A DNA stretch of 64,000 nucleotides, taken from the NCBI GenBank assembly GCA_023667245.1, contig JAMPAL010000004.1, forward strand, positions 1,063 to 65,062. Reading direction: 5' to 3'. Below the pieces are notes generated by a model. The model saw only the letters and a list, made by a program, of their open reading frames with translations, was not told the DNA's origin and searched no databases. This document shows positions 1 to 64,000 of this stretch, piece after piece. The stretch's first letter is position 1; the number at the start of each line of letters is the position of its first letter. This stretch comes from Anaeroplasma bactoclasticum. GTDB lineage: Bacteria > Bacillota_I > Bacilli_A > ML615J-28 > CAG-313. Both the position numbers and the translations under genes were made by a program.

Positions 1-409
1 TTTTTCTTTGTTGAGCCAAAGATATGCTAGTATTGATATTGGCAATTGTATTGACTTAGGTCCCATTCTATTTTGTTTTTCTGCTTTGATGCATGGAGGT
101 CATTTTATGCATACATCAAGGCTCAAAATCAAAGAAAGTAATCGTATTGAAGCCGTAAAAAAGGAACTTGCAAAGTGTGGCGTACGATTAATTGAGATAC
201 AAGATGAAGTATGGATTGATAATACCCATCTCCATGCACCTGAGGAAGAATTGGATGGTTGGCAAGATCATCGCATTGTGATGGCATTTTCTATTTTACT
301 GTCTGTATTAGGGGGAAGTATAAATGGCGCTAATGCCATACGCAAAAGTTATCCACACTTTTTTGATGATTTGATTCAATTGGGGATAGAGGTGAGGCAA
401 GATGATTGA
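1..409 (+). CDS. aroA: 3-phosphoshikimate 1-carboxyvinyltransferase (EPSP synthase), C-terminal fragment; 5' end outside window
   Basis: Frame is open to the window edge. EPSP-synthase-like C-terminus (NRIEAVKKELAKCG, DHRIVMAFSILL, IRKSYPHFFDDL). Stop TGA overlaps the next start (ATGATTGA). Aromatic amino-acid gene neighbours. Confidence 0.8.
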   Translation, partial: FSLLSQRYASIDIGNCIDLGPILFCFSALMHGGHFMHTSRLKIKESNRIEAVKKELAKCGVRLIEIQDEVWIDNTHLHAPEEELDGWQDHRIVMAFSILLSVLGGSINGANAIRKSYPHFFDDLIQLGIEVRQDD

Positions 410-1253
410 TCAGCATAAAAAAATTCTAATTGTTGGACTGGGACTATTGGGTGGTTCTTATGCCTCTATTCTTACGCATAAAGGATATGAGGTAGGTGCT
501 ATTGATATTCAACCTTCTGCTATTGATTATGCACTTACAAAAGGGATAATTGCCCATGGATACGCAACAGTTCAGGCCACTTATGTTGGGCAATTTGATA
601 TTCTTATTTTTGCACTATATCCTCATGTTTTTGTGGAATGGATCAAACAATATCAACACTATATCAAACCACATGCCATTCTTACCGATGTGACAGGAAT
701 CAAAGTATGGTTAATTGACCAATTGAAAAACTTGCTTCGCTCAGATATTGAATATATTGGTGCACATCCAATGGCTGGGAAAGAAGTATATGGAGTAGAA
801 CATTATGATGAAAATATGTTTAAAGGAGCAAATTATATCATTACTCCAACAGAAAATTCTACAAGCGAGGCCATTGAAGTGGCCCAATCCATTGGTCAGT
901 TGTTGGAGGTTCAGCATATTCAATTGCTTTCTCCAAGTAGTCATGATGAAATGATTGGATTTTTATCACAGTTAACCCACTGCATTGCAATTAGTCTAAT
1001 GACATGTAAAGAGTCCACGCATTTAGTCGAATATACAGGTGATTCTTTTCGTGATTTGACAAGAATTGCTAAAATCAATGAATCAATGTGGAGTGAGTTA
1101 TTTTTATGTAATAAAGAAGAATTACTGGCTCAAATGGATATCTTTTTAAAGCAGTTTGCTATATTAAAAGAGGCACTAGTGCATGAGGATATAGAAACGA
1201 TGAAAGCTATGATGCGCCTTTCTACTAGTAGGAGAAGTTATTTTGATCAATAG
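402..1253 (+). CDS. tyrA: prephenate dehydrogenase
   Basis: N-terminal Rossmann motif (IVGLGLLGGS) and a GAHPMAGKE core typical of prephenate dehydrogenases. Overlaps the aroA stop and is followed by DAHP synthase. Confidence 0.85.
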   Translation: MIDQHKKILIVGLGLLGGSYASILTHKGYEVGAIDIQPSAIDYALTKGIIAHGYATVQATYVGQFDILIFALYPHVFVEWIKQYQHYIKPHAILTDVTGIKVWLIDQLKNLLRSDIEYIGAHPMAGKEVYGVEHYDENMFKGANYIITPTENSTSEAIEVAQSIGQLLEVQHIQLLSPSSHDEMIGFLSQLTHCIAISLMTCKESTHLVEYTGDSFRDLTRIAKINESMWSELFLCNKEELLAQMDIFLKQFAILKEALVHEDIETMKAMMRLSTSRRSYFDQ

Positions 1254-1264
1254 GATGTGATAAT

Positions 1265-2335
1265 ATGAATATGGATTTTATTAGAAAATTACCAACACCA
1301 CAAGAAATTAAAGCATTATATCCATTAAGTGATGCACTTATGGCATTGAAAAAGCAAAATGATGAGGCAATTCGGAATGTATTTGATGGTAAAAGTGATA
1401 AAATGATTTTAATTATAGGACCATGCTCTGCAGATAGAGAAGATGCGGTGATAGAATATACCAAGCGTCTAAGAAATGTTCAAGAAAAGGTAAAGGATCA
1501 ATTGGTGATTATTCCTAGAATCTATACCAATAAACCAAGAACAACTGGTGAAGGATATAAAGGAATGCTACATCAACCTAATCCTTTATCTAGTCCAGAT
1601 ATGTTAAAAGGATTGATCGCAATTCGTAAACTGCATATGCGTGCCTTGGCTGAAACAGGTTTTTCTTGTGCAGATGAGATGTTGTATCCAGAAAATCATA
1701 GGTATTTATCAGATTTGCTTTCTTATGTTGCAGTAGGAGCAAGATCAGTTGAAAATCAAAGCCATCGCCTTACCGCAAGTGGGCTAGATTTGCCAGTGGG
1801 CATGAAAAATCCAACAAGTGGCGATTTGGGCGTTATGATGAATGCCATTTATGCAGCTCAGCATGGACATACTTTTATCTATAGAGGATGGGAAGTCGTA
1901 AGTAAGGGCAATCCATTCGCGCATGCGATTTTACGTGGTTATGTAGACAAACAAGGAAAATCACATCCCAATTATCATTACGAAGATTTGGTTAGTCTAT
2001 GTGAAATGTACGAATTATCAAATCTGACTTATCCTTGTGTCATTGTGGATACCAATCATGCTAATTCCAATAAACAGTGGGATGAGCAACCAAGAATTGC
2101 TCAATCTGTTTTAAATAGTATGGAGCATAATGAAAACATTAGAAAAATAGTCAAGGGCTTGATGATTGAGTCATATTTGGAAGATGGAACCCAAAAGGTA
2201 AATGAGGGAGTATTTGGTAAATCAATTACTGATCCTTGTCTAGGATGGGAAAAAACTGAACAATTGATTATAGAAATAGCGGAGCACGTCAAAAAAATGC
2301 AAAAAAACAGTAAAAAACGAGAAAACAATAAATAA
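1265..2335 (+). CDS. 3-deoxy-7-phosphoheptulonate (DAHP) synthase, class I
   Basis: Motifs IIGPCSA, KPRTTGEGYKGM, GARSVENQSHR and VDTNHANS. Length is 356 aa. Sits in the aromatic biosynthesis cluster. Confidence 0.85.
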   Translation: MNMDFIRKLPTPQEIKALYPLSDALMALKKQNDEAIRNVFDGKSDKMILIIGPCSADREDAVIEYTKRLRNVQEKVKDQLVIIPRIYTNKPRTTGEGYKGMLHQPNPLSSPDMLKGLIAIRKLHMRALAETGFSCADEMLYPENHRYLSDLLSYVAVGARSVENQSHRLTASGLDLPVGMKNPTSGDLGVMMNAIYAAQHGHTFIYRGWEVVSKGNPFAHAILRGYVDKQGKSHPNYHYEDLVSLCEMYELSNLTYPCVIVDTNHANSNKQWDEQPRIAQSVLNSMEHNENIRKIVKGLMIESYLEDGTQKVNEGVFGKSITDPCLGWEKTEQLIIEIAEHVKKMQKNSKKRENNK

Positions 2336-2348
2336 AATAGGAGGAACT

Positions 2349-2765
2349 ATGAATATTTTATTTTTTCTAAAACCCAAACAACAAGTTGTATACATTTATG
2401 ATGATTTTACGATTCGCCAAGCTCTTGAAAAAATGGAGTATCATCGGTATACATCCATTCCTATCATCAATAAAGAAGGGGATTATATTGGAACACTCTC
2501 AGAAGGAGATATTCTTTGGGAAATTAAAAACCGACATCAATTTAATTTAAATGAAGCAGAAAATACCAAAATTAGTGATGTGAAACGCTTTAGAGATAAT
2601 TTGCCTATTGATATTTCTGCACAAATTGATGACTTGATTTTGAAAGCAACTGTTCAAAACTTTGTACCTGTGATTGATGATCGTAAAAAATTTATTGGCA
2701 TTGTAACAAGAACTGATATTATCAAGTATTTTTTTGAAAATCAAAATAAACCATCCAAGGAATAA
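2349..2765 (+). CDS. CBS-pair domain protein
   Basis: 138 aa with two CBS-like halves (SIPIINKEGDYIGTLSEGDIL and VPVIDDRKKFIGIVTRTDII). RBS AGGAGG lies upstream. Confidence 0.7.
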   Translation: MNILFFLKPKQQVVYIYDDFTIRQALEKMEYHRYTSIPIINKEGDYIGTLSEGDILWEIKNRHQFNLNEAENTKISDVKRFRDNLPIDISAQIDDLILKATVQNFVPVIDDRKKFIGIVTRTDIIKYFFENQNKPSKE

Positions 2766-2768
2766 AAT

Positions 2769-3698
2769 ATGAAACTCATTGTATCTAGTTATAATCAAGA
2801 TCAATATGCTTGTACATTATTTGAAGTAAATAGAAAGACTATGCAGGTCCAGCAACTTGATACAAAACATCTCATCGCACCAAGTTTTATCATAAAGGGG
2901 GATGGGTATTTATATACGTATACCAAGCACCCTTTGCAAATGATTTCTTACCAAGTGGTGCACCAGCAATTAGTGGAAATCGATCGATTTTCATTGCCTG
3001 GACTGACACTCACACATCTTGTTTATAGTTCAAAGCACAAGCGTTTGTTTGCTGCGAGCTATGCAGATGGTGCGTATTGTAGTCTTGATGTAGAACATGG
3101 CAAATTTTCTCATTTGCACTATCAAAAGCAGGCTCCTAATGCCCCATTGTCTCAATGTCATTGCGTGAGTCTTTCAGAAGATGAGGAAAGTGTTTATGTG
3201 ACCAATATTGCATTAGATACCATATTTATTTATGATGTCGATTTTCATAAAATAGATGAAATTCATTTGCCCAAAGGATGTGGGCCAAGGCATACACTTG
3301 CATATGATGGATATTTATATACCATTACCGAGTATAGCAATGAAGTATTGGTCATAGATGAAGCAAAAAGAGAAATTCAACAAATCATCAGTACAACGCA
3401 AGGCTATAAGGGAAAAACTTATGGTGCTACATTGTTGATTCAAGATCACCAATTGTTCGCTTCTAACCGAGGATTAGATACGATTGCAAGATATAAGATA
3501 GATCATCATCAATTGATTTATCAAGATATGATTTCTACTTATGGGGAGCATTCTAGGCATATGATTTTGTCTAAAGATCAACAGTATATCATTAGCTTTA
3601 ATAAAAATACCCATACTATTGCATATATTGATATAAAAACGGGAGCATGTAAAATGATTATTCCCTATGCTAATGTCAGTTGCGGAGTAGAATATTAA
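2769..3698 (+). CDS. lactonase-like 7-bladed beta-propeller protein
   Basis: 309 aa with repeated beta-strand-rich blades. The GCGPRHTLAYDGYLYTITEYSNEVLVID segment resembles the 6-phosphogluconolactonase-like family (PF10282). Confidence 0.5.
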   Translation: MKLIVSSYNQDQYACTLFEVNRKTMQVQQLDTKHLIAPSFIIKGDGYLYTYTKHPLQMISYQVVHQQLVEIDRFSLPGLTLTHLVYSSKHKRLFAASYADGAYCSLDVEHGKFSHLHYQKQAPNAPLSQCHCVSLSEDEESVYVTNIALDTIFIYDVDFHKIDEIHLPKGCGPRHTLAYDGYLYTITEYSNEVLVIDEAKREIQQIISTTQGYKGKTYGATLLIQDHQLFASNRGLDTIARYKIDHHQLIYQDMISTYGEHSRHMILSKDQQYIISFNKNTHTIAYIDIKTGACKMIIPYANVSCGVEY

Positions 3699-3715
3699 AA
3701 AAGAAGGAAAAACAA

Positions 3716-4132
3716 ATGAAGTATGAAGAATTAACGAAGGAAGACTATCAATTGATTCAAATGGGGTTAGATACACTGGCCAAGCATTTTGATGATGGCA
3801 TTTATCATCATACAGTGGGTTGTGCCATTCGTTCTAAATCGAATAAGATATACACAGGTGTCAATTGTGATGGCATTCATGGCTCTTGTGCAGAATATAT
3901 TACAATGGGTATTGCTATTGCTTCAGGGGAAAAAGAGTTTGATACAATTGTTGCAGTACATGAAAAAGCACCCAATGGTGTGGTCTCTCCTTGTGGAAAT
4001 TGTCGACAAATGTTACTGGAATATGCGAAAGACATTTTGGTGATTATTAATGATGAAAACAATCAATTGAAAAAGGTGAGCATTACTGCTCTATTACCAC
4101 TTGCGTGGCATCCTGTTAAAATAGATGAATAA
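3716..4132 (+). CDS. cytidine deaminase-fold zinc enzyme (cytidine / blasticidin-S deaminase-like)
   Basis: Zinc motifs SCAEYI and SPCGNCRQ. ATG 3716 is preferred over the ORF-track start 3680 because of the upstream AAGAAGGAAAAA RBS and to avoid overlapping the previous CDS. Confidence 0.7.
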   Translation: MKYEELTKEDYQLIQMGLDTLAKHFDDGIYHHTVGCAIRSKSNKIYTGVNCDGIHGSCAEYITMGIAIASGEKEFDTIVAVHEKAPNGVVSPCGNCRQMLLEYAKDILVIINDENNQLKKVSITALLPLAWHPVKIDE

Positions 4133-4143
4133 AGGAGAATACG

Positions 4144-5253
4144 ATGTATTTTGAAAAGGTGAAGAAACAATTGGGATTTGGTTGCATGCGACTACCTATG
4201 CAAGGAAGTGAAGTAGATTGCACTGAATTTACGAAAATGATTGATGCGTTTATGAGTAAAGGATTTAATTATTTTGATACCGCAAGTGTCTATATTGAAG
4301 GTAAGAGTGAAATCGCATTGAAAACGTGCCTAGTGAATCGGTATCCTCGTGAACAATTCGTATATACGAATAAATTATCCTCTTCTTTATTTCAAACAGA
4401 AGAAGATATCCGTCCCTTATTTGAAAAACAATTACAAGCATGTGGTTTAACCTATTTTGACTTTTATTTGATGCATGCTCAAAATAAAGACAATTATCAA
4501 AAATACAAACGAACGCATGCGTATGAAACGGCATATGCATTAAAATCAGAAGGAAAAATCAAACATGTAGGTCTATCATTTCATGATAAAGCAGAAGTAT
4601 TGGACATGATTCTAACAGAACAACCTCAAATTGAGGTCGTTCAAATTCAGCTTAATTATTTAGATGCTGAAGATCCTCAAATTCAAAGTAGGCTTTGTTA
4701 TGAAGTTTGTAGAAAACATCATAAACCCATTATTGTAATGGAACCCGTAAAAGGGGGAAGTTTAGTTCATATCCCGTCAAAAGCACAAGTATTATTTGAT
4801 CAACTAGGGTTACGTTCTTCTGCAAGTTATGCCATTCGTTATGCGGCATCATTTGAAGGGGTAATGATGGTGTTATCAGGAATGAGCAATGAGGAACAAA
4901 TGAATGATAACCTCAGTTATATGGATGATTTTCAACCTCTTTCTAAACAAGAATATAGCATCATTCAACAAGTAAAAGACATCATTAAGAAAGCAAATGC
5001 CATTCCTTGTACAGGATGTAGATACTGTGTAGAAGGCTGTCCCAAACAAATTGATATACCAGGTATCTTTACTTGTTTGAACGCTATTCATTCACAACAA
5101 AGTCAAAATGTGGAACAAGATTATCAAACCTATACTTTCCAAAAAGGAAAAGCAAAAGACTGTATCGGTTGTGGCAAATGTGAAAAAACTTGCCCTCAAC
5201 ATCTTGAGATTCGTAATCTTTTAAAGAAGGCAAGCAGGTATTTGGACGAATAA
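4144..5253 (+). CDS. aldo/keto reductase with C-terminal 4Fe-4S ferredoxin domain
   Basis: AKR-like N-terminal region (GFGCMRLP, FDTASVY, VGLSFH). Two CxxCxxCxxxCP motifs at the C-terminus (CTGCRYCVEGCP, CIGCGKCEKTCP). Confidence 0.8.
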   Translation: MYFEKVKKQLGFGCMRLPMQGSEVDCTEFTKMIDAFMSKGFNYFDTASVYIEGKSEIALKTCLVNRYPREQFVYTNKLSSSLFQTEEDIRPLFEKQLQACGLTYFDFYLMHAQNKDNYQKYKRTHAYETAYALKSEGKIKHVGLSFHDKAEVLDMILTEQPQIEVVQIQLNYLDAEDPQIQSRLCYEVCRKHHKPIIVMEPVKGGSLVHIPSKAQVLFDQLGLRSSASYAIRYAASFEGVMMVLSGMSNEEQMNDNLSYMDDFQPLSKQEYSIIQQVKDIIKKANAIPCTGCRYCVEGCPKQIDIPGIFTCLNAIHSQQSQNVEQDYQTYTFQKGKAKDCIGCGKCEKTCPQHLEIRNLLKKASRYLDE

Positions 5254-5264
5254 GTAAGTATTGT

Positions 5265-5295
5265 AAAAACCTCAACAATCTGTTGAGGTTTTTTT
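5265..5295. terminator. bidirectional intrinsic terminator between convergent genes
   Basis: AAAAACCTCAACA-atc-TGTTGAGGTTTTT perfect stem flanked by A- and T-runs. Confidence 0.8.
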
Positions 5296-6724
5296 AAATT
5301 TCTTTGGCAGCATAATAGCCCATTCGACATGCAATAGGAAGACCACCAGTAATATTGTTCCAAATGGATAATATATAACCATTTTGGATTTGTTTGATTT
5401 TGGAATGTATGCCTTGTAGCGAAGAATGTTGAGTAAAGGAAAAACCCATAAAAGAACCATAGTGGGCATGAAAGTAACTTGTATAGGTGTAAGGCGTCCA
5501 ACTATCTAAGAGTTTTATATGGCCTTTTAATTGAGGGAAATATTGAACGATTTCTTTCAGTAATTCTGTAGCTAATTTTTCCTTTTCTTGTTGATAAGCC
5601 TTAGGATTTTTTTCTTGTAAGGTTTTCCAATATAGATAAGATGCTTCATTTTGAGGAATCATCAATTGATACACTACAGTATCTTCTGTAGAAGGTAAAT
5701 AATGATAAGCTTTTAGACATAGTCGGTGAGTAATGATTTCACCGATTTTTTTAGGATTGATCTCAATGATTTCTGTATCCTGAATCGGGCTTTCTTTCTT
5801 GTCCACAACATAAGCTGCTTGAAAGGTGGAAGGGATGGGGTATTTTTCTTTTTCACTTAATTTTTTGACAAGACGATTTGGCATTTCGATATCGGGTAAC
5901 AATTGTTGATACACGTAAATAGCATCACAAGCAAAGAAAAAATAATCACTCTGGATGATCTCACCACTAGCTAGTTCAATAGATTCAATTGCTTTTTGAG
6001 AATGATTTACTTTGGTGACTTCACTATTGTAGTTGATTTTACCGCCTAATTGTAAGTAGTGACGGAGTATATTTTGGGTAAAGGCCAAAGACCCTTCTTG
6101 GTAGACCTTACCATTTCCACTTGCAAATGCTGCATAGGCTAAAAGCAGGGCAATGCTTGAATAATAGGATGGTAGATAATCGGTAAATAGTTTTTGAAGT
6201 AGTGGGTGTTGAAAGCGCTTTGCCAAATCGGCCAGTGATAGATGACGATAATGCCAATAGGCTTTGCTGTATCCCGCTGTAATATGATAAGTATGTTTCA
6301 AAAAAGAGGCTTGCTGATTGGCGATAATCAAGTGCTTTATGGTAGAGATAAAGCGCTCTATTTCAGGACTATCTACAGGTGAAAGGTCAAGCATCTCACG
6401 CTTGGTTTGTTCTAAATTGGTATATAAGGCAATGGATGCATTGCCAGCATGACTTTTATAAAAATATTTTCCTTGATATAGGTTGCTTGTTTCATTAATG
6501 GCACCTATCTTTTTCCAAAGCTTAAACATTTTTGTTGTTTGATTGGTTCCAGTAAGCCAGTGCATACAGTTATCGATATAATATCCATCTCTATACCATC
6601 CGTTGCAACAACCACCAGCATTTTGATTTTTTTCATAAATTGTTACATCATATCCGGCCTCTAGTGCTCCAATTCCGGCTGATAAGCCTGTTATGCCTGC
6701 ACCAATAATAATTATTTTTTTCAT
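5294..6724 (-). CDS. FAD-dependent oxidoreductase, phytoene desaturase (CrtI)-like family
   Basis: N-terminal dinucleotide fold (IIIGAGITGLSAG...YEKNQNAGG). 476 aa, the size and layout of the CrtI-type amine-oxidase superfamily. Confidence 0.7.
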   Translation of the reverse strand: MKKIIIIGAGITGLSAGIGALEAGYDVTIYEKNQNAGGCCNGWYRDGYYIDNCMHWLTGTNQTTKMFKLWKKIGAINETSNLYQGKYFYKSHAGNASIALYTNLEQTKREMLDLSPVDSPEIERFISTIKHLIIANQQASFLKHTYHITAGYSKAYWHYRHLSLADLAKRFQHPLLQKLFTDYLPSYYSSIALLLAYAAFASGNGKVYQEGSLAFTQNILRHYLQLGGKINYNSEVTKVNHSQKAIESIELASGEIIQSDYFFFACDAIYVYQQLLPDIEMPNRLVKKLSEKEKYPIPSTFQAAYVVDKKESPIQDTEIIEINPKKIGEIITHRLCLKAYHYLPSTEDTVVYQLMIPQNEASYLYWKTLQEKNPKAYQQEKEKLATELLKEIVQYFPQLKGHIKLLDSWTPYTYTSYFHAHYGSFMGFSFTQHSSLQGIHSKIKQIQNGYILSIWNNITGGLPIACRMGYYAAKEI

Positions 6725-6891
6725 ATCATCACCTCACCATAGTATTTCCCATAAATAAAGAAGTTAAACAAATGGATTCAATATATTGAAATGATTTGAT
6801 ATAATCGGAAATTTTTGTTAGGCTATTTATTAAAGATAAAGGGCAAAATAAGCCTTTTTTTAAATCACCTACAACTTTATATGTAAAATGG

Positions 6892-6920
6892 TTGAAAAAC
6901 TTGTAGAAAATCCATATAAT
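6892..6920 (+). promoter_or_regulatory. sigma-A promoter for the XRE regulator / pot operon
   Basis: TTGAAA, a 17-nt spacer, then TATAAT, about 70 nt upstream of the TTG start at 6992. Confidence 0.6.
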
Positions 6921-6991
6921 ATTAGCGGGTTTAGTTTAGAATTACTAAACAAATAAGTTAAAATTCTTAAACCAAAAAAGAAGGTGATGTT

Positions 6992-7525
6992 TTGAAGATT
7001 GGAAAAAAAATCAAAGAATTGAGGACACGATGCAATTTAACACAAGAAGAATTAGCAGATAGGACGGAACTGACAAAAGGCTATATTTCTCAACTTGAAA
7101 ATGATGTAGCAGAACCATCAATTTCGACACTAGAAGATATAGTCAATGCTTTAGGAACCAATTTGGGTGATTTCTTTCGAGAACAGAGTATGGAAAAGAC
7201 AGTTTTTTTAGAAGAGGATTATTTTGTCAAAGATACGGATAGCTATCAAATCAAGTGGTTGGTTCCCAATGCTCAAAAAAATGAGATGGAACCTATTTTA
7301 ATAACGATTTATCCACATCAACAAACGGACATCGATTATCCACATGAAGGTCAAGAATTTGGATATGTGTTAGAAGGGGAAGTTTTGCTTTGTATAGACG
7401 GTCTTGTGCAAAAGGTAAAAAAGGGCGAGACTTTTTATTATGAATCTAGTAAAAATCATTATTTAAAAAATATCAAGGATAAGCAATGTCGGATTATTTG
7501 GGTCAGTAGCCCACCAAACTTTTAA
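6992..7525 (+). CDS. XRE-family HTH transcriptional regulator with C-terminal cupin domain (PuuR-like)
   Basis: HTH segment LRTRCNLTQEELADRTELTKGYISQLEN and a cupin-like C-terminal half (HEGQEFGYVLEGEV...GETFYY). TTG start follows AAGGTGA. Lies directly upstream of potABCD. Confidence 0.8.
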   Translation: MKIGKKIKELRTRCNLTQEELADRTELTKGYISQLENDVAEPSISTLEDIVNALGTNLGDFFREQSMEKTVFLEEDYFVKDTDSYQIKWLVPNAQKNEMEPILITIYPHQQTDIDYPHEGQEFGYVLEGEVLLCIDGLVQKVKKGETFYYESSKNHYLKNIKDKQCRIIWVSSPPNF

Positions 7526-7542
7526 TTAGGAGGATTTTAAAA

Positions 7543-9057
7543 ATGGAGAAGAATGATGTAATTTTAAAATTAGTAGATGTGAATAAATCGTTTGATGGCA
7601 GCATTGTTGTTGAAAATTTTAATCTATCAGTACAAAAGGGTGAATTTGTCACCTTTCTAGGACCATCAGGTTGTGGAAAAACAACAACATTACGAATGAT
7701 TGCGGGACTAGAGATGCCAGATAGTGGTCAAATTTTACTTAATGGGATGGATATTGCGCAATTACCCCCTCATAAAAGACCCCTCAATACAGTATTTCAG
7801 CGATATGCTCTTTTTCCACATTTAGACGTTTATGATAACATTGCGTTTGGTTTGAAACTCAAAAAGGTAAGTTATGAAACAACCAATAAACAAGGAAACA
7901 TCATTACTAAAACGAGAAAATATACCAAAGATGAAATTGATGAAAAGGTAAAGAAAGCTTTGAAAATTGTTGATTTAGAGTCTTTTGAATGCCGAAACGT
8001 GACAACCCTCTCTGGTGGTCAACAACAAAGAGTTGCTATTGCAAGGGCAATTGTCAATGAACCAGAAATCTTATTATTAGATGAACCACTTGGGGCATTA
8101 GATTTAAAAATGAGAAAAGAAATGCAATTAGAATTAAAGGAAATGCATAAAAAATTAGGTATTACTTTTATTTATGTAACGCATGATCAAGAAGAGGCTT
8201 TGACAATGAGTGACCGAATTGTTGTGATAGAAGATGGTGTTATTCAACAAATTGGTACTCCACTCGATATTTATAATGAGCCAGCAAATGCTTTTGTTGC
8301 GGACTTCATTGGTGAATCTAATATTTATGTAGGAACGATGATAGGTCCAAAAAAGGTGCGCTTTTTAGGAACCACTTGGGACTGCGTGGATGATTTTGAT
8401 ATCAATGAAAAAGTGGATGTAGTAGTAAGACCAGAAGATATTATGATGCATTTACCAAACGAGGGAAAAGTAAAGGCAAAGATTGTGAATAAAATTTTCA
8501 AAGGGATTCACTATCAGTTTACCGCAATGGTGGGTAATAATGAAGTATTGATTCAATCGACAGTAGATCATCCAGTTGGTCAAGATATTAGTTTAACGAT
8601 TGAACCTGATTTGATCCAAATTATGAAACGAGAATATACCGCCAATATTTATGAAGATGCATACATTAATAAAAATAATGAAGTTGTTTTTGCGGGAACA
8701 TCTTGGGCTTGCGATGTAACCCAATTGGTGGAAGGTGCTATATTAGATGAAAAAGGATATTTTATTACACCAAATGGCAAAAAATATGATTTAGATGATA
8801 TTGATGTCATTGCTACAATCGATATGAAGGATATTGAGATTAGTGATAATTTAGAAGAGGGTAATATTACGGGGCAAATTATCCAAATGGTATGGAAAGG
8901 TGACCATTATCAATTGATTATAAGAACAGAAGATGAAGAAGATTTTATAGTAGATACAGAATGGACGTGGAATGAGTCTGATACAGTTAGCATTAGTATA
9001 GATCCTAGTAAAATCAAATTGAAGTTAAAGGCGGATTTGTCGAAGTATGAAATTTAA
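7543..9057 (+). CDS. potA: spermidine/putrescine ABC transporter ATP-binding protein, extended (504 aa)
   Basis: Walker A GPSGCGKTT, signature LSGGQQQR, Walker B LLLDEP and H-loop VTHDQ. A TOBE-like tail is followed by a second TOBE-like segment. Operon with potBCD. Confidence 0.9.
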   Translation: MEKNDVILKLVDVNKSFDGSIVVENFNLSVQKGEFVTFLGPSGCGKTTTLRMIAGLEMPDSGQILLNGMDIAQLPPHKRPLNTVFQRYALFPHLDVYDNIAFGLKLKKVSYETTNKQGNIITKTRKYTKDEIDEKVKKALKIVDLESFECRNVTTLSGGQQQRVAIARAIVNEPEILLLDEPLGALDLKMRKEMQLELKEMHKKLGITFIYVTHDQEEALTMSDRIVVIEDGVIQQIGTPLDIYNEPANAFVADFIGESNIYVGTMIGPKKVRFLGTTWDCVDDFDINEKVDVVVRPEDIMMHLPNEGKVKAKIVNKIFKGIHYQFTAMVGNNEVLIQSTVDHPVGQDISLTIEPDLIQIMKREYTANIYEDAYINKNNEVVFAGTSWACDVTQLVEGAILDEKGYFITPNGKKYDLDDIDVIATIDMKDIEISDNLEEGNITGQIIQMVWKGDHYQLIIRTEDEEDFIVDTEWTWNESDTVSISIDPSKIKLKLKADLSKYEI

Positions 9058-9838
9058 ACGTAAATACTTATCTCTTCCTTATGTATTATTTTTGATTTGC
9101 TTCATTATCATTCCCGTTTTCTTTATCATTTACTATGCATTTACCAATAAGGGAGGTGCATTTACTTTTGATAATTTATCGAAATTTTTCTCTGATTCTA
9201 CAAATGTAAATGTATTATTGATTTCATTTGTATATGCCATTTTAAATACAGTGATTTGTCTATTGATAGGATACCCACTAGCTATGATACTAGCAAATAA
9301 AAACTATAATCGTTCATCCGTAATGGTAATGTTGTTTGTGATGCCTATGTGGATTAATTTTATTATTCGTACGAGTGCGACACGGGACGTTCTCAATTGG
9401 ATAGGTATTTCAACTGGTGCCAATTCGGGGTTAACAACGATGATTGGGTTAGTTTACAACTATTTGCCTTTTGTTATTTTACCATTATATTCTACAATGT
9501 TGAAAATGGATAAATCACAAATTGAAGCAAGTGCCGACCTTGGTGCCAATCGTTTTGTTACTTTCTTTAAAGTCATTATTCCGATGACGATGCCAGGGAT
9601 TGTATCTGCGGCAACAATGGTATTTATGCCTACTTTATCTTCTTATGTGATTTCAGATATTTTATCAGAATACAACGTTGTTTTATTTGGTAGTTATATT
9701 GATTTATATTTTAATCAAGCCGATTGGAATTTTGGTTCTTTAATGGCGCTGATTATGTTATTATTGATTGGAATCAGTGTATTCATTTCTAGAAAATTTT
9801 CTAAAGATGAAACAGGAGGGAGAACATCATTATGGTAA
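9047..9838 (+). CDS. potB: spermidine/putrescine ABC transporter permease
   Basis: Multi-TM protein with an EAA-type loop (EASADLGANRFVTFFKVIIP). Start overlaps the potA stop. Confidence 0.85.
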   Translation: MKFKRKYLSLPYVLFLICFIIIPVFFIIYYAFTNKGGAFTFDNLSKFFSDSTNVNVLLISFVYAILNTVICLLIGYPLAMILANKNYNRSSVMVMLFVMPMWINFIIRTSATRDVLNWIGISTGANSGLTTMIGLVYNYLPFVILPLYSTMLKMDKSQIEASADLGANRFVTFFKVIIPMTMPGIVSAATMVFMPTLSSYVISDILSEYNVVLFGSYIDLYFNQADWNFGSLMALIMLLLIGISVFISRKFSKDETGGRTSLW

Positions 9839-10647
9839 AACGTCCAAACACACGAAAAATAGTTGCAAAAAGTTATTTATATTTGATATTGTTTTTGATG
9901 TATTTGCCAATCTTGGTTCTCATTGTTTTTTCCTTTACCAAAAGTGTGGAGCTTGGCGTTTGGACTGGCTTTTCTCTACAATTATACAAAGACCTATTTG
10001 CCAATGACTCTTTAATGAAGGCAATTGGAAATACAGTACTGATTGCTTTTGTTTCAGCAGTGGTATCAACTCTACTTGGAACAATGGGGGCAGTAGGTAC
10101 ATTTTATGCTAGAAGAAGGTACAAAAAAGCGGTGGAGACGGCTACGCAACTCCCTGTGGTGAATGCGGAAATTGTAATGGCTTTGTCGCTTGCGGTATTA
10201 TTCAAATCATTGAATCTCAGTTATACCTTTTGGACATTATTGATTGGTCATGTGGTATTAACGGTTGCATTCGTATATTTGAATGTCAAACCCAAATTGG
10301 TACAAATGGATGCAAGCATTTATGAAGCAGCACTAGATTTAGGGGCAACGCCATGGTATGCTTTATTTAAAGTTGTTCTTCCTGAAATTTTGCCAGGTAT
10401 TTTTTCAGGGTTCTTACTTTCTATTACATTATCACTCGATGACTTTGTCATTACTCAATATTTAAAAGAACCTTCTTTTGAAACGATATCTACCTATATT
10501 CAAAAAATTGTAGTAAAGCATCCTATTCCACCTGAGGTAAGAGCATTAAGCACAATCTTATTCTTGGTTGTATTAGGGGCGGTCATTGCAATTACCGTAT
10601 ATAATAATAAAAAGGCTGCCAAAGTAGCCACTATGCGGAGGAAGTAA
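9832..10647 (+). CDS. potC: spermidine/putrescine ABC transporter permease
   Basis: Multi-TM protein with an EAA-type loop (EAALDLGATPWYALFKVVLPEI). Overlaps the potB stop. Confidence 0.85.
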   Translation: MVKRPNTRKIVAKSYLYLILFLMYLPILVLIVFSFTKSVELGVWTGFSLQLYKDLFANDSLMKAIGNTVLIAFVSAVVSTLLGTMGAVGTFYARRRYKKAVETATQLPVVNAEIVMALSLAVLFKSLNLSYTFWTLLIGHVVLTVAFVYLNVKPKLVQMDASIYEAALDLGATPWYALFKVVLPEILPGIFSGFLLSITLSLDDFVITQYLKEPSFETISTYIQKIVVKHPIPPEVRALSTILFLVVLGAVIAITVYNNKKAAKVATMRRK

Positions 10648-10649
10648 CA

Positions 10650-12398
10650 ATGAAAAAGACAGTATTTACATTGATTTTGATGATTGGCTTGTCTATTGGT
10701 TTAGCCAATATAACTAAAGCAAATGCGAAAAGCAAATTTGCAGGTTCTACTCTTACGATTTATAATGTAGAAGACTATATTTCGAATGGTGAGGATGGAT
10801 ATGTGGACTTGATTGCGGAATTTGAAGCCTTATATGATGTGAAAGTCAATTACTATACATATGATACCAATGAAACTATGTACAATCAATTTACGCTTCA
10901 AAAAGAAGGTACCTATGATTTGATTTGTACATCAGACTATATGATTCAAAAGATGATCAAGCAAGAATTGGTCATTCCAATGGAAGATTATGCGGAAAAA
11001 ATCCCTAATTATGAAAAATATGCATCTAAAGCTTTAAGAGAAAAACTCAAACAAATGGAAGTGCCTTATCAAGGCCAAACGGTAAATTTAGATGAGTTTG
11101 CGGTGGGATACATGTGGGGAACACTTGGGATTGTATATGATCCTACTTGTAGTGATACAATTTGTGAAGATGTAAAATCTTGGGATGTATTTTGGGATCC
11201 AAAATATAAGGATTTAATTTCCATTAAAAATTCGATTCGTGATGCTTTTGTTGCTGGATTGATGCATGCGTATAGCCAAGATGAGAGTTTTCAGAGTATC
11301 AAAAATGCATACTTAGAAAACCCAACTGAGGCTAATCAACTACGCTATAATCAGTTGGTTCAAGATATTTTTGATTTCAAATTAGATGGTTCTTTAGAAA
11401 GTGATCGTGAAAACAAGGAAAAAATCGCTCGTGTAAAACAAGAACTTATCAGTATGAAGGAAAACATTTTTGGATTTGAAGTAGACTCTGGAAAAAATGA
11501 TATTGTAACAGGAAGAATTAAACTGAATTTGGCCTATTCGGGTGATGCGGTATTTTCTATTGATACTGCAGAAGAAGAACAAGGAAAACGACTAGAATAT
11601 TATGTACCAGAAGATGGAAGTAACATTTGGTATGATGCTTGGACCATTCCCAAGGGAGCTAAAAATATTGAGCTTGCGTATGCATTTTTAGACTATTTAT
11701 CAGATCCAATCAATGCGGCTAGCAATATGGATTATATCGGCTATACGCCTTATATTGTCGGAGATGAATTGTTTACACTTGCTGGAGCATGGTATGGTGC
11801 AACGGATTATGCAGTAAATTGTGAGTACCTTGCAGAAAACGAATCAATGGTTATATATGAAAATCAGTTATATTGTTGTATAAAAGATAAACCAGCAGAT
11901 GTTATGATATATCCAGATAATGAGGAATACTTCGAACTTTGTGCATATGATCCTGAGGGGGAGTATGAAGAAGGGGAGATGGTATCATATGATGGAAAAA
12001 TATATCATTATATTGCAGAAGAAGCGGGCATTGTAGATGCCATTGAACAAATCGAAGTGTGGCAAGAAGTGGAGGCCTATGATTTATCCTATCTATTTGA
12101 AGGCACCCTTAGTGAGGGAAGAACTGCTGTCATTTATCCATTTCTCGGATATGAAAATAAACTGCAAACACAGTATCCTAGCGAAAATCTAATAGCAAGA
12201 TGTGCGATTATGAATGATTTTGATTCCTATAATGAACAAGTGGTTATTATGTGGAGTCAAGTGAAAGCTTATACCAATATGATACCAGTGTATATTTTCT
12301 TAGTTGTGACTGCAATCATAGTGATTGGTTTATCTATTCTTTATGTTACACGTAAACATATTACAATGAAATATAAGAAAAGAATGAGTCAAAAATAA
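10650..12398 (+). CDS. potD: polyamine-type ABC substrate-binding protein, extended (582 aa) with C-terminal TM anchor
   Basis: Signal peptide and PotD-like blocks (LTIYNVEDYI, YDLICTSDYMIQKM, NIWYDAWTIPKGAKN, AYAFLDYLSDP). Carries an inserted region and a C-terminal hydrophobic helix (IPVYIFLVVTAIIVIGLSILYV) followed by a basic tail. Confidence 0.8.
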   Translation: MKKTVFTLILMIGLSIGLANITKANAKSKFAGSTLTIYNVEDYISNGEDGYVDLIAEFEALYDVKVNYYTYDTNETMYNQFTLQKEGTYDLICTSDYMIQKMIKQELVIPMEDYAEKIPNYEKYASKALREKLKQMEVPYQGQTVNLDEFAVGYMWGTLGIVYDPTCSDTICEDVKSWDVFWDPKYKDLISIKNSIRDAFVAGLMHAYSQDESFQSIKNAYLENPTEANQLRYNQLVQDIFDFKLDGSLESDRENKEKIARVKQELISMKENIFGFEVDSGKNDIVTGRIKLNLAYSGDAVFSIDTAEEEQGKRLEYYVPEDGSNIWYDAWTIPKGAKNIELAYAFLDYLSDPINAASNMDYIGYTPYIVGDELFTLAGAWYGATDYAVNCEYLAENESMVIYENQLYCCIKDKPADVMIYPDNEEYFELCAYDPEGEYEEGEMVSYDGKIYHYIAEEAGIVDAIEQIEVWQEVEAYDLSYLFEGTLSEGRTAVIYPFLGYENKLQTQYPSENLIARCAIMNDFDSYNEQVVIMWSQVKAYTNMIPVYIFLVVTAIIVIGLSILYVTRKHITMKYKKRMSQK

Positions 12399-12403
12399 AA
12401 AGC

Positions 12404-12429
12404 GAATATCTTCGGATATTCCTTTTTTT
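12404..12429 (+). terminator. intrinsic terminator after potD
   Basis: GAATATC-ttcg-GATATTC stem followed by a T-run. Confidence 0.7.
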
Positions 12430-12468
12430 CTACTTCATTGAAATTTTAGATAACTTTGAATTGAATTA

Positions 12469-12498
12469 TTGGTAAAAATTCACAATGTGTAGTATAAT
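12469..12498 (+). promoter_or_regulatory. sigma-A promoter for uppS-cdsA-dxr-rseP
   Basis: TTGGTA, an 18-nt spacer, then TATAAT, upstream of uppS. Confidence 0.5.
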
Positions 12499-12521
12499 AT
12501 AACAATGTATAGGTGATACTG

Positions 12522-13268
12522 ATGAGAAAAGAAGAATTGTTAAAAAAAATACAATCTAAACCTCTTCCTAAACATATTGCACTCATTTTAGATGGCAATG
12601 GGAGATGGGCTAAAAAACGGGGACTTCCTCGTACAATGGGACACCATAAAGGAGCAAAAACATTACAAGAGATTGCTACAGTTGCGAATCAACTCGGGAT
12701 TTCTTATTTGACTTGTTATGTATTTAGTACAGAAAATTGGTCAAGGCCTCAAGAAGAAGTGGATTATATTATGAAGGAAGTTATTCGTTTATGTAACAAT
12801 TGGCCCAAAGCAAAGGAAAAAAATATTAAATTACAAATGATAGGGTCTAGAAAGCATGTTTTACCTACTGTTTTATCTGCTATTGATGAGGCAATTGAAC
12901 AAACAAAGAATTGTACAGGTCTCACACTTTCTTTTGCTTTTAACTATGGAGGAAAAGAAGAAATTATTCAAGCTACGAAATCAATTGCAAAACTTGTTCA
13001 AGAAGGAAAATTACCAGTAGATGCTATCAATGAATCTGTTTTTGAAGGACATCTTTATACCTACAATATGCCAATGGTGGACTTTATGGTTCGAACAAGT
13101 GGCGAAATGAGGATTAGTAACTTTTTATTGTGGCAAATTGCGTATGCGGAAATGTATTTTCCTAAAACATACTGGCCAGATTTTCATGAAAAAGAATTTT
13201 ATGTAGCAATAGAGGAATATCAAAGTAGACATCGTCGCTTTGGTGGATTGGAGGATAAATTATGCTAA
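12522..13268 (+). CDS. uppS: isoprenyl transferase (undecaprenyl diphosphate synthase)
   Basis: Motifs HIALILDGNGRWA, FSTENWSRP and RTSGEMRISNFLLWQ. ATG 12522 lies 6 nt after AGGTGA. An in-frame GTG at 12513 is an alternative start. Confidence 0.9.
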   Translation: MRKEELLKKIQSKPLPKHIALILDGNGRWAKKRGLPRTMGHHKGAKTLQEIATVANQLGISYLTCYVFSTENWSRPQEEVDYIMKEVIRLCNNWPKAKEKNIKLQMIGSRKHVLPTVLSAIDEAIEQTKNCTGLTLSFAFNYGGKEEIIQATKSIAKLVQEGKLPVDAINESVFEGHLYTYNMPMVDFMVRTSGEMRISNFLLWQIAYAEMYFPKTYWPDFHEKEFYVAIEEYQSRHRRFGGLEDKLC

Positions 13269-14206
13269 AACGTGTCATTACAGGTGCGATTATGTTTTTA
13301 GTATTTGCCCCATTTATACTTTTAGGGGGGTGGGCATCTACTATATTATTTTCTGTACTGGCTTATATAGGTACATTTGAATTACTTCGTATGTATAGAA
13401 GTAAAAATGCAATACCCAAAGCATGTTTATACATTATTCCTATTTTTTCTAGTCTAATGGTTTTATCAGTTGGATATAACGGAATTGATATGAGTAGCGT
13501 AGAAAACTGTTTAGAAGATATTATGTATACATTGATTTTAAGTATCGTAACATTATCATTTATTGGCATTTTGGGCAAAGGGATTGCTATGAAGGATATT
13601 GTCTTTTTTATCTTTGCCCTGATTTATAGTGGGTTTTCTTTTGCAATCATGACAGGACTAAGAAATAGTGTTTTGGTAAATGGTCTTTCATCTGCGTCGA
13701 ATAGTGGATATTGGGTTTTATTTGGTGTAATTGAAATCAACTGGGTAGGACTAGTCTTGTTTGGATATGTTCTATTGACTACAATGTTTACTGATATCGG
13801 TGCATATCAATTTGGTGTTCTTTTTGGAAAAAAGAAGTTATGTCCTAATATTAGTCCTAAAAAAACAGTGGAAGGAAGTATTGCCGGGACGATTTGTGGT
13901 GCTCTAGTAGGAACTGCGTTTATTGTTATGGTAAAACAATTTGTTCCCGAATTTTCTTTTACGCACTTTCCTCAATTTGGTAATATTTATTTGTTTTCTT
14001 TAGTGATGTTTTGTATTTCTATTTTACTCAGTGTAGCGGGCCAAATTGGTGATTTGGTTGCTTCTAAACTCAAAAGAGAGTATGAAATCAAAGATTTTGG
14101 ACAAATTTTTCCAGGTCATGGTGGTGTATTAGATCGTTTTGATTCTACGATTTTAACAACACTATTGTTTACAGCAATCTTATTTTTAATGGGGGCGTTT
14201 TCATGA
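13262..14206 (+). CDS. cdsA: phosphatidate cytidylyltransferase
   Basis: Multi-TM protein with the C-terminal CTP-transferase signature SKLKREYEIKDFGQIFPGHGGVLDRFDS. Conserved uppS-cdsA order. Confidence 0.85.
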   Translation: MLKRVITGAIMFLVFAPFILLGGWASTILFSVLAYIGTFELLRMYRSKNAIPKACLYIIPIFSSLMVLSVGYNGIDMSSVENCLEDIMYTLILSIVTLSFIGILGKGIAMKDIVFFIFALIYSGFSFAIMTGLRNSVLVNGLSSASNSGYWVLFGVIEINWVGLVLFGYVLLTTMFTDIGAYQFGVLFGKKKLCPNISPKKTVEGSIAGTICGALVGTAFIVMVKQFVPEFSFTHFPQFGNIYLFSLVMFCISILLSVAGQIGDLVASKLKREYEIKDFGQIFPGHGGVLDRFDSTILTTLLFTAILFLMGAFS

Positions 14207-15360
14207 AAAATATTTTATTGTTAGGAGCAACTGGTTCAATTGGCACACAAGTGCTAGATTTCGTTCGAGAAAACGAAGACTATGTTTTATCGGCATTTAG
14301 TTTTGGAAATAATGTAAATAGAGCTGAAGAAATTATTGTGGAATTTCATCCTGAGGTTGTGTGCGGCATTCATGGTTATGATGTTGCGAAATTGCAGGAA
14401 AAATATCCTGATATCAAATATGTGATTGGAGATATTGGTCTACAACAAATTGCTTCTGCTCAAATTGAAAATCCTGTGTTTATCAATGCATTAGTAGGAG
14501 CAGTGGGTTTAATGCCTACTGTGACAGCAATTGAAAATAAGATGGATGTATATCTTGCCAATAAAGAGTCCTTGGTTATGGGAGGCGAAATTATTATGCA
14601 AAAGGCAAGAGAAAAAAATGTACGAATCATTCCTATTGATAGTGAACATAGTGCTATTTATCAATTATTAGAAGGGAAAAACAAAGAAGACATTCGAAAA
14701 TTATGGATTACTGCAAGTGGGGGTGCTTTTCGAGATTTACCACGAGAAGCTCTTGAACATGTCAGTGTAGAACAAGCCTTACAACACCCAAATTGGAAAA
14801 TGGGGAAAAAGATTACGATTGATAGTGCAACAATGATGAATAAAGGTTTTGAATTGATTGAAGCACATTATTTATTTGATATAGATATTGATGCAATCGT
14901 GCCTATTTTACATCCAGAAAGCATTGTTCATTCAATGATTGAATTTCGTGATGGAAGTATTTTTGCGCAAATGGCTTCCTCTGATATGCATTTACCTATT
15001 TTATATGCATTAGAAGGACCAAGACATTTATCTAGTGAAGTCATTACCCCACTTAATTTGACAAAGGTTGGTGCACTTCATTTTGAAGAAGTATCGTTTC
15101 AGAGGTATCCGCTAGTTGCCCTAGCTATTTCGGCTTTTAAAACAGGAAAATTGCAATGTACGATTTTAAATGCTGCAAATGAAGCGGCTGTACAATTGTT
15201 TTTAGAAGGTAAAATTGCTTTTTTAGAGATTGAAACGATTATTGCTCAAGCTTTAGAGAATCCGCAATATCAAGGATTTAATCAAGGTGATATTAGCATA
15301 CCTAAAATGATGACATTACATGAATTGGTTTATCAATCTATTTATCATCAATTTCATTAG
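14203..15360 (+). CDS. dxr: 1-deoxy-D-xylulose 5-phosphate reductoisomerase
   Basis: Motifs LLGATGSIGTQ, LANKESLV, DSEHSAI and MNKGFELIEA. ATGA overlap with cdsA. Confidence 0.95.
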   Translation: MKNILLLGATGSIGTQVLDFVRENEDYVLSAFSFGNNVNRAEEIIVEFHPEVVCGIHGYDVAKLQEKYPDIKYVIGDIGLQQIASAQIENPVFINALVGAVGLMPTVTAIENKMDVYLANKESLVMGGEIIMQKAREKNVRIIPIDSEHSAIYQLLEGKNKEDIRKLWITASGGAFRDLPREALEHVSVEQALQHPNWKMGKKITIDSATMMNKGFELIEAHYLFDIDIDAIVPILHPESIVHSMIEFRDGSIFAQMASSDMHLPILYALEGPRHLSSEVITPLNLTKVGALHFEEVSFQRYPLVALAISAFKTGKLQCTILNAANEAAVQLFLEGKIAFLEIETIIAQALENPQYQGFNQGDISIPKMMTLHELVYQSIYHQFH

Positions 15361-15375
15361 AAGGGAGTAAAGAAA

Positions 15376-16983
15376 ATGAATTTTTTATGGATATTAATTG
15401 GCCTTGTGATATTCGCAATTGTGATGACCATTTTGGTTGCGATTCATGAGGGAGGACATTTCATTGCCGCGAAAAAAGCAGGGATTTTATGTCATGAGTT
15501 TTCGATTGGTATGGGACCAATCATTTATCAAAAGAAAAAAGGAGAAACTGTTTATTCTATTCGTGCTTTGCCAATTGGTGGTTTCGTATCAATGGCAGGA
15601 GAGGAAGTAGAAGATAATGTACTCAAGGGTATTCAAAAAGTGAAGTTACAATTGGATGAAGCAGGTAGAGTCACCAAAATCATCATTAATTTGGATAATC
15701 CTAAATATAAAGATTTACCAGTATATCAACTGGTTTCTTATGACCTTATTGGTACCAAAGCAGCTTTACCTGATGAATTATTTATTGAAGTTACAGAAGA
15801 AAATGGGAACACTTCTAATCGATACATTGTCAATCGAGATTGCTTGGTGAATTATCAGAAGAAAGAGGAAATTCAAATTGCGCCATATGATAGAAATTTT
15901 GTCAACAAACCATTATTGAATCGTTTTCTAAGTGTGTTTGCTGGTCCATTTATGAATTTTGTATTGGCTATATTTATCTTCTTTTTAATTGGATTATTTG
16001 CAGGATATGCAGATACAGAGCATACCATTTTAGGTGGTGTCACAGTAGTAGAAGGTTCAAATAACACTTTAGAAGTCGGAGATGAACTAGAATCTATTAA
16101 CGGTGTATCCCTAAAGGATTGGGCGAGTATTTCTACAGTGTTAGATAGTATTGCACAAGGCGGAGAAAAATTCACTGGAAGCATTACGGTTGTTGCCAAA
16201 GGGAAGGATCCTATTGTGATTCATCCGAGTGTTTTTATTTATTCCATTGAGTTAGCTTTTAAGGTAGATGGAACCAATGAAGCCATAATTGGTAGTTATT
16301 CAAGTAACAATGATAAAACCAAGGCATATAAGGCTGGACTAAGAGAAGGGGATAAAATTATTGCTATTAATGGGGATACAACCCTATCGACCAAATCAGC
16401 ACTATTGGCTTACTTTACCTCTAAAGAATTAGAAAAAGGTCAAAAATTAGAAATTACATATGAACGTGATGGTGTGGCGAAAACAACGGAAATTGAAAAT
16501 TATAGTAAAAAGGTACTTGATGCACAAGGTATAGTGGCAACAAAAGTACAATTAGGTATTACTTGTCAAAATAAATTTCATCTAGGTAAATTATTATATA
16601 TGCCATTCGTAGAAACAGCTGAATCTTGTACAATGATTTTCAAAACATTAGGCGCTCTTTTTACAGATAAGTCTATTGGCGTAGATGATTTAAGTGGACC
16701 AGTAGGAATTTTCAATTTATTGAAAGAGGCCACTAAACAAGGTATTTTAACATTATTGAGTTGGGTAGCCATTTTGAGTGTCAATTTAGGATTCATCAAC
16801 TTATTGCCACTACCTGCTTTAGATGGTGGACGCCTTGCTTTTATGGTATATGAAGCGATTACAAAGAAAAAACCAAGTCCAAAGGTAGAAAATACCATTC
16901 ACACCATTGGATTCTTGCTACTTATGGCCTTGATGTTATTTATTTCTTTTAATGATATTTTACGATGTATAGGAATTAAATAA
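15376..16983 (+). CDS. rseP: RIP metalloprotease (site-2 protease, M50 family)
   Basis: HExxH (HEGGHF), NLLPLPALDGG, and two PDZ-like segments (EVGDELESINGVSL, LREGDKIIAINGD). Conserved position after dxr. Confidence 0.9.
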   Translation: MNFLWILIGLVIFAIVMTILVAIHEGGHFIAAKKAGILCHEFSIGMGPIIYQKKKGETVYSIRALPIGGFVSMAGEEVEDNVLKGIQKVKLQLDEAGRVTKIIINLDNPKYKDLPVYQLVSYDLIGTKAALPDELFIEVTEENGNTSNRYIVNRDCLVNYQKKEEIQIAPYDRNFVNKPLLNRFLSVFAGPFMNFVLAIFIFFLIGLFAGYADTEHTILGGVTVVEGSNNTLEVGDELESINGVSLKDWASISTVLDSIAQGGEKFTGSITVVAKGKDPIVIHPSVFIYSIELAFKVDGTNEAIIGSYSSNNDKTKAYKAGLREGDKIIAINGDTTLSTKSALLAYFTSKELEKGQKLEITYERDGVAKTTEIENYSKKVLDAQGIVATKVQLGITCQNKFHLGKLLYMPFVETAESCTMIFKTLGALFTDKSIGVDDLSGPVGIFNLLKEATKQGILTLLSWVAILSVNLGFINLLPLPALDGGRLAFMVYEAITKKKPSPKVENTIHTIGFLLLMALMLFISFNDILRCIGIK

Positions 16984-17483
16984 TGAAAAGATATTTTTTC
17001 TTTTTGATGCTATGCTTGTGCTGTATGGGCAGTATGGGATGTAAAAAACAATCAAAAGTTCAGTATGTAGGTGTTTATATTGAAGTGGTTGATACAGTTG
17101 AAAAATCACTTATGGACGATAATATTAAATTATACATTGATGTAACAAAAAATAACCGATTTGAAGAGGTGAATCGGTTAACTGAATATCAAAATGTTTG
17201 CAACAGTAAAACATGCAATCTATATCAAGAAGATGGGGTAGAAGTGTATGATTTTAGCGCTGTATATACGATTACGTTTCCCATTCATCTCGATAAAAAG
17301 AAAATAGATGTTTATTCAATTGTATATCAAGATAATGAATTTGTTATTGATACACAAACGAAAAAAAGTATCACTTTAGAAACCAATCAATCAAAAGGTG
17401 TGCTTTTGAGTGAGTCTTATCGATTGAAAAAGCAGGACTATCATCTCAAGGCAACGATAAAAATTATCAAAAAGGAAGTGTAA
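16983..17483 (+). CDS. putative lipoprotein, unknown function
   Basis: N-terminal signal with a lipobox-like GSMGC. TAATG overlap with the rseP stop. No recognisable domain. Confidence 0.55.
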   Translation: MKRYFFFLMLCLCCMGSMGCKKQSKVQYVGVYIEVVDTVEKSLMDDNIKLYIDVTKNNRFEEVNRLTEYQNVCNSKTCNLYQEDGVEVYDFSAVYTITFPIHLDKKKIDVYSIVYQDNEFVIDTQTKKSITLETNQSKGVLLSESYRLKKQDYHLKATIKIIKKEV

Positions 17484-17486
17484 ATA

Positions 17487-18623
17487 ATGAAAGGTTTTAA
17501 AAATACTTGGATTGTAACAGCAGAAGGACTACAAAAAACAGCCCTTACTTATGGAAAAAATTTTGAATCAATTGGTCAACCCGATGATAGTCTGATTGAA
17601 CTACCTGATGATTATGTAGTGGTTCCTGGATTTATTGATGAGCATGTCCATGGCGCTGCAGGTAGTGATGCAATGGATGGTACAATTGAAGATTTATCTA
17701 CGATTGCTCAAGCCTTAGCCAGTGAAGGGACAACCGCTTTTCTTGCAACTACAATGACACAAAGTCCAGAAAACATTATTAAGGCGCTGGAAGCTGTTAA
17801 GCAATATAAAGCGTCTAACTATACACAAGGTGCCGAAATTCTTGGTGTTCATTTAGAAGGGCCATTTATTTCTAAAGATTTCGTGGGTGCACAACCAATT
17901 GAATATGTAGCAGCACCAAAGGTAGATACGTTCAAGGTTTATCAAGAAGCATCAGGAAATACGATTAAAGTAGTTACACTTGCACCAGAAGTAGAAGGAT
18001 GCGATGAATTGATTCGATATCTTGCTAGTCAAGGTATTGTTGCTTCCATTGGTCATACCAACGCCAAATACGCTGATGTAGAAAAGGCTGTTTTAGCAGG
18101 AGCTAAAACATTTACCCACACATACAATGCAATGAAGCCAGTTCATCATCGTGAAATTGGAACCGTGGGATCAGCCTATTTATTTGATTGTATGACTTGT
18201 GAATGCATTTGTGATGGTATTCATGTCAGTGAACCAGCTATTCGTTTATTACATAAAAACAAACCTAGTGGTAAATTTATTTTGATTACTGATGCTATGC
18301 GGGCAAAACATATGCCAGATGGTGTATCAGAGTTAGGCGGCCAAGTGGTCATTGTAAAAAATGGGGAAGCAAGACTAGAAAATGGAACGCTTGCGGGGAG
18401 CGTACTGAAAATGAATCAAGCTGTAAAGAATGTAATGGGTTTCTTGAACTTGCCTATTGAAGAGGTTGTAAAATTTGCTTCATTATATCCTGCTCAAAAT
18501 TTAGGAGTGGATCAATATTTGGGTAGCATTGAAGTGGGAAAACGCGCTGATTTTGTTGTGTTAGACAAAGCATTAAATGTCGTTGCAACTGTTCGTTCTG
18601 GTCAATTGATTTATCAAAAATAA
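17487..18623 (+). CDS. nagA: N-acetylglucosamine-6-phosphate deacetylase
   Basis: Amidohydrolase motifs PGFIDEHVHG, HLEGPF, IGHTNA, THTYNAM and ITDAM. Confidence 0.9.
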   Translation: MKGFKNTWIVTAEGLQKTALTYGKNFESIGQPDDSLIELPDDYVVVPGFIDEHVHGAAGSDAMDGTIEDLSTIAQALASEGTTAFLATTMTQSPENIIKALEAVKQYKASNYTQGAEILGVHLEGPFISKDFVGAQPIEYVAAPKVDTFKVYQEASGNTIKVVTLAPEVEGCDELIRYLASQGIVASIGHTNAKYADVEKAVLAGAKTFTHTYNAMKPVHHREIGTVGSAYLFDCMTCECICDGIHVSEPAIRLLHKNKPSGKFILITDAMRAKHMPDGVSELGGQVVIVKNGEARLENGTLAGSVLKMNQAVKNVMGFLNLPIEEVVKFASLYPAQNLGVDQYLGSIEVGKRADFVVLDKALNVVATVRSGQLIYQK

Positions 18624-18626
18624 CAG

Positions 18627-18661
18627 AAAAAATACTTATACTTGCAGTATAAGTATTTTTT
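18627..18661 (+). terminator. intrinsic terminator after nagA
   Basis: AATACTTATACT-tgc-AGTATAAGTATT stem followed by TTTTT. Confidence 0.8.
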
Positions 18662-18763
18662 ATATGGTTTGGTTTAGGAATAAATGCGTTTCAAAGCCGA
18701 ATTAGATGAGGTAGAATAAGGTGATATTCAATTATATACATAAAAATACATAGCATACATAAA

Positions 18764-18792
18764 TTGACAAAATATAGAAAATATAATATAAT
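18764..18792 (+). promoter_or_regulatory. sigma-A promoter of the first ABC module
   Basis: TTGACA, a 17-nt spacer, then TATAAT. The ORF-track start at 18764 is the TTG of this -35 box. Confidence 0.6.
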
Positions 18793-18844
18793 AGAAGATG
18801 GAAAAATAGAAATTCAGTCGTTGACAAAATTAAAGGAGGTAACG

Positions 18845-19531
18845 ATGAAACAAAAATTAAATCAATTATTTATTGTGATTTGGGCAGTTATCCTATTAGT
18901 ATACAATGTGGTGTTGTTTTTACTGGTAAACCAATTCAAAAGGGAACTTTTTGATAAACCTGCTTTTTGGGTGAATTATGCATGGATGATGATTGCCTTT
19001 TTGATTTGGTTAGGCGTAGAATTGATTGCCAAATCAACCAAGAAAGGGAATCTTCGTCCTTTAACTGCTACGATTTATCCATTTCTAGCAGTGAGTTTTT
19101 TAGCTACTAGCATATTGTATTTTTTTGTTATGAATATCGTGTTAATCGGTATTATCATTCCCATGATCATTGTGATAGGATTATTTGCAGTCTGTTATTG
19201 TCTTGCCAGTGTACAAACAACAGTGCTAGAACAATCAACAAAGCCATCAAAGGGACTCTTGCGTGTAGAAGATTTATCTATCTATTTTAGTGAAATTGAA
19301 CAATGCACAACAGACAATACACAAAGGGCACTACATCATTTGACGATTTTATGTAGAGATTTACACTCTGTTGAAAAAGGAGAAGAAGTGAAGCAACTTG
19401 AAAAAAGAATTTATGAATATGCTTCATTTATTGAAAAGGATGTCCAACAAGGCGAGGATTCCAATGTATATCTACATATTGAAAAAGTTGAACAATTATT
19501 AAAAGAAAGGGCTAATTTAATAGCAAAATAA
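18845..19531 (+). CDS. membrane protein (about 4 TM plus cytoplasmic helical tail), unknown function
   Basis: ATG 18845 lies 6 nt after AAAGGAGG. Four hydrophobic helices are followed by a charged C-terminal region of roughly 85 aa (my estimate). First gene of a three-gene unit with an ABC ATPase. Confidence 0.6.
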   Translation: MKQKLNQLFIVIWAVILLVYNVVLFLLVNQFKRELFDKPAFWVNYAWMMIAFLIWLGVELIAKSTKKGNLRPLTATIYPFLAVSFLATSILYFFVMNIVLIGIIIPMIIVIGLFAVCYCLASVQTTVLEQSTKPSKGLLRVEDLSIYFSEIEQCTTDNTQRALHHLTILCRDLHSVEKGEEVKQLEKRIYEYASFIEKDVQQGEDSNVYLHIEKVEQLLKERANLIAK

Positions 19532-19535
19532 TACT

Positions 19536-20249
19536 ATGTTAGAAATAATTCATTATTCTAAGTCATATCAAAAAGGCAAATTTGCAGTAGAAGACTTGAA
19601 TTTAAAGGTTGAAAACGGTGATTTGTTTGCTTTTATTGGTCATAATGGGGCAGGAAAAAGCACAACAATAAAGTCTATAGTGGGTATTCTTCCTTTTGAG
19701 TCAGGTGATATTCAAATTGATGGTGTATCGGTTCAAGAAAACCTCACTGCATGCAAGAAAAAAATAGCCTATATTCCAGATAATCCAGATTTGTATGATG
19801 CTTTAACAGGAATTCAGTATTTGAATTTTATTGGTGATGTATTTCAAGTGAAAAGTGAAGATAGAAAAGATCGAATTGAAAAGTATGCCACACTTTTTGA
19901 ATTAAAGAACGATTTAAATAATTTGATTGGATCATATTCACATGGTATGAAACAAAAATTAGCAATTATTTCAGCTTTTTTGCATAGCCCTCAGTTATTG
20001 GTTTTAGATGAACCATTTGTTGGGCTAGATCCTAAGGCAGCTTTTTTGGTTAAACAAGCAATGATAGAATTTTGCAAATCAGGTGGTGCAATCTTTTTTT
20101 CCACCCATGTATTAGAAGTTGCTGAAAAACTATGCAATAAAATAGCCATTATTAAAAATGGTAAATTGGTCATAACAGGAAAAATGGAAGAAATCACAAA
20201 AGATGCAAGTTTAGAAGAAGTGTTTATGGAGTTAACGAATCATGAGTAG
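19536..20249 (+). CDS. ABC transporter ATP-binding protein (ABC-2 type)
   Basis: Walker A GHNGAGKST, signature YSHGMKQK and Walker B LLVLDEP. Confidence 0.9.
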   Translation: MLEIIHYSKSYQKGKFAVEDLNLKVENGDLFAFIGHNGAGKSTTIKSIVGILPFESGDIQIDGVSVQENLTACKKKIAYIPDNPDLYDALTGIQYLNFIGDVFQVKSEDRKDRIEKYATLFELKNDLNNLIGSYSHGMKQKLAIISAFLHSPQLLVLDEPFVGLDPKAAFLVKQAMIEFCKSGGAIFFSTHVLEVAEKLCNKIAIIKNGKLVITGKMEEITKDASLEEVFMELTNHE

Positions 20250-21837
20250 TGTGATGAAAATCTTGAAGTGTTATTATGTATCCTTATTCAATAAGATTTT
20301 CAAGAATACCAAATACCGGGATAAAATTTATATCGCACTATTGTTTAGTATATTGGGAATAGTTGCCTTTAGTCTTATATTTGGGATGCTTTCTTATAGT
20401 AGTATCATAACTATGCAAAAAGAAGGGGTTCCAGAACTTGCTATTTATTCGTTTTCCACTACAGCATTGATGTTTATGTTTATGTTAATTGTAACAGAGT
20501 CAACAGGTGTAAAGAAAACTACGGATGAAGAAATGCTTTTGAGTTTGCCAATCCAAAAAGGTGCCATTATTACAGCCAAAGTGTTGTACTATTTGATTTT
20601 TGATTTTGCAGTCATATTTATTCTTGTCTATCCTGCCTATTTGATGTATGGCATTATTGTTGAAGGAACTATCCTTCCTTTTGCTATACGAGGTTTGGTG
20701 TTGATACTATTATGTACACTATTTGGGGCAGGCATATCAGGAATCATAGCTACGTTTTTATCTCGACTGACTATGCGTTTAAAACACAGTGGTATTATTC
20801 AATCTATATTTGGTATGGCGCTAATGGTGGTTTTTGTAATAGCTTATATCGGTTTTTCCTTTACGAGTCAAAATCCTACAACGGCCGCTCAGGTATATGA
20901 TTTTTATCCCATTCAATTGTTATCCCAGTTTATGTTAGAAGGAAGTTTCACTAGTCTTTTGATTATGCTTCTTTTGGCACTGATACCATTTGTTTTATCT
21001 GTTATTTTAAAGTCTTATTTTTTGGGAAAACAGATTTTAACTTATCAAAGTAAAAAGGATGAACTGAGTTTTGAGGAATCGACTATCGGAAAAAGCTTGT
21101 ATAAAAAAGAAATGAACAAGTATTTTTCCATTCCCATTTATGTAAGTAATACAGCATTTGGTCCAATTCTTATGATTATGATGGCTATTTTGATAACGGT
21201 GATGGGAAAACTTCATTTCATTCATTTAATTGAGAATGTACTAGCGGTAGGTTATATTGATGGAGAAGTTCCTGAAAGCTTAATGAAAGTAGTAGATTGT
21301 TATTTTAATATTGGTGTAGTTTGTATTATGGCCATGATGATTTCTTTTTCACCGACTACAGCTGCTTCAATTTCTTTAGAGGGAAAAGAACTTTGGATTT
21401 TAAAAGCACATCCAATTCCTATAAAAGATGTATTTGTCTCAAAGATACTTGTCAACATATCCATTGGTATTATACCTGTTGTATTATCTAGCATTTTATT
21501 ATCTACGCAGCTAGGAATTATATATTTGCCTATCCTATGTATTGTATTGACAGAGGTACTTTGGATTAGTTCAATGATTGGTTTATATGCCAATTTAAGT
21601 TTACCTAAGCTCAACTGGGAAAGTGAGGTTGAGGCAGTAAAACAGGGAATGGCTGTTCTTTTGTCAATGGGACTCAATTTAATTTGTATTCTCACACCGA
21701 TTATTGTTATTAATGTAGTAGGTTTGAATTCCGAATGGTTAATTATGGGCATTTTAATCTTGATTTATATTGGAATGGGTTTGATTTGGGTATACATTTT
21801 AAAGAAAAAAGGAATGAAGTTATATCAAAAATTATAA
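20242..21837 (+). CDS. large polytopic membrane protein, putative ABC exporter permease
   Basis: 531 aa with roughly 12 hydrophobic helices. Start overlaps the ATPase stop. Size and layout recall the putative-ABC-exporter family (PF16962), but this was not verified. Confidence 0.6.
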   Translation: MSSVMKILKCYYVSLFNKIFKNTKYRDKIYIALLFSILGIVAFSLIFGMLSYSSIITMQKEGVPELAIYSFSTTALMFMFMLIVTESTGVKKTTDEEMLLSLPIQKGAIITAKVLYYLIFDFAVIFILVYPAYLMYGIIVEGTILPFAIRGLVLILLCTLFGAGISGIIATFLSRLTMRLKHSGIIQSIFGMALMVVFVIAYIGFSFTSQNPTTAAQVYDFYPIQLLSQFMLEGSFTSLLIMLLLALIPFVLSVILKSYFLGKQILTYQSKKDELSFEESTIGKSLYKKEMNKYFSIPIYVSNTAFGPILMIMMAILITVMGKLHFIHLIENVLAVGYIDGEVPESLMKVVDCYFNIGVVCIMAMMISFSPTTAASISLEGKELWILKAHPIPIKDVFVSKILVNISIGIIPVVLSSILLSTQLGIIYLPILCIVLTEVLWISSMIGLYANLSLPKLNWESEVEAVKQGMAVLLSMGLNLICILTPIIVINVVGLNSEWLIMGILILIYIGMGLIWVYILKKKGMKLYQKL

Positions 21838-21844
21838 TAGTAAG

Positions 21845-21876
21845 AAAAGATCGTATGAATATGTACGGTCTTTTTT
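21845..21876 (+). terminator. intrinsic terminator after the first ABC module
   Basis: AAGATCGTA-tgaatatg-TACGGTCTT stem (one G-U pair) followed by TTTT. Confidence 0.7.
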
Positions 21877-21957
21877 GACGATTTATCCAAAAAATGATCA
21901 TAAATAACGTAAATCATGCCAAGAAAATCGTATGATTAGGTGAAAGGAGAAAATAAA

Positions 21958-22608
21958 ATGAAACATTTTTTAAAAATAAATATAGGTATATTATTAGGTG
22001 TAATTCTTTTTTGTGGTTTATTCCCAGCTGAAGCAAATGCTTCAACAGGACATGATGAATTTACGAGTATAAAATTTCTCTATAATCCTGAATTAAAGTT
22101 AATCGTTGATATGAACGAGAGCGAGCGATTATCACTACTCAATCACGTAAAGAGAAAGGCATTTGGATGGTCAACATACACCAATTATCGAAAATATGAA
22201 ATTGAATATGAAGCGGGCACTATTTTTTCAAGATCAAATACAACAAATCAAGTTATTGAATTTCATTATTCCACAGCAACATCAGATAAAAAAACCAAAA
22301 CATCTGAATTATCAGGTACACTTGGAATGAAATTTTCAGGAAAATTCAATAAAATTACTGCGAGTCTAGATTCTAGTATTCGAGGAGAAATTGGTAAAAA
22401 AAGCGAATCTACTTTTAAAGAAGAAATGGAATTTAAAGTGAAAATAGAGCCAGGAAAAAGGGTATCTCTTATCGTAAAGGGATTAGCTAGGCTTTCTAGT
22501 GGAGCATCCAAATATTATTTGTTTGGCATATCAGCCAAAAGGGAAATTTGGGAATATATTGACGTGGTGAATGAGTATTATGAACTTGCGGAAGAAATCG
22601 TTATTTAA
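21958..22608 (+). CDS. secreted beta-rich protein, unknown function (possible aerolysin/ETX-MTX2-like fold)
   Basis: ATG 21958 lies 8 nt after AAAGGAG. Signal peptide ends in AEANA. The mature part has no Cys, is Ser/Thr-rich, and has an amphipathic alternating stretch TSELSGTLGMKFSGKFNKITASLDSSIRGEIG. Confidence 0.55.
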   Translation: MKHFLKINIGILLGVILFCGLFPAEANASTGHDEFTSIKFLYNPELKLIVDMNESERLSLLNHVKRKAFGWSTYTNYRKYEIEYEAGTIFSRSNTTNQVIEFHYSTATSDKKTKTSELSGTLGMKFSGKFNKITASLDSSIRGEIGKKSESTFKEEMEFKVKIEPGKRVSLIVKGLARLSSGASKYYLFGISAKREIWEYIDVVNEYYELAEEIVI

Positions 22609-23509
22609 ACTAAAATGGATGATAGGAATGGGTGTGATATTTCTATCGATAATAGCTATCATAGCAACAATCATTCGGCGAAAAGAGGTATATCGATATT
22701 TGGCATATCCGAACATATATTATCTTTCAACAGATGATGCTACCATAAAGGTGAAATTATATAGTAGTCATGAAGCAGATCCATATTTACAAAAGGCCAA
22801 TATAGCAAAATTATCTTTGGAAGTTCCTCAGGAAAAAGACTATTATGCTTTATCTATCGATCAAATTGTATCAGAACAAGAACATATAAATTATCAAAAA
22901 CACAAATATAGAATGTATACACTGCATCTCAATTTTCCTTTTGATCCCAATGGAAATCTACAAATGCATCATGTTAATCTTGTTTTTGAATTTGTATATG
23001 GTGAAAAATTCAAAATCCCGATAGGATCAATCATATGTTATAAACAGGGAAAGCAAGGTGCACTAAGATTAGCTAATCTAAAAGGTATTGTCGAAGAAAA
23101 ATCAGAATTGCAAATTTTAACTGGAATTGGAATCACATTGTATCATATAGAAAATCGTTCTTTTCAATTGCAAAAAATTGAATCATTAGATAACCGAGTA
23201 ACCATCGAATCAAATAAAACTATGGAACTATATACAACAATGTATCCCCAAAATGCAAGTTTATTAGAGATACAAGAAACATATTGTAGACAAATCCATC
23301 CATTTCCTTTCAAAATAGATGCGAATAATCAAGTTCATCTTTTTTTTCCACTAGTTTATAATGATTTTCAAACCATTACAACCTTATCTTTTGCGATAAC
23401 ATATCAAGAAGATGGAGTGACATATACCCAAATATTTGCACCTTTTCAGTTTTTTAAAACGACAAGCATAACGTATAATCAGGTGAAATATGTGCCAAAT
23501 TCGAATTAG
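22580..23509 (+). CDS. single-pass membrane-anchored protein, unknown function
   Basis: N-terminal TM helix (MIGMGVIFLSIIAIIATII) then a beta-rich domain of roughly 270 aa (my estimate). ATG 22580 lies 9 nt after GGTGA; ATG 22571 is an alternative. Overlaps the upstream CDS. Confidence 0.55.
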   Translation: MNLRKKSLFKLKWMIGMGVIFLSIIAIIATIIRRKEVYRYLAYPNIYYLSTDDATIKVKLYSSHEADPYLQKANIAKLSLEVPQEKDYYALSIDQIVSEQEHINYQKHKYRMYTLHLNFPFDPNGNLQMHHVNLVFEFVYGEKFKIPIGSIICYKQGKQGALRLANLKGIVEEKSELQILTGIGITLYHIENRSFQLQKIESLDNRVTIESNKTMELYTTMYPQNASLLEIQETYCRQIHPFPFKIDANNQVHLFFPLVYNDFQTITTLSFAITYQEDGVTYTQIFAPFQFFKTTSITYNQVKYVPNSN

Positions 23510-24113
23510 AAATCTAAAAAAATCATACAAACGACATTGCATTTTTGATCATGTGCATTTGGACTTAGATGCTAGAATGTATCATTTTCTAATTGGTGAA
23601 AATGGAGCAGGTAAATCTACCTTTATTAAATGTATATTGGATGAGGTAAAATATAGTGGAATCATTCAAAAATCAAGCCATTCTATAGCTTATGTTCCAG
23701 AAAAAATAATTTTACCTGATTATGTTACGGTTAGATACTACTTATATTGGATGGGGAAAATTCAGTATCAAAAGGATTTGCAATTAAGAGAAAAAATCTT
23801 TTATTATTTACAACGGTTTGCCATTGAAAATTATGCAGAAATACCAATTTGTCAATTGTCTCAAGGTACAAAGCAGAAAGTAGTTTTAATTCAAGCATTA
23901 TTAAGTGAATCAGATATCTATATTTTTGATGAACCACTTCGGGGATTGGACGAATATGCAAAAAAATGTTTTATAGAAGAAGTGAGAAAATTAAAACAAA
24001 GAGATAAGCTTATTGTAATTTCGACACATGCATTAGAGCAATATCGTGTGCGTAAGAAGCATATTATTTCATTTCCATTAGGAGAAGACTATGTATTTGA
24101 TTCAATTGCATAA
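23490..24113 (+). CDS. ABC transporter ATP-binding protein (short, 207 aa)
   Basis: Walker A GENGAGKST, signature LSQGTKQK and Walker B IYIFDEP. Overlaps both neighbouring CDS. Confidence 0.85.
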   Translation: MCQIRIRNLKKSYKRHCIFDHVHLDLDARMYHFLIGENGAGKSTFIKCILDEVKYSGIIQKSSHSIAYVPEKIILPDYVTVRYYLYWMGKIQYQKDLQLREKIFYYLQRFAIENYAEIPICQLSQGTKQKVVLIQALLSESDIYIFDEPLRGLDEYAKKCFIEEVRKLKQRDKLIVISTHALEQYRVRKKHIISFPLGEDYVFDSIA

Positions 24114-24807
24114 AGGATATTTATGGAATAAGGTCAATAAAACCATTATTTATTTGATTTTATTTATAGCTATTTTATTAGAACTCATTTTGATAAACCC
24201 CTTTAGCCATACACTAAATACGTGGACTTTCAAAATGCTTGATGTGGATAGTTATCTTCAAGCTTCATTTTTCTTTTCAAAAATTGTGCTCATCTTATTT
24301 TCTATTTATGTATTTGGTATTGGATTTAGTCAATCGGGAGATAATTATAGCATAGTGATTAAAACAAGGATATCTAATTGGAAATATTATTATACAAAAT
24401 TTTTTTCTATTGGATATGGATTAGGTATAATAGTAGTTAGTCTATTTTTGATACATGTCAATATTGGATTTCTATTTTCAAAATGGTATATATTAGAACA
24501 ATCTATATGGAAAATATATAGTGAAATTTATGGGCTCTCTTTAGTATATGGATCCTTATCCATTGTATCGGTGCGTATAGGCAAGAGCATCTACGCACTA
24601 TTTATTCCAATATGTTTATATATTGTAAGCGAGGTTATCATTGATTTCAATATTGGCCAACCAATTATGCATACTTTTCAGTTGTTTTTACCTGTTCAGA
24701 TGTATAACGGTTCAAGGTATGTACTCATTTATGGTACAGGACATGTTATTGTACTTTCTATATTTTATATGTTGATTGCTTATGTGGTCTATATACGAAA
24801 AGAATAG
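24091..24807 (+). CDS. ABC-2-type membrane permease, 6 TM (putative)
   Basis: 238 aa with about six hydrophobic helices. RBS GGAGAAG. Start overlaps the ATPase gene. Confidence 0.55.
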   Translation: MYLIQLHKGYLWNKVNKTIIYLILFIAILLELILINPFSHTLNTWTFKMLDVDSYLQASFFFSKIVLILFSIYVFGIGFSQSGDNYSIVIKTRISNWKYYYTKFFSIGYGLGIIVVSLFLIHVNIGFLFSKWYILEQSIWKIYSEIYGLSLVYGSLSIVSVRIGKSIYALFIPICLYIVSEVIIDFNIGQPIMHTFQLFLPVQMYNGSRYVLIYGTGHVIVLSIFYMLIAYVVYIRKE

Positions 24808-24826
24808 AAATAAGAGGGTGACTTGG

Positions 24827-24855
24827 TTGACAGGTTTAGAAAATTATGGTATAAT
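24827..24855 (+). promoter_or_regulatory. sigma-A promoter of the infC-rpmI-rplT operon
   Basis: TTGACA, a 17-nt spacer, then TATAAT, with an extended TGG before the -10 box. Confidence 0.7.
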
Positions 24856-24995
24856 ACTTTTGAAATAAATATTGTAGTGAAAAGAAGAAGTCCCACTTCT
24901 CACCTGACCAATGAGGTTGGTAGGTAAAGAGTCATGATGCAATTGTTTGATTGTTCAATCTATGATACTTACAGTGGGTTTTCCACTGTTTTTTA
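24856..24995 (+). promoter_or_regulatory. ribosomal protein L20 leader (infC operon attenuator) with terminator hairpin
   Basis: Structured leader of about 140 nt between the promoter and infC, ending in ACAGTGG-gttttc-CCACTGT plus a T-run (24971-24995). Position and layout match the Firmicute L20 leader (Rfam RF00558). Assignment is by context, not by a covariance model. Confidence 0.65.
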
Positions 24996-25037
24996 TTCTT
25001 CCACGCATATTTATTATGAATCTATGGAGGTGAGAAT

Positions 25038-25577
25038 ATTATTAAGCCAGGCGACAAAAAAGAGAATTTAGTGAATGAAGAGATTGAGGCGGAATATGTC
25101 TTAGTTATATCTGAAGAAGGTGAACAATTGGGTAAACTTTCTTTACATGATGCATTGAAGGCAGCAGAAAGTAGGGGCTATGATTTGGTTTGTGTTGCAC
25201 CAAACGCTTCAGTTCCAGTTTGTAAATTAATGGATTATAGTAAATACCGTTATGAGCAAAATAAAAAAGCTAAAGAAGCTCGTAAAAATCAAAAAATCAT
25301 TTCTGTTAAGGAAGTACGTTTAAGTCCAACGATTGATATTGGAGATTTTGAAACGAAGATGCGTGCTGCTAGAAAGTTTTTAGCTAGTGGTGATAAAGTA
25401 AAGGTAAGTTGTCGTTTCAGAGGTCGTATGATTGAACAAGCAAATAATACAAAACCTTTGTTTAGTAAATTTGCTTTGGGTTTAGAAGACATTGCTCAAA
25501 TTGAACAAGCCCCATTTTTAGATGGTCGAAACATGTTTATGACTTTAAGTCCTAAACTACAAAAAAAGAAAAATTAA
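25038..25577 (+). CDS. infC: translation initiation factor IF-3, probable AUU start
   Basis: IF-3 homology runs from IKPGDKKENLVNEEI onward. In-frame ATT at 25038 lies 7 nt after GGAGG (25026-25030). An in-frame TGA sits at 25017. The ORF-track GTG 25071 would truncate the conserved N-terminus. Confidence 0.9.
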   Translation: MIKPGDKKENLVNEEIEAEYVLVISEEGEQLGKLSLHDALKAAESRGYDLVCVAPNASVPVCKLMDYSKYRYEQNKKAKEARKNQKIISVKEVRLSPTIDIGDFETKMRAARKFLASGDKVKVSCRFRGRMIEQANNTKPLFSKFALGLEDIAQIEQAPFLDGRNMFMTLSPKLQKKKN

Positions 25578-25595
25578 TTTGTAAGGAGAATATTT

Positions 25596-25796
25596 ATGCC
25601 AAAAATGAGATCACATAGCGGTACTAAAAAACGCTTAACAATCACAGCTACTGGTAAAGTAAGACGTGGCCAAGCAGGCAATAGACACTTAGCACCAGGA
25701 AAAACACAAAAACAAACTAGACAAATTCGTAAATTCGCTCTTGTATCTACAAGTGATAAGAGACATTTAAAACAAATTTTGTCTAATATTAAGTAG
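25596..25796 (+). CDS. rpmI: 50S ribosomal protein L35
   Basis: 66 aa, very basic, begins MPKMRSHSGTKKR. Lies between infC and rplT. Confidence 0.95.
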   Translation: MPKMRSHSGTKKRLTITATGKVRRGQAGNRHLAPGKTQKQTRQIRKFALVSTSDKRHLKQILSNIK

Positions 25797-25810
25797 GGAG
25801 GTAAAAGAAT

Positions 25811-26170
25811 ATGCCACGTACAAAAGGCGGAGTCGTATCAAGAAGAAGACGTAATCGTGTTTTAAAACAAGCAAAAGGTTTCTTTGGTTCAAAACATTGT
25901 TTATTCAAGGTTGCAAACCAACAAGTTATGAAATCTCTTGTATATGCATACAGAGATCGTAAGAACAATAAACGTAATTTCCGTAAATTATGGATTATTA
26001 GAATTAATGCTGCAAGCCGTGCTTTAGGATTAAGTTATAATCAATTGATGCATGGATTAAAACTTGCAAATGTGGACATTAATCGTAAGATGTTAGCTGA
26101 TTTAGCTGTAAATGACGCTGCAATGTTTGCTAATCTTTGTGATACTGCAAAACAAGCATTGGCTAAATAA
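25811..26170 (+). CDS. rplT: 50S ribosomal protein L20
   Basis: Begins [24 protein letters not shown]. 119 aa. Confidence 0.95.
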
Positions 26171-26189
26171 GTAAAGCATAGTAAAAAAT

Positions 26190-26217
26190 AAAAAGGACCA
26201 AAATTGGTCCTTTTTTT
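26190..26217. terminator. bidirectional intrinsic terminator
   Basis: AAAAAGGACCA-aaat-TGGTCCTTTTT between convergent rplT and the surface phosphoesterase gene. Confidence 0.8.
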
Positions 26218-26226
26218 ATCTATTTG

Positions 26227-28545
26227 TTATTTCTGTTTCTTGCGTAAAACAACAAGAGTAGCAGTCAATAAGGTAATAGCAGTCAATACATCTAATCCCA
26301 ATGATTTTTTACACCCCTTTTGTTTTTCCCAAGTAGCGATTAATGTGGTATTGCCTGTAATTCCCTCTAAAGAGGTAATTTGTTTTCCATTTGCTTTCCA
26401 ACCAGTAAACTGATAACCATCTTTTGTAGGAGTTGGCAATGTAGGCATATTTTCAATAGTAAAATTTTGAGGAGCATCTTGAGATAATGTTCCACCATCT
26501 AAATTGTAATTTAGAGTATAAGTTACGGCTTTCCAAATCGCTTTTAGTGTAATATCAGAAGTAATTCCTTCAGGAATAGCAGTAATGATGTCATCATCCA
26601 ATTGCCAACCCACAAATTCATAATGACTTTTTGTTGCGGGATATAGAGTTATAGGAAGGCGATCCGTATAAAAAGAAGTAGGATTTAATCCAGAATTGTT
26701 TCCATCACTAAGATCATAAGTAATATGATATTGAGCGGCTTCCCAAGTAGCAACTAAAGTAATTTCTCCTTTAGTACCTTCAGGAATTTCAGTTATTGTT
26801 TTACGATTTAGTTTCCATCCTTTAAATACATATCCTGGTTTAGTAGGTGTATTCAAGGCAAGTGGGAGCCCTTCCCCTTTATAAGTGGTAGGATTATCAG
26901 GATGATTGGTACCACCATCTAGATCGTATTCGATTGGATATTCTATAATATCTTCATTTAAAATAAGAGGTAAATTTTTGGTTAATGTAGTTCCATCATA
27001 TTTAGTTAATTGAACTTGGAAGTTATAATTATAATCTGTATAGTAACCAGACCAAGTTCTAGAAGTTACATTGTTTGAAACAATAGGCATAGAAACATTG
27101 ATTTTATTTCCACCTGTAATTTGAATATCTGATACAATACCATATAAATTATCACCCCATTGAATAGTTACTTTTTCAGTATCTTTATCATATGAGACAG
27201 AAACAGAATCTAAAATTTCTGAATCGGATACTTCATCAATATATTGTGGACGTTTTGCTTCAAGTGTGAATTCATCTAATACTGTACCAGCAGCATTATA
27301 ACATTGAATAGTCAATTGATTAGATTCGACACGAACCAATACACCTAAATTATTGAATCCACGAATAACTTTATCGTAGTCTTCAAGTAGAGAAGGCTGA
27401 ATTTTGCTAGCATAGTCCTTTAATCCAGCAGCAGCACCTTGTAAATAAGTAACGCCTAGTTTTTCATCTACTGGTCCAGAAGTAGGAGAAGCAGCAGTTC
27501 CGCCATAACGTAAATTTTTGCGACAGTAAACATGTTCATGACCATTTAAAGCAAGGTCAACTTGACATTCTTCAAATACACTTAACCAATTTCTTCTCAT
27601 AATGTTTGCATCACTGACATAAGCACCTGTTGCATATAGTCCAGGGTGAGAGCCAACAATAATCCATTGAGAAGGATTGTTTTTTACTACGTTTCTAAAC
27701 CAATCTTGTTGTGCTTGCACATCATAATTTGTTTTAACTGTATCTAACATAATAAATAAAATTTGATCCCAAACAAAATAATAAGAAGAACCAATTCTAT
27801 CCTCAGGCCCATTTTCTGGATAATTATGAAATTGCTTGAATACTTCATTGGAAACATAATCACCAGCCGATTTTAAATAGTATTCATGATTACCAGGAAC
27901 AGTCGCTTGAAGGAAGCCTTGTAAAGAGGTTACATATTTGTAGTAGTCAATCCATTGTTGTTCAACTCCTCCTCGGTCTACTTGGTCACCCGTCATTACA
28001 ACTAAGTTTGGCTGAGCAGTCATATTTTTTTGCAAGATGGCTTGAATGAGGTTTTCTGCATTTTGGAAACTTCCACCAGAACTTTGGATGTCAGTTAAAA
28101 ATAAGAAAGATTTATTATCTTTATTTGTACCAGTAGTTGTAAAAGATTGAATATTTGAAAATGAATCACCTGATACAACTTGATAATAGTACTTTGTGTT
28201 GGCATCTAGATTGGTCAAGGTTGCTTTGCAAACATATCTTTCTGAAAATCCATAGCCATTTTCTGCATCACTTGGTGTATATGCATCCATATGCCATAAT
28301 GTAGAAGTTGTATCTACTTTTATAGGGTTTGCAATTGTCTTGCCATCTGAAGTTTTACTATAGATGACATAGGAACCATCCTCAGAACAATGATAATTGA
28401 TTCCAACTGTATCGTAAGTTTCTCCAACTGTTGCAGTTAGGTAACTTATAGTGCCAGATGCTTTACTTGTTATTGGGAAAAAAACAAGTAAGAAAGCAAA
28501 TACACTTAAAGTAAATAGTGTTTTTTTAATAAATTTTAGTGTCAT
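26227..28545 (-). CDS. cell-surface metallophosphoesterase (purple-acid-phosphatase-like) with three Listeria-Bacteroides repeats and a C-terminal TM anchor
   Basis: Signal peptide and a PAP-type N-domain (KYYYQVVSGDSFSNIQSFTT). Metallophos motifs LTDIQ, TGDQVDRGG, GNHEYY, VGSHP and NGHEHVY. Three 70-aa repeats ending GW..(x)..ATWE. Hydrophobic C-terminus with a RKKQK tail and no LPXTG. Confidence 0.8.
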   Translation of the reverse strand: MTLKFIKKTLFTLSVFAFLLVFFPITSKASGTISYLTATVGETYDTVGINYHCSEDGSYVIYSKTSDGKTIANPIKVDTTSTLWHMDAYTPSDAENGYGFSERYVCKATLTNLDANTKYYYQVVSGDSFSNIQSFTTTGTNKDNKSFLFLTDIQSSGGSFQNAENLIQAILQKNMTAQPNLVVMTGDQVDRGGVEQQWIDYYKYVTSLQGFLQATVPGNHEYYLKSAGDYVSNEVFKQFHNYPENGPEDRIGSSYYFVWDQILFIMLDTVKTNYDVQAQQDWFRNVVKNNPSQWIIVGSHPGLYATGAYVSDANIMRRNWLSVFEECQVDLALNGHEHVYCRKNLRYGGTAASPTSGPVDEKLGVTYLQGAAAGLKDYASKIQPSLLEDYDKVIRGFNNLGVLVRVESNQLTIQCYNAAGTVLDEFTLEAKRPQYIDEVSDSEILDSVSVSYDKDTEKVTIQWGDNLYGIVSDIQITGGNKINVSMPIVSNNVTSRTWSGYYTDYNYNFQVQLTKYDGTTLTKNLPLILNEDIIEYPIEYDLDGGTNHPDNPTTYKGEGLPLALNTPTKPGYVFKGWKLNRKTITEIPEGTKGEITLVATWEAAQYHITYDLSDGNNSGLNPTSFYTDRLPITLYPATKSHYEFVGWQLDDDIITAIPEGITSDITLKAIWKAVTYTLNYNLDGGTLSQDAPQNFTIENMPTLPTPTKDGYQFTGWKANGKQITSLEGITGNTTLIATWEKQKGCKKSLGLDVLTAITLLTATLVVLRKKQK
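26326..26940 (-). repeat. three tandem in-frame ~210-nt repeats encoding Listeria-Bacteroides (Flg_new-type) domains
   Basis: Repeat units start at 26940 (YPIEYDLDGG), 26730 (YHITYDLSDG) and 26520 (YTLNYNLDGG). Each ends in a xGWxx...ITLxAxW motif. Confidence 0.75.
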
Positions 28546-28685
28546 CTTATACCTCCTATGTATTGACGATTTATTCTACCACATTTGTAAATTTTTTTCA
28601 ACCAGAATAATTTGTCAAATGAAAACGTTTTATTGAAAGAAAGAAAAGGCTTTAGCATTTTTCTTCATTCCACATGACATTAAAT

Positions 28686-28714
28686 TTTACATTCAGGGAA
28701 AAATATGGTATAAT
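28686..28714 (+). promoter_or_regulatory. sigma-A promoter for the DUF1189-like gene and leuS
   Basis: TTTACA, a 17-nt spacer, then TATAAT, with an extended TGG. Confidence 0.6.
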
Positions 28715-28736
28715 ATTTAAAAAGGAGTATTGGAAT

Positions 28737-29702
28737 ATGTACAAGAAGTTTAAGAATTGTTTATTGCATCCAAAGTTAATTTATCAATACGTAGATGAAC
28801 GTTTTTTTAAGGCACTTTTATATTTTTTATTACTAGCAATAATCTATGCAATACCACAATTGGTATCAACGATTGGTTTTCATCACTTCCCAAATGAGAC
28901 GTTGCAACAAGTAGCAAGCGATTTTGAAAAATCGGGTAAAATAGAATATCAGTTTGAGAAAATTGATGGGCAAATACAACTTGTTTCTACTCAAGATATA
29001 GTTGAACCACAATATGTACAGTTAAACTCCTATATTTTTTCCTTCTATCCAGTTATATTACTTTTTCATGAAGAGAGCGTAGCATTGGAAAAATATCAAT
29101 TACCTAAAGATATAGAGGGAAAAGATTGTTGTTATATTGAGTTTACCAAAAATAAAGTAAGTTTATCTATACAAACATACAATTTGAATCAAAAGGACAC
29201 TCAAATATCAAAACAACAATTGCTCAATCAAAACGGATTAAATTTACAATTTTTTGAAATGACATATGAAAAATTAGGTATAGGAACACTAGATTTACGA
29301 TTAGCCTATGAAAATAAAACGATATTTGCAGAGGCTTGCAATACCTTTTTAATGGGAATTTATCATAAATATAAAGCCTTATTCCTTACAACTGGAGTGA
29401 TTAGAGTGCTAATGATTTCTATTTTGTCTACTTTGTTTGAAATCTTAATACTTACTATTATTGTACAATTGTTGTATCGAAAAATGAATATATCTTTTGC
29501 TAATATATACAAAATGATTATATTGTGTTATACACCTAGAGTAATTTTAAATACTTTCTCTATGCTTTGGTCAAGTATATGGCTGTACTTGATTGGTGAA
29601 TTTATTTCTGTTATTTATTTATTAATTACTATACGATATTATAGTTTGCATCAAATGGCGAAGAAAATAACAATTCATATTCATAATGATAATCAAGAAT
29701 AA
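28737..29702 (+). CDS. membrane protein, DUF1189 (YvdJ)-like
   Basis: ATG 28737 follows AAAGGAG, whereas the ORF-track start 28674 precedes the promoter -10 box. N-terminal pattern F..CLLHPK.I......RFFKALLYFLLLAIIYAIPQ, and C-terminal TM helices. Confidence 0.5.
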   Translation: MYKKFKNCLLHPKLIYQYVDERFFKALLYFLLLAIIYAIPQLVSTIGFHHFPNETLQQVASDFEKSGKIEYQFEKIDGQIQLVSTQDIVEPQYVQLNSYIFSFYPVILLFHEESVALEKYQLPKDIEGKDCCYIEFTKNKVSLSIQTYNLNQKDTQISKQQLLNQNGLNLQFFEMTYEKLGIGTLDLRLAYENKTIFAEACNTFLMGIYHKYKALFLTTGVIRVLMISILSTLFEILILTIIVQLLYRKMNISFANIYKMIILCYTPRVILNTFSMLWSSIWLYLIGEFISVIYLLITIRYYSLHQMAKKITIHIHNDNQE

Positions 29703-29717
29703 AAGGAGAACAAATAT

Positions 29718-32135
29718 ATGAGTTATAATCATATTCAAATTGATCAAAAGTGGCAAGCCTACTGGGATGAGCATCAAACATTTAAAACGCCATCTATTTC
29801 GGATAAACCTAAATTTTACGCGATGGATATGTTTCCTTATCCTAGTGGAGCAGGACTACATGTGGGGCATCCAGAAGGATATACAGCAACAGACATTATT
29901 TGTCGATATAAAAGAATGAAAGGATTTAATGTAATGCATCCAATGGGATGGGATGCGTTTGGGCTCCCAGCTGAGCAATATGCAATTCAAACTGGAAATG
30001 ACCCAAGAGAATTTACGTTAAAAAATATTGCTAATTTTAAAAGGCAATTGAAGATGCTGGGACTTTCATATGATTGGACAAGAGAGATTGCCACATGTGA
30101 TCCAGAATATTTTAAGTGGACACAATGGATTTTTTCTCAATTATATCGCAAGGGATTAGCTGAACTAAAGGAAATAGAAGTCAATTGGTGTGAAGGGCTA
30201 GGGACAGTACTTGCTAATGAAGAAATTATCAATGAAGATGGTAAAATGGTAAGTGAGAGAGGCAAATTTCCTGTTGAAAAACGTCCTATGAAGCAGTGGG
30301 TTTTAAAAATAACAGCCTATGCGGAAAGACTATTACAAGACTTAGATGAAATTGATTGGCCTGAATCAATTAAAGAAATGCAAAGAAATTGGATTGGTAA
30401 AAGCAATGGTGCACGCATTGACTTTAAAGTGAAAAATAGCAATCAAAAATTTACTGTCTTTACTACACGTTGTGATACGTTATTTGGAGCTACCTATTGT
30501 GTTCTTGCGCCTGAACATGAATTGGTTGAAAAGATTACAACAGAAGAGCAGAAAGAAGCAATAGATGCATATGTAGCCTTTGCAAAGTCGAAAACGGATT
30601 TAGATCGAACCGAATTGAACAAAGAAAAAACAGGATGTTTTACAGGCGCTTATGCCATTAATCCAGTTAATGGCAAAGCAATCCCCATTTGGATTGCCGA
30701 TTATGTATTATCTAGTTATGGAACAGGGGCGATTATGGCTGTTCCAGCGCACGATGATAGAGATTATGCATTTGCCAAAAAGTTTGGTATAGACATCATA
30801 CAGGTTTTAGAAGGTGGCGATATTGCTCAGGAAGCGTATACAAAAGATGGTATCCATATCAATTCAGGTTTTTTGAATGGTTTAAATAAAGAAGAAGCCA
30901 TTCAAAGAATGGGTGAATTTTTAGTAGAAAATGGCATAGGGCAATTATCTGTTAATTATCGTTTGCGCGATTGGATTTTCTCTCGTCAACGCTACTGGGG
31001 TGAACCATTTCCAATCATTCACTGGGAAGATGGTACAATTGAATTATTAGACGAAAGCGAGTTACCATTAGAATTACCAAAAATGAATGGTTTGAAATTA
31101 TCTGGAACAGGTGAAAGCCCTCTTGCTAATGCAAACGAATGGTTAGAAGTGACGCGACCAGATGGAGTAAAAGGTAGAAGAGAAACCAATACAATGCCAC
31201 AATGGGCAGGTAGTTGTTGGTATTATATTGGATATCTTTTAAAAGAAGATGGTAAGATGCAGGATTTGACAAATCCAGATGTTCAAGAAATGATAAATAG
31301 TTGGTTACCAGTTGATTTGTATATTGGCGGAACAGAACATGCGGTATTGCATCTGTTATATGCAAGATTTTGGCATAAAGTATTATATGATTGTGGCATC
31401 TTGAAAACAAAAGAGCCTTTTCAAAAATTATTCAATCAAGGAATGATTTTGGGTGAAAATGGTGTTAAAATGTCAAAATCGTTAGGAAATGTGGTTAATC
31501 CAGATGATATTGTTTGTAACTATGGGGCAGATACTTTAAGAGTATATGAAATGTTTATGGGACCATTAGAGGCCATGAAACCATGGTCAACAACAGGTGT
31601 TGATGGAGCAAGACGATTCTTAGAAAGGGTATATCGTTTGGTTACAGAAGTAGCTGTGATAGATGAAAATGACTGGAGTTTAGAGAAAGTGTATCATCAA
31701 ACCGTGAAAAAAGTAACGGAGGATATTGAAAATTTGCATTACAATACAGCCATTTCACAATTGATGATTTTTACCAATGAGGCCTATAAACATCCTCAAA
31801 TGCCAAAAGTATTTTTAGAAGGATATATTAAAATGGTTTATCCATTTGCACCACATCTTGGTGAAGAATTATGGAGTATGATGAATCATCAAGATACCAT
31901 TACCTATGAGCCATGGCCGCTTTATGAAGAATCAAAAACCATCAATCAAGAGGTAACAGTTGTGGTACAAGTCAATGGAAAATTAAGAGATAAATTGATT
32001 GTAACTGTAGATACGCCTCAAGTGGAATTGGAAAAATTGGCATTAGCTAGTCCAAAAGTCCAAAATTATTTAGAAGGAAAAACGCCAAAAAAGGTAATAG
32101 TGGTTATAAATAAATTGGTTAGCATAGTTTTATAA
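29718..32135 (+). CDS. leuS: leucine--tRNA ligase
   Basis: HIGH-type motif ([14 protein letters not shown]), KMSKS (VKMSKSLGN) and a CP1 editing domain. 805 aa. Confidence 0.97.
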
Positions 32136-32156
32136 AATAAAAATGGGGGGGATTCA

Positions 32157-32402
32157 TTGTTTCATCTTTTTTCAATTCAAAAAAAGAGACCAAAATGCTA
32201 TCACTTTATGATCGGTAGGCAAAATGTTATAGTTGTTGATGTGACTATTTATCCAAAAGAAGTATGGTATGATAAATATATTGCATTTTTAATGCAACAC
32301 TTTTCAAATGTATACTGGTTTTCTTCTTTTGAAGAAATGGAAGAAGAATTGGTTGATTTGATGACTATAACAGATGAAGATTACTATATTTTGATCACAT
32401 AA
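32157..32402 (+). CDS. hypothetical small protein (81 aa)
   Basis: ORF with a TTG start 5 nt after a G7 tract, followed by a terminator. No recognisable motif. Confidence 0.35.
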   Translation: MFHLFSIQKKRPKCYHFMIGRQNVIVVDVTIYPKEVWYDKYIAFLMQHFSNVYWFSSFEEMEEELVDLMTITDEDYYILIT

Positions 32403-32433
32403 AACTACTTGATTTTGTATCAAGTAGTTTTTA
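32402..32433 (+). terminator. intrinsic terminator after the leuS unit
   Basis: AAACTACTTGA-ttttgta-TCAAGTAGTTT followed by a T-run. Confidence 0.8.
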
Positions 32434-32490
32434 TTTTAATAATACTAAAGATGAGTATCTAAATTTTGCCTGAAATTCTCCTAAAATCAA

Positions 32491-32519
32491 TTGTCAAAAT
32501 TCATTTTTTAGGGTATAAT
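32491..32519 (+). promoter_or_regulatory. sigma-A promoter for hpf
   Basis: TTGTCA, a 17-nt spacer, then TATAAT. Confidence 0.6.
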
Positions 32520-32567
32520 AAAATTGTAAACAAGTTTTGTTTACGATGAATGAAAGGAGCTGTTTTT

Positions 32568-33107
32568 ATGAAGACAACTATTAGAGCAAATGATTTGGTG
32601 AAAATGAGTGATGGTGCAAAAACGTACATTGAGGAGCGTGTTACTACATTGGAAAAATTATTTAATAATAGCGAACATGTTGTAGCAAATGTACTATGTA
32701 AAGGATACGAAAAATATACAATTGTAGAAATTACAATACCTTTAAAACATATCATTTTGCGAGCAGAAAGTAAGGCAGATACACTTTATGCAGCGGTCGA
32801 TTTTGCGGTGGATAAAGTGGAAAGACAGCTTTTACGCCACAAGCAAAAAGTAATGAGTATGATGAAAAAACGTGATGGTATTGGTGAATATTTTAGCCAA
32901 CTAGCGACTAATGAAGAAGAAGATATTAAACCTGTTGCAAGAACAAAAGTAATAGAAAAGGAAGTGATGTCAGTTGATGAGGCCATTACTCAAATGGAAT
33001 TATCAGATCACGATTTCTTTGCATTCGTCAATGAGGCTAACTATCGAAATGCTATAGTATACGTTCGGAAAGATGGAAGTTATGGTGTTTTAGAGATGAA
33101 AGATTAG
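32568..33107 (+). CDS. hpf: ribosome hibernation promoting factor (long form)
   Basis: ATG 32568 follows AAAGGAG. Sigma-54-modulation/YfiA-like N-domain plus the C-terminal dimerisation domain (MSVDEAITQMELSDHDFFAFVN...VYVRKDGSYGVLE). Confidence 0.9.
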   Translation: MKTTIRANDLVKMSDGAKTYIEERVTTLEKLFNNSEHVVANVLCKGYEKYTIVEITIPLKHIILRAESKADTLYAAVDFAVDKVERQLLRHKQKVMSMMKKRDGIGEYFSQLATNEEEDIKPVARTKVIEKEVMSVDEAITQMELSDHDFFAFVNEANYRNAIVYVRKDGSYGVLEMKD

Positions 33108-33128
33108 AGGTCATTAGACCTCTTTTTC
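33106..33128 (+). terminator. intrinsic terminator after hpf
   Basis: AGAGGTC-atta-GACCTCT followed by TTTTT. Confidence 0.75.
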
Positions 33129-33135
33129 TAATGAT

Positions 33136-33164
33136 TTGCTGTAAAAGTTAAAAAAGTGTATAAT
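33136..33164 (+). promoter_or_regulatory. sigma-A promoter for the HAD hydrolase gene and queH
   Basis: TTGCTG, a 17-nt spacer, then TATAAT. Confidence 0.5.
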
Positions 33165-33199
33165 ATAAATAAAGAATATATGAATAAGGAAAAAGAAAA

Positions 33200-33895
33200 A
33201 TGAAAAAGATAGTTTGTATGGATTTAGGCAATACCATTATTCATAATGATGCAATTTGCTTTGATGCCGGTTATGAAAAATTGTATTCCATATTGGAGAT
33301 TACCAGTATGAATGTAGAAGAATGGAAACAAAATATGTATCAATTATATCTTCATATGTATGCCACAAGGGAAAAAGATTATATAGAAATTCCTTTTCAA
33401 CAGTATTTGAAAAAATCAATGGAGATGATGAATATACAAACAAGCTATTTGTTAGCCGATTTAGAATTTTTATTTTATCAAGCCGCTATAGTAGATAGTG
33501 TCGAGAAAGATATCTTTTCTTTTTTTGTTTTTTTAAGAACAAAAAATATACCTATTTATGTAATCAGTAATTCCACCTTTTCTAAAAGATGTTTATTGGC
33601 AACATTGATAAAATTAGAACTAAATGAATATATTGCTGAAGTGTATTCATCCGCTGATATAGGAATCCGAAAACCTGATGTTCGTTTTTTTAATCAAATA
33701 ACAGCATTACAACCATTTTCAAAAGAAAAGATATTATATATAGGTAATGATGCAATTATTGATTATCATTTTGCTAAGAATAGTGGAATTGAATTCATTT
33801 GGTATAATTGTGAAAATGAAGAAAAAGATATATCATGCCAGATGATTGAAAATTATCAGGAATTGGTAAAAATATGGGGTGAAAAATTTGATTAG
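33200..33895 (+). CDS. HAD-superfamily hydrolase
   Basis: Motif I-like CMDLGNT, motif II SNS, motif III IRKPD and motif IV GNDAIID. Confidence 0.65.
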   Translation: MKKIVCMDLGNTIIHNDAICFDAGYEKLYSILEITSMNVEEWKQNMYQLYLHMYATREKDYIEIPFQQYLKKSMEMMNIQTSYLLADLEFLFYQAAIVDSVEKDIFSFFVFLRTKNIPIYVISNSTFSKRCLLATLIKLELNEYIAEVYSSADIGIRKPDVRFFNQITALQPFSKEKILYIGNDAIIDYHFAKNSGIEFIWYNCENEEKDISCQMIENYQELVKIWGEKFD

Positions 33896-34529
33896 CAATT
33901 ACAAAGAATTTAAAGAAAAAATCATCGATTTATCAAAAGAAAATCCTCCAAAGAAATTATTATTGCATAGTTGTTGTGCACCTTGTAGCACCCATGTTTT
34001 AACTATCTTGTCAAAGGTAGTTCAAGTCACGATTTTATTCTATAATTCCAATATAGATACCAAAAGTGAATACGACATGAGATTATTAGAGGTAAAGCAG
34101 TTGATTCAGTTGATGCATCTTCCAATTGAAGTTGTCGAATTGGGTTACCAACACAATGCTTTTTTAAAGGCCATTCAAGGTAAAGAAACATTAGGAGAAA
34201 GAAGTAGTCGGTGTTATGCTTGTTATGAGGAAAGATTGCGCGTAACTGCAAATTATGCAAAGGAAAATGGGTATGACTATTTTACAACCTCTTTGTCAAT
34301 AAGCCCCTATAAAAATAGCAATTGGCTAAATGAAATTGGCTATCGATTATCTACTGAGACATGTCAATATTTGTATTCCAACTATAAGAAGGAAAATGGT
34401 TATCAGCATTCTATTGCATTATCAAAACAATATCAATTGTACCGACAAGATTATTGTGGTTGTGAGTTTTCTAAAAAAGAACACGAAATGCAACTGGCTA
34501 TCTCTAAGAAAGATAAAAGATACGAATAA
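33879..34529 (+). CDS. queH: epoxyqueuosine reductase QueH (DUF208)
   Basis: LLLHSCCAPCS near the N-terminus and YCGCEFS near the C-terminus. GTG start overlaps the previous CDS. Confidence 0.8.
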   Translation: MKNLISNYKEFKEKIIDLSKENPPKKLLLHSCCAPCSTHVLTILSKVVQVTILFYNSNIDTKSEYDMRLLEVKQLIQLMHLPIEVVELGYQHNAFLKAIQGKETLGERSSRCYACYEERLRVTANYAKENGYDYFTTSLSISPYKNSNWLNEIGYRLSTETCQYLYSNYKKENGYQHSIALSKQYQLYRQDYCGCEFSKKEHEMQLAISKKDKRYE

Positions 34530-34656
34530 CTTGAAAAAAAAAATAAAATTTGATATGATATAAAGGATAAAATATAGAATTTTAAATAGGGATATTTGTT
34601 GATAACTGATTCAAAATATAAGAATAATTTATAAAATACAAGGAGGATATGCAAAT

Positions 34657-37170
34657 ATGTTTGGGAAACTATTTGATCCAGCAAATAAAGAACTGAAAAA
34701 ATGCGAAAAGATTGCGAATGCAGTAGTGGCATTAGCAGATGAATATAAAGCATTAAGTGATGAAGAATTAAAAGGAAAAACACAACAATTTAGGGAAAGA
34801 CTTGCAAAAGGGGCTACGCTAGATGAGATTATGGTCGAGGCTTTTGCTACAGCAAGAGAGGCTTCTACGCGTGTGACAGGTCTTACTCCATTTAAGGTGC
34901 AAATTATCGGTGCTGCTGCTCTTCATTTTGGTAATATTGCTGAAATGAAAACAGGTGAAGGCAAAACCTTGACATCTGTGCTCGTTGCCTACTTGAATGC
35001 ATTATCTGGTGAGGGTGTGCATATTATCACGGTAAATGAATATTTGGCGAGTCGTGATGCGGTTGAAATGGGGGCTATCCATAACTTTTTAGGAATCACA
35101 GTTGGGTTGAACTTACGAGAATTAGATCCAGAGCAAAAACGGGCTGCGTATAATTGTGATATCACGTATTCTACCAATAGTGAAATTGGTTTTGACTATC
35201 TAAGAGATCATATGGTGCTATATAAAGAACAAATGGTACAGCGCCCAGTAATGAATTTTGCAATTGTCGATGAAGTTGACTCTATTTTAATTGACGAGGC
35301 ACGTACGCCATTGATTATTTCAGGTGGTGAGAAAAAAGGACCTAATTTATATCTTCAAGCCAATAGCTTTGTCCGTACTCTACGTACAGAGGATTATGAA
35401 ATTGATGTAAAAGATCGTCATGTCACATTATTAGAGTCTGGTATGGCTAAGGCTGAAAAATATTTTAATGTTGAAAATTTATATGATGTCAAGCATGTAG
35501 GATTGGTTCATCACATCAATAATGCACTTCGTGCCAATTATATTATGGAAAAAGATAAGGATTATGTTGTCCATGAAGGGGCAATTGTCATTGTAGATCC
35601 ATTTACAGGCCGTTTGATGGTAGGAAGACAATGGAGTGAAGGGCTACATCAAGCAATTGAAGCAAAAGAAAATGTCCAAATCAAAAAAGAAACAAGAACA
35701 TTAGCGACCATTACTTATCAAAATTATTTTAGAATGTATAAAAAATTGGCTGGAATGACAGGTACTGCGAAAACGGAAGAAGAAGAATTTCGAAATATTT
35801 ACAATATGCTTGTTGTGGAAATACCGACCAACTTGCCAGTCATAAGAATTGATGACCCTGATTTAATTTTTCGTTCAATGAAAGCAAAATATCAAGCTAT
35901 TGCAAAGGATATTAAAGCGCGATATGAAAAAGGACAACCCGTTTTGGTAGGCACAATATCTATTGAATCAAGTGAATTGTTATCTAATTTATTGAAAAAA
36001 AATGGTATTCCACATAATGTCTTGAATGCCAAACAACATGCTAGAGAAGCAGATATTATTGCTCAAGCAGGAGAAAAACATGCTGTAACGATTGCTACAA
36101 ATATGGCTGGGCGTGGTACAGATATCAAATTAGGTCAAGGTGTAAGAGAACTTGGTGGTCTTGCGGTAATAGGAACAGAGCGACATGAGGCACGTCGTAT
36201 CGATAATCAGCTTCGGGGTAGAAGTGGTCGTCAAGGAGATCCTGGATATAGTAGGTTCTACTTGTCAGCACAAGATGAACTAATGGTCCGATTTGGTGGT
36301 GATCGTTTTGAAAGATTATTATCTATGATTGCTAGTCCTGATGAAGAAGGAAATGAAACGCCATTAGAATCAAAAATGTTTTCTAAAGCTGTAGAAAGTG
36401 CGCAAAAAAAGGTAGAAGGATCTAACTATGATCGTCGTAAGAGCGTTGTAGAATATGATGAAGTTTTAAGAAAACAACGTGAAATTATTTATGGTCAAAG
36501 AAAAGATATTTTATTCTTAGATGATATGGAGCCTACGATAGGGAAAATGATTCATTCTGTTGTAATAAAATATGTTGGGTCATATATCAATTATGACAAG
36601 AAGAATGAAGAAGTAGATGCTATTCGTTTTATGAACGATTTTGTTGCTCGCTTTTTTAATCGAGGTGATATTGAAATTGAAGAAATTGAAGGAATGAAAA
36701 AACTTGAATTAGAAGAGTTTGTCGAGGCAAAATTCAAAGAAAATTTGCAAAATAAGAAAGAAATTGTTCCTTCAGAAGTCTATCAAGAATTTTTGAAAGT
36801 AGTATTATTACGAGTTGTAGATAAACATTGGATGGATCATATTGACCAAATGAGTAATTTACGTCAAAGTATTGGTTTACAATCTTATGCTCAAATCAAT
36901 CCATTACGTGAATATCAACAAATAGGTTATGATACTTTTAATGAAATGATTCAAACTATCAATGATGAGGTTACTTTGACGATTAATCGTGCCGTCGTAA
37001 GAGAAAACTTGCAACGTGAGGAGCAGGCTAAAGTGACAGGAACAAATGCGGGTAATGATGAGACTACCAAGCGAAAACCAGTTGTCAATCAAACTAAAGA
37101 ACCTGGTCGAAATGATCCATGTCCATGTGGTAGTGGTTTAAAATATAAAAATTGTTGTGGAAGAAAATAA
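34657..37170 (+). CDS. secA: preprotein translocase ATPase SecA
   Basis: Motifs AEMKTGEGKT, DEVDSILIDEARTPLIIS and TNMAGRGTDI. C-terminal zinc motif CPCGSGLKYKNCCG. Confidence 0.97.
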   Translation: MFGKLFDPANKELKKCEKIANAVVALADEYKALSDEELKGKTQQFRERLAKGATLDEIMVEAFATAREASTRVTGLTPFKVQIIGAAALHFGNIAEMKTGEGKTLTSVLVAYLNALSGEGVHIITVNEYLASRDAVEMGAIHNFLGITVGLNLRELDPEQKRAAYNCDITYSTNSEIGFDYLRDHMVLYKEQMVQRPVMNFAIVDEVDSILIDEARTPLIISGGEKKGPNLYLQANSFVRTLRTEDYEIDVKDRHVTLLESGMAKAEKYFNVENLYDVKHVGLVHHINNALRANYIMEKDKDYVVHEGAIVIVDPFTGRLMVGRQWSEGLHQAIEAKENVQIKKETRTLATITYQNYFRMYKKLAGMTGTAKTEEEEFRNIYNMLVVEIPTNLPVIRIDDPDLIFRSMKAKYQAIAKDIKARYEKGQPVLVGTISIESSELLSNLLKKNGIPHNVLNAKQHAREADIIAQAGEKHAVTIATNMAGRGTDIKLGQGVRELGGLAVIGTERHEARRIDNQLRGRSGRQGDPGYSRFYLSAQDELMVRFGGDRFERLLSMIASPDEEGNETPLESKMFSKAVESAQKKVEGSNYDRRKSVVEYDEVLRKQREIIYGQRKDILFLDDMEPTIGKMIHSVVIKYVGSYINYDKKNEEVDAIRFMNDFVARFFNRGDIEIEEIEGMKKLELEEFVEAKFKENLQNKKEIVPSEVYQEFLKVVLLRVVDKHWMDHIDQMSNLRQSIGLQSYAQINPLREYQQIGYDTFNEMIQTINDEVTLTINRAVVRENLQREEQAKVTGTNAGNDETTKRKPVVNQTKEPGRNDPCPCGSGLKYKNCCGRK

Positions 37171-37183
37171 GCAGTGAGGGACG

Positions 37184-37215
37184 AAGCAAGTTTACATTTA
37201 AGCTTGCTTTTTCTT
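37184..37215 (+). terminator. possible attenuating hairpin between secA and prfB
   Basis: AAGCAAG-(13 nt)-CTTGCTT followed by TTTTT. Short stem, so likely only a partial terminator. Confidence 0.4.
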
Positions 37216-37230
37216 CCTAATGGAGGATGT

Positions 37231-38325
37231 ATGGAAAAGTATGAAATTGTAAAATGGATAGAGAATTTTAAAGTACGTTTAAAGAGTGTTGATGAAGTGC
37301 TTCGAATAGAGGATATGAAAAAACAAATTCTAGAAAATGAAAAGATGATGTTAGAAGAAGATTTTTGGCAAGATGTTACGAAGGCTACGCAATTTTCTCA
37401 AAGAAACAATGATTTGAAAGAGACTGTTTCTGCATATGAGGAATTGATGAAACAATTTGAAGACATTGAAATCATTCCTGATTTTGGAGATGAAGCTCTA
37501 TTTGTAGAAGCAGAAGAAATGATTCGTACTCTAGATTTGGCTTTATCGGAGACAGAAGACAAATTGTTATTAGATGAAGAGTATGATAAAATGAATGCCA
37601 TTTTAGAACTTCATCCTGGTGCAGGTGGAACGGAATCACAAGATTGGGCACTGATGCTATTTCGAATGTACAAAAGATATAGTGAACGTCATCATTTTGA
37701 ATTTGAATTGTTGGATTATCAAGAAGCTAATGATGCAGGCATCAAGAGTGTCACTTTTATGATCAAAGGGCGGTTTGCATATGGCATATTAAAAGGAGAA
37801 AAAGGCGTGCATCGATTGGTTCGCATTTCCCCATTTGATAGCAATGCTAGAAGACATACTTCATTTGCGGCATGTAATGTAACGCCTGAAATTAGTGATG
37901 ATATTGAAATCACGATTCGTCCCGAAGAAATAAAAATAGATACATACCGCTCAAGTGGTGCGGGTGGACAACATGTGAATACGACTGATTCTGCTGTTCG
38001 CATTACGCACTTACCAACAGGAATTGTAGTATCATGTCAAAACGAAAGAAGTCAAATTCAAAATCGGGAACGTGCTCTGAAAGTATTGAAATCCAAATTA
38101 TATCAAAGAATGCTAGAAGAACAAGAACAATTAAAGAAAAATATCGGTTCACCTATAACAGATAATGCTTTTGGTAGTCAAATTAGAAGTTACGTGTTAC
38201 ATCCATATGCTATGGTAAAAGATCACAGAACCAATATTGAAAGTGCAACACCGAATCATGTTCTAGATGGTGATTTAGATATGTTTTTGACAGGTTATTT
38301 AAAATGGTACAAGACCACCAAATAG
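37231..38325 (+). CDS. prfB: peptide chain release factor 2 (no programmed frameshift)
   Basis: ATG 37231 follows GGAGG. SPF tripeptide (RISPFDS) and GGQ motif (SGAGGQHVN). The whole N-terminus is in a single frame. Confidence 0.92.
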   Translation: MEKYEIVKWIENFKVRLKSVDEVLRIEDMKKQILENEKMMLEEDFWQDVTKATQFSQRNNDLKETVSAYEELMKQFEDIEIIPDFGDEALFVEAEEMIRTLDLALSETEDKLLLDEEYDKMNAILELHPGAGGTESQDWALMLFRMYKRYSERHHFEFELLDYQEANDAGIKSVTFMIKGRFAYGILKGEKGVHRLVRISPFDSNARRHTSFAACNVTPEISDDIEITIRPEEIKIDTYRSSGAGGQHVNTTDSAVRITHLPTGIVVSCQNERSQIQNRERALKVLKSKLYQRMLEEQEQLKKNIGSPITDNAFGSQIRSYVLHPYAMVKDHRTNIESATPNHVLDGDLDMFLTGYLKWYKTTK

Positions 38326-38334
38326 AGGTGTATA

Positions 38335-39330
38335 ATGAAGATACAATTACGAAAAAATAAAAAAATAAGAGATTTTTTAACAATCAATTTGGGCATTTTT
38401 TTGCTATCTAGTGCTTTTGGTATTTTTGTTGACCCCAATGAAATTGTTGTTGGTGGTGTAGGGGGCATTGGGACTTTGGTCAAATCCCTTTTAAAAGGTA
38501 CAACAATATTTGGAATAGAGATTACATCATCTATGGTTATTCTTATCATCAATATGATATTGTTGATTTTTGCCTTTCTATTTGTTGGAAAAAGTTTCTT
38601 TTTAAAAACCGTATATGCATCTATTGTTTATCCGCTATTTATCTCACTTTGGGAAATTATTTTTAAGTTGATGGGAGGACCTATTGTTAATCTTCCAGCT
38701 ATTGAACAAAATTTAATGGAAATGGGATTATCAATAGATACAACGCATGTAATTATGGCAGGAGCTTATTTAGTTATGCTTCTATTTGGCGCAGTATTAT
38801 CAGGAATTGGATTAGGTTTAGCGATGAAAAAAGGCGCATCAACTGGAGGCGTAGATATTATTCAACAAATTCTTTTGGACAAATTCAAGATTCCCTTTTC
38901 TGCAAGTCTTTTTATTGTGGATGGCATAGTTGTAACGCTTGCTACCATTTATTATCAAAATATTTTTATCATTTTATATGGCTTTTTATATATTTACTTA
39001 TCTGGTGTAGTCTTAGATGCAGTGGCATTTAGTGGGTTTCATTCACGAGCTGTCTACATTATTACCAAAGAGCCTAAATCTATCAAGAATGCTGTTTATC
39101 GAAAATTAGGTAGAGGAGTAACAGAAATTTATTCCAGAGGTGGATATGAAATGAAAGATAGTACAATGTTGGTTTGTGTGATGTCTAATTCTGAGTATTA
39201 CCGAATCAAGTCAATGGTTTTAGAAATTGATCCAAGAGCATTCATTTATGTAGAGCGAGCAAGTGAAGTACATGGTGAGGGATTTTCTTATGATAGTCCA
39301 GAAGGATGTGAAGAAACTTATGAAATCTAA
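38335..39330 (+). CDS. YitT-family membrane protein (DUF2179 C-terminal domain)
   Basis: Five or six TM helices with a GGxGG-type segment (VVGGVGGIGTL), plus a soluble C-terminal domain. Confidence 0.7.
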   Translation: MKIQLRKNKKIRDFLTINLGIFLLSSAFGIFVDPNEIVVGGVGGIGTLVKSLLKGTTIFGIEITSSMVILIINMILLIFAFLFVGKSFFLKTVYASIVYPLFISLWEIIFKLMGGPIVNLPAIEQNLMEMGLSIDTTHVIMAGAYLVMLLFGAVLSGIGLGLAMKKGASTGGVDIIQQILLDKFKIPFSASLFIVDGIVVTLATIYYQNIFIILYGFLYIYLSGVVLDAVAFSGFHSRAVYIITKEPKSIKNAVYRKLGRGVTEIYSRGGYEMKDSTMLVCVMSNSEYYRIKSMVLEIDPRAFIYVERASEVHGEGFSYDSPEGCEETYEI

Positions 39331-40078
39331 TGAGACTTACGTAGTAGAAGCAGTTCAAAAAAAAGGGAAAAAATATCTTGTTCAATTTGAAAATAACGAT
39401 GATCCTCTCACACTAACAGAAGATCAAATTGTCGAATTTAGGGTGATAAAAGGAAGCATATTTTCCGATAGTGATTTTGAAAAAATCAAAGCTTCTATAG
39501 AACTATCCACATATTATGCTAAATCCATTCGTTATATTGATTTTAAGCCAAGAACAAAAAAAGAAGTAGTAGAGTATCTTCAATCGTATGGGTTAGATCA
39601 GGATTCCATAATAAAGCTCATTCAAAAATTAGAACAAATTGGATATATTGATGATGAACGTTATGTTAGCCGATTTGTGGAGGAGTGCATTCGTAAAGGA
39701 AAAGGGCGATATTATATCATTCAAACGCTAAGCCAAAAAGGCATCAATAAGGAATTTGTTTTTCCATTTTTAGCAGAATATGATAAAGATGTTGAAATAG
39801 AAAATGCGATGGCGTTAGCAAGCAAAATACTTTTCAAAATAACAGATTATCCAGTACGAAAGCAAAAATTACAAATTCAACAAAAACTGCTTAGTGCAGG
39901 ATTTCATTCAGAAATCATCAACTATGTCATTAACCATCTTTCTTTTGAAAATCATTCTCAAGAACGGTTAAAAAAAGAAGTCGCAAGGCTAAAAGAGAAA
40001 AACCTAGAAAAAGAAAAAATCATTACTAAATTACTTGCTAAAGGGTATGAGTATATAGATATAAAAAAAGTATTGTAA
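39320..40078 (+). CDS. recX: RecX-family regulatory protein
   Basis: Repeated three-helix units (RTKKEVVEYLQSYGLDQDSIIKLIQKLEQIGYIDDERYVSRFVEE...IIQTLSQKGI). ATG 39320 chosen to minimise overlap with the upstream CDS. Confidence 0.7.
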   Translation: MKSNETYVVEAVQKKGKKYLVQFENNDDPLTLTEDQIVEFRVIKGSIFSDSDFEKIKASIELSTYYAKSIRYIDFKPRTKKEVVEYLQSYGLDQDSIIKLIQKLEQIGYIDDERYVSRFVEECIRKGKGRYYIIQTLSQKGINKEFVFPFLAEYDKDVEIENAMALASKILFKITDYPVRKQKLQIQQKLLSAGFHSEIINYVINHLSFENHSQERLKKEVARLKEKNLEKEKIITKLLAKGYEYIDIKKVL

Positions 40079-40294
40079 TTAGTCTAAATGAGGGTCTTCG
40101 TACATATAATTTATTGGTGATAAAATTGAAAAGAAAAAGGGTAAATGAAGGATTAAGAAGTCTTTCCAAGAATTTTGTCGAAGAAAAAGAATTAGAGGAA
40201 AACATTAAAACACAAATTACCAAAGAGATTAACAATCATCGTAAAAAATAATGCATTTTTCGTGCAAGAGACAAAAAATCGTAGTAGAATGTGG

Positions 40295-40410
40295 GTAATC
40301 TTCAGGGCAGGGTGAAATTCCCGACCGGTGGTTATAGTCCACGAGCTAGCAATAGCATGATTTGGTGCAATTCCAAAACCGATAGTAAAGTCTAGATGAA
40401 AGAAGACATA
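40295..40410 (+). promoter_or_regulatory. FMN riboswitch (RFN element)
   Basis: Conserved RFN core CTTCAGGGCAGGGTGAAATTCCCGACCGGTGGT...AGTCCACGAGC...GATTTGGTGCAATTCCAAAACCGATAGT...AGTCTAGATGAAAGAAG. Lies upstream of a RibU-type transporter. Confidence 0.9.
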
Positions 40411-40434
40411 ATGCCAATATTATGCCTAAAAAAA

Positions 40435-40466
40435 TACTGCCTAACTGAAGATGGGCAGTTTTTATT
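40435..40466 (+). terminator. riboswitch expression-platform terminator
   Basis: ACTGCC-(11 nt)-GGCAGT followed by TTTTT, directly before the ribU RBS. Confidence 0.6.
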
Positions 40467-40477
40467 TGGAGAAGGAT

Positions 40478-41119
40478 ATGAAAAAAAACAAAAAAGCGTT
40501 AGATTACATGACTAAAGTGGCTATCTTTTCTGCGATATCCATTGTCTTGTATTTTATTAAGTTTCCCCTACCTTTCCTATTTCCGGATTTTTTAGATATT
40601 CAATTTTCTAATCTTCCAGCAATATTAGGTGGGCTAGTAATGGGACCCATTGGTGGTGTGTTGATTGTAGTCATTCGAACTTTAATCAAATTACCATTTA
40701 CATCTACGGCAGGTGTAGGTGAATTGGCCGATTTATTGATAGGTGTTTCTACTGTTTTAACCAGTTCACTTGTTTATCACAAACTCAAGACCAAAAAGGG
40801 TGGTGCAATCGCACTGGCTTTGGGTGTTGTTGTATGGGTAGCAATGGCACTACTTGCTAATGGTACATTCTTGATTGAATTTTACAAAGAAGTGGCAGGA
40901 ATAGATGCGGTAATTGGTATGTGCAAAAAAGTATTACCATCTATGAATGAATCGAATTTTATGCGCCTTTATTTATTAGGAGCAATATTGCCTTTCAATT
41001 TGCTGCTTTCTACATTGGTTTCACTGGTTACTTTCTTTGTGTATAAACGTGTCTCCGTTTTATTCAAAAAGGAATTATTTCAGGGCAAAGCAACATCCAA
41101 TGAAAATATTAACCATTAG
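40478..41119 (+). CDS. ribU: riboflavin transporter, ECF S-component RibU
   Basis: ATG 40478 follows GGAGAAGG, whereas the ORF-track ATG 40451 lies inside the terminator hairpin. Motif FPLPFLFPDFLDIQFSNLPAILGGLVMGP. Five or six TM helices. FMN riboswitch upstream. Confidence 0.8.
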   Translation: MKKNKKALDYMTKVAIFSAISIVLYFIKFPLPFLFPDFLDIQFSNLPAILGGLVMGPIGGVLIVVIRTLIKLPFTSTAGVGELADLLIGVSTVLTSSLVYHKLKTKKGGAIALALGVVVWVAMALLANGTFLIEFYKEVAGIDAVIGMCKKVLPSMNESNFMRLYLLGAILPFNLLLSTLVSLVTFFVYKRVSVLFKKELFQGKATSNENINH

Positions 41120-42191
41120 TGATTCATTTAAAGGAACTCTACGTTCTTCAGAAATTGGACAAATTGTAAGTAAATATTGCGGGGGAAAAGGCTATGATGC
41201 TACATATATACCCATTTCAGATGGAGGAGAGGGCTTTTTGGAGACAGTGCATTATATAACGAAGCTACCATTTTATGCAATAGAAGTAAATGACCCTATA
41301 TTTCAAAAGACGATTGCCAAATATCTTTTTGATGATGTGAAAAAAATTGCCTATTTGGAGTTGGCTGAGGCTTGTGGTATTGCCAAAATGAAGACCCTAT
41401 CGCCTATTCAGGCATCTACGTATGGATTGGGTGAACTGATTATGCATGTCATCAATAATCATGTCCCTAAGAAGATTATTTTAGGCATTGGTGGTAGTGC
41501 TACATCAGATATGGGAGTAGGTATGTTAGAAGCTTGTGGAGTGGATTTTTCAGATGCTCATCATTTCCGCCTTTCTAAAATGAATCATGCCAAATTGATG
41601 CAAATTCGAAATATACAGACAAAAGCATTTCGAAAAAAAATAAAACACATTGAATTTGTTACGTTAACAGACGTAAACAATTGTGCCTTTGGAAAAACAG
41701 GTTGTATCAATACCTTTGCTCCTCAAAAAGGAGCTAAACAAGAAGATTTATTTTTAATGGAAAAAAATGTACTCCATTTTCATCATGTAACTCAAGATAC
41801 CTTTGGCTCTACCATTCAAGATTTTCCTGGAGCAGGTGCCGCAGGCGGAGTGGGATATACGATGAAACATTATTTTGGAAGTACTATTCAGTCAGGAATA
41901 GAGGTCCTATTAGATATGGTCGATTTTCCTCACCTTGTACAAGAAAGTGATATTGTCATTACAGGAGAAGGCTCATTTGATGAGCAAAGTTTAAATGGGA
42001 AAGTGATTAGTGGGATTTGGAAACATCGTCCCAAGCGCCTCATTGTCCTTTGTGGAAAAAGTGACTTTTCTAATCCATCATTTGAAGTATATCCAATTGT
42101 GCCAATGGTTGCTTCTTTTGAGGAAGCAATACAACAACCTAGGGCGTCACTTGAACGACTTTTAGATACGATACCATTTGATAAAAAATAG
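41100..42191 (+). CDS. glxK: glycerate kinase
   Basis: Begins MKILTISDSFKGTL. Also GGSATSDMGVGML and ITGEGSFDEQSLNGKV. Start overlaps the ribU 3' end by 20 nt. Confidence 0.85.
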   Translation: MKILTISDSFKGTLRSSEIGQIVSKYCGGKGYDATYIPISDGGEGFLETVHYITKLPFYAIEVNDPIFQKTIAKYLFDDVKKIAYLELAEACGIAKMKTLSPIQASTYGLGELIMHVINNHVPKKIILGIGGSATSDMGVGMLEACGVDFSDAHHFRLSKMNHAKLMQIRNIQTKAFRKKIKHIEFVTLTDVNNCAFGKTGCINTFAPQKGAKQEDLFLMEKNVLHFHHVTQDTFGSTIQDFPGAGAAGGVGYTMKHYFGSTIQSGIEVLLDMVDFPHLVQESDIVITGEGSFDEQSLNGKVISGIWKHRPKRLIVLCGKSDFSNPSFEVYPIVPMVASFEEAIQQPRASLERLLDTIPFDKK

Positions 42192-42219
42192 CTATTTCAA
42201 AGGAAATAGCTATTTTTTT
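42184..42219. terminator. bidirectional intrinsic terminator
   Basis: AAAAAATAGCTATTTC-aaag-GAAATAGCTATTTTTTT between convergent genes. Confidence 0.85.
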
Positions 42220-43028
42220 GCTTCAAAAAAAGATTTCAAAAAGTGTAGAACACCTTGTTGATCAAACCGATTGGTAATGGTAGTTGCAAAGGGGATTAAA
42301 TCTGGATGAGCATTTCCCATTGCAACGCCAATAGAAGCAGCTTTTAATAATCCAATATCATTATGTCCATCACCAATTGCAATGGTTCTTTCTTTAGGAA
42401 TATGATAATATCGACAAGCATCTTCAAATCCAACACTTTTATCGACAAGAGGATTATAAATTTCAACAATATAATGTTGATTTACTTGCCAAAAACGCGA
42501 TAATAATTTACCTGTATAATGTTGTTCAATAAAATGTTGAAACGAGGTAATGGCTTCTTTTTTTAGGAAAAAGAGCGCACCATTAGGATTACCAGGCAAA
42601 ATGTCTTTGAGTTCACCAGCATATAATGATCCAAATGCGTCATTGATATGCAAAAAGGAATGAATAGTAGGATTATAGTCTTGAACATAGATATCATCAC
42701 CTATTTCACAAAACACATTGATTAAATTAGGTCTAATGCATTCAATGATATCTAATAAATCAGTTCTATCAATACGCAAATCTGTTTGCGGGTAAAGCGG
42801 ATCTTTAGGATTGGTAATTTTTGCACCATTATAATTGATTAAAGGCGTGTCTAAACCAAGAGCCTCATATACAAAATAACTAGAACGAAGGGGCCTACCC
42901 GTGGCAAGCATAATGATGTGTCCATTTGCTTTAAGATGTTTTAAATAATCAATGGTCTCTATATCATAATGCTCAAAATCTAACATCAGAGTTCCATCTA
43001 AGTCAAGAACAATTAAATATGGTTTCAT
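42210..43028 (-). CDS. Cof-type HAD-IIB phosphatase
   Basis: DLDGTL motif I, TGR motif II and GDGHNDIGLL motif IV. Start taken at MKPYLIV; an ATG six codons upstream (43046) is an alternative. Confidence 0.8.
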   Translation of the reverse strand: MKPYLIVLDLDGTLMLDFEHYDIETIDYLKHLKANGHIIMLATGRPLRSSYFVYEALGLDTPLINYNGAKITNPKDPLYPQTDLRIDRTDLLDIIECIRPNLINVFCEIGDDIYVQDYNPTIHSFLHINDAFGSLYAGELKDILPGNPNGALFFLKKEAITSFQHFIEQHYTGKLLSRFWQVNQHYIVEIYNPLVDKSVGFEDACRYYHIPKERTIAIGDGHNDIGLLKAASIGVAMGNAHPDLIPFATTITNRFDQQGVLHFLKSFFEAKK

Positions 43029-43128
43029 TTTATCACCCACAAGCATTATACCAAAAAAAGTGAATTTTGTCTAATTAAAAAGAAATTTCCTTTTTCATTA
43101 GGGTTTAAAGAAAAAAATAATACCCTAC

Positions 43129-43157
43129 TTGATTTTTTTATTCAAATATGTTAAAAT
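43129..43157 (+). promoter_or_regulatory. sigma-A promoter for the membrane protein / ftsK-like pair
   Basis: TTGATT, a 17-nt spacer, then TAAAAT, with an extended TGT. Confidence 0.5.
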
Positions 43158-43196
43158 AAACAAATGAGATATGTAGAAAAGAAAAGGAGTGATAGA

Positions 43197-44021
43197 GTGA
43201 AACAAATCGTATTTTCTTTATCATGGATTGAAAAGGTAGATCGATTTTTCACAGATTTATTTTCTAATTTGAAAGATATGATGACTTGGTCCACTTTTTT
43301 TATACTACTTGCTGGAGTAATGATTGGATTTGTTATTTGTTCAACAATCTATGGTATACTATTAGTAGTCTCTATTGAACAAAAAGAAAAACAAATAACA
43401 ATTCAGGAAAATAAAGCAACAGATGAAGCATTTTGCAAAATGATAGATGACATAAAGCATCGCTATATTGAAGAAACGGAAGGTCTTGCGATGAAGGATC
43501 GTTTTGAGGCACTGGGTGTAAAACTATTTGAGGTAGTTAATAAAACGGCCTCAATCTATTATCCAGATTCGAAATATCCATTATATGAACTCACCATTGA
43601 GGAGTTGATTTTATTTATGCACTATTTGTCTAACCGAATAGACGATGTATTTGATAAACCGATTTTGCGTCCCTTTAAGCAAATGAGCGTGAGTCAAATT
43701 ATGAAATGGCTAGATGCAAAGAAAAAAATAGAGGAAAATAAAGCAGTCAAATTAGCGAAACAAGCTAAAATGGGAAAAGTTGCTTCAACAACAATGACCT
43801 TATTAAAGGTACTCAATCCTGTTACTTGGTTGAAAAAATTAGTCGTTGGATCAACTATTCAGTTTGCTACAAGAAAAATATCACTTTTGATTATTGACAT
43901 TGTCGCAGATGAAACCAACAAAACATATAGTAAAAGTATTTTTGATAAAGAAAAAACACTTCGAAAAGTTGAAATAGAAAAGGCTCTAATGGAGTTAGAA
44001 AGGGAGGAAGTAGATGCCTAA
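43197..44021 (+). CDS. single-pass membrane protein, unknown function
   Basis: GTG 43197 lies 7 nt after AAAGGAG, whereas ATG 43164 has no RBS. One long hydrophobic segment (WSTFFILLAGVMIGFVICSTIYGILLVVSI) then a charged helical region. Stop overlaps the ftsK-like start. Confidence 0.5.
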   Translation: MKQIVFSLSWIEKVDRFFTDLFSNLKDMMTWSTFFILLAGVMIGFVICSTIYGILLVVSIEQKEKQITIQENKATDEAFCKMIDDIKHRYIEETEGLAMKDRFEALGVKLFEVVNKTASIYYPDSKYPLYELTIEELILFMHYLSNRIDDVFDKPILRPFKQMSVSQIMKWLDAKKKIEENKAVKLAKQAKMGKVASTTMTLLKVLNPVTWLKKLVVGSTIQFATRKISLLIIDIVADETNKTYSKSIFDKEKTLRKVEIEKALMELEREEVDA

Positions 44022-46104
44022 AGAATCAAGAAATAATCTGAATGCAAGAAGAGAATTTTATATCCATCGAATTGTTAGAAATGGAAAAATGTATGATGAA
44101 GAGGCGCCAAAACAAGAAGAAGCAATTGAAACAGCACCAAAAGAAAAAAAGAAAATTTCTTATGCAGAATCATTTGGTTATCGTGAAGATCCAAGACGAT
44201 ATGATTTTTTAAATCCCAAAAAAACAGAAGAAGAAAAGGAACAAGAGCGAAGAAGAAAAGTATTATCCGTTATTCAAAATACCCAATTGGAGCCCCCTTT
44301 AGCTGATGAACAAATTGGTTATTTTGACGATGGATTGGTGGATGAAGGAAATATAGAGCCTATAGTTGACCAATTGTATCAAGAACGATTAGATGAAGAA
44401 ATGGAAATAAATGACAATATTGAATCCATTGTTAGGGCTTCGAATAACGAAATACCATCTTTTGTTCCAACCGATCCAATGGTGATGCCAGAAGAAAATG
44501 ATGTATCCATAGAAATGGTTGCAGAACCAGTTAAACCGAAACCGCAGCCAAAACCTGCACCTGAACCCAGAGAATGGGTTGTGGAAAAACCTGTACAACA
44601 CGTCAAAGTGGAAGAACCTAAGCGCCCAGTGAGTACCAGAACAAAGCGATCTAAATATATTGCACCATCATTTGATTTACTTACTTGTTCTGATGAACGA
44701 AATAGCGAAAATGAAGACGAAGCTAAAAAACAAGCTGAGATTATCAATAAAACCTTTAAAGAGTCAGGTATACGTGCTGAAGTTGCTCGATTTATTTTTG
44801 GTCCAACGGTAACACAATTTTTGATTACGATTGAAGAAGGGGCCAATATCAAAGATATACGTAAAGCAGAGGCAAATTTATTGATGTATTTGCAATGTGA
44901 AAGTATTCGGATACAAACCCCAATTCCTGGAAAACCTTTTGGTGGTATTGAGGTACCTAAAAAGCCAGAAAATAGAAGAACAGTTTTTTTGGGAGATATG
45001 CTCACCTGTAAGGAATTTAAGAATTTAGATTACCAAGTACCTGTTGCTGTAGGACAAGACAATTACGGAAACTATCATTATATTGATTTAACGGAGATGC
45101 CACATGGATTGGTTGCAGGAACAACAAAATCAGGAAAAAGTGTATGTTTAAATGCCTTTTTATTGAGTTTAATTTATCGATTTACACCAGATCAATTGCG
45201 CCTTGTATTGATAGATCCAAAACGAATAGAGTTGGGTGTATATGAAGGTATACCTCATTTGGCTATGCCCGTTGTTACTGATCAAGAGGACTTCCAAAGT
45301 GCATTAGGCTGGGTATATGAAGAAATGGAAAATCGCTATAAAGAATTTGAGTTATATGGAGAGCGAAATATTGTAGATTATAATGAAATTCGAAAAGAGC
45401 AACATGAAAAGCAAATGGCGTATATGATTGTCATTATGGATGAGTTTAGTGATTGGTTTGCGGATGCAAATTCGGAAATTGAGATGTATATGCAAAAATT
45501 GGCTCAAAAGGCTCGGGCAGCAGGAATCAATATTATTCTTGCTACACAAAGACCTTCTAAAGATGTTATCAAAGGAACCATTAAAGCCAATTTTGATACT
45601 AGAATTGCCTTTCGTGTAACGGGATTTGCTGATTCTCAGGTTATTTTAGGCAATAGTGGGGCTGAAAAGTTAGAAGGTAAAGGAGATATGTTGATTCGCT
45701 ATGCAGGACGTAGTGAACAACGTTTACAAGGCGCTTTTGTTCCTAATAGTGATATCAAAAAAGTAACTAGATTTCTTAGAGAAAATAATACTTGTGAATA
45801 TATTGTAACGAAGGAAGAAATACATCAATCCACTGTATCTAGACAAGCAGCAACGTCAAGTGCTGGAAAAACACTAGGCCGTGATGATCCTCGCTTTGAG
45901 GAAGTTGCTTATTGGATTGTTCGCAATAAGAATGCTTCAATGAATCAATTGACTCAAAATTTTGGTATGGGATTTAATCGAATCAATGATATCGTTATGG
46001 CATTAGAACAAATGGGTGTATTGAGTCCAGGTGTAAAAGGAAAACAGCGTGAGGTATTGATGGACGAATTTGAATTTACACAATTATTAGAAGAGAATGA
46101 ATAA
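44014..46104 (+). CDS. FtsK/SpoIIIE-family DNA translocase lacking an N-terminal membrane domain (SftA-like)
   Basis: Walker A GTTKSGKS, Walker B IVIMDEF, TQRPS and a gamma winged-helix domain (NASMNQLTQNFGMGFNRINDIVMALEQMGVLSP). The N-terminal part, roughly 230 aa by my estimate, is charged or Pro-Lys-rich (KPKPQPKPAPEP) with no TM helix. Confidence 0.88.
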   Translation: MPKESRNNLNARREFYIHRIVRNGKMYDEEAPKQEEAIETAPKEKKKISYAESFGYREDPRRYDFLNPKKTEEEKEQERRRKVLSVIQNTQLEPPLADEQIGYFDDGLVDEGNIEPIVDQLYQERLDEEMEINDNIESIVRASNNEIPSFVPTDPMVMPEENDVSIEMVAEPVKPKPQPKPAPEPREWVVEKPVQHVKVEEPKRPVSTRTKRSKYIAPSFDLLTCSDERNSENEDEAKKQAEIINKTFKESGIRAEVARFIFGPTVTQFLITIEEGANIKDIRKAEANLLMYLQCESIRIQTPIPGKPFGGIEVPKKPENRRTVFLGDMLTCKEFKNLDYQVPVAVGQDNYGNYHYIDLTEMPHGLVAGTTKSGKSVCLNAFLLSLIYRFTPDQLRLVLIDPKRIELGVYEGIPHLAMPVVTDQEDFQSALGWVYEEMENRYKEFELYGERNIVDYNEIRKEQHEKQMAYMIVIMDEFSDWFADANSEIEMYMQKLAQKARAAGINIILATQRPSKDVIKGTIKANFDTRIAFRVTGFADSQVILGNSGAEKLEGKGDMLIRYAGRSEQRLQGAFVPNSDIKKVTRFLRENNTCEYIVTKEEIHQSTVSRQAATSSAGKTLGRDDPRFEEVAYWIVRNKNASMNQLTQNFGMGFNRINDIVMALEQMGVLSPGVKGKQREVLMDEFEFTQLLEENE

Positions 46105-46115
46105 GAGGGGGAAAT

Positions 46116-47000
46116 ATGAATCAGGATCATTATTTAAAACGATATTATAAAAATAATAACCCCTTGCTTTCTCAATTGACCATTAGAAAAAGAATCTTTA
46201 AACGATTTTGGATATTTATTATTGCTTCAGTTTTATATTTCATTATGATTTCCTTTTCCAATTTTGGAAAACTAAGTGGAGAGTTGACGATTGGTGACAC
46301 ATTATCTATCTTGCATTATATAATGGTGGTTTCTGCTTGTATAGGTGGAATTGGTTTGGTAGTGATGGTTTTCTTTTATTGTAAACAAGATCTTTTGAAA
46401 GGATTATCTTACCGAATAAAAGCAGGCTTATTTACTTTCTTAGATTGGTTTTCTGTTTTGCCAATTTGCATTTTTCTGACTATCTTTTGTTTTTCTTATT
46501 TATTTATCATTACACCAATCAGTGGAACATCAATGATGCCAACCATTGAAGACGGAGAACATGTTTTTGTATGGTATCATCAAAAAATTGAACATGGTTC
46601 TGTTGTGATTTTAGAAGTGAATGAAGAGGATAATTTTGATGTTAAAAAATCAAGTCATTATATTAAACGAGTTGTTGGCTGTCCTGGAGATACAGTAGAA
46701 TGGAAAAATAAACAACTGATTATCAATGGTCAAGTGGTGGAAGAATCGTATTTTCCAGATGACTATTTAACGAGTTTAATTACAACCGACTTTGAGGGGC
46801 CATTAAAGTATAAAGATGAAAAGGGACAACTCATAGAGACTACCCATATTCCAGAAGGATATTATTTTGTACTTGGAGATAACCGTAGTGTAGGAGGAAG
46901 TCATGATAGTAGGGCAATAGGACTTATTCCAGAAGAAAATATTATAGGAGTTGCTACCTATCATATGAGTTTTATTATTCCAAGAGGTAAAATAGTATGA
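46116..47000 (+). CDS. lepB: signal peptidase I with extended multi-TM N-terminus
   Basis: SGTSMMPT (Ser nucleophile), KRVVGCPGD (Lys) and GDNRSVGGSHDSR box E. Confidence 0.85.
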   Translation: MNQDHYLKRYYKNNNPLLSQLTIRKRIFKRFWIFIIASVLYFIMISFSNFGKLSGELTIGDTLSILHYIMVVSACIGGIGLVVMVFFYCKQDLLKGLSYRIKAGLFTFLDWFSVLPICIFLTIFCFSYLFIITPISGTSMMPTIEDGEHVFVWYHQKIEHGSVVILEVNEEDNFDVKKSSHYIKRVVGCPGDTVEWKNKQLIINGQVVEESYFPDDYLTSLITTDFEGPLKYKDEKGQLIETTHIPEGYYFVLGDNRSVGGSHDSRAIGLIPEENIIGVATYHMSFIIPRGKIV

Positions 47001-47854
47001 TTCAGTGGTATCCTGGCCATATGGCCAAAGCCATCAAAGAAATTACCGAGAAAGTCAAAATTGTTGATTTAGTGATTGTCTTATTAGATGCTAGAGTGCC
47101 TTTGTCTTCTTTTAATCCGTTATTAAAAGAAATTTTATTGAATAAGAAAGTATTATATATTTTGACTAAAAAAGATAAAGCGGATGTTACTGAAACAGCA
47201 AAATGGTTAAAATACTATCAGTCGCTTGGCATAAGGGCAATTGCCATGGATGCGCGAGAATTGAAAAATGCTAAAATCGTCGTGAAAGAAGCTACGCAAT
47301 TATTAGCAGATAAACGGGCAAAAGATATTGCCAGAGGTATAAAACCAAGACCAATTAAAACGATGATTGTAGGAATTCCAAATGTAGGGAAATCAACGTT
47401 AATTAATGCTTTAGTTGGAAAAAGAGTAACTGCAGTGGGGGATAGGCCTGGTGTAACAAAGGTACAACAATGGATTAAAATCAATCAGGAGTTAGAACTA
47501 TTAGATACACCAGGGGTATTGTGGCAAAAGTTTGAAGATCAAACAATGGGACTCCATTTATCTATTACAGGTGCTATTCATGATGCAATATTACCAGTTG
47601 TAGAAGTTAGTGAATATTTGATTGATACTTTGAATCAGTATTATCCTGGTGTATTAGAGAAAAGATATCAATTATCTTTTCAACATCAGACAGCAGAAGA
47701 CATATTATGTTCAATTGCCAAAAAGCAAAACCATTATTTATCTGATAAATCATTTGATTTAGAAAGAACAGCTCTATTTTTGTTACAAGAAGTAAGAAAT
47801 GGATATTATGGAAAAATTACATTAGATAGGTGCCCAATATGCGAAAATCAGTAG
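46997..47854 (+). CDS. rbgA: ribosome biogenesis GTPase A (YlqF)
   Basis: Circularly permuted GTPase. Begins MIQWYPGHMAKA, with LTKKD, GIPNVGKST and DTPG. Conserved lepB-ylqF-rnhB order. Confidence 0.9.
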   Translation: MIQWYPGHMAKAIKEITEKVKIVDLVIVLLDARVPLSSFNPLLKEILLNKKVLYILTKKDKADVTETAKWLKYYQSLGIRAIAMDARELKNAKIVVKEATQLLADKRAKDIARGIKPRPIKTMIVGIPNVGKSTLINALVGKRVTAVGDRPGVTKVQQWIKINQELELLDTPGVLWQKFEDQTMGLHLSITGAIHDAILPVVEVSEYLIDTLNQYYPGVLEKRYQLSFQHQTAEDILCSIAKKQNHYLSDKSFDLERTALFLLQEVRNGYYGKITLDRCPICENQ

Positions 47855-48471
47855 AAGAGCTAAAAGAAAATTATGATTTTGAAGCCAAATATTATGCGGA
47901 AGGATTTCAATATATTGCGGGTACCGATGAAGTAGGAAGAGGACCTTTGGCAGGTCCTGTTGTGGCAAGTGCTGTCATTATGCCTAGGGGATGTTATATT
48001 GAAGGTGTTACAGATTCAAAGAAATTATCAAGTAAAAAAAGAAAAGCGTTGCGTGCTGAAATTGAAAAAAAGGCATTAAGCATTGTTACGGTATTTATTG
48101 ATGAGGAAACCATTGATCAAATCAATATTTATGAAGCTAGTCGCTTGGCCATGCAACAAGCTATAAAAGGCTTATATCCACAACCCGACCTGGTTTTATC
48201 CGATGCTATGCCATTGCATATGGAAATAGAGAATCTACCTATTATTAAGGGAGATGAAAAAAGTTTTGTTATTGGTTGTGCAAGTATTATTGCCAAGGAA
48301 ATTCGGGATGACTATATGGATATATTAGACAAAAGATATCCGGGATATGGATTCAGTCAAAATAAGGGATATCCAACCAAGGCACATCAAGAGGCATTAC
48401 AAACACAAGGTGTTTTGCCAATTCATCGCAAGACATATGGTCCTGTAGCAAGACTATTGCAAAAAAAATAA
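47830..48471 (+). CDS. rnhB: ribonuclease HII
   Basis: Motifs GTDEVGRGPLAGPVV, DSKKLS and GYPT..H. Confidence 0.92.
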   Translation: MPNMRKSVEELKENYDFEAKYYAEGFQYIAGTDEVGRGPLAGPVVASAVIMPRGCYIEGVTDSKKLSSKKRKALRAEIEKKALSIVTVFIDEETIDQINIYEASRLAMQQAIKGLYPQPDLVLSDAMPLHMEIENLPIIKGDEKSFVIGCASIIAKEIRDDYMDILDKRYPGYGFSQNKGYPTKAHQEALQTQGVLPIHRKTYGPVARLLQKK

Positions 48472-48485
48472 ACATAGGTGATAAG

Positions 48486-49415
48486 ATGAATTTATTACAT
48501 TTAAAATACGTTGTTGAAGTATACCAAACCAAGTCGTTTACAAAAGCCGCAGAAAATTTATATATGGGGCAACCAAATTTGAGTAGAGCCATTAAGGAGT
48601 TAGAGCAATCTTTAGGTATAACAATCTTTAGAAGAACATCAAGAGGCATTGAGATTACTGAAGCTGGCGAGGAATTTGTCCATTATGCCAAAAAGATATT
48701 GCAAGAAGTAGATGTTGTAGAAAAAAGGTATACACAACAAGAGGCACCAAAAGAAAAATTCTCTATACTGGTTCCACGTGCAAGTTACATTGGTTCTGCT
48801 TTTGTAGCATTTATGCGCAAGATTGATGCGAACAAACACATGGATATCACTTATAAAGAGACCAATTCTTTGAAAGCCTTGGATAAAGTATTAAAAGGCG
48901 AATATCGTTTGGGAATTATCCGATATCGCTCTTGTTTTGACCACGCGTTTAAACAAATGTTTGAGGAAAAAGGCTTAAACTATGAATTGATTTCCGAATT
49001 TCAGTACCAATTGGTGGTTCATCAAGATCATCCACTTACAAAACTTGAAAAAGTAACATGTGAGGATTTAAATCAATACATTGAAATTTGCCATCCTGAT
49101 CCGTATGTTCCCAATATTCCCTTCTATGATGTGAAAAAAATTGAATTTTCAGAATCCATTCATAGAAGAATATCTGTTTATGAAAGGGCTAGTCAATTTG
49201 ATTTACTTGAAAATTTACCCAATACGTTTATGTGGGTTTCGCCAATTCCCCAAAAGTTAATGGAAAAGTATAATTTGGTTGAGTTAATATGTGAAGAGCA
49301 TAGCAATAAATATAAGGATGTCTTGATTTTTAGAAAAGGTTATCATCTTACGCCCATTGACAATCAATTTTTAACTGTCTTATGTCAAGTAAAAAGAGAA
49401 ATTTTAAAAGAATAA
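48486..49415 (+). CDS. LysR-family transcriptional regulator
   Basis: N-terminal HTH (LLHLKYVVEVYQTKSFTKAAENLYMGQPNLSRAIKELEQSLG) and a substrate-binding domain of roughly 200 aa (my estimate). Confidence 0.85.
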   Translation: MNLLHLKYVVEVYQTKSFTKAAENLYMGQPNLSRAIKELEQSLGITIFRRTSRGIEITEAGEEFVHYAKKILQEVDVVEKRYTQQEAPKEKFSILVPRASYIGSAFVAFMRKIDANKHMDITYKETNSLKALDKVLKGEYRLGIIRYRSCFDHAFKQMFEEKGLNYELISEFQYQLVVHQDHPLTKLEKVTCEDLNQYIEICHPDPYVPNIPFYDVKKIEFSESIHRRISVYERASQFDLLENLPNTFMWVSPIPQKLMEKYNLVELICEEHSNKYKDVLIFRKGYHLTPIDNQFLTVLCQVKREILKE

Positions 49416-49416
49416 T

Positions 49417-49452
49417 ATCCATATCAATTTGATATGGATTTATTTGTTTTTT
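49417..49452 (+). terminator. intrinsic terminator after the LysR gene
   Basis: ATCCATATC-aattt-GATATGGAT followed by a T-rich run. Confidence 0.65.
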
Positions 49453-49456
49453 ACAT

Positions 49457-49485
49457 TTGCCAAAAAAGGACAAATTATGTATAAT
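49457..49485 (+). promoter_or_regulatory. sigma-A promoter of the rex-adhE-hfs unit
   Basis: TTGCCA, a 17-nt spacer, then TATAAT. Followed by a leader of about 165 nt. Confidence 0.6.
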
Positions 49486-49656
49486 AATAGAGTAATAACT
49501 TATTAGTACATAGAAATATCATTTTAAATCTCAGTAATCAAAAGGGAAAGAAGGCTAATAGTTGTGCAAAAATCATCATCGATGATTTTTCCTCTATAAT
49601 TTTCAATCGATATAAGAATATCGATATGTTTATATTTGATAAAAGGTGGTGAGAAT

Positions 49657-50280
49657 TTGTTACAAAATGCTGTTGCAAAAACAGTGCTTTATCGCATACC
49701 AATGTATTTGGAATATTTAATGGATATTTATGAAAATGAACCTTCTATCTCACATATTTCTTCAAAGAAAATTTCGACTGATTTAGAATTAGGAGAAGTG
49801 CAAGTGAGAAAAGATTTGTCGATGATATGCGATAAGGGGAAACCCAAAATAGGATATAATTTATTAGAACTCATTACTCATCTTCAGGATTACTTGGGAT
49901 GTAGTCATACCAAATATGCAATAGTAATAGGGATTGGAAAATTGGGTAGTGCCATTTATCATTATGATGGTTTCAAAAAATATGGAATTGAGATTGTCGC
50001 AGGATATGACAAAAAAGATAATGATATACCCGATATTCAAATTTTTTCTAAGGAAAATGTGATGAAAATAGTCCAAACGCATAAAATTGAAATTGGTATT
50101 ATTTGTGTGCCTAAAGAAGAGGCCCAAGAAGTTGCCGATGTACTAGTTACAATTGGTATAAAAGCAATTTGGAATTTTGCTCCTGTTCGGTTGAAGATTC
50201 CAAAACATATATTTGTTCAAAATGAAAATCTTGCTTATTCATTAAGCATTATCTCATCAATTATTAATCATTCACAATAG
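49657..50280 (+). CDS. rex: redox-sensing transcriptional repressor Rex
   Basis: N-terminal AKTVLYRIPMYLEYL (Rex winged-helix signature) and a Rossmann motif GIGKLGSAI. TTG 49657 lies 4 nt after AAAGGTGGTGAG; an in-frame TTG at 49636 is an alternative. Confidence 0.85.
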   Translation: MLQNAVAKTVLYRIPMYLEYLMDIYENEPSISHISSKKISTDLELGEVQVRKDLSMICDKGKPKIGYNLLELITHLQDYLGCSHTKYAIVIGIGKLGSAIYHYDGFKKYGIEIVAGYDKKDNDIPDIQIFSKENVMKIVQTHKIEIGIICVPKEEAQEVADVLVTIGIKAIWNFAPVRLKIPKHIFVQNENLAYSLSIISSIINHSQ

Positions 50281-50289
50281 GAGGTAGAC

Positions 50290-52893
50290 ATGAATAAAAT
50301 AGTTGACAGTTTAGAAACGTTAGAAGAAAAAATTAAAGAAGTGCGAAAGGCACAAGAAGTTTTATCTACTTATACACAAGAACAAGTAGATAAGATTTTT
50401 AAGGCTGCTGCTATTGCGGCAAATTCCAATCGAATTATGTTAGCAAAAATGGCAGTAGAGGAAACAGGCATGGGAGTGGTTGAAGATAAAGTCATCAAAA
50501 ACCATTATGCTAGTGAATATATTTATAATGCTTATCGTGATACACAAACTTGTGGTGTAATTGAGGAAGATAGTGCTTTTGGAATCAAAAAGGTTGCAGA
50601 ACCAATTGGTGTCATTGCTGCAGTTATTCCTACTACAAATCCAACATCTACAGCGATATTCAAAACATTAATTGCCCTAAAAACGCGAAATGGAATTATC
50701 ATTAGTCCACATCCAAGGGCGAAAAAGTCAACGATTGCTGCAGCAAAAGTTGTATTAGACGCTGCTGTAAAAGCGGGTGCGCCTAAACATATTATTGGTT
50801 GGATTGATGTTCCTAGCCTAGAAATGACAAATACTGTAATGAAAGAAGCTGATATTATTTTAGCAACAGGTGGTCCTGGTATGGTGAAGGCTGCCTACTC
50901 GAGTGGAAAACCTGCTTTAGGGGTGGGTTCTGGAAATACACCAGCAATTATCGATGAAAGTGCAGATGTGGTTCTTGCTGTTAACTCCATTATTCATTCT
51001 AAAACATTTGATAATGGAATGATTTGTGCATCTGAACAATCAGTAATTGTACTAAAGAAGGTATATGAGGAAGTAAAAACTGAATTTGTAAAACGGGGTT
51101 GTTATTTCTTAAATCCAGAAGAATTAGAGAAGGTGAGAAAAACAATTCTAATTAATGGATCTTTGAATGCGAAAATTGTAGGACAATCAGCCTATAAAAT
51201 CGCTCAATTATCAGGTATTGAGGTGCCTACTTACACAAAAATTTTAATTGGTGAAGTAGAAAAATATGATTTGAGTGAAGAGTTTGCGCATGAAAAATTA
51301 TCTCCAGTACTTGCTATGTATAAGGCTACTTCATTTGATGACGCTTTAGTTAAAGCAGAATCGTTGATTGCGGATGGTGGATTTGGGCATACTTCTTCGA
51401 TTTTTATTGATCAAATTCATGAAAAAACCAAATTAGAAAAATTTTATAATCGAATGAAGACATGTAGAATTATTGTCAATACACCAGCTTCTCAAGGAGG
51501 TATTGGTGATTTATATAACTTTAAACTTGCGCCATCTCTCACACTAGGTTGTGGATCATGGGGAGGAAATAGTGTTTCTGAAAATGTTGGTGTAAAACAT
51601 TTATTAAATATCAAAACAGTAGCGGAAAGAAGGGAAAATATGTTATGGTTTAGAACTCCTCAAAAAGTATATATCAAAAAAGGATGTTTGCCTGTTGCCC
51701 TAACTGAATTAAAGGCTGTATACAATAAAAAGAAAGTATTTATTGTAACAGATGGTTTCTTGTATCAAAATGGATATACAAAGCCTATTACAAATCAATT
51801 GGATGCTATGGGAATAATGCATACTACTTTCTATAATGTTGCCCCAGATCCTTCTTTAGGCAGTGCAAAAGAAGGAGCAATGCAAATGACAGCTTTTGAA
51901 CCAGATGCAATCATTGCCATAGGTGGCGGTTCCGCAATGGATGCTGCTAAAATCATGTGGGTATTGTATGAACATCCAGAAGTAGATTTTGCTGATATGT
52001 CCATGCGTTTTTCCGATATTCGCAAAAGAATTTATCAATTTCCAAAGATGGGGGAAAAAGCAATGTTTATTGCTATTCCAACTACAGCAGGAACTGGTTC
52101 TGAGGTTACACCATTTGCTGTTATTACAGATGAGGCTACGGGTATTAAATATCCACTAGCAGATTATGAATTGATGCCAAATATGGCAATTGTGGATGCG
52201 GATATGATGATGAATGCACCTAAAGGTCTTACGAGTGCATCAGGAATAGATGCGGTTACACATGCATTAGAAGCATATGCATCTATGCTTGCAACAGAAT
52301 ACACAGATGGTCTTGCAAAGGAAGCATTAAAGGTAATTTTTGAATATTTACCTCGGGCATATGAAGATGGTCCATCAGATGTAGTAGCTAGAGAAAAAAT
52401 GGCCAATGCAGCAACTATGGCAGGTATGGCTTTTGCCAATGCCTTCTTAGGGGTATGTCACTCTATGGCACATAAATTAGGTGCGTTCCACCATTTACCA
52501 CATGGTGTAGCTAATGCTTTAATGATTGATGAAGTCATTCGTTTCAATAGTGCAGAAATTCCAACCAAAATGGGAACCTTCCCACAATATGATCATCCGC
52601 ATACGGCTAGTCGATATGCTGAAATTGCAGACTATTTGGGATTAGATGGAAAGACAACCGAAGAAAAAGTAGAACTATTGATTCAAAAAATAGATCAGTT
52701 AAAAGAAAAAATTGGTATCAAACATTCTATTCAAGAATATGGTGTGGATGAAAAAGATTTTTTAGAAAGATTAGATAAAATGACTGAACAGGCATTTGAT
52801 GATCAATGTACTGGAGCTAATCCTCGTTATCCGCTAATGAGTGAAATTAAACAAATGTATTTAAATGCATATTATGGAAAGGAGACAAAATAA
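50290..52893 (+). CDS. adhE: bifunctional acetaldehyde-CoA / alcohol dehydrogenase
   Basis: 867 aa. N-terminal ALDH domain (catalytic Cys context FDNGMICASEQS) and a C-terminal iron-ADH domain (GGGSAMDAAK, HSMAHKLG). Confidence 0.97.
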   Translation: MNKIVDSLETLEEKIKEVRKAQEVLSTYTQEQVDKIFKAAAIAANSNRIMLAKMAVEETGMGVVEDKVIKNHYASEYIYNAYRDTQTCGVIEEDSAFGIKKVAEPIGVIAAVIPTTNPTSTAIFKTLIALKTRNGIIISPHPRAKKSTIAAAKVVLDAAVKAGAPKHIIGWIDVPSLEMTNTVMKEADIILATGGPGMVKAAYSSGKPALGVGSGNTPAIIDESADVVLAVNSIIHSKTFDNGMICASEQSVIVLKKVYEEVKTEFVKRGCYFLNPEELEKVRKTILINGSLNAKIVGQSAYKIAQLSGIEVPTYTKILIGEVEKYDLSEEFAHEKLSPVLAMYKATSFDDALVKAESLIADGGFGHTSSIFIDQIHEKTKLEKFYNRMKTCRIIVNTPASQGGIGDLYNFKLAPSLTLGCGSWGGNSVSENVGVKHLLNIKTVAERRENMLWFRTPQKVYIKKGCLPVALTELKAVYNKKKVFIVTDGFLYQNGYTKPITNQLDAMGIMHTTFYNVAPDPSLGSAKEGAMQMTAFEPDAIIAIGGGSAMDAAKIMWVLYEHPEVDFADMSMRFSDIRKRIYQFPKMGEKAMFIAIPTTAGTGSEVTPFAVITDEATGIKYPLADYELMPNMAIVDADMMMNAPKGLTSASGIDAVTHALEAYASMLATEYTDGLAKEALKVIFEYLPRAYEDGPSDVVAREKMANAATMAGMAFANAFLGVCHSMAHKLGAFHHLPHGVANALMIDEVIRFNSAEIPTKMGTFPQYDHPHTASRYAEIADYLGLDGKTTEEKVELLIQKIDQLKEKIGIKHSIQEYGVDEKDFLERLDKMTEQAFDDQCTGANPRYPLMSEIKQMYLNAYYGKETK

Positions 52894-52894
52894 G

Positions 52895-53644
52895 ATGGAT
52901 TTAGAACGTGTTATTGCCGTAAGAACATCAAAGACAATTTATCGAACAGGTGAAAAAGTTGTTAAGGTGTTTGATGAAGATTATTCAAAAGTAGATGTTT
53001 TAAATGAAGCACTAAATCAAGCGATTGTAGAAGGATTAGGACTTCATATTCCTAAGATCTATTCTGTAGAATCTGTAGAGGGAAAATGGGCGATTGTCTC
53101 TGAATATATAAAAGGGAAAACGATTTCTGATTTGATGCAAATGCATCCTGAGAAAAAAAGTGAATATTTAGAACAATTTGTGGATTTGCAACTATCTATG
53201 CATCAAATCAAGTGTTCTAATTTAAAGAAACTTAAAGACAAAATGAATACAAAAATTGGTCAAACGGATTTAGATGCTACTACTCGCTATGAATTACATA
53301 CGAGATTAGAGGGTATGCCTAAACATAATAAATTGTGTCATGGCGATTTTAATCCATCAAATGTGATTATTCGTGAGGATGGAACACCATTTATTATTGA
53401 TTGGAGTCATGCTACTCAAGGCAATGCATCTGCTGATGTTGCTCGAACATATTTGTTATTTTGGTTAAATCAAGAGGGTGAAACAGCAAACCAATATTTG
53501 GATTTATATTGCCAAAAGAGTGGTGTAGCTAAGAAATATATTCAGTCTTGGTTACCTATTGTTGCTGCGTCACAATCTGTAAAAGGTCATCAAAATGAAC
53601 GTGATCTTTTGTTGAGTTGGGTTAATGTTGTTGACTATGAATAG
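52895..53644 (+). CDS. APH-fold (aminoglycoside/choline-kinase-like) phosphotransferase family protein
   Basis: ATG 52895 follows GGAAAGGAGA, 1 nt after the adhE stop. Lys motif KVVKVF, catalytic loop HGDFNPSNVII and IIDWSHA. Confidence 0.7.
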   Translation: MDLERVIAVRTSKTIYRTGEKVVKVFDEDYSKVDVLNEALNQAIVEGLGLHIPKIYSVESVEGKWAIVSEYIKGKTISDLMQMHPEKKSEYLEQFVDLQLSMHQIKCSNLKKLKDKMNTKIGQTDLDATTRYELHTRLEGMPKHNKLCHGDFNPSNVIIREDGTPFIIDWSHATQGNASADVARTYLLFWLNQEGETANQYLDLYCQKSGVAKKYIQSWLPIVAASQSVKGHQNERDLLLSWVNVVDYE

Positions 53645-53653
53645 GAGGAAAAT

Positions 53654-53893
53654 ATGAAAAAAGTAGTAGTTTGTATAGGAAGTTCATGTCATTTAAAAGG
53701 TTCTAGACAAGTTGTAGAAAGATTGCAAGAATTAATCGCAGAATATGATTTAAAAGAAGAAGTAGAATTGCAAGGCACTTTTTGTATGGGCAACTGCCAA
53801 AAAGGGGTTTGCGTTAAAGTAGATGAAACATTATTTTCCGTATCCCCAGAAACAGTAGATTCATTCTTTCAAAAAGAGGTCATGGGAAAATAG
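53654..53893 (+). CDS. thioredoxin-like [2Fe-2S] ferredoxin-domain protein (HfsA-like), copy 1
   Basis: 79 aa with the Cys pattern CIGSSC...(31 aa)...CMGNC, which is the NuoE/HndA-type Cx4C...Cx3C pattern. Confidence 0.7.
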   Translation: MKKVVVCIGSSCHLKGSRQVVERLQELIAEYDLKEEVELQGTFCMGNCQKGVCVKVDETLFSVSPETVDSFFQKEVMGK

Positions 53894-53904
53894 GTGTATA
53901 GGAA

Positions 53905-54153
53905 ATGACAATTCAAATTTGTATTGGCAGTTCATGCCATCTAAAGGGCTCACAAAAAGTAATTGAATTATTTGAAAAAAGTATTCAGGAAAATCAATTA
54001 GAAGAAAAGGTAAAACTTGTAGGTTCTTTCTGTTTGGGAAAGTGTAGCAATTCAGGGGTTAATGTTTGTATTGATGGTAAAGAAATTATTAGTGTAACTC
54101 CAGAAAATTTTTACTCGTTTTTCAATGATAAAGTATTAAAATATCTAAAATAG
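53905..54153 (+). CDS. thioredoxin-like [2Fe-2S] ferredoxin-domain protein, copy 2
   Basis: 82 aa. Paralogue of the previous CDS with the same pattern (CIGSSC...CLGKC). Confidence 0.7.
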   Translation: MTIQICIGSSCHLKGSQKVIELFEKSIQENQLEEKVKLVGSFCLGKCSNSGVNVCIDGKEIISVTPENFYSFFNDKVLKYLK

Positions 54154-54162
54154 GTGAGAAAT

Positions 54163-55839
54163 ATGTCCGAATTTTTAAAATTAAAGAAATCAAATTGTAA
54201 AAATTGTTATAAATGTATTCGACATTGTCCAGTAAAATCAATTAAATTCTCTGGAGATCAGGCGCATATTGTTGGCAACGAATGTATTTTATGTGGTCAG
54301 TGTTTTGTTGTTTGTCCACAAAATGCCAAAGAAATTCAGAATGATTTAGAAAAAGTAAAAGTAATGCTTGCTGCAAAAGAACAAGTCATTGTAAGTTTAG
54401 CTCCATCATTTATTGCCAACTACGATGGAATTGGCCTTGAACAAATGGCAGAAGCTCTACGTCAATTGGGATTTTTTGCGGTAGAGGAAACCGCTATTGG
54501 TGCAACCATTGTAAAAAAGCAATACGAAGCCATTTTGGAGTCAAAAAGACAAAATATCTTGATTACATCTTGTTGTCATTCTGTTAATTTACTCATTCAA
54601 AAGTATTTTCCTAGTGCACTTCGATATCTTGCTGATGTAAAATCTCCTATGCAAATGCATGCAATAGATATCAAGAAGAGAATGCCTAATGCCAAAGTTG
54701 TATTTATTGGGCCATGTCTTGCCAAAAAGGATGAGGCAGACCATTATACGGGAATTGTTGATGCTGTTTTGACATACGAAGAATTGACAATGTGGTTAAA
54801 AGAAAGCAATATTGTTCTAGAAAAAGGACTAGAAGTAAATGAAAAGTCAAAGGCAAGATTATTCCCAATAACTGGGGGTGTCTTAAAAACAATGAAACCC
54901 GATATTGCAGGCTATAAATATATTGCAATTGATGGGGTAGAAAATTGTATAGCTGCTTTAAAGGATATAGAAAATGGAATGTTAGATAATTGCGTAATTG
55001 AAATGTCAGCTTGCGTAGGTAGTTGTATAGGTGGGCCAGTTATGGAGAAATATCATCGTTCCCCTATTCGTGATTATTGTTCAGTAGTAAGTTATGCGGG
55101 CGATCAAGATTTTGATGTAGAAGCATATGGTGATGAGGAACTAACCAAACATTTTGAATATATTGCAAGAAAGGCAGAAGAACCATCTGAAGATGCTATT
55201 CGTTCTATTCTAAGACAGATGGGCAAGATGCGCCCATCAGATGAATTAAATTGTGGTTCATGTGGCTATAATACTTGTCGTGAAAAAGCAATAGCGATTA
55301 TTCAGGGCAAAGCATCTATTTCTATGTGTTTGCCTTTCCTAAAAGAAAGAGCAGAGAAATTTTATACTAATATTATTGATAATACGCCAGATGGTATTTT
55401 AGTGCTAAATGAAGATTTAGAGGTCCAACAAATCAATGATGCAGCACGTAAGATTATGAATATTAAATATGCAACGGACGTATTAGGAGATCAAGTCATT
55501 CGTATTCTTGATCCATATCCATTCTTGCAAGTCAAATTAAACAACAAAAATGTCTATAATGAACGCATTTATTTGGCTGAGTATAATCGATATGTAGAAA
55601 GAACCATCGTTTATGATAAAAATTATAAGATTATCATTTGTTTTATGAGAGATGTTACACTTGAAGTTACCGCAAAAGAAAAGAAAGATGAAATCTCTTC
55701 AAAAACGGTAGAAATCGCTGATAAAGTGGTGGATAAACAAATGCGTATTGTCCAAGAAATTGCCTCCCTTTTAGGAGAAACTGCAGCTGAAACAAAAATT
55801 GCTTTAACGAAATTAAAGGAGTCAATTAAGGATGAATAA
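54163..55839 (+). CDS. sensory [FeFe]-hydrogenase homologue with PAS domain (HydS/HfsB-like)
   Basis: Two CxxCxxCxxxCP ferredoxin motifs. H-domain motifs ITSCCHSV, IGPCLAKKDE and EMSACVGSCIGGP. Cx2Cx4Cx16C (CGSCGYNTC...MC). C-terminal PAS-like segment (IIDNTPDGILVLNEDLEVQQINDAARKIM). Confidence 0.8.
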   Translation: MSEFLKLKKSNCKNCYKCIRHCPVKSIKFSGDQAHIVGNECILCGQCFVVCPQNAKEIQNDLEKVKVMLAAKEQVIVSLAPSFIANYDGIGLEQMAEALRQLGFFAVEETAIGATIVKKQYEAILESKRQNILITSCCHSVNLLIQKYFPSALRYLADVKSPMQMHAIDIKKRMPNAKVVFIGPCLAKKDEADHYTGIVDAVLTYEELTMWLKESNIVLEKGLEVNEKSKARLFPITGGVLKTMKPDIAGYKYIAIDGVENCIAALKDIENGMLDNCVIEMSACVGSCIGGPVMEKYHRSPIRDYCSVVSYAGDQDFDVEAYGDEELTKHFEYIARKAEEPSEDAIRSILRQMGKMRPSDELNCGSCGYNTCREKAIAIIQGKASISMCLPFLKERAEKFYTNIIDNTPDGILVLNEDLEVQQINDAARKIMNIKYATDVLGDQVIRILDPYPFLQVKLNNKNVYNERIYLAEYNRYVERTIVYDKNYKIIICFMRDVTLEVTAKEKKDEISSKTVEIADKVVDKQMRIVQEIASLLGETAAETKIALTKLKESIKDE

Positions 55840-57004
55840 TCTTTGTACAGATATAGGCTATCGTAGTTTACTCAAACATCATGAGCAACTTTGTGGTGAT
55901 CATATAGATATTATTGACCAAGAGGATGGAACAAAAATTATTGTGCTTGCTGATGGATTAGGAAGCGGGGTAAAAGCATGTATTTTATCAACTCTAACTT
56001 CGAAAATTATTTCAACAATGATGGCAGAAGGAATTTCTATTGAGGAATGTGTAGCAACGATTGCTGCGACATTACCCGTTTGTTCTGTTCGAAAAGTGGC
56101 TTATTCCACTTTTACGATTTTGAAAATTTCACCTAATAGTGAAGCGGAAGTTATAGAATATGATAATCCTGGGATTATTTTAATTCGTGATGGGGAAAAT
56201 TATGAGTTAAATAAAACCGAATTGAACATTGGTGGTAAAAAAATTTATAAATCTAAAGTTCAATTATATGAAAATGACGTATTTGTAATGATGAGTGATG
56301 GATGTATTTATGCTGGAGTGGGGAAAACACTTAATTTTGGTTGGAAAAGGGAAGATATCATTGAAATGGTAAAAATATTACCATCAGCAGGTTATACAGC
56401 AAAAACAATGACAACAATTTTACTAGATGAGTGCAATAAATTATATGGCTATGAACCAGGAGATGACACGACTGCTTGTGTGGTTCGAATTAGAAAAAGA
56501 GAACCGATGAATCTTTTGTTTGGCCCACCAAGTAATCCAGATGATTGTAATCGAATGATGTCACTGTTTTTTTCCAAAGGTGGAAAACACATTGTATGTG
56601 GCGGAACAACTTCATCTATAGCTGCTAAATACTTAGGTAAATCAATTACGCCATCACTCAATTATTCGGATCCTAAAATTCCACCAACTGCTGAAATTGA
56701 GGGAGTAGATTTGGTAACAGAAGGTGTAATTACCATCAATCGTGTATTAGAATATGCAAAGGATTATTTAGAAGATAATCAATCTTATGTCAATTGGTGC
56801 TATAAAAAAGATGGAGCATCTTTAATCTCGCGTCTTTTATTTGAAGAAGCTACCGATATTAATTTTTATGTAGGAAGAGCGATGAATCCTGCACATCAAA
56901 ACCCCAATCTACCTATCAATTTCAATATAAAAATGCAATTGGTTCAAGAACTATCAGAGTGCTTGAAAAAGATGGGAAAAAATATAAAAGTAAGTTATTT
57001 TTAG
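55832..57004 (+). CDS. SpoIIE/PP2C-family serine phosphatase with C-terminal domain of unknown function (HfsC-like)
   Basis: Motifs CGDHIDII, VLADGLGSGVKA, MMSDGCIY and DDTTACVV. ATGAATAA overlap with the upstream stop. Confidence 0.8.
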   Translation: MNNLCTDIGYRSLLKHHEQLCGDHIDIIDQEDGTKIIVLADGLGSGVKACILSTLTSKIISTMMAEGISIEECVATIAATLPVCSVRKVAYSTFTILKISPNSEAEVIEYDNPGIILIRDGENYELNKTELNIGGKKIYKSKVQLYENDVFVMMSDGCIYAGVGKTLNFGWKREDIIEMVKILPSAGYTAKTMTTILLDECNKLYGYEPGDDTTACVVRIRKREPMNLLFGPPSNPDDCNRMMSLFFSKGGKHIVCGGTTSSIAAKYLGKSITPSLNYSDPKIPPTAEIEGVDLVTEGVITINRVLEYAKDYLEDNQSYVNWCYKKDGASLISRLLFEEATDINFYVGRAMNPAHQNPNLPINFNIKMQLVQELSECLKKMGKNIKVSYF

Positions 57005-57012
57005 GTGAAAAT

Positions 57013-58437
57013 ATGAAAAAATTTGATACACAAGTTCAATATTTAAAATATAAAGTATTAAGAGAAGTAGCAAGAAAAGCTTGGGATGATACGTTGTATG
57101 AAAAAATATTGGATATACCCAAAATTATTATTCCAGGCCCCACCCCAACTACAAGATGTTGTATTTATAAAGAAAGAGCAATTGTTGAAGAAAGAATTAA
57201 GATTGCTATGGGTGGAGATAAATCAAATCCCAATGTCATAGAAGTCATTGATTTAGCTTGTGATGAATGTCCTGTTGCAGGATACGAAGTAACAGATGTA
57301 TGTAGAGGTTGTCTTGCACATCGTTGTCAAGATGCGTGTAAGAAAGATGCCATTTATTTTGATCACAACCAAAAAGCCCATATTGATAAATCTAAATGTG
57401 TAGAGTGTGGAAAGTGTTCTGCAGTATGCCCATATGGTGCTATTGTGAATTTTAAAAGACCATGTGAAAAATCATGTAAAGTAAAAGCGATTTCTATGGG
57501 ACCCAATAAGGCAGCTAAAATTGATAATGATAAATGTATTTCTTGTGGCTCATGTGTTTACCAATGTCCATTCGGCGCTATTATGGATAAATCTTATATT
57601 ATCAATGTCATTGATATTTTGAAAAAAAGTCAACATAATCAAAAATATAAAACTTATGCAGTAGTAGCTCCATCCATATCTAGTCAATTTGTGCATGCCA
57701 AATTAGGACAAGTTATTTCAGGCATCAAAGAATTAGGATTCTTTACAGTGGTAGAAGCTGCTCTTGGTGCTGATATGGTGGCATATAAGGAAACACAAGA
57801 ATTAATAGAAAAGGGCTTTTTAACCAGCTCATGTTGTCCTGCTTTTGTGATGTATATTAGAAAGAATTTCCCTAAATTGGTAGAACATATTTCGCACAAT
57901 TTGTCTCCTGCCGCAGAAATTGCAAAATATATTAAAGAGACAGATCCAACCGCAAAAGTGATTTTTATTGGTCCATGTACTGCTAAGAAGGCTGAATTTC
58001 AACAAGAAATGCAGAAACAATATGTTGATTCTGTATTGACATTTGAAGAATTGCAAGCCCTTTTTGATAGTAAAGATTTAGATATTTATTCATTATCAGA
58101 AGATGTTTTAGATAATGCGTCTTATTATGGTAGAATCTTTGCTAGAAGTGGAGGTTTAACGGATGCTGTAAAACAGGCATTAATTGAATTGGGACAAACG
58201 GAGTTTGAAGTAAAGCCAGTCGTATGTAATGGAATTGAAGAATGTCGAATGGCCCTATTAAAAGTTGGCAAAATTGATATTGGTAACTTTATTGAAGGAA
58301 TGGCTTGTGTAGGCGGATGTATTGCTGGAGCAGGTTGTTTAACTCATGGTGAAAAAAATAAAGCAGAAGTAGATAAATACGGTATGGAAGCATACGAAAA
58401 AACCATTCAGGATGCTATCAAAGTGCTAAAAAAATAG
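57013..58437 (+). CDS. [FeFe]-hydrogenase homologue, monomeric group-B-like (HfsD-like)
   Basis: ATG 57013 follows AGGTGAAAA. N-terminal region IIPGPTPTTRCCIYKERAIVEERIK. Several 4Fe-4S motifs (CVECGKCSAVCP, CISCGSCVYQCP). H-domain motifs LTSSCCPAFV, IGPCTAKKAE and EGMACVGGCIAGAGC. Confidence 0.8.
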   Translation: MKKFDTQVQYLKYKVLREVARKAWDDTLYEKILDIPKIIIPGPTPTTRCCIYKERAIVEERIKIAMGGDKSNPNVIEVIDLACDECPVAGYEVTDVCRGCLAHRCQDACKKDAIYFDHNQKAHIDKSKCVECGKCSAVCPYGAIVNFKRPCEKSCKVKAISMGPNKAAKIDNDKCISCGSCVYQCPFGAIMDKSYIINVIDILKKSQHNQKYKTYAVVAPSISSQFVHAKLGQVISGIKELGFFTVVEAALGADMVAYKETQELIEKGFLTSSCCPAFVMYIRKNFPKLVEHISHNLSPAAEIAKYIKETDPTAKVIFIGPCTAKKAEFQQEMQKQYVDSVLTFEELQALFDSKDLDIYSLSEDVLDNASYYGRIFARSGGLTDAVKQALIELGQTEFEVKPVVCNGIEECRMALLKVGKIDIGNFIEGMACVGGCIAGAGCLTHGEKNKAEVDKYGMEAYEKTIQDAIKVLKK

Positions 58438-58486
58438 TTTGTTCAATGGTTTTGCAAAAGATTTGCTTATCCATATGAAGTATGCT

Positions 58487-58523
58487 AAAATTACCTCATA
58501 TATAATATGTGAGGTAATTTTTT
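58487..58523 (+). terminator. intrinsic terminator ending the rex-adhE-hfs unit
   Basis: AAAATTACCTCA-(11 nt)-TGAGGTAATTTT followed by TT, ending 1 nt before ATG 58524. Confidence 0.75.
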
Positions 58524-59372
58524 ATGGACAATACTCATTTCGTTCAAGAAGAAATAGAGGTTATATCTACAGTTAACCAAGCATTACGACAAAGTTATTT
58601 TCGATATGAGAAAAAGATGAACATATTCAATTTTACAATTTTTATTTGTTGCTTTATTGTCTTGATTTTGGTGGGATTGCTTCTATCTTCCATAGTTATA
58701 ATAGGAATTGGCGTAGGGATTATGCTATTTTTATTATTGATGTTAATTATTGTGTTGATAAATGTGCACAAGCGATCCAAATTGTCTTGTGATGTATCCT
58801 ATGATGAATTTGTTTTTGTATCAGATGCATTCATAGTAACAGAAAAATCAAAATCTAATTCGTCTACAACAAAGATTTTGTATACGCAAATCGTTGGAAT
58901 TGTAGAAAATAAAGATTTCTTTTTGATTCAATTGGTAGACAATAGAGGCTACCTTATTGAAGTAAATGGCAATGAACAGGCACTTTGGAAGATTAAAAGA
59001 ATGATATTTCCGTATGTGAAAATATTCAATCAAATTAAGGTAAATAAGAAGACAAGCGTTGAAGAATGTGAATATTTTGATAATGCTTTAAAGTTATCAC
59101 CTGGTATGGTATCTGCTCTAAATGCATTATTGACATTTGCTTCACTCATTGTCGGGATGTTTTGTGTTTATATCGATCAAAATACATTATGGCCATTTGT
59201 GTTATTTCCAGTGGTTTTAGTTTTGCAACTCGGTATAATCGGATTAGGTGTTTTTCTAGGTATCAAAAGTGGTCAACCTAAAAAGAGTATTCTTGCAATA
59301 GTAATGGGGAGTATACTGTTTTTTTCGGAATTGATGATATGTTTATCTTATGTCATACTGCATTATTTATAA
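58524..59372 (+). CDS. membrane protein with YcxB-like central domain
   Basis: Two N-terminal TM helices, a soluble segment (ILYTQIVGIVENKDFFLIQLVDNRGYLIEVNG) and three or four C-terminal TM helices. Confidence 0.5.
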   Translation: MDNTHFVQEEIEVISTVNQALRQSYFRYEKKMNIFNFTIFICCFIVLILVGLLLSSIVIIGIGVGIMLFLLLMLIIVLINVHKRSKLSCDVSYDEFVFVSDAFIVTEKSKSNSSTTKILYTQIVGIVENKDFFLIQLVDNRGYLIEVNGNEQALWKIKRMIFPYVKIFNQIKVNKKTSVEECEYFDNALKLSPGMVSALNALLTFASLIVGMFCVYIDQNTLWPFVLFPVVLVLQLGIIGLGVFLGIKSGQPKKSILAIVMGSILFFSELMICLSYVILHYL

Positions 59373-59406
59373 GCGCATAAAAGTACAATGCGCTTTTTTG
59401 TTTTTT
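59371..59406 (+). terminator. intrinsic terminator
   Basis: AAGCGCAT-aaaagtaca-ATGCGCTT followed by a T-run. Confidence 0.8.
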
Positions 59407-59460
59407 AATAAATTAGTCGAAAAATATTCAAAATCAGTGGATGATTTTTATTCGTTTTGG

Positions 59461-59489
59461 TTGACTTATTATTTGAAGTGTTATATAAT
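59461..59489 (+). promoter_or_regulatory. sigma-A promoter for topA
   Basis: TTGACT, a 17-nt spacer, then TATAAT. Confidence 0.65.
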
Positions 59490-59518
59490 CAAAACACAAA
59501 ATGATGACGAGGTGTTTT

Positions 59519-61645
59519 ATGAAATTACTCATCGTGGAATCTCCAGCAAAGTGTAAAACCATAGGAAATTATTTAGGTGAAGAATATTTAGTAGAGTCTA
59601 GTATAGGTCATATTAGAGATCTCAAAATTAAAGGCAAAGGTGGATTCGGAGTAGATATCGAAAATAACTTTCAGCCTGAATATAGTATTTTAAAAGACAA
59701 AGGAGAAGTCGTTGAAAAATTAAAATCAGTTGCCAATTTGGCAGAACATATCTATTTAGCAACTGACCCTGACCGTGAGGGAGAAGCCATTAGTTGGCAT
59801 TTGAGTGAGGTACTAGAACAACCAGATGAAAAGGTTTCTAGAATTGTATTTAATGAAATTACTAAAAATGCAATACTAAAAGCGATTCAACATGATCGAG
59901 ATATAGATATGGATTTGGTGCATTCACAAGAATCAAGAAGAATATTAGACCGTATCATTGGATTTCGTTTATCTAGTTTACTTCAACAAAAAATAGGTTC
60001 AAAATCAGCTGGTCGAGTACAATCGGTTGCTTTGAAATTAGTAGTAGATCGTGAAAAGGAAATTGAGGCATTTGATAAGGTTGAATATTGGGATTTGGCT
60101 GCTATTTTAAATAAGGAAATAGCTGGAAATATATATACGTTACGGGCTAAATTTTTTGGCCGAAAAGATGAAAAGATGACACTTTCTTCTGAGGAGGAAA
60201 CCAATCAAGTCATAGCATCTTTAAAAGAAGATGAATACCAAATCATTGATATTAATAAGAAGGAAAGAAGTCGTGCTTCGCGTCCTCCTTTTATTACTTC
60301 AACGTTACAACAAGATGCTGGTGCGAAATTCAATTACAATGCAAAACGAGTGATGGGAATTGCCCAAAAGTTATATGAAGGTGTTGAACTTGGTAAAGAG
60401 CGTGTTGGTTTGATTACTTATATGCGTACTGACTCTATTCGTTTATCAGATGAGTTTGTTCGTTCAGCAAAACAATATATTACTGAAAAATATGGTGAAA
60501 AATATTATAAAGGAACCAAAAAAGCGCCCAAAGGAAAGAATATACAAGATGCGCATGAAGCTATCCGTCCAACCAATATTGCTAGAACACCAGAGAGTGT
60601 GAAAAAATACTTGGCTGCTGATGAATATAAAATCTATTCCTTAATATATAATAGAGCGATTGCCTCTTTAATGAGTGATGCTATATTAGAAGATACGAAA
60701 GTGGATATTGAAAATCAAGGATACATTTTTAATTTAACAGGTGAAATTACTTTATTTGATGGTTTTTTAACTATTTATGAAGAATCGAGTTTGGTTGATG
60801 AAGAAGAAAATTTGGATCACTTACCAGAGTTATCCATTGGAGAAAATTTATCCTTTCAAGAAATTTCAAAGGAACAGAAATTTACTTCACCACCATATCG
60901 CTATACTGAGGCAAGATTAATTCGTAAGATGGAAGAACTAGGAATTGGAAGACCTTCTACTTATGCATTAACAATGGAAACTTTGCGGGCAAGAGCATAT
61001 GTAGCGATGGAAAAGAAAACATTTGTACCTACTGCACAAGGAAGACTTACAACAGAGCAATTGGAATTGTTCTTTAGCAGTATTATTAATGTGAAATATA
61101 CAGCTGATATGGAAAATACATTAGATAAAATTGCTGAAGGTAATGCCATTTGGTATGAGGAACTTCGTAAATTCTATGATGTATTTGCCCCATTGATTGA
61201 AAATGCTAGAGACAATATGGTCAAAATATATCCCAAAATAACGGATGAATTTTGTCCTGAATGTGGGTTACCCTTATTTATTAGGCGTGGTCCATTTGGT
61301 GAATTCACGGCTTGCTCGGGTTATCCTCATTGTCATTACATCAAAAAAGCGCCAAAGAAGGAAGTGGTTACAACTGGAGTAACTTGTCCAATCTGTGGTG
61401 AGGGTGAGGTTGTCGAAAGAACAAGCGCAAGGGGCAGATCAAAAGGAGCATTATTTTATGCTTGTAGTCGTTTCCCAAAATGCAAAGCAACTTTTTCAGG
61501 TATTCCTACGGGAGAAAAGTGTGAAATTTGTGGTGCGCCAATGATTCGAGTAGGTGAAATTATTCGTTGTAATAGTGAACGCTGTAAATCCAATGTTGGA
61601 TTACTACCTCAAAAAGAAGAAAATAAAAAGATTGATAGTCAGTAG
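59519..61645 (+). CDS. topA: DNA topoisomerase I
   Basis: Begins MKLLIVESPAK (Toprim), with DPDREGE and the active-site region GLITYMRTDS. Three C-terminal Cys4 zinc ribbons. ATG 59519 follows GAGGTG. Confidence 0.97.
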   Translation: MKLLIVESPAKCKTIGNYLGEEYLVESSIGHIRDLKIKGKGGFGVDIENNFQPEYSILKDKGEVVEKLKSVANLAEHIYLATDPDREGEAISWHLSEVLEQPDEKVSRIVFNEITKNAILKAIQHDRDIDMDLVHSQESRRILDRIIGFRLSSLLQQKIGSKSAGRVQSVALKLVVDREKEIEAFDKVEYWDLAAILNKEIAGNIYTLRAKFFGRKDEKMTLSSEEETNQVIASLKEDEYQIIDINKKERSRASRPPFITSTLQQDAGAKFNYNAKRVMGIAQKLYEGVELGKERVGLITYMRTDSIRLSDEFVRSAKQYITEKYGEKYYKGTKKAPKGKNIQDAHEAIRPTNIARTPESVKKYLAADEYKIYSLIYNRAIASLMSDAILEDTKVDIENQGYIFNLTGEITLFDGFLTIYEESSLVDEEENLDHLPELSIGENLSFQEISKEQKFTSPPYRYTEARLIRKMEELGIGRPSTYALTMETLRARAYVAMEKKTFVPTAQGRLTTEQLELFFSSIINVKYTADMENTLDKIAEGNAIWYEELRKFYDVFAPLIENARDNMVKIYPKITDEFCPECGLPLFIRRGPFGEFTACSGYPHCHYIKKAPKKEVVTTGVTCPICGEGEVVERTSARGRSKGALFYACSRFPKCKATFSGIPTGEKCEICGAPMIRVGEIIRCNSERCKSNVGLLPQKEENKKIDSQ

Positions 61646-61660
61646 CCTATCAATCTTTTT
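61629..61660 (+). terminator. intrinsic terminator after topA (overlaps the stop codon)
   Basis: AAGATTGATAG-tcagtagc-CTATCAATCTT followed by TTT. Confidence 0.8.
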
Positions 61661-61671
61661 ATTTATAAGGG

Positions 61672-61700
61672 TTGAAAAAAATAAAAAAATATAGTATAAT
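61672..61700 (+). promoter_or_regulatory. sigma-A promoter for ftsY-ylxM-ffh
   Basis: TTGAAA, a 17-nt spacer, then TATAAT. Confidence 0.65.
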
Positions 61701-61746
61701 ACAAAAATAAGGATTAGACATAAGGTCTAATGAGAGGAGCAATATA

Positions 61747-62727
61747 ATGGGGTTATTTGATTTATTTAAAAAGAAAAAACAAAATGATACTTCAAAGAAA
61801 TATGAACTCGGTATGAAAAAAACAAGACAAGGGCTAATGGGGAAACTAAAAGCAATCTTGTCAGGTCATAAAGAAATTGATGAAGACCTATTTGATGATT
61901 TAACTGATGCCTTTATTATGGCTGATATTGGTGTAGAAACAACACTAGATTTTATTGAGGCACTTCAGGAAGATGAAAGAGTAGAAGGATTAACAAATGT
62001 AGAGGACTTACAACCGATTATTGTTGATAAAATGTTTGAATTATATCTAAAAGGAGAAATTGTCAATAATAATTTTAATTTACAAAAAGATGATTTGTCT
62101 GTTTTTTTATTCGTTGGTGTAAATGGTGTAGGAAAGACAACAACGATTGCTAAAATTGCCTATCGATTGAAAAAAGAGGGAAAAAAGATATTGCTTGCTG
62201 CGGGGGATACCTTTAGAGCAGGCGCAGTAGATCAATTAGAAGTATGGGCCAATCGTGTTGGAGTGGATATAGTAATTAAAAAAGGAGCAACGGATCCTTC
62301 TAGTGTTATTTTTGAGGCAGTGCAAAAGGCTAAACAAGAAAAGTATGATGTTCTATTGTGTGATACAGCAGGTCGGCTCCAAAATAAAACGAATCTAATG
62401 AAAGAATTGGAAAAGATGAATCGTGTGATTGCTCGTGAAGTAGAAAATGGTCCTCATGAAACCCTATTGGTCATAGATGCGACAACAGGTCAAAATGGAT
62501 TATCTCAAGCAGAAGCTTTTATGGAGGTTACCAATATTACTGGAGTTATTTTAACCAAATTAGACGGAACTAGTAAAGGCGGAATCGTACTTGCCATTCG
62601 GGATAAATATAATTTACCTATCAAAATGGTTGGACTGGGCGAAAAAATGGAAGATTTAGAATATTTTGATTTAGAGGATTATATTGGTGGATTATTTATT
62701 GGTTCAGAGGATGATGTAGATGCCTAA
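61747..62727 (+). CDS. ftsY: signal recognition particle receptor FtsY
   Basis: SRP-GTPase NG domain with GVNGVGKTTT, DTAGR and TKLDGTSKGG. Confidence 0.95.
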   Translation: MGLFDLFKKKKQNDTSKKYELGMKKTRQGLMGKLKAILSGHKEIDEDLFDDLTDAFIMADIGVETTLDFIEALQEDERVEGLTNVEDLQPIIVDKMFELYLKGEIVNNNFNLQKDDLSVFLFVGVNGVGKTTTIAKIAYRLKKEGKKILLAAGDTFRAGAVDQLEVWANRVGVDIVIKKGATDPSSVIFEAVQKAKQEKYDVLLCDTAGRLQNKTNLMKELEKMNRVIAREVENGPHETLLVIDATTGQNGLSQAEAFMEVTNITGVILTKLDGTSKGGIVLAIRDKYNLPIKMVGLGEKMEDLEYFDLEDYIGGLFIGSEDDVDA

Positions 62728-63043
62728 TACAATAGAAAAAAAAGATTATTATAATTTCTTATATACATACTATCAAAACTTATTTACAACAAAGCAGAGG
62801 GAAGTATTTGAAAGTTATTATTTTGAAGATTATAGTTTATCCGAGATATCGGAATCCCTTGGTGTTTCACGTAATGCCATTTGGGATTTATTAAAAAAAG
62901 TAGAACATAATTTAGATGAATATGAGTCAAAATTAGGGCTTTATCAAAAAAATAAGGTATTAGAAGCTTATTTGAATGATTTAATGTCTTATACCACTGA
63001 AGAAGGAAAAGTCATTATTCATCGGATCAAGGAGATGGAATAA
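62720..63043 (+). CDS. ylxM: YlxM/p13-like putative DNA-binding protein (UPF0122)
   Basis: Sigma-70 region-4-like HTH (LTTKQREVFESYYFEDYSLSEISESLGVSRNAIWDLLKK). Canonical position between ftsY and ffh. Confidence 0.8.
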   Translation: MPNTIEKKDYYNFLYTYYQNLFTTKQREVFESYYFEDYSLSEISESLGVSRNAIWDLLKKVEHNLDEYESKLGLYQKNKVLEAYLNDLMSYTTEEGKVIIHRIKEME

Positions 63044-63047
63044 AAGT

Positions 63048-64000
63048 ATATGCCGTTTGAGAATTTATCAGAAAAAATTCAATATTCATTAAGGAAATTA
63101 ACTGGACGTGGTAAAGTAAATGAAAAAGATATTGATGATGCTATGCGTGAAATTCGTGTATCATTACTTGAAGCAGACGTTAATTATAAAATTGTCAAAG
63201 AGTTTATTAATGAAGTAAAAGAATTGGCTTTAGGCGAGCGAGTGATGAAATCACTTACTCCAGGTGACCAAGTCGTTAAAATTGTTTATGAAGAATTAAT
63301 TAAATTGATGGGAGATGAAGCAGTACCTATTAATTTAAAAAAGTCAGGAACAAGTATTGTCTTGATGGTGGGATTACAAGGTAGTGGTAAGACAACTCAT
63401 GTTGGTAAACTAGCCAATTACTTACGAAAGAATAACAAATGTAAGCCATTAATGATTGCTGCAGACGTTTATCGGCCAGCTGCCATCAATCAGTTAGTTA
63501 CTATCGGAAAGCAACTAGATATTGAAGTATTCCAAATGGGAATACTAGCTAAACCACAAGCCATTGTGAAAAGTGGTTTAGATTATGCAAAAGAAAAAGG
63601 ATATAATTTAGTCCTCATTGATACAGCAGGGCGGCTTGCCATTGATGAAGTATTGATGCAGGAATTAGTTGAAATTAAACAAATTGTAAATCCTGATGAA
63701 ATATTATTGACTGTTGATGCGATGACAGGGCAAGATGCGGTCAATGTAGCGATGAAATTCCACGAAAAATTAGGTATAACAGGCTGCTTATTGACAAAAC
63801 TAGATAGTGATACTCGTGGTGGTGCCGCATTATCTATTCGCTATATGACACAAATTCCAATAAAATTTACTGGTCTTGGTGAAAAAATGGATGAAATTGA
63901 TGTATTCCATCCTGAACGTATGGCCAAGCGAATTCTTGGAATGGGGGATGTGCTAACCTTTATAGAAAAAGCACAAGCCTCTTTTGATGAAGAAGAAGCG
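63048..64000 (+). CDS. ffh: signal recognition particle protein Ffh, N-terminal part; 3' end outside window
   Basis: ATG 63048. Begins MPFENLSEKIQYSLRKLTGRGKV, with GLQGSGKTT, DTAGR and TKLDSDTRGG. Frame is open to the window end, so it is absent from the ORF track. Confidence 0.95.

Follow-up and report, generated by a model that had tools for sequence, protein, structure and literature searches.

What system joins the NADH-sensing repressor Rex and the fermentative enzyme AdhE to a kinase, a phosphatase and two [FeFe]-hydrogenases, and is it a new one? The genes lie in a 64,000-nucleotide stretch of Anaeroplasma bactoclasticum DNA (hereafter the window), between rnhB and topA. Eight co-directional coding sequences (CDS) follow a lysR gene on the + strand: rex, adhE, an APH-fold kinase, two thioredoxin-like [2Fe-2S] proteins, a PAS-containing HydS, a SpoIIE/PP2C phosphatase and a B1-type HydA2 (Table 1). 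Their starts were adjusted by comparison with Ruminococcus albus and with genes called independently on a contig of this species. An earlier note on this DNA had counted nine CDS, a miscount: its own list also gives eight, and a search of the leader for a ninth found only 24–25-aa ORFs, without support. Its gene identities were correct, all domain calls lying above the curated Pfam/NCBIfam cut-offs. The cluster is a further copy, in a new host lineage, of an operon known from R. albus and common in gut and rumen bacteria.

Table 1 Features of the rex–hydA2 cluster, in coordinates of the window
Feature	Position	Strand	Basis or remark
lysR, LysR-family transcriptional regulator	48486..49415	+	Pfam HTH_1 + LysR_substrate; directly 5' of cluster
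Palindrome ATCCATATCAA-T-TTGATATGGAT	49417..49439	.	Directly 3' of lysR stop; terminator scan, inverted-repeat search
Candidate promoter P1, TTGCCA-17-TATAAT	49457..49485	+	11/12 consensus match
Leader hairpin AAAAATCATC-ATC-GATGATTTTT	49568..49590	+	Inverted-repeat search and relatives
Perfect 8-bp inverted repeat ATCGATAT-AAGA-ATATCGAT	49606..49625	.	31 nt 5' of rex start
rex, NADH/NAD+-sensing repressor, 207 aa, TTG start	49657..50280	+	NF003994; Pfam Put_DNA-bind_N + CoA_binding
adhE, bifunctional acetaldehyde-CoA/alcohol dehydrogenase	50290..52893	+	NF010378
APH-fold (eukaryotic-like) kinase, 249 aa	52895..53644	+	PF01636
Thioredoxin-like [2Fe-2S] protein A, 79 aa, Cx4C...Cx3C	53654..53893	+	PF01257; NuoE-family matches
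Thioredoxin-like [2Fe-2S] protein B, 82 aa	53905..54153	+	PF01257; NuoE-family matches
hydS, HydS/HfsB-type putative sensory [FeFe]-hydrogenase	54163..55839	+	Fe_hyd_lg_C, PF04060, PAS, Fer4
SpoIIE/PP2C phosphatase with C-terminal alpha/beta domain	55832..57004	+	PF07228
hydA2, HydA2/HfsD-type monomeric [FeFe]-hydrogenase, B1 type	57013..58437	+	TIGR04105
Intrinsic terminator closing cluster	58487..58523	+	16-bp hairpin and U run

The R. albus 7 plasmid pRUMAL01 matches the cluster gene for gene, in order and in orientation (RUMAL_RS17345–17385; LysR-Rex-AdhE-kinase-2Fe2S-2Fe2S-HydS-PP2C-HydA2), where AdhE is annotated as Aad, the kinase as a phosphotransferase and the phosphatase as SpoIIE. 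All nine genes, lysR included, are collinear and 41–74% identical (Rex 41%, AdhE 74%, kinase 66%, HydS 64.8%, PP2C 69%, HydA2 72%). Domain architectures agree, HydA2 is of the B1 type in both, and protein lengths are as in R. albus (HydS 558 aa, PP2C 390/389 aa, kinase 249 aa). The 8-nt overlap of hydS with the phosphatase gene is likewise shared. The settings differ: here the cluster is chromosomal (on a 501-kb same-species contig) in a host of Bacilli/Acholeplasmataceae type with 33% GC, whereas R. albus belongs to the Oscillospiraceae and carries it on a 420-kb plasmid. The host type was judged from GC content and from LeuRS, for which the closest named relatives, at 74–75%, are Bacilli/Acholeplasmataceae; the names 'Prevotella sp.' and 'Staphylococcus sp.' given to near-identical MAG proteins were set aside as wrong labels. 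The leader is also longer here (~170 nt) than in R. albus, with a different arrangement of promoter and box.

Proposed in the earlier note as an under-described system, the layout had in fact been published: Greening et al. (2019, ISME J; PMC6776011) described in R. albus a H2-responsive 'putative eight-gene cluster', with adhE and hydA2, that was 111-fold down in co-culture with a H2 consumer. Papers citing Zheng et al. (2014, J Bacteriol) further credit that study with a model in which HydS, by means of its PAS domain, signals to the neighbouring Ser/Thr kinase; kinase/phosphatase and Rex are part of that model. The literature thus supports the idea of H2/redox signalling that tunes AdhE-dependent fermentation.

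Synteny from rex through adhE and the kinase to the hfs-like genes, which the earlier note wished to see checked, recurs in dozens of species. One relative (L003) has the same layout, with proteins 58–88% identical. Among 52 species-level genomes with enough upstream flank, adhE and the kinase stand directly 5' of the sensor module in 34 loci, 19 of which also have rex; 35 of the 52 have a lysR homologue 5' of the cluster. The kinase adjoins adhE in every adhE-containing locus (34/34). PP2C and HydA2 genes lie downstream in 60 of 66 loci; two [2Fe-2S] genes are found directly 5' of hydS in 44 of the 71 loci whose upstream flank is 1.3 kb or longer. The remaining 18 of the 52 loci are without adhE, and Monoglobus has only 2Fe2S-HydS-PP2C-HydA2.

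Consecutive CDS from rex to hydA2 are separated by 9, 1, 9, 11 and 9 nt, by the 8-nt overlap and by 8 nt, so the refined coordinates bear out the operon-like packing described before (gaps of 1–11 nt or an 8-nt overlap). At 11/12, P1 is the joint best consensus match in the 12 kb scanned, a region in which promoter-like sites are not enriched (56 found, 61 expected); TTTACA at 49450–49455 offers an alternative –35. The terminator hairpin scores z = –4.74 against shuffles, none of 200 folding as well, and a scan of the cluster interior gave no further + strand terminator-like site. Because the gaps are tight, a candidate promoter precedes the genes, the interior is free of + strand terminators and a terminator follows, co-transcription of the eight genes in this host is likely, judged from sequence.

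Could the genes instead be same-pathway neighbours with several independent promoters, Rex and LysR acting on rex–adhE only and the sensor on hydA2 only, with no direct signalling from HydS to AdhE? In evolution the module can come apart, as the loci without adhE and the Monoglobus core show. Rex-bearing relatives have a second promoter-like element, TGTATAAT, just 5' of rex, and promoter-like hexamers occur within the coding regions. However, such internal sites are no commoner than in shuffled sequence, the gaps and overlap leave no space for intergenic promoters and there is no internal terminator. The eight genes of R. albus respond together, and adhE never occurs without its adjacent kinase. 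We regard independent promoters as very doubtful and favour a single transcription unit.

The leader holds several repeats. Four same-subclade relatives of Bacilli type, among them the rex-less L084, share the placement of P1 3' of an LTTR-type (LysR-type regulator) box. The palindrome that follows the lysR stop is terminator-like; it is similar, too, to the ATATC-N7-GATAT LTTR-type box that L083, L084, L085 and L003 have at this place. Downstream of P1, the leader hairpin keeps its stem in L083, L085 and L003, with a different loop, and may act as an operator or as a weak attenuator. The whole ~170-nt leader folds no better than shuffles (z = –0.42); with no Rfam match either, a riboswitch or attenuator formed by this leader was rejected. 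The perfect inverted repeat nearest rex is a candidate LTTR-type regulator-binding box. Where rex is the first gene, the upstream region contains a box with ATCGAT in 19 of 20 cases, compared with 1 of 13 adhE-first loci. We considered whether these might be a special operator of the cluster Rex. They fit a TATC-N7-ATA LTTR-type box that is also found in rex-less loci, and the correlation with rex-first order may be phylogenetic in origin.

Rex itself is well defined. It scores 224.4 bits on NF003994 (cut-off 130), its translation carries VRKDLS (the winged-helix RKDLS motif) and GIGKLG (the GxGxxG NAD(H) site), and it is also called as a 207-aa gene on the same-species contig L083. The canonical Rex operator TTGTTAANNNNTTAACAA has no match with up to 3 mismatches in 49400–49660. 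The best operator-like site upstream of the cluster has 5 mismatches, no better than shuffles, and matches genome-wide fall below shuffle expectation. The link of Rex to the cluster in this host is therefore one of co-location only. Of 38 relatives, 19 have a canonical Rex box (up to 2 mismatches) that lies across the –10 of the promoter of the cluster. Expression of rex in Thermoanaerobacterium increased along with ethanol, the opposite of what a simple repressor would lead one to expect.

AdhE reaches 1395.8 bits on NF010378 (cut-off 951), with Pfam Aldedh, Fe-ADH and ADH_Fe_C domains, and shares 74–83% identity with the AdhE encoded by the clusters of R. albus and further relatives. The kinase matches PF01636 with 73.9 bits and has weaker similarities to RIO1, Bud32 and choline kinase. 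K24, E38, H149-G150-D151, N156 and D169 are conserved to at least 95% among 57 orthologues. The APH fold also covers small-molecule kinases; the Ser/Thr protein kinase activity for which the R. albus gene is named is putative here.

The second hydrogenase, described as group-B-like in the earlier note, is indeed of that kind: HydA2 scores 560.5 bits on TIGR04105 (FeFe_hydrog_B1; cut-off 450), residues 4–445 aligning with positions 1–461 of the 462 in the model, and 151.5 bits on the group A model, below its cut-off of 406. The R. albus protein gives 577 bits on TIGR04105, and Greening et al. (PMC6776011) label that orthologue 'group A1'. HydA2 is presumed to be ferredoxin-dependent and H2-evolving.

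HydS is built from 2x[4Fe-4S], the H-domain (with SCCHS, GPC and ACxGSC motifs), a Cx2Cx4Cx16C motif, PAS and a very conserved C-terminal helix. The cluster ligands are conserved across orthologues, and Cx2Cx4Cx16C is present in all 83. M353 is replaced by Gly, M497 by Ser, E279 by Lys and R286 by Glu. The domains, the PAS and the M353/M497 replacements support the earlier assignment to the sensory group C, with M2f architecture; Greening et al. (PMC6776011) place the R. albus orthologue in group C as well.

HydS does not follow the sensory pattern throughout. The proton-relay cysteine C299 is reported not to be conserved in the M2e and M2f sensory subclasses, yet its equivalent is kept (as TSCCHS) in 82 of the 83 orthologues. 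A catalytic role for HydS is therefore possible. In an alternative reading, hydS, the PP2C gene, hydA2 and the 2Fe-2S genes encode a HfsABCD-type multisubunit catalytic hydrogenase. HydS and the small ferredoxin-like proteins would be electron-transfer or catalytic subunits, and the kinase and phosphatase would regulate the hydrogenase or AdhE post-translationally, not transcription. Besides C299, HydS retains counterparts of S319 and E282 from the proton pathway of group A, and the two [2Fe-2S] proteins directly 5' of hydS in 44/71 loci look dedicated. The hfs operon of Thermoanaerobacterium has been described as the main ferredoxin-linked hydrogenase; deletion of hfsB raised NADH-ADH activity without a matching rise in ALDH, an effect its authors consider possibly post-transcriptional.

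Set against this, the replaced E279 and R286 belong to the same proton pathway, and the Gly and Ser substitutions, PAS and Cx2Cx4Cx16C are typical of a group C sensor. H2 production survives deletion of hfsB alone, hfsD being the gene needed, and the whole R. albus cluster is under 111-fold transcriptional control. We consider a catalytic multisubunit enzyme unlikely and retain the reading of HydS as a sensor.

The phosphatase is a two-domain protein. Residues 1–225 form the SpoIIE/PP2C part (PF07228, 61.3 bits). In an AF2 model (pLDDT 80.9), this N-terminal domain matches SpoIIE, RsbU and RsbX (Foldseek E = 1e-12 to 1e-10). The C-terminal alpha/beta domain of ~165 aa is confidently modelled (pLDDT 87.3) and conserved among orthologues that are 73–100% identical. 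It has no structural neighbour in the PDB (best Foldseek E = 0.016, TM up to 0.37), no Pfam match at E up to 10 and no PDB sequence match. Eight proteins of atypical length that share this domain are likewise without a Pfam family.

How might these parts work together? The region is an orthologue of the R. albus 7 cluster, and we think that it is probably one transcription unit that encodes a 'high-H2' fermentation branch with its own sensor. Ethanol formation by AdhE would re-oxidise NADH, and HydA2 would dispose of reduced ferredoxin as H2. HydS would bind H2 at an H-cluster given sensory-type tuning by the M353 and M497 substitutions. The ensuing redox change would reach the phosphatase, whose gene is translationally coupled to hydS, by way of the C-terminal [4Fe-4S] cluster and then PAS. 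The phosphatase may oppose the APH-fold kinase, setting the phosphorylation of a target; we infer both the direction and the phospho-target. Rex would read NADH/NAD+ and the upstream LysR-type regulator would also act, such that accumulating H2 would switch the operon on and removal of H2 by a partner organism would switch it off. A more specific proposal is that the kinase/phosphatase pair phosphorylates the cluster Rex paralogue, LysR or AdhE, placing a H2-driven phospho-switch on top of NADH sensing, with the new C-domain as receiver or adaptor. This we judge quite improbable; if true, it would make the pair part of a H2-gated circuit controlling Rex/AdhE.

The cluster governs the choice between acetate plus H2 and ethanol in fermenting gut and rumen bacteria, a choice that sets both the H2 reaching methanogens and the ethanol obtained from engineered strains. 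The copy described here adds little beyond a new host lineage. For solving the signalling step, the family is useful in three respects: most close relatives keep adhE, kinase, HydS, PP2C and HydA2 together as a set, the cluster promoter bears a Rex box of textbook form in half of the relatives and the phosphatase has a conserved domain that existing family models leave uncovered.

Known systems share parts of this design. The hfsABCD operons of Thermoanaerobacterium saccharolyticum, T. thermosaccharolyticum and Clostridium thermocellum have a similar core order: a small protein, the PAS-hydrogenase HfsB, the serine phosphatase HfsC and the ferredoxin-linked HfsD. The hfs literature (Shaw 2009; Eminoglu 2017; PMC11837493) equates HfsB with HydS and HfsD with HydA2. 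The likeness to our cluster is one of B-C-D architecture, judged from domains and published descriptions. HfsA is reported to resemble no known protein, a part of its structure being a match to [FeFe]-hydrogenase large subunits; in our cluster, its place is taken by the two 80-aa thioredoxin-like [2Fe-2S] proteins. The thermophiles keep adhE and rex elsewhere in the genome, and the accounts of the hfs operon consulted here mention no kinase. In five thermophiles, adhE expression and ethanol yield go up when hfsB is deleted, a genetic link between the two.

Among sensory [FeFe]-hydrogenases, TmHydS of Thermotoga maritima (group C, M2f) has the architecture of HydS and likewise has Gly and Ser for M353 and M497. 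TamHydS belongs to group D (M2e). Both are reported to be catalytically sluggish with high H2 affinity. HydS differs in retaining C299, reported not conserved in M2e/M2f, and in its partners, a PP2C phosphatase and an APH-fold kinase, not a histidine kinase. The regulatory [NiFe] system HoxBC-HoxJ-HoxA of Ralstonia eutropha follows a like logic, in which a low-activity H2-sensing hydrogenase and a PAS-linked kinase control transcription of a metabolic hydrogenase. Its metal centre and protein families are unrelated. Hox couples a histidine kinase and response regulator to H2 uptake, whereas the cluster described here would couple a Ser/Thr kinase and PP2C phosphatase to a fermentation branch.

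The cluster comprises eight co-directional coding sequences on the + strand within 49.4–58.5 kb, where the earlier note had counted nine. Start codons were refined against Ruminococcus albus and against genes called independently on L083, a same-species contig of 501 kb. The resulting spacing is 9, 1, 9, 11 and 9 nt, an 8-nt overlap between hydS and the PP2C gene, then 8 nt, matching the tight packing claimed (1–11 nt or an 8-nt overlap). Pfam and NCBIfam searches, run as that note proposed, place all of its domain assignments above curated cut-offs: Rex (NF003994, 224 bits versus a cut-off of 130), AdhE (NF010378, 1396 bits versus 951), the kinase (APH, PF01636, 74 bits), both small proteins (2Fe-2S_thioredx), the putative sensory hydrogenase HydS (Fe_hyd_lg_C, PF04060 and PAS) and the phosphatase (SpoIIE, PF07228).

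Coordinates of cluster, leader and flanking features (window positions unless a locus is named)
Feature	Position or loci	Strand	Detail
FMN riboswitch	40294–40411	+
ECF-transporter S-component gene	40451–41119
rnhB	47830–48471
lysR-to-hydA2 block	48486–58523
LysR-family regulator (LTTR) gene	48486–49415		Directly upstream of cluster
P1, proposed promoter	49457–49485
Leader hairpin	49568–49590		AATCATC-N3-4-GATGATTT; small, conserved; common to L083, L085, L003
Second leader box	49606–49625		ATCGATAT-AAGA-ATATCGAT; perfect 8-bp inverted repeat; common to L083, L085, L003
rex	49657–50280	+	TTG start, 207 aa
adhE	50290–52893	+
APH-fold kinase gene	52895–53644	+
2Fe-2S protein A gene	53654–53893	+	Thioredoxin-like
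2Fe-2S protein B gene	53905–54153	+	Thioredoxin-like
hydS	54163–55839	+
HydS, last ~45 residues	55690–55836	+	C-terminal helix
SpoIIE/PP2C phosphatase gene	55832–57004	+
PP2C C-terminal 165 aa	56501–57001	+	Conserved α/β domain
hydA2	57013–58437	+	Second [FeFe]-hydrogenase
Terminator	58487–58523
Membrane protein gene	58524–59372	+	282 aa
topA	59501–61645
R. albus hydA2	L001 11844–13280
Textbook Rex box	L004, L006, L008, L014, L015, L031, L044		lysR-to-first-gene region
Textbook Rex box (continued)	L045, L047, L050, L061, L064, L071 and others

The promoter proposed for the cluster, P1, matches 11 of 12 consensus positions and is joint best across the 12 kb scanned, where promoter-like sites in general do not outnumber those of shuffled sequence. 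Its position, just past a palindromic box that sits at the stop codon of lysR, is kept in the window's subclade (L083; L084, a relative without rex; L085; and L003, the closest relative), which supports P1 as a real promoter. The claimed terminator is also strong, a 16-bp hairpin with a U tract behind it (z = -4.74, with 0/200 shuffles folding as well), and the scan found no + strand terminator-like site inside the cluster. The final U of the terminator is followed directly by the ATG of a multi-pass membrane protein with a weak YcxB-like match. This protein is just 80% identical to its L083 copy, against 96–99% for neighbouring proteins, and so is evolving fast.

At E < 1e-30, the database contains more than 8000 relatives of HydS. 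We mapped the window proteins by tblastn onto 80 loci from species-representative genomes (HydS 66–82% identical), which are the closest HydS relatives, so that the counts are not unbiased frequencies. Recurrence of the synteny, a check that the earlier note had proposed, was borne out: adhE and the kinase gene lie directly upstream of the 2Fe2S–HydS module in 34 of the 52 loci whose upstream flank spans 5.8 kb or more. Rex is also present in 19 of these 34, and the full lysR–rex–adhE–kinase arrangement of the window recurs in 14 loci. The kinase occurs without adhE in eight of the 52, adhE without the kinase in none. Downstream, PP2C then HydA2 follow in 60/66 loci with sufficient flank; Monoglobus pectinilyticus has a bare core of 2Fe2S–HydS–PP2C–HydA2. 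By these counts, the arrangement is typical of the HydS clade sampled and no peculiarity.

GC content is 33% throughout the window, leaving the cluster compositionally indistinct. Genes for ftsK, signal peptidase, a ribosome-associated GTPase and rnhB flank it upstream, topA and ftsY downstream; L083 (GCA_023664905.1, JAMPET010000002.1) has the same arrangement. In NCBI, proteins of the L083 MAG bear the names "Prevotella sp." and "Staphylococcus sp." We do not find these labels credible, since the 33% GC and the closest LeuRS relatives with a name (74–75%; "Bacilli bacterium" and "Acholeplasmataceae bacterium") point to an uncultured Bacilli/Acholeplasmataceae-type lineage. Among species-representative genomes, the most similar HydS (82%) comes from an "uncultured Bacilli bacterium" MAG, and a complete "Mycoplasmatota bacterium" chromosome also bears the module. 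Blocks running from lysR to hydA2 are found in Clostridia, Bacilli-type and "Mycoplasmatota" genomes; the L003 flanks bear no relation to those around the block in the window, and AdhE and HydA2 are 72–83% identical to Clostridia versions, a similarity about equal to that of LeuRS within its own class. On these context data, the block behaves as a horizontally transferred cassette, though its GC equals that of the host. Elsewhere in the window, an FMN riboswitch (Rfam RF00050, 106.7 bits) stands directly upstream of an ECF-transporter S-component gene, presumably encoding a riboflavin transporter.

Between lysR and the first cluster gene, Clostridia relatives have first an LTTR-type box (TATC-N7-ATA, often TATCGATAA...ATACCGATA) and then, ~50 nt past it, a promoter with its -10 element embedded in a textbook Rex box, TTGTTAAAATATTAACAA. 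Allowing up to two mismatches, Rex boxes are present in 19 of 38 upstream regions. All 13 loci with adhE after lysR and no cis-encoded rex have one; 15 of the 20 with cis-encoded rex, the window and R. albus among them, do not. No Rex box was found upstream of the cluster in the window, R. albus or L003, the best site carrying 4–5 mismatches and being shuffle-like. The rex-bearing members of the window's subclade possess ~170 nt of extra leader, a hairpin and a second box. Another TGTATAAT element precedes rex in L085 and L003, and is absent in the window. Over its whole length the leader gave no unusual structure in a folding test and no match in an Rfam search.

The catalytic Lys, Glu, HGD, Asn and Mg-binding Asp of the kinase are at least 95% conserved among 57 orthologues, from which it is predicted to be active. 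Its closest matches are weak and of several kinds (RIO1, Bud32, choline kinase, APH), and a protein substrate is plausible. The phosphatase model (pLDDT 80.9, pTM 0.84) has an N-terminal domain matching SpoIIE, RsbU and RsbX. Modelled alone (AF2), the C-terminal 165 residues yield a confident α/β fold (pLDDT 87.3) with invariant motifs CGG(T/S)TS and NPAHQNP-LPI, and are 73–100% identical among aligned orthologues. There is no match to this domain in Pfam or PDB sequence searches, and the best structural neighbour reaches only E = 0.016 and TM 0.37. A profile search found it in 1149 representative clusters, in most of them as the C-terminus of ~390-aa proteins, mostly PP2C fusions; some proteins of just 160–170 aa may be stand-alone forms or fragments. 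Eight domain-bearing proteins of atypical length are without any Pfam family.

HydS matches the M2f architecture that defines group C, with the domain order claimed for it: two N-terminal [4Fe-4S] motifs, H-domain, Cx2Cx4Cx16C and PAS. It keeps the four cysteine ligands of the H-cluster and has Gly for M353 and Ser for M497, substitutions identical to those reported for Thermotoga HydS. The L1 motif (~residues 135–140) reads TSCCHS, with His in place of the motif proline and both cysteines retained in 82 of 83 orthologues. An equivalent of C299, the cysteine that starts the group A proton-transfer path in CpI, is kept, whereas the M2e/M2f subclasses are said to have lost this residue; equivalents of S319 and E282 remain too, and E279 and R286 are replaced. 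The C-terminal helix of HydS is almost invariant between the window organism, R. albus and Monoglobus, varies far less than the preceding PAS domain, and is a candidate dimerisation or partner-binding element.

HydA2 gives a full-length match to TIGR04105 ("FeFe_hydrog_B1, monomeric [FeFe] hydrogenase"; 560.5 bits versus a cut-off of 450) and falls short of the group A model, supporting the previous "group-B-like" call. R. albus HydA2 behaves likewise (577 bits; group A model failed). Greening et al. 2019 (PMC6776011) label this orthologue "group A1", a naming conflict with the B1 assignment by the NCBIfam model.

A tblastn search of plasmid records matched HydS to pRUMAL01 of R. albus 7 (64.8% identity over 99% of the protein), where the annotation runs LysR, Rex, AdhE, phosphotransferase, (2Fe-2S), (2Fe-2S), [FeFe]-hydrogenase domain protein, SpoIIE phosphatase and 4Fe-4S dicluster protein. 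Greening et al. 2019 (PMC6776011) named this a "putative eight-gene cluster", found it 111-fold down in co-culture with an H2 consumer, the largest transcriptional change, and proposed that the group C enzyme and its phosphatase sense H2 directly. Zheng et al. 2014, as described in citing papers, proposed that HydS senses H2 and its PAS domain relays to the adjacent Ser/Thr kinase, with Rex also involved. The link between Thermoanaerobacterium hfs and ethanol yield given in the earlier note is real: in five thermophiles, published hfsB deletions raise both the expression of adhE and the yield of ethanol, and the literature equates HfsB with HydS and HfsD with HydA2.

The main rival reading makes HydS and the 2Fe-2S proteins part of a catalytic complex under post-translational regulation. 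The proton-relay cysteine retained in HydS and enzyme-activity data in Thermoanaerobacterium lend it some support, but it accounts less well for the sensory-type replacements at the active site and for the transcriptional data. Best supported is the published reading of the operon as a high-H2 fermentation branch with its own sensor. AdhE would re-oxidise NADH and HydA2 ferredoxin; HydS would read H2, PP2C and the kinase would turn that reading into a phosphorylation state, and Rex and LysR would set transcription. Cluster anatomy, orthology, residue conservation and recurrence are seen directly in the loci compared; the 111-fold H2-dependent co-regulation is taken from R. albus, and we infer the phospho-target and direction of control.

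The earlier note's proposal of H2/redox signalling that tunes AdhE agrees with the R. albus reading and is not new; nor is the system under-described, the same cluster being published for R. albus and its arrangement common among HydS relatives. Gene order and orientation on pRUMAL01 are identical to those of the window, down to the 8-nt hydS/phosphatase overlap. The R. albus cluster is on a plasmid, whereas that of the window lies between housekeeping genes; it belongs to a known, published and common system.
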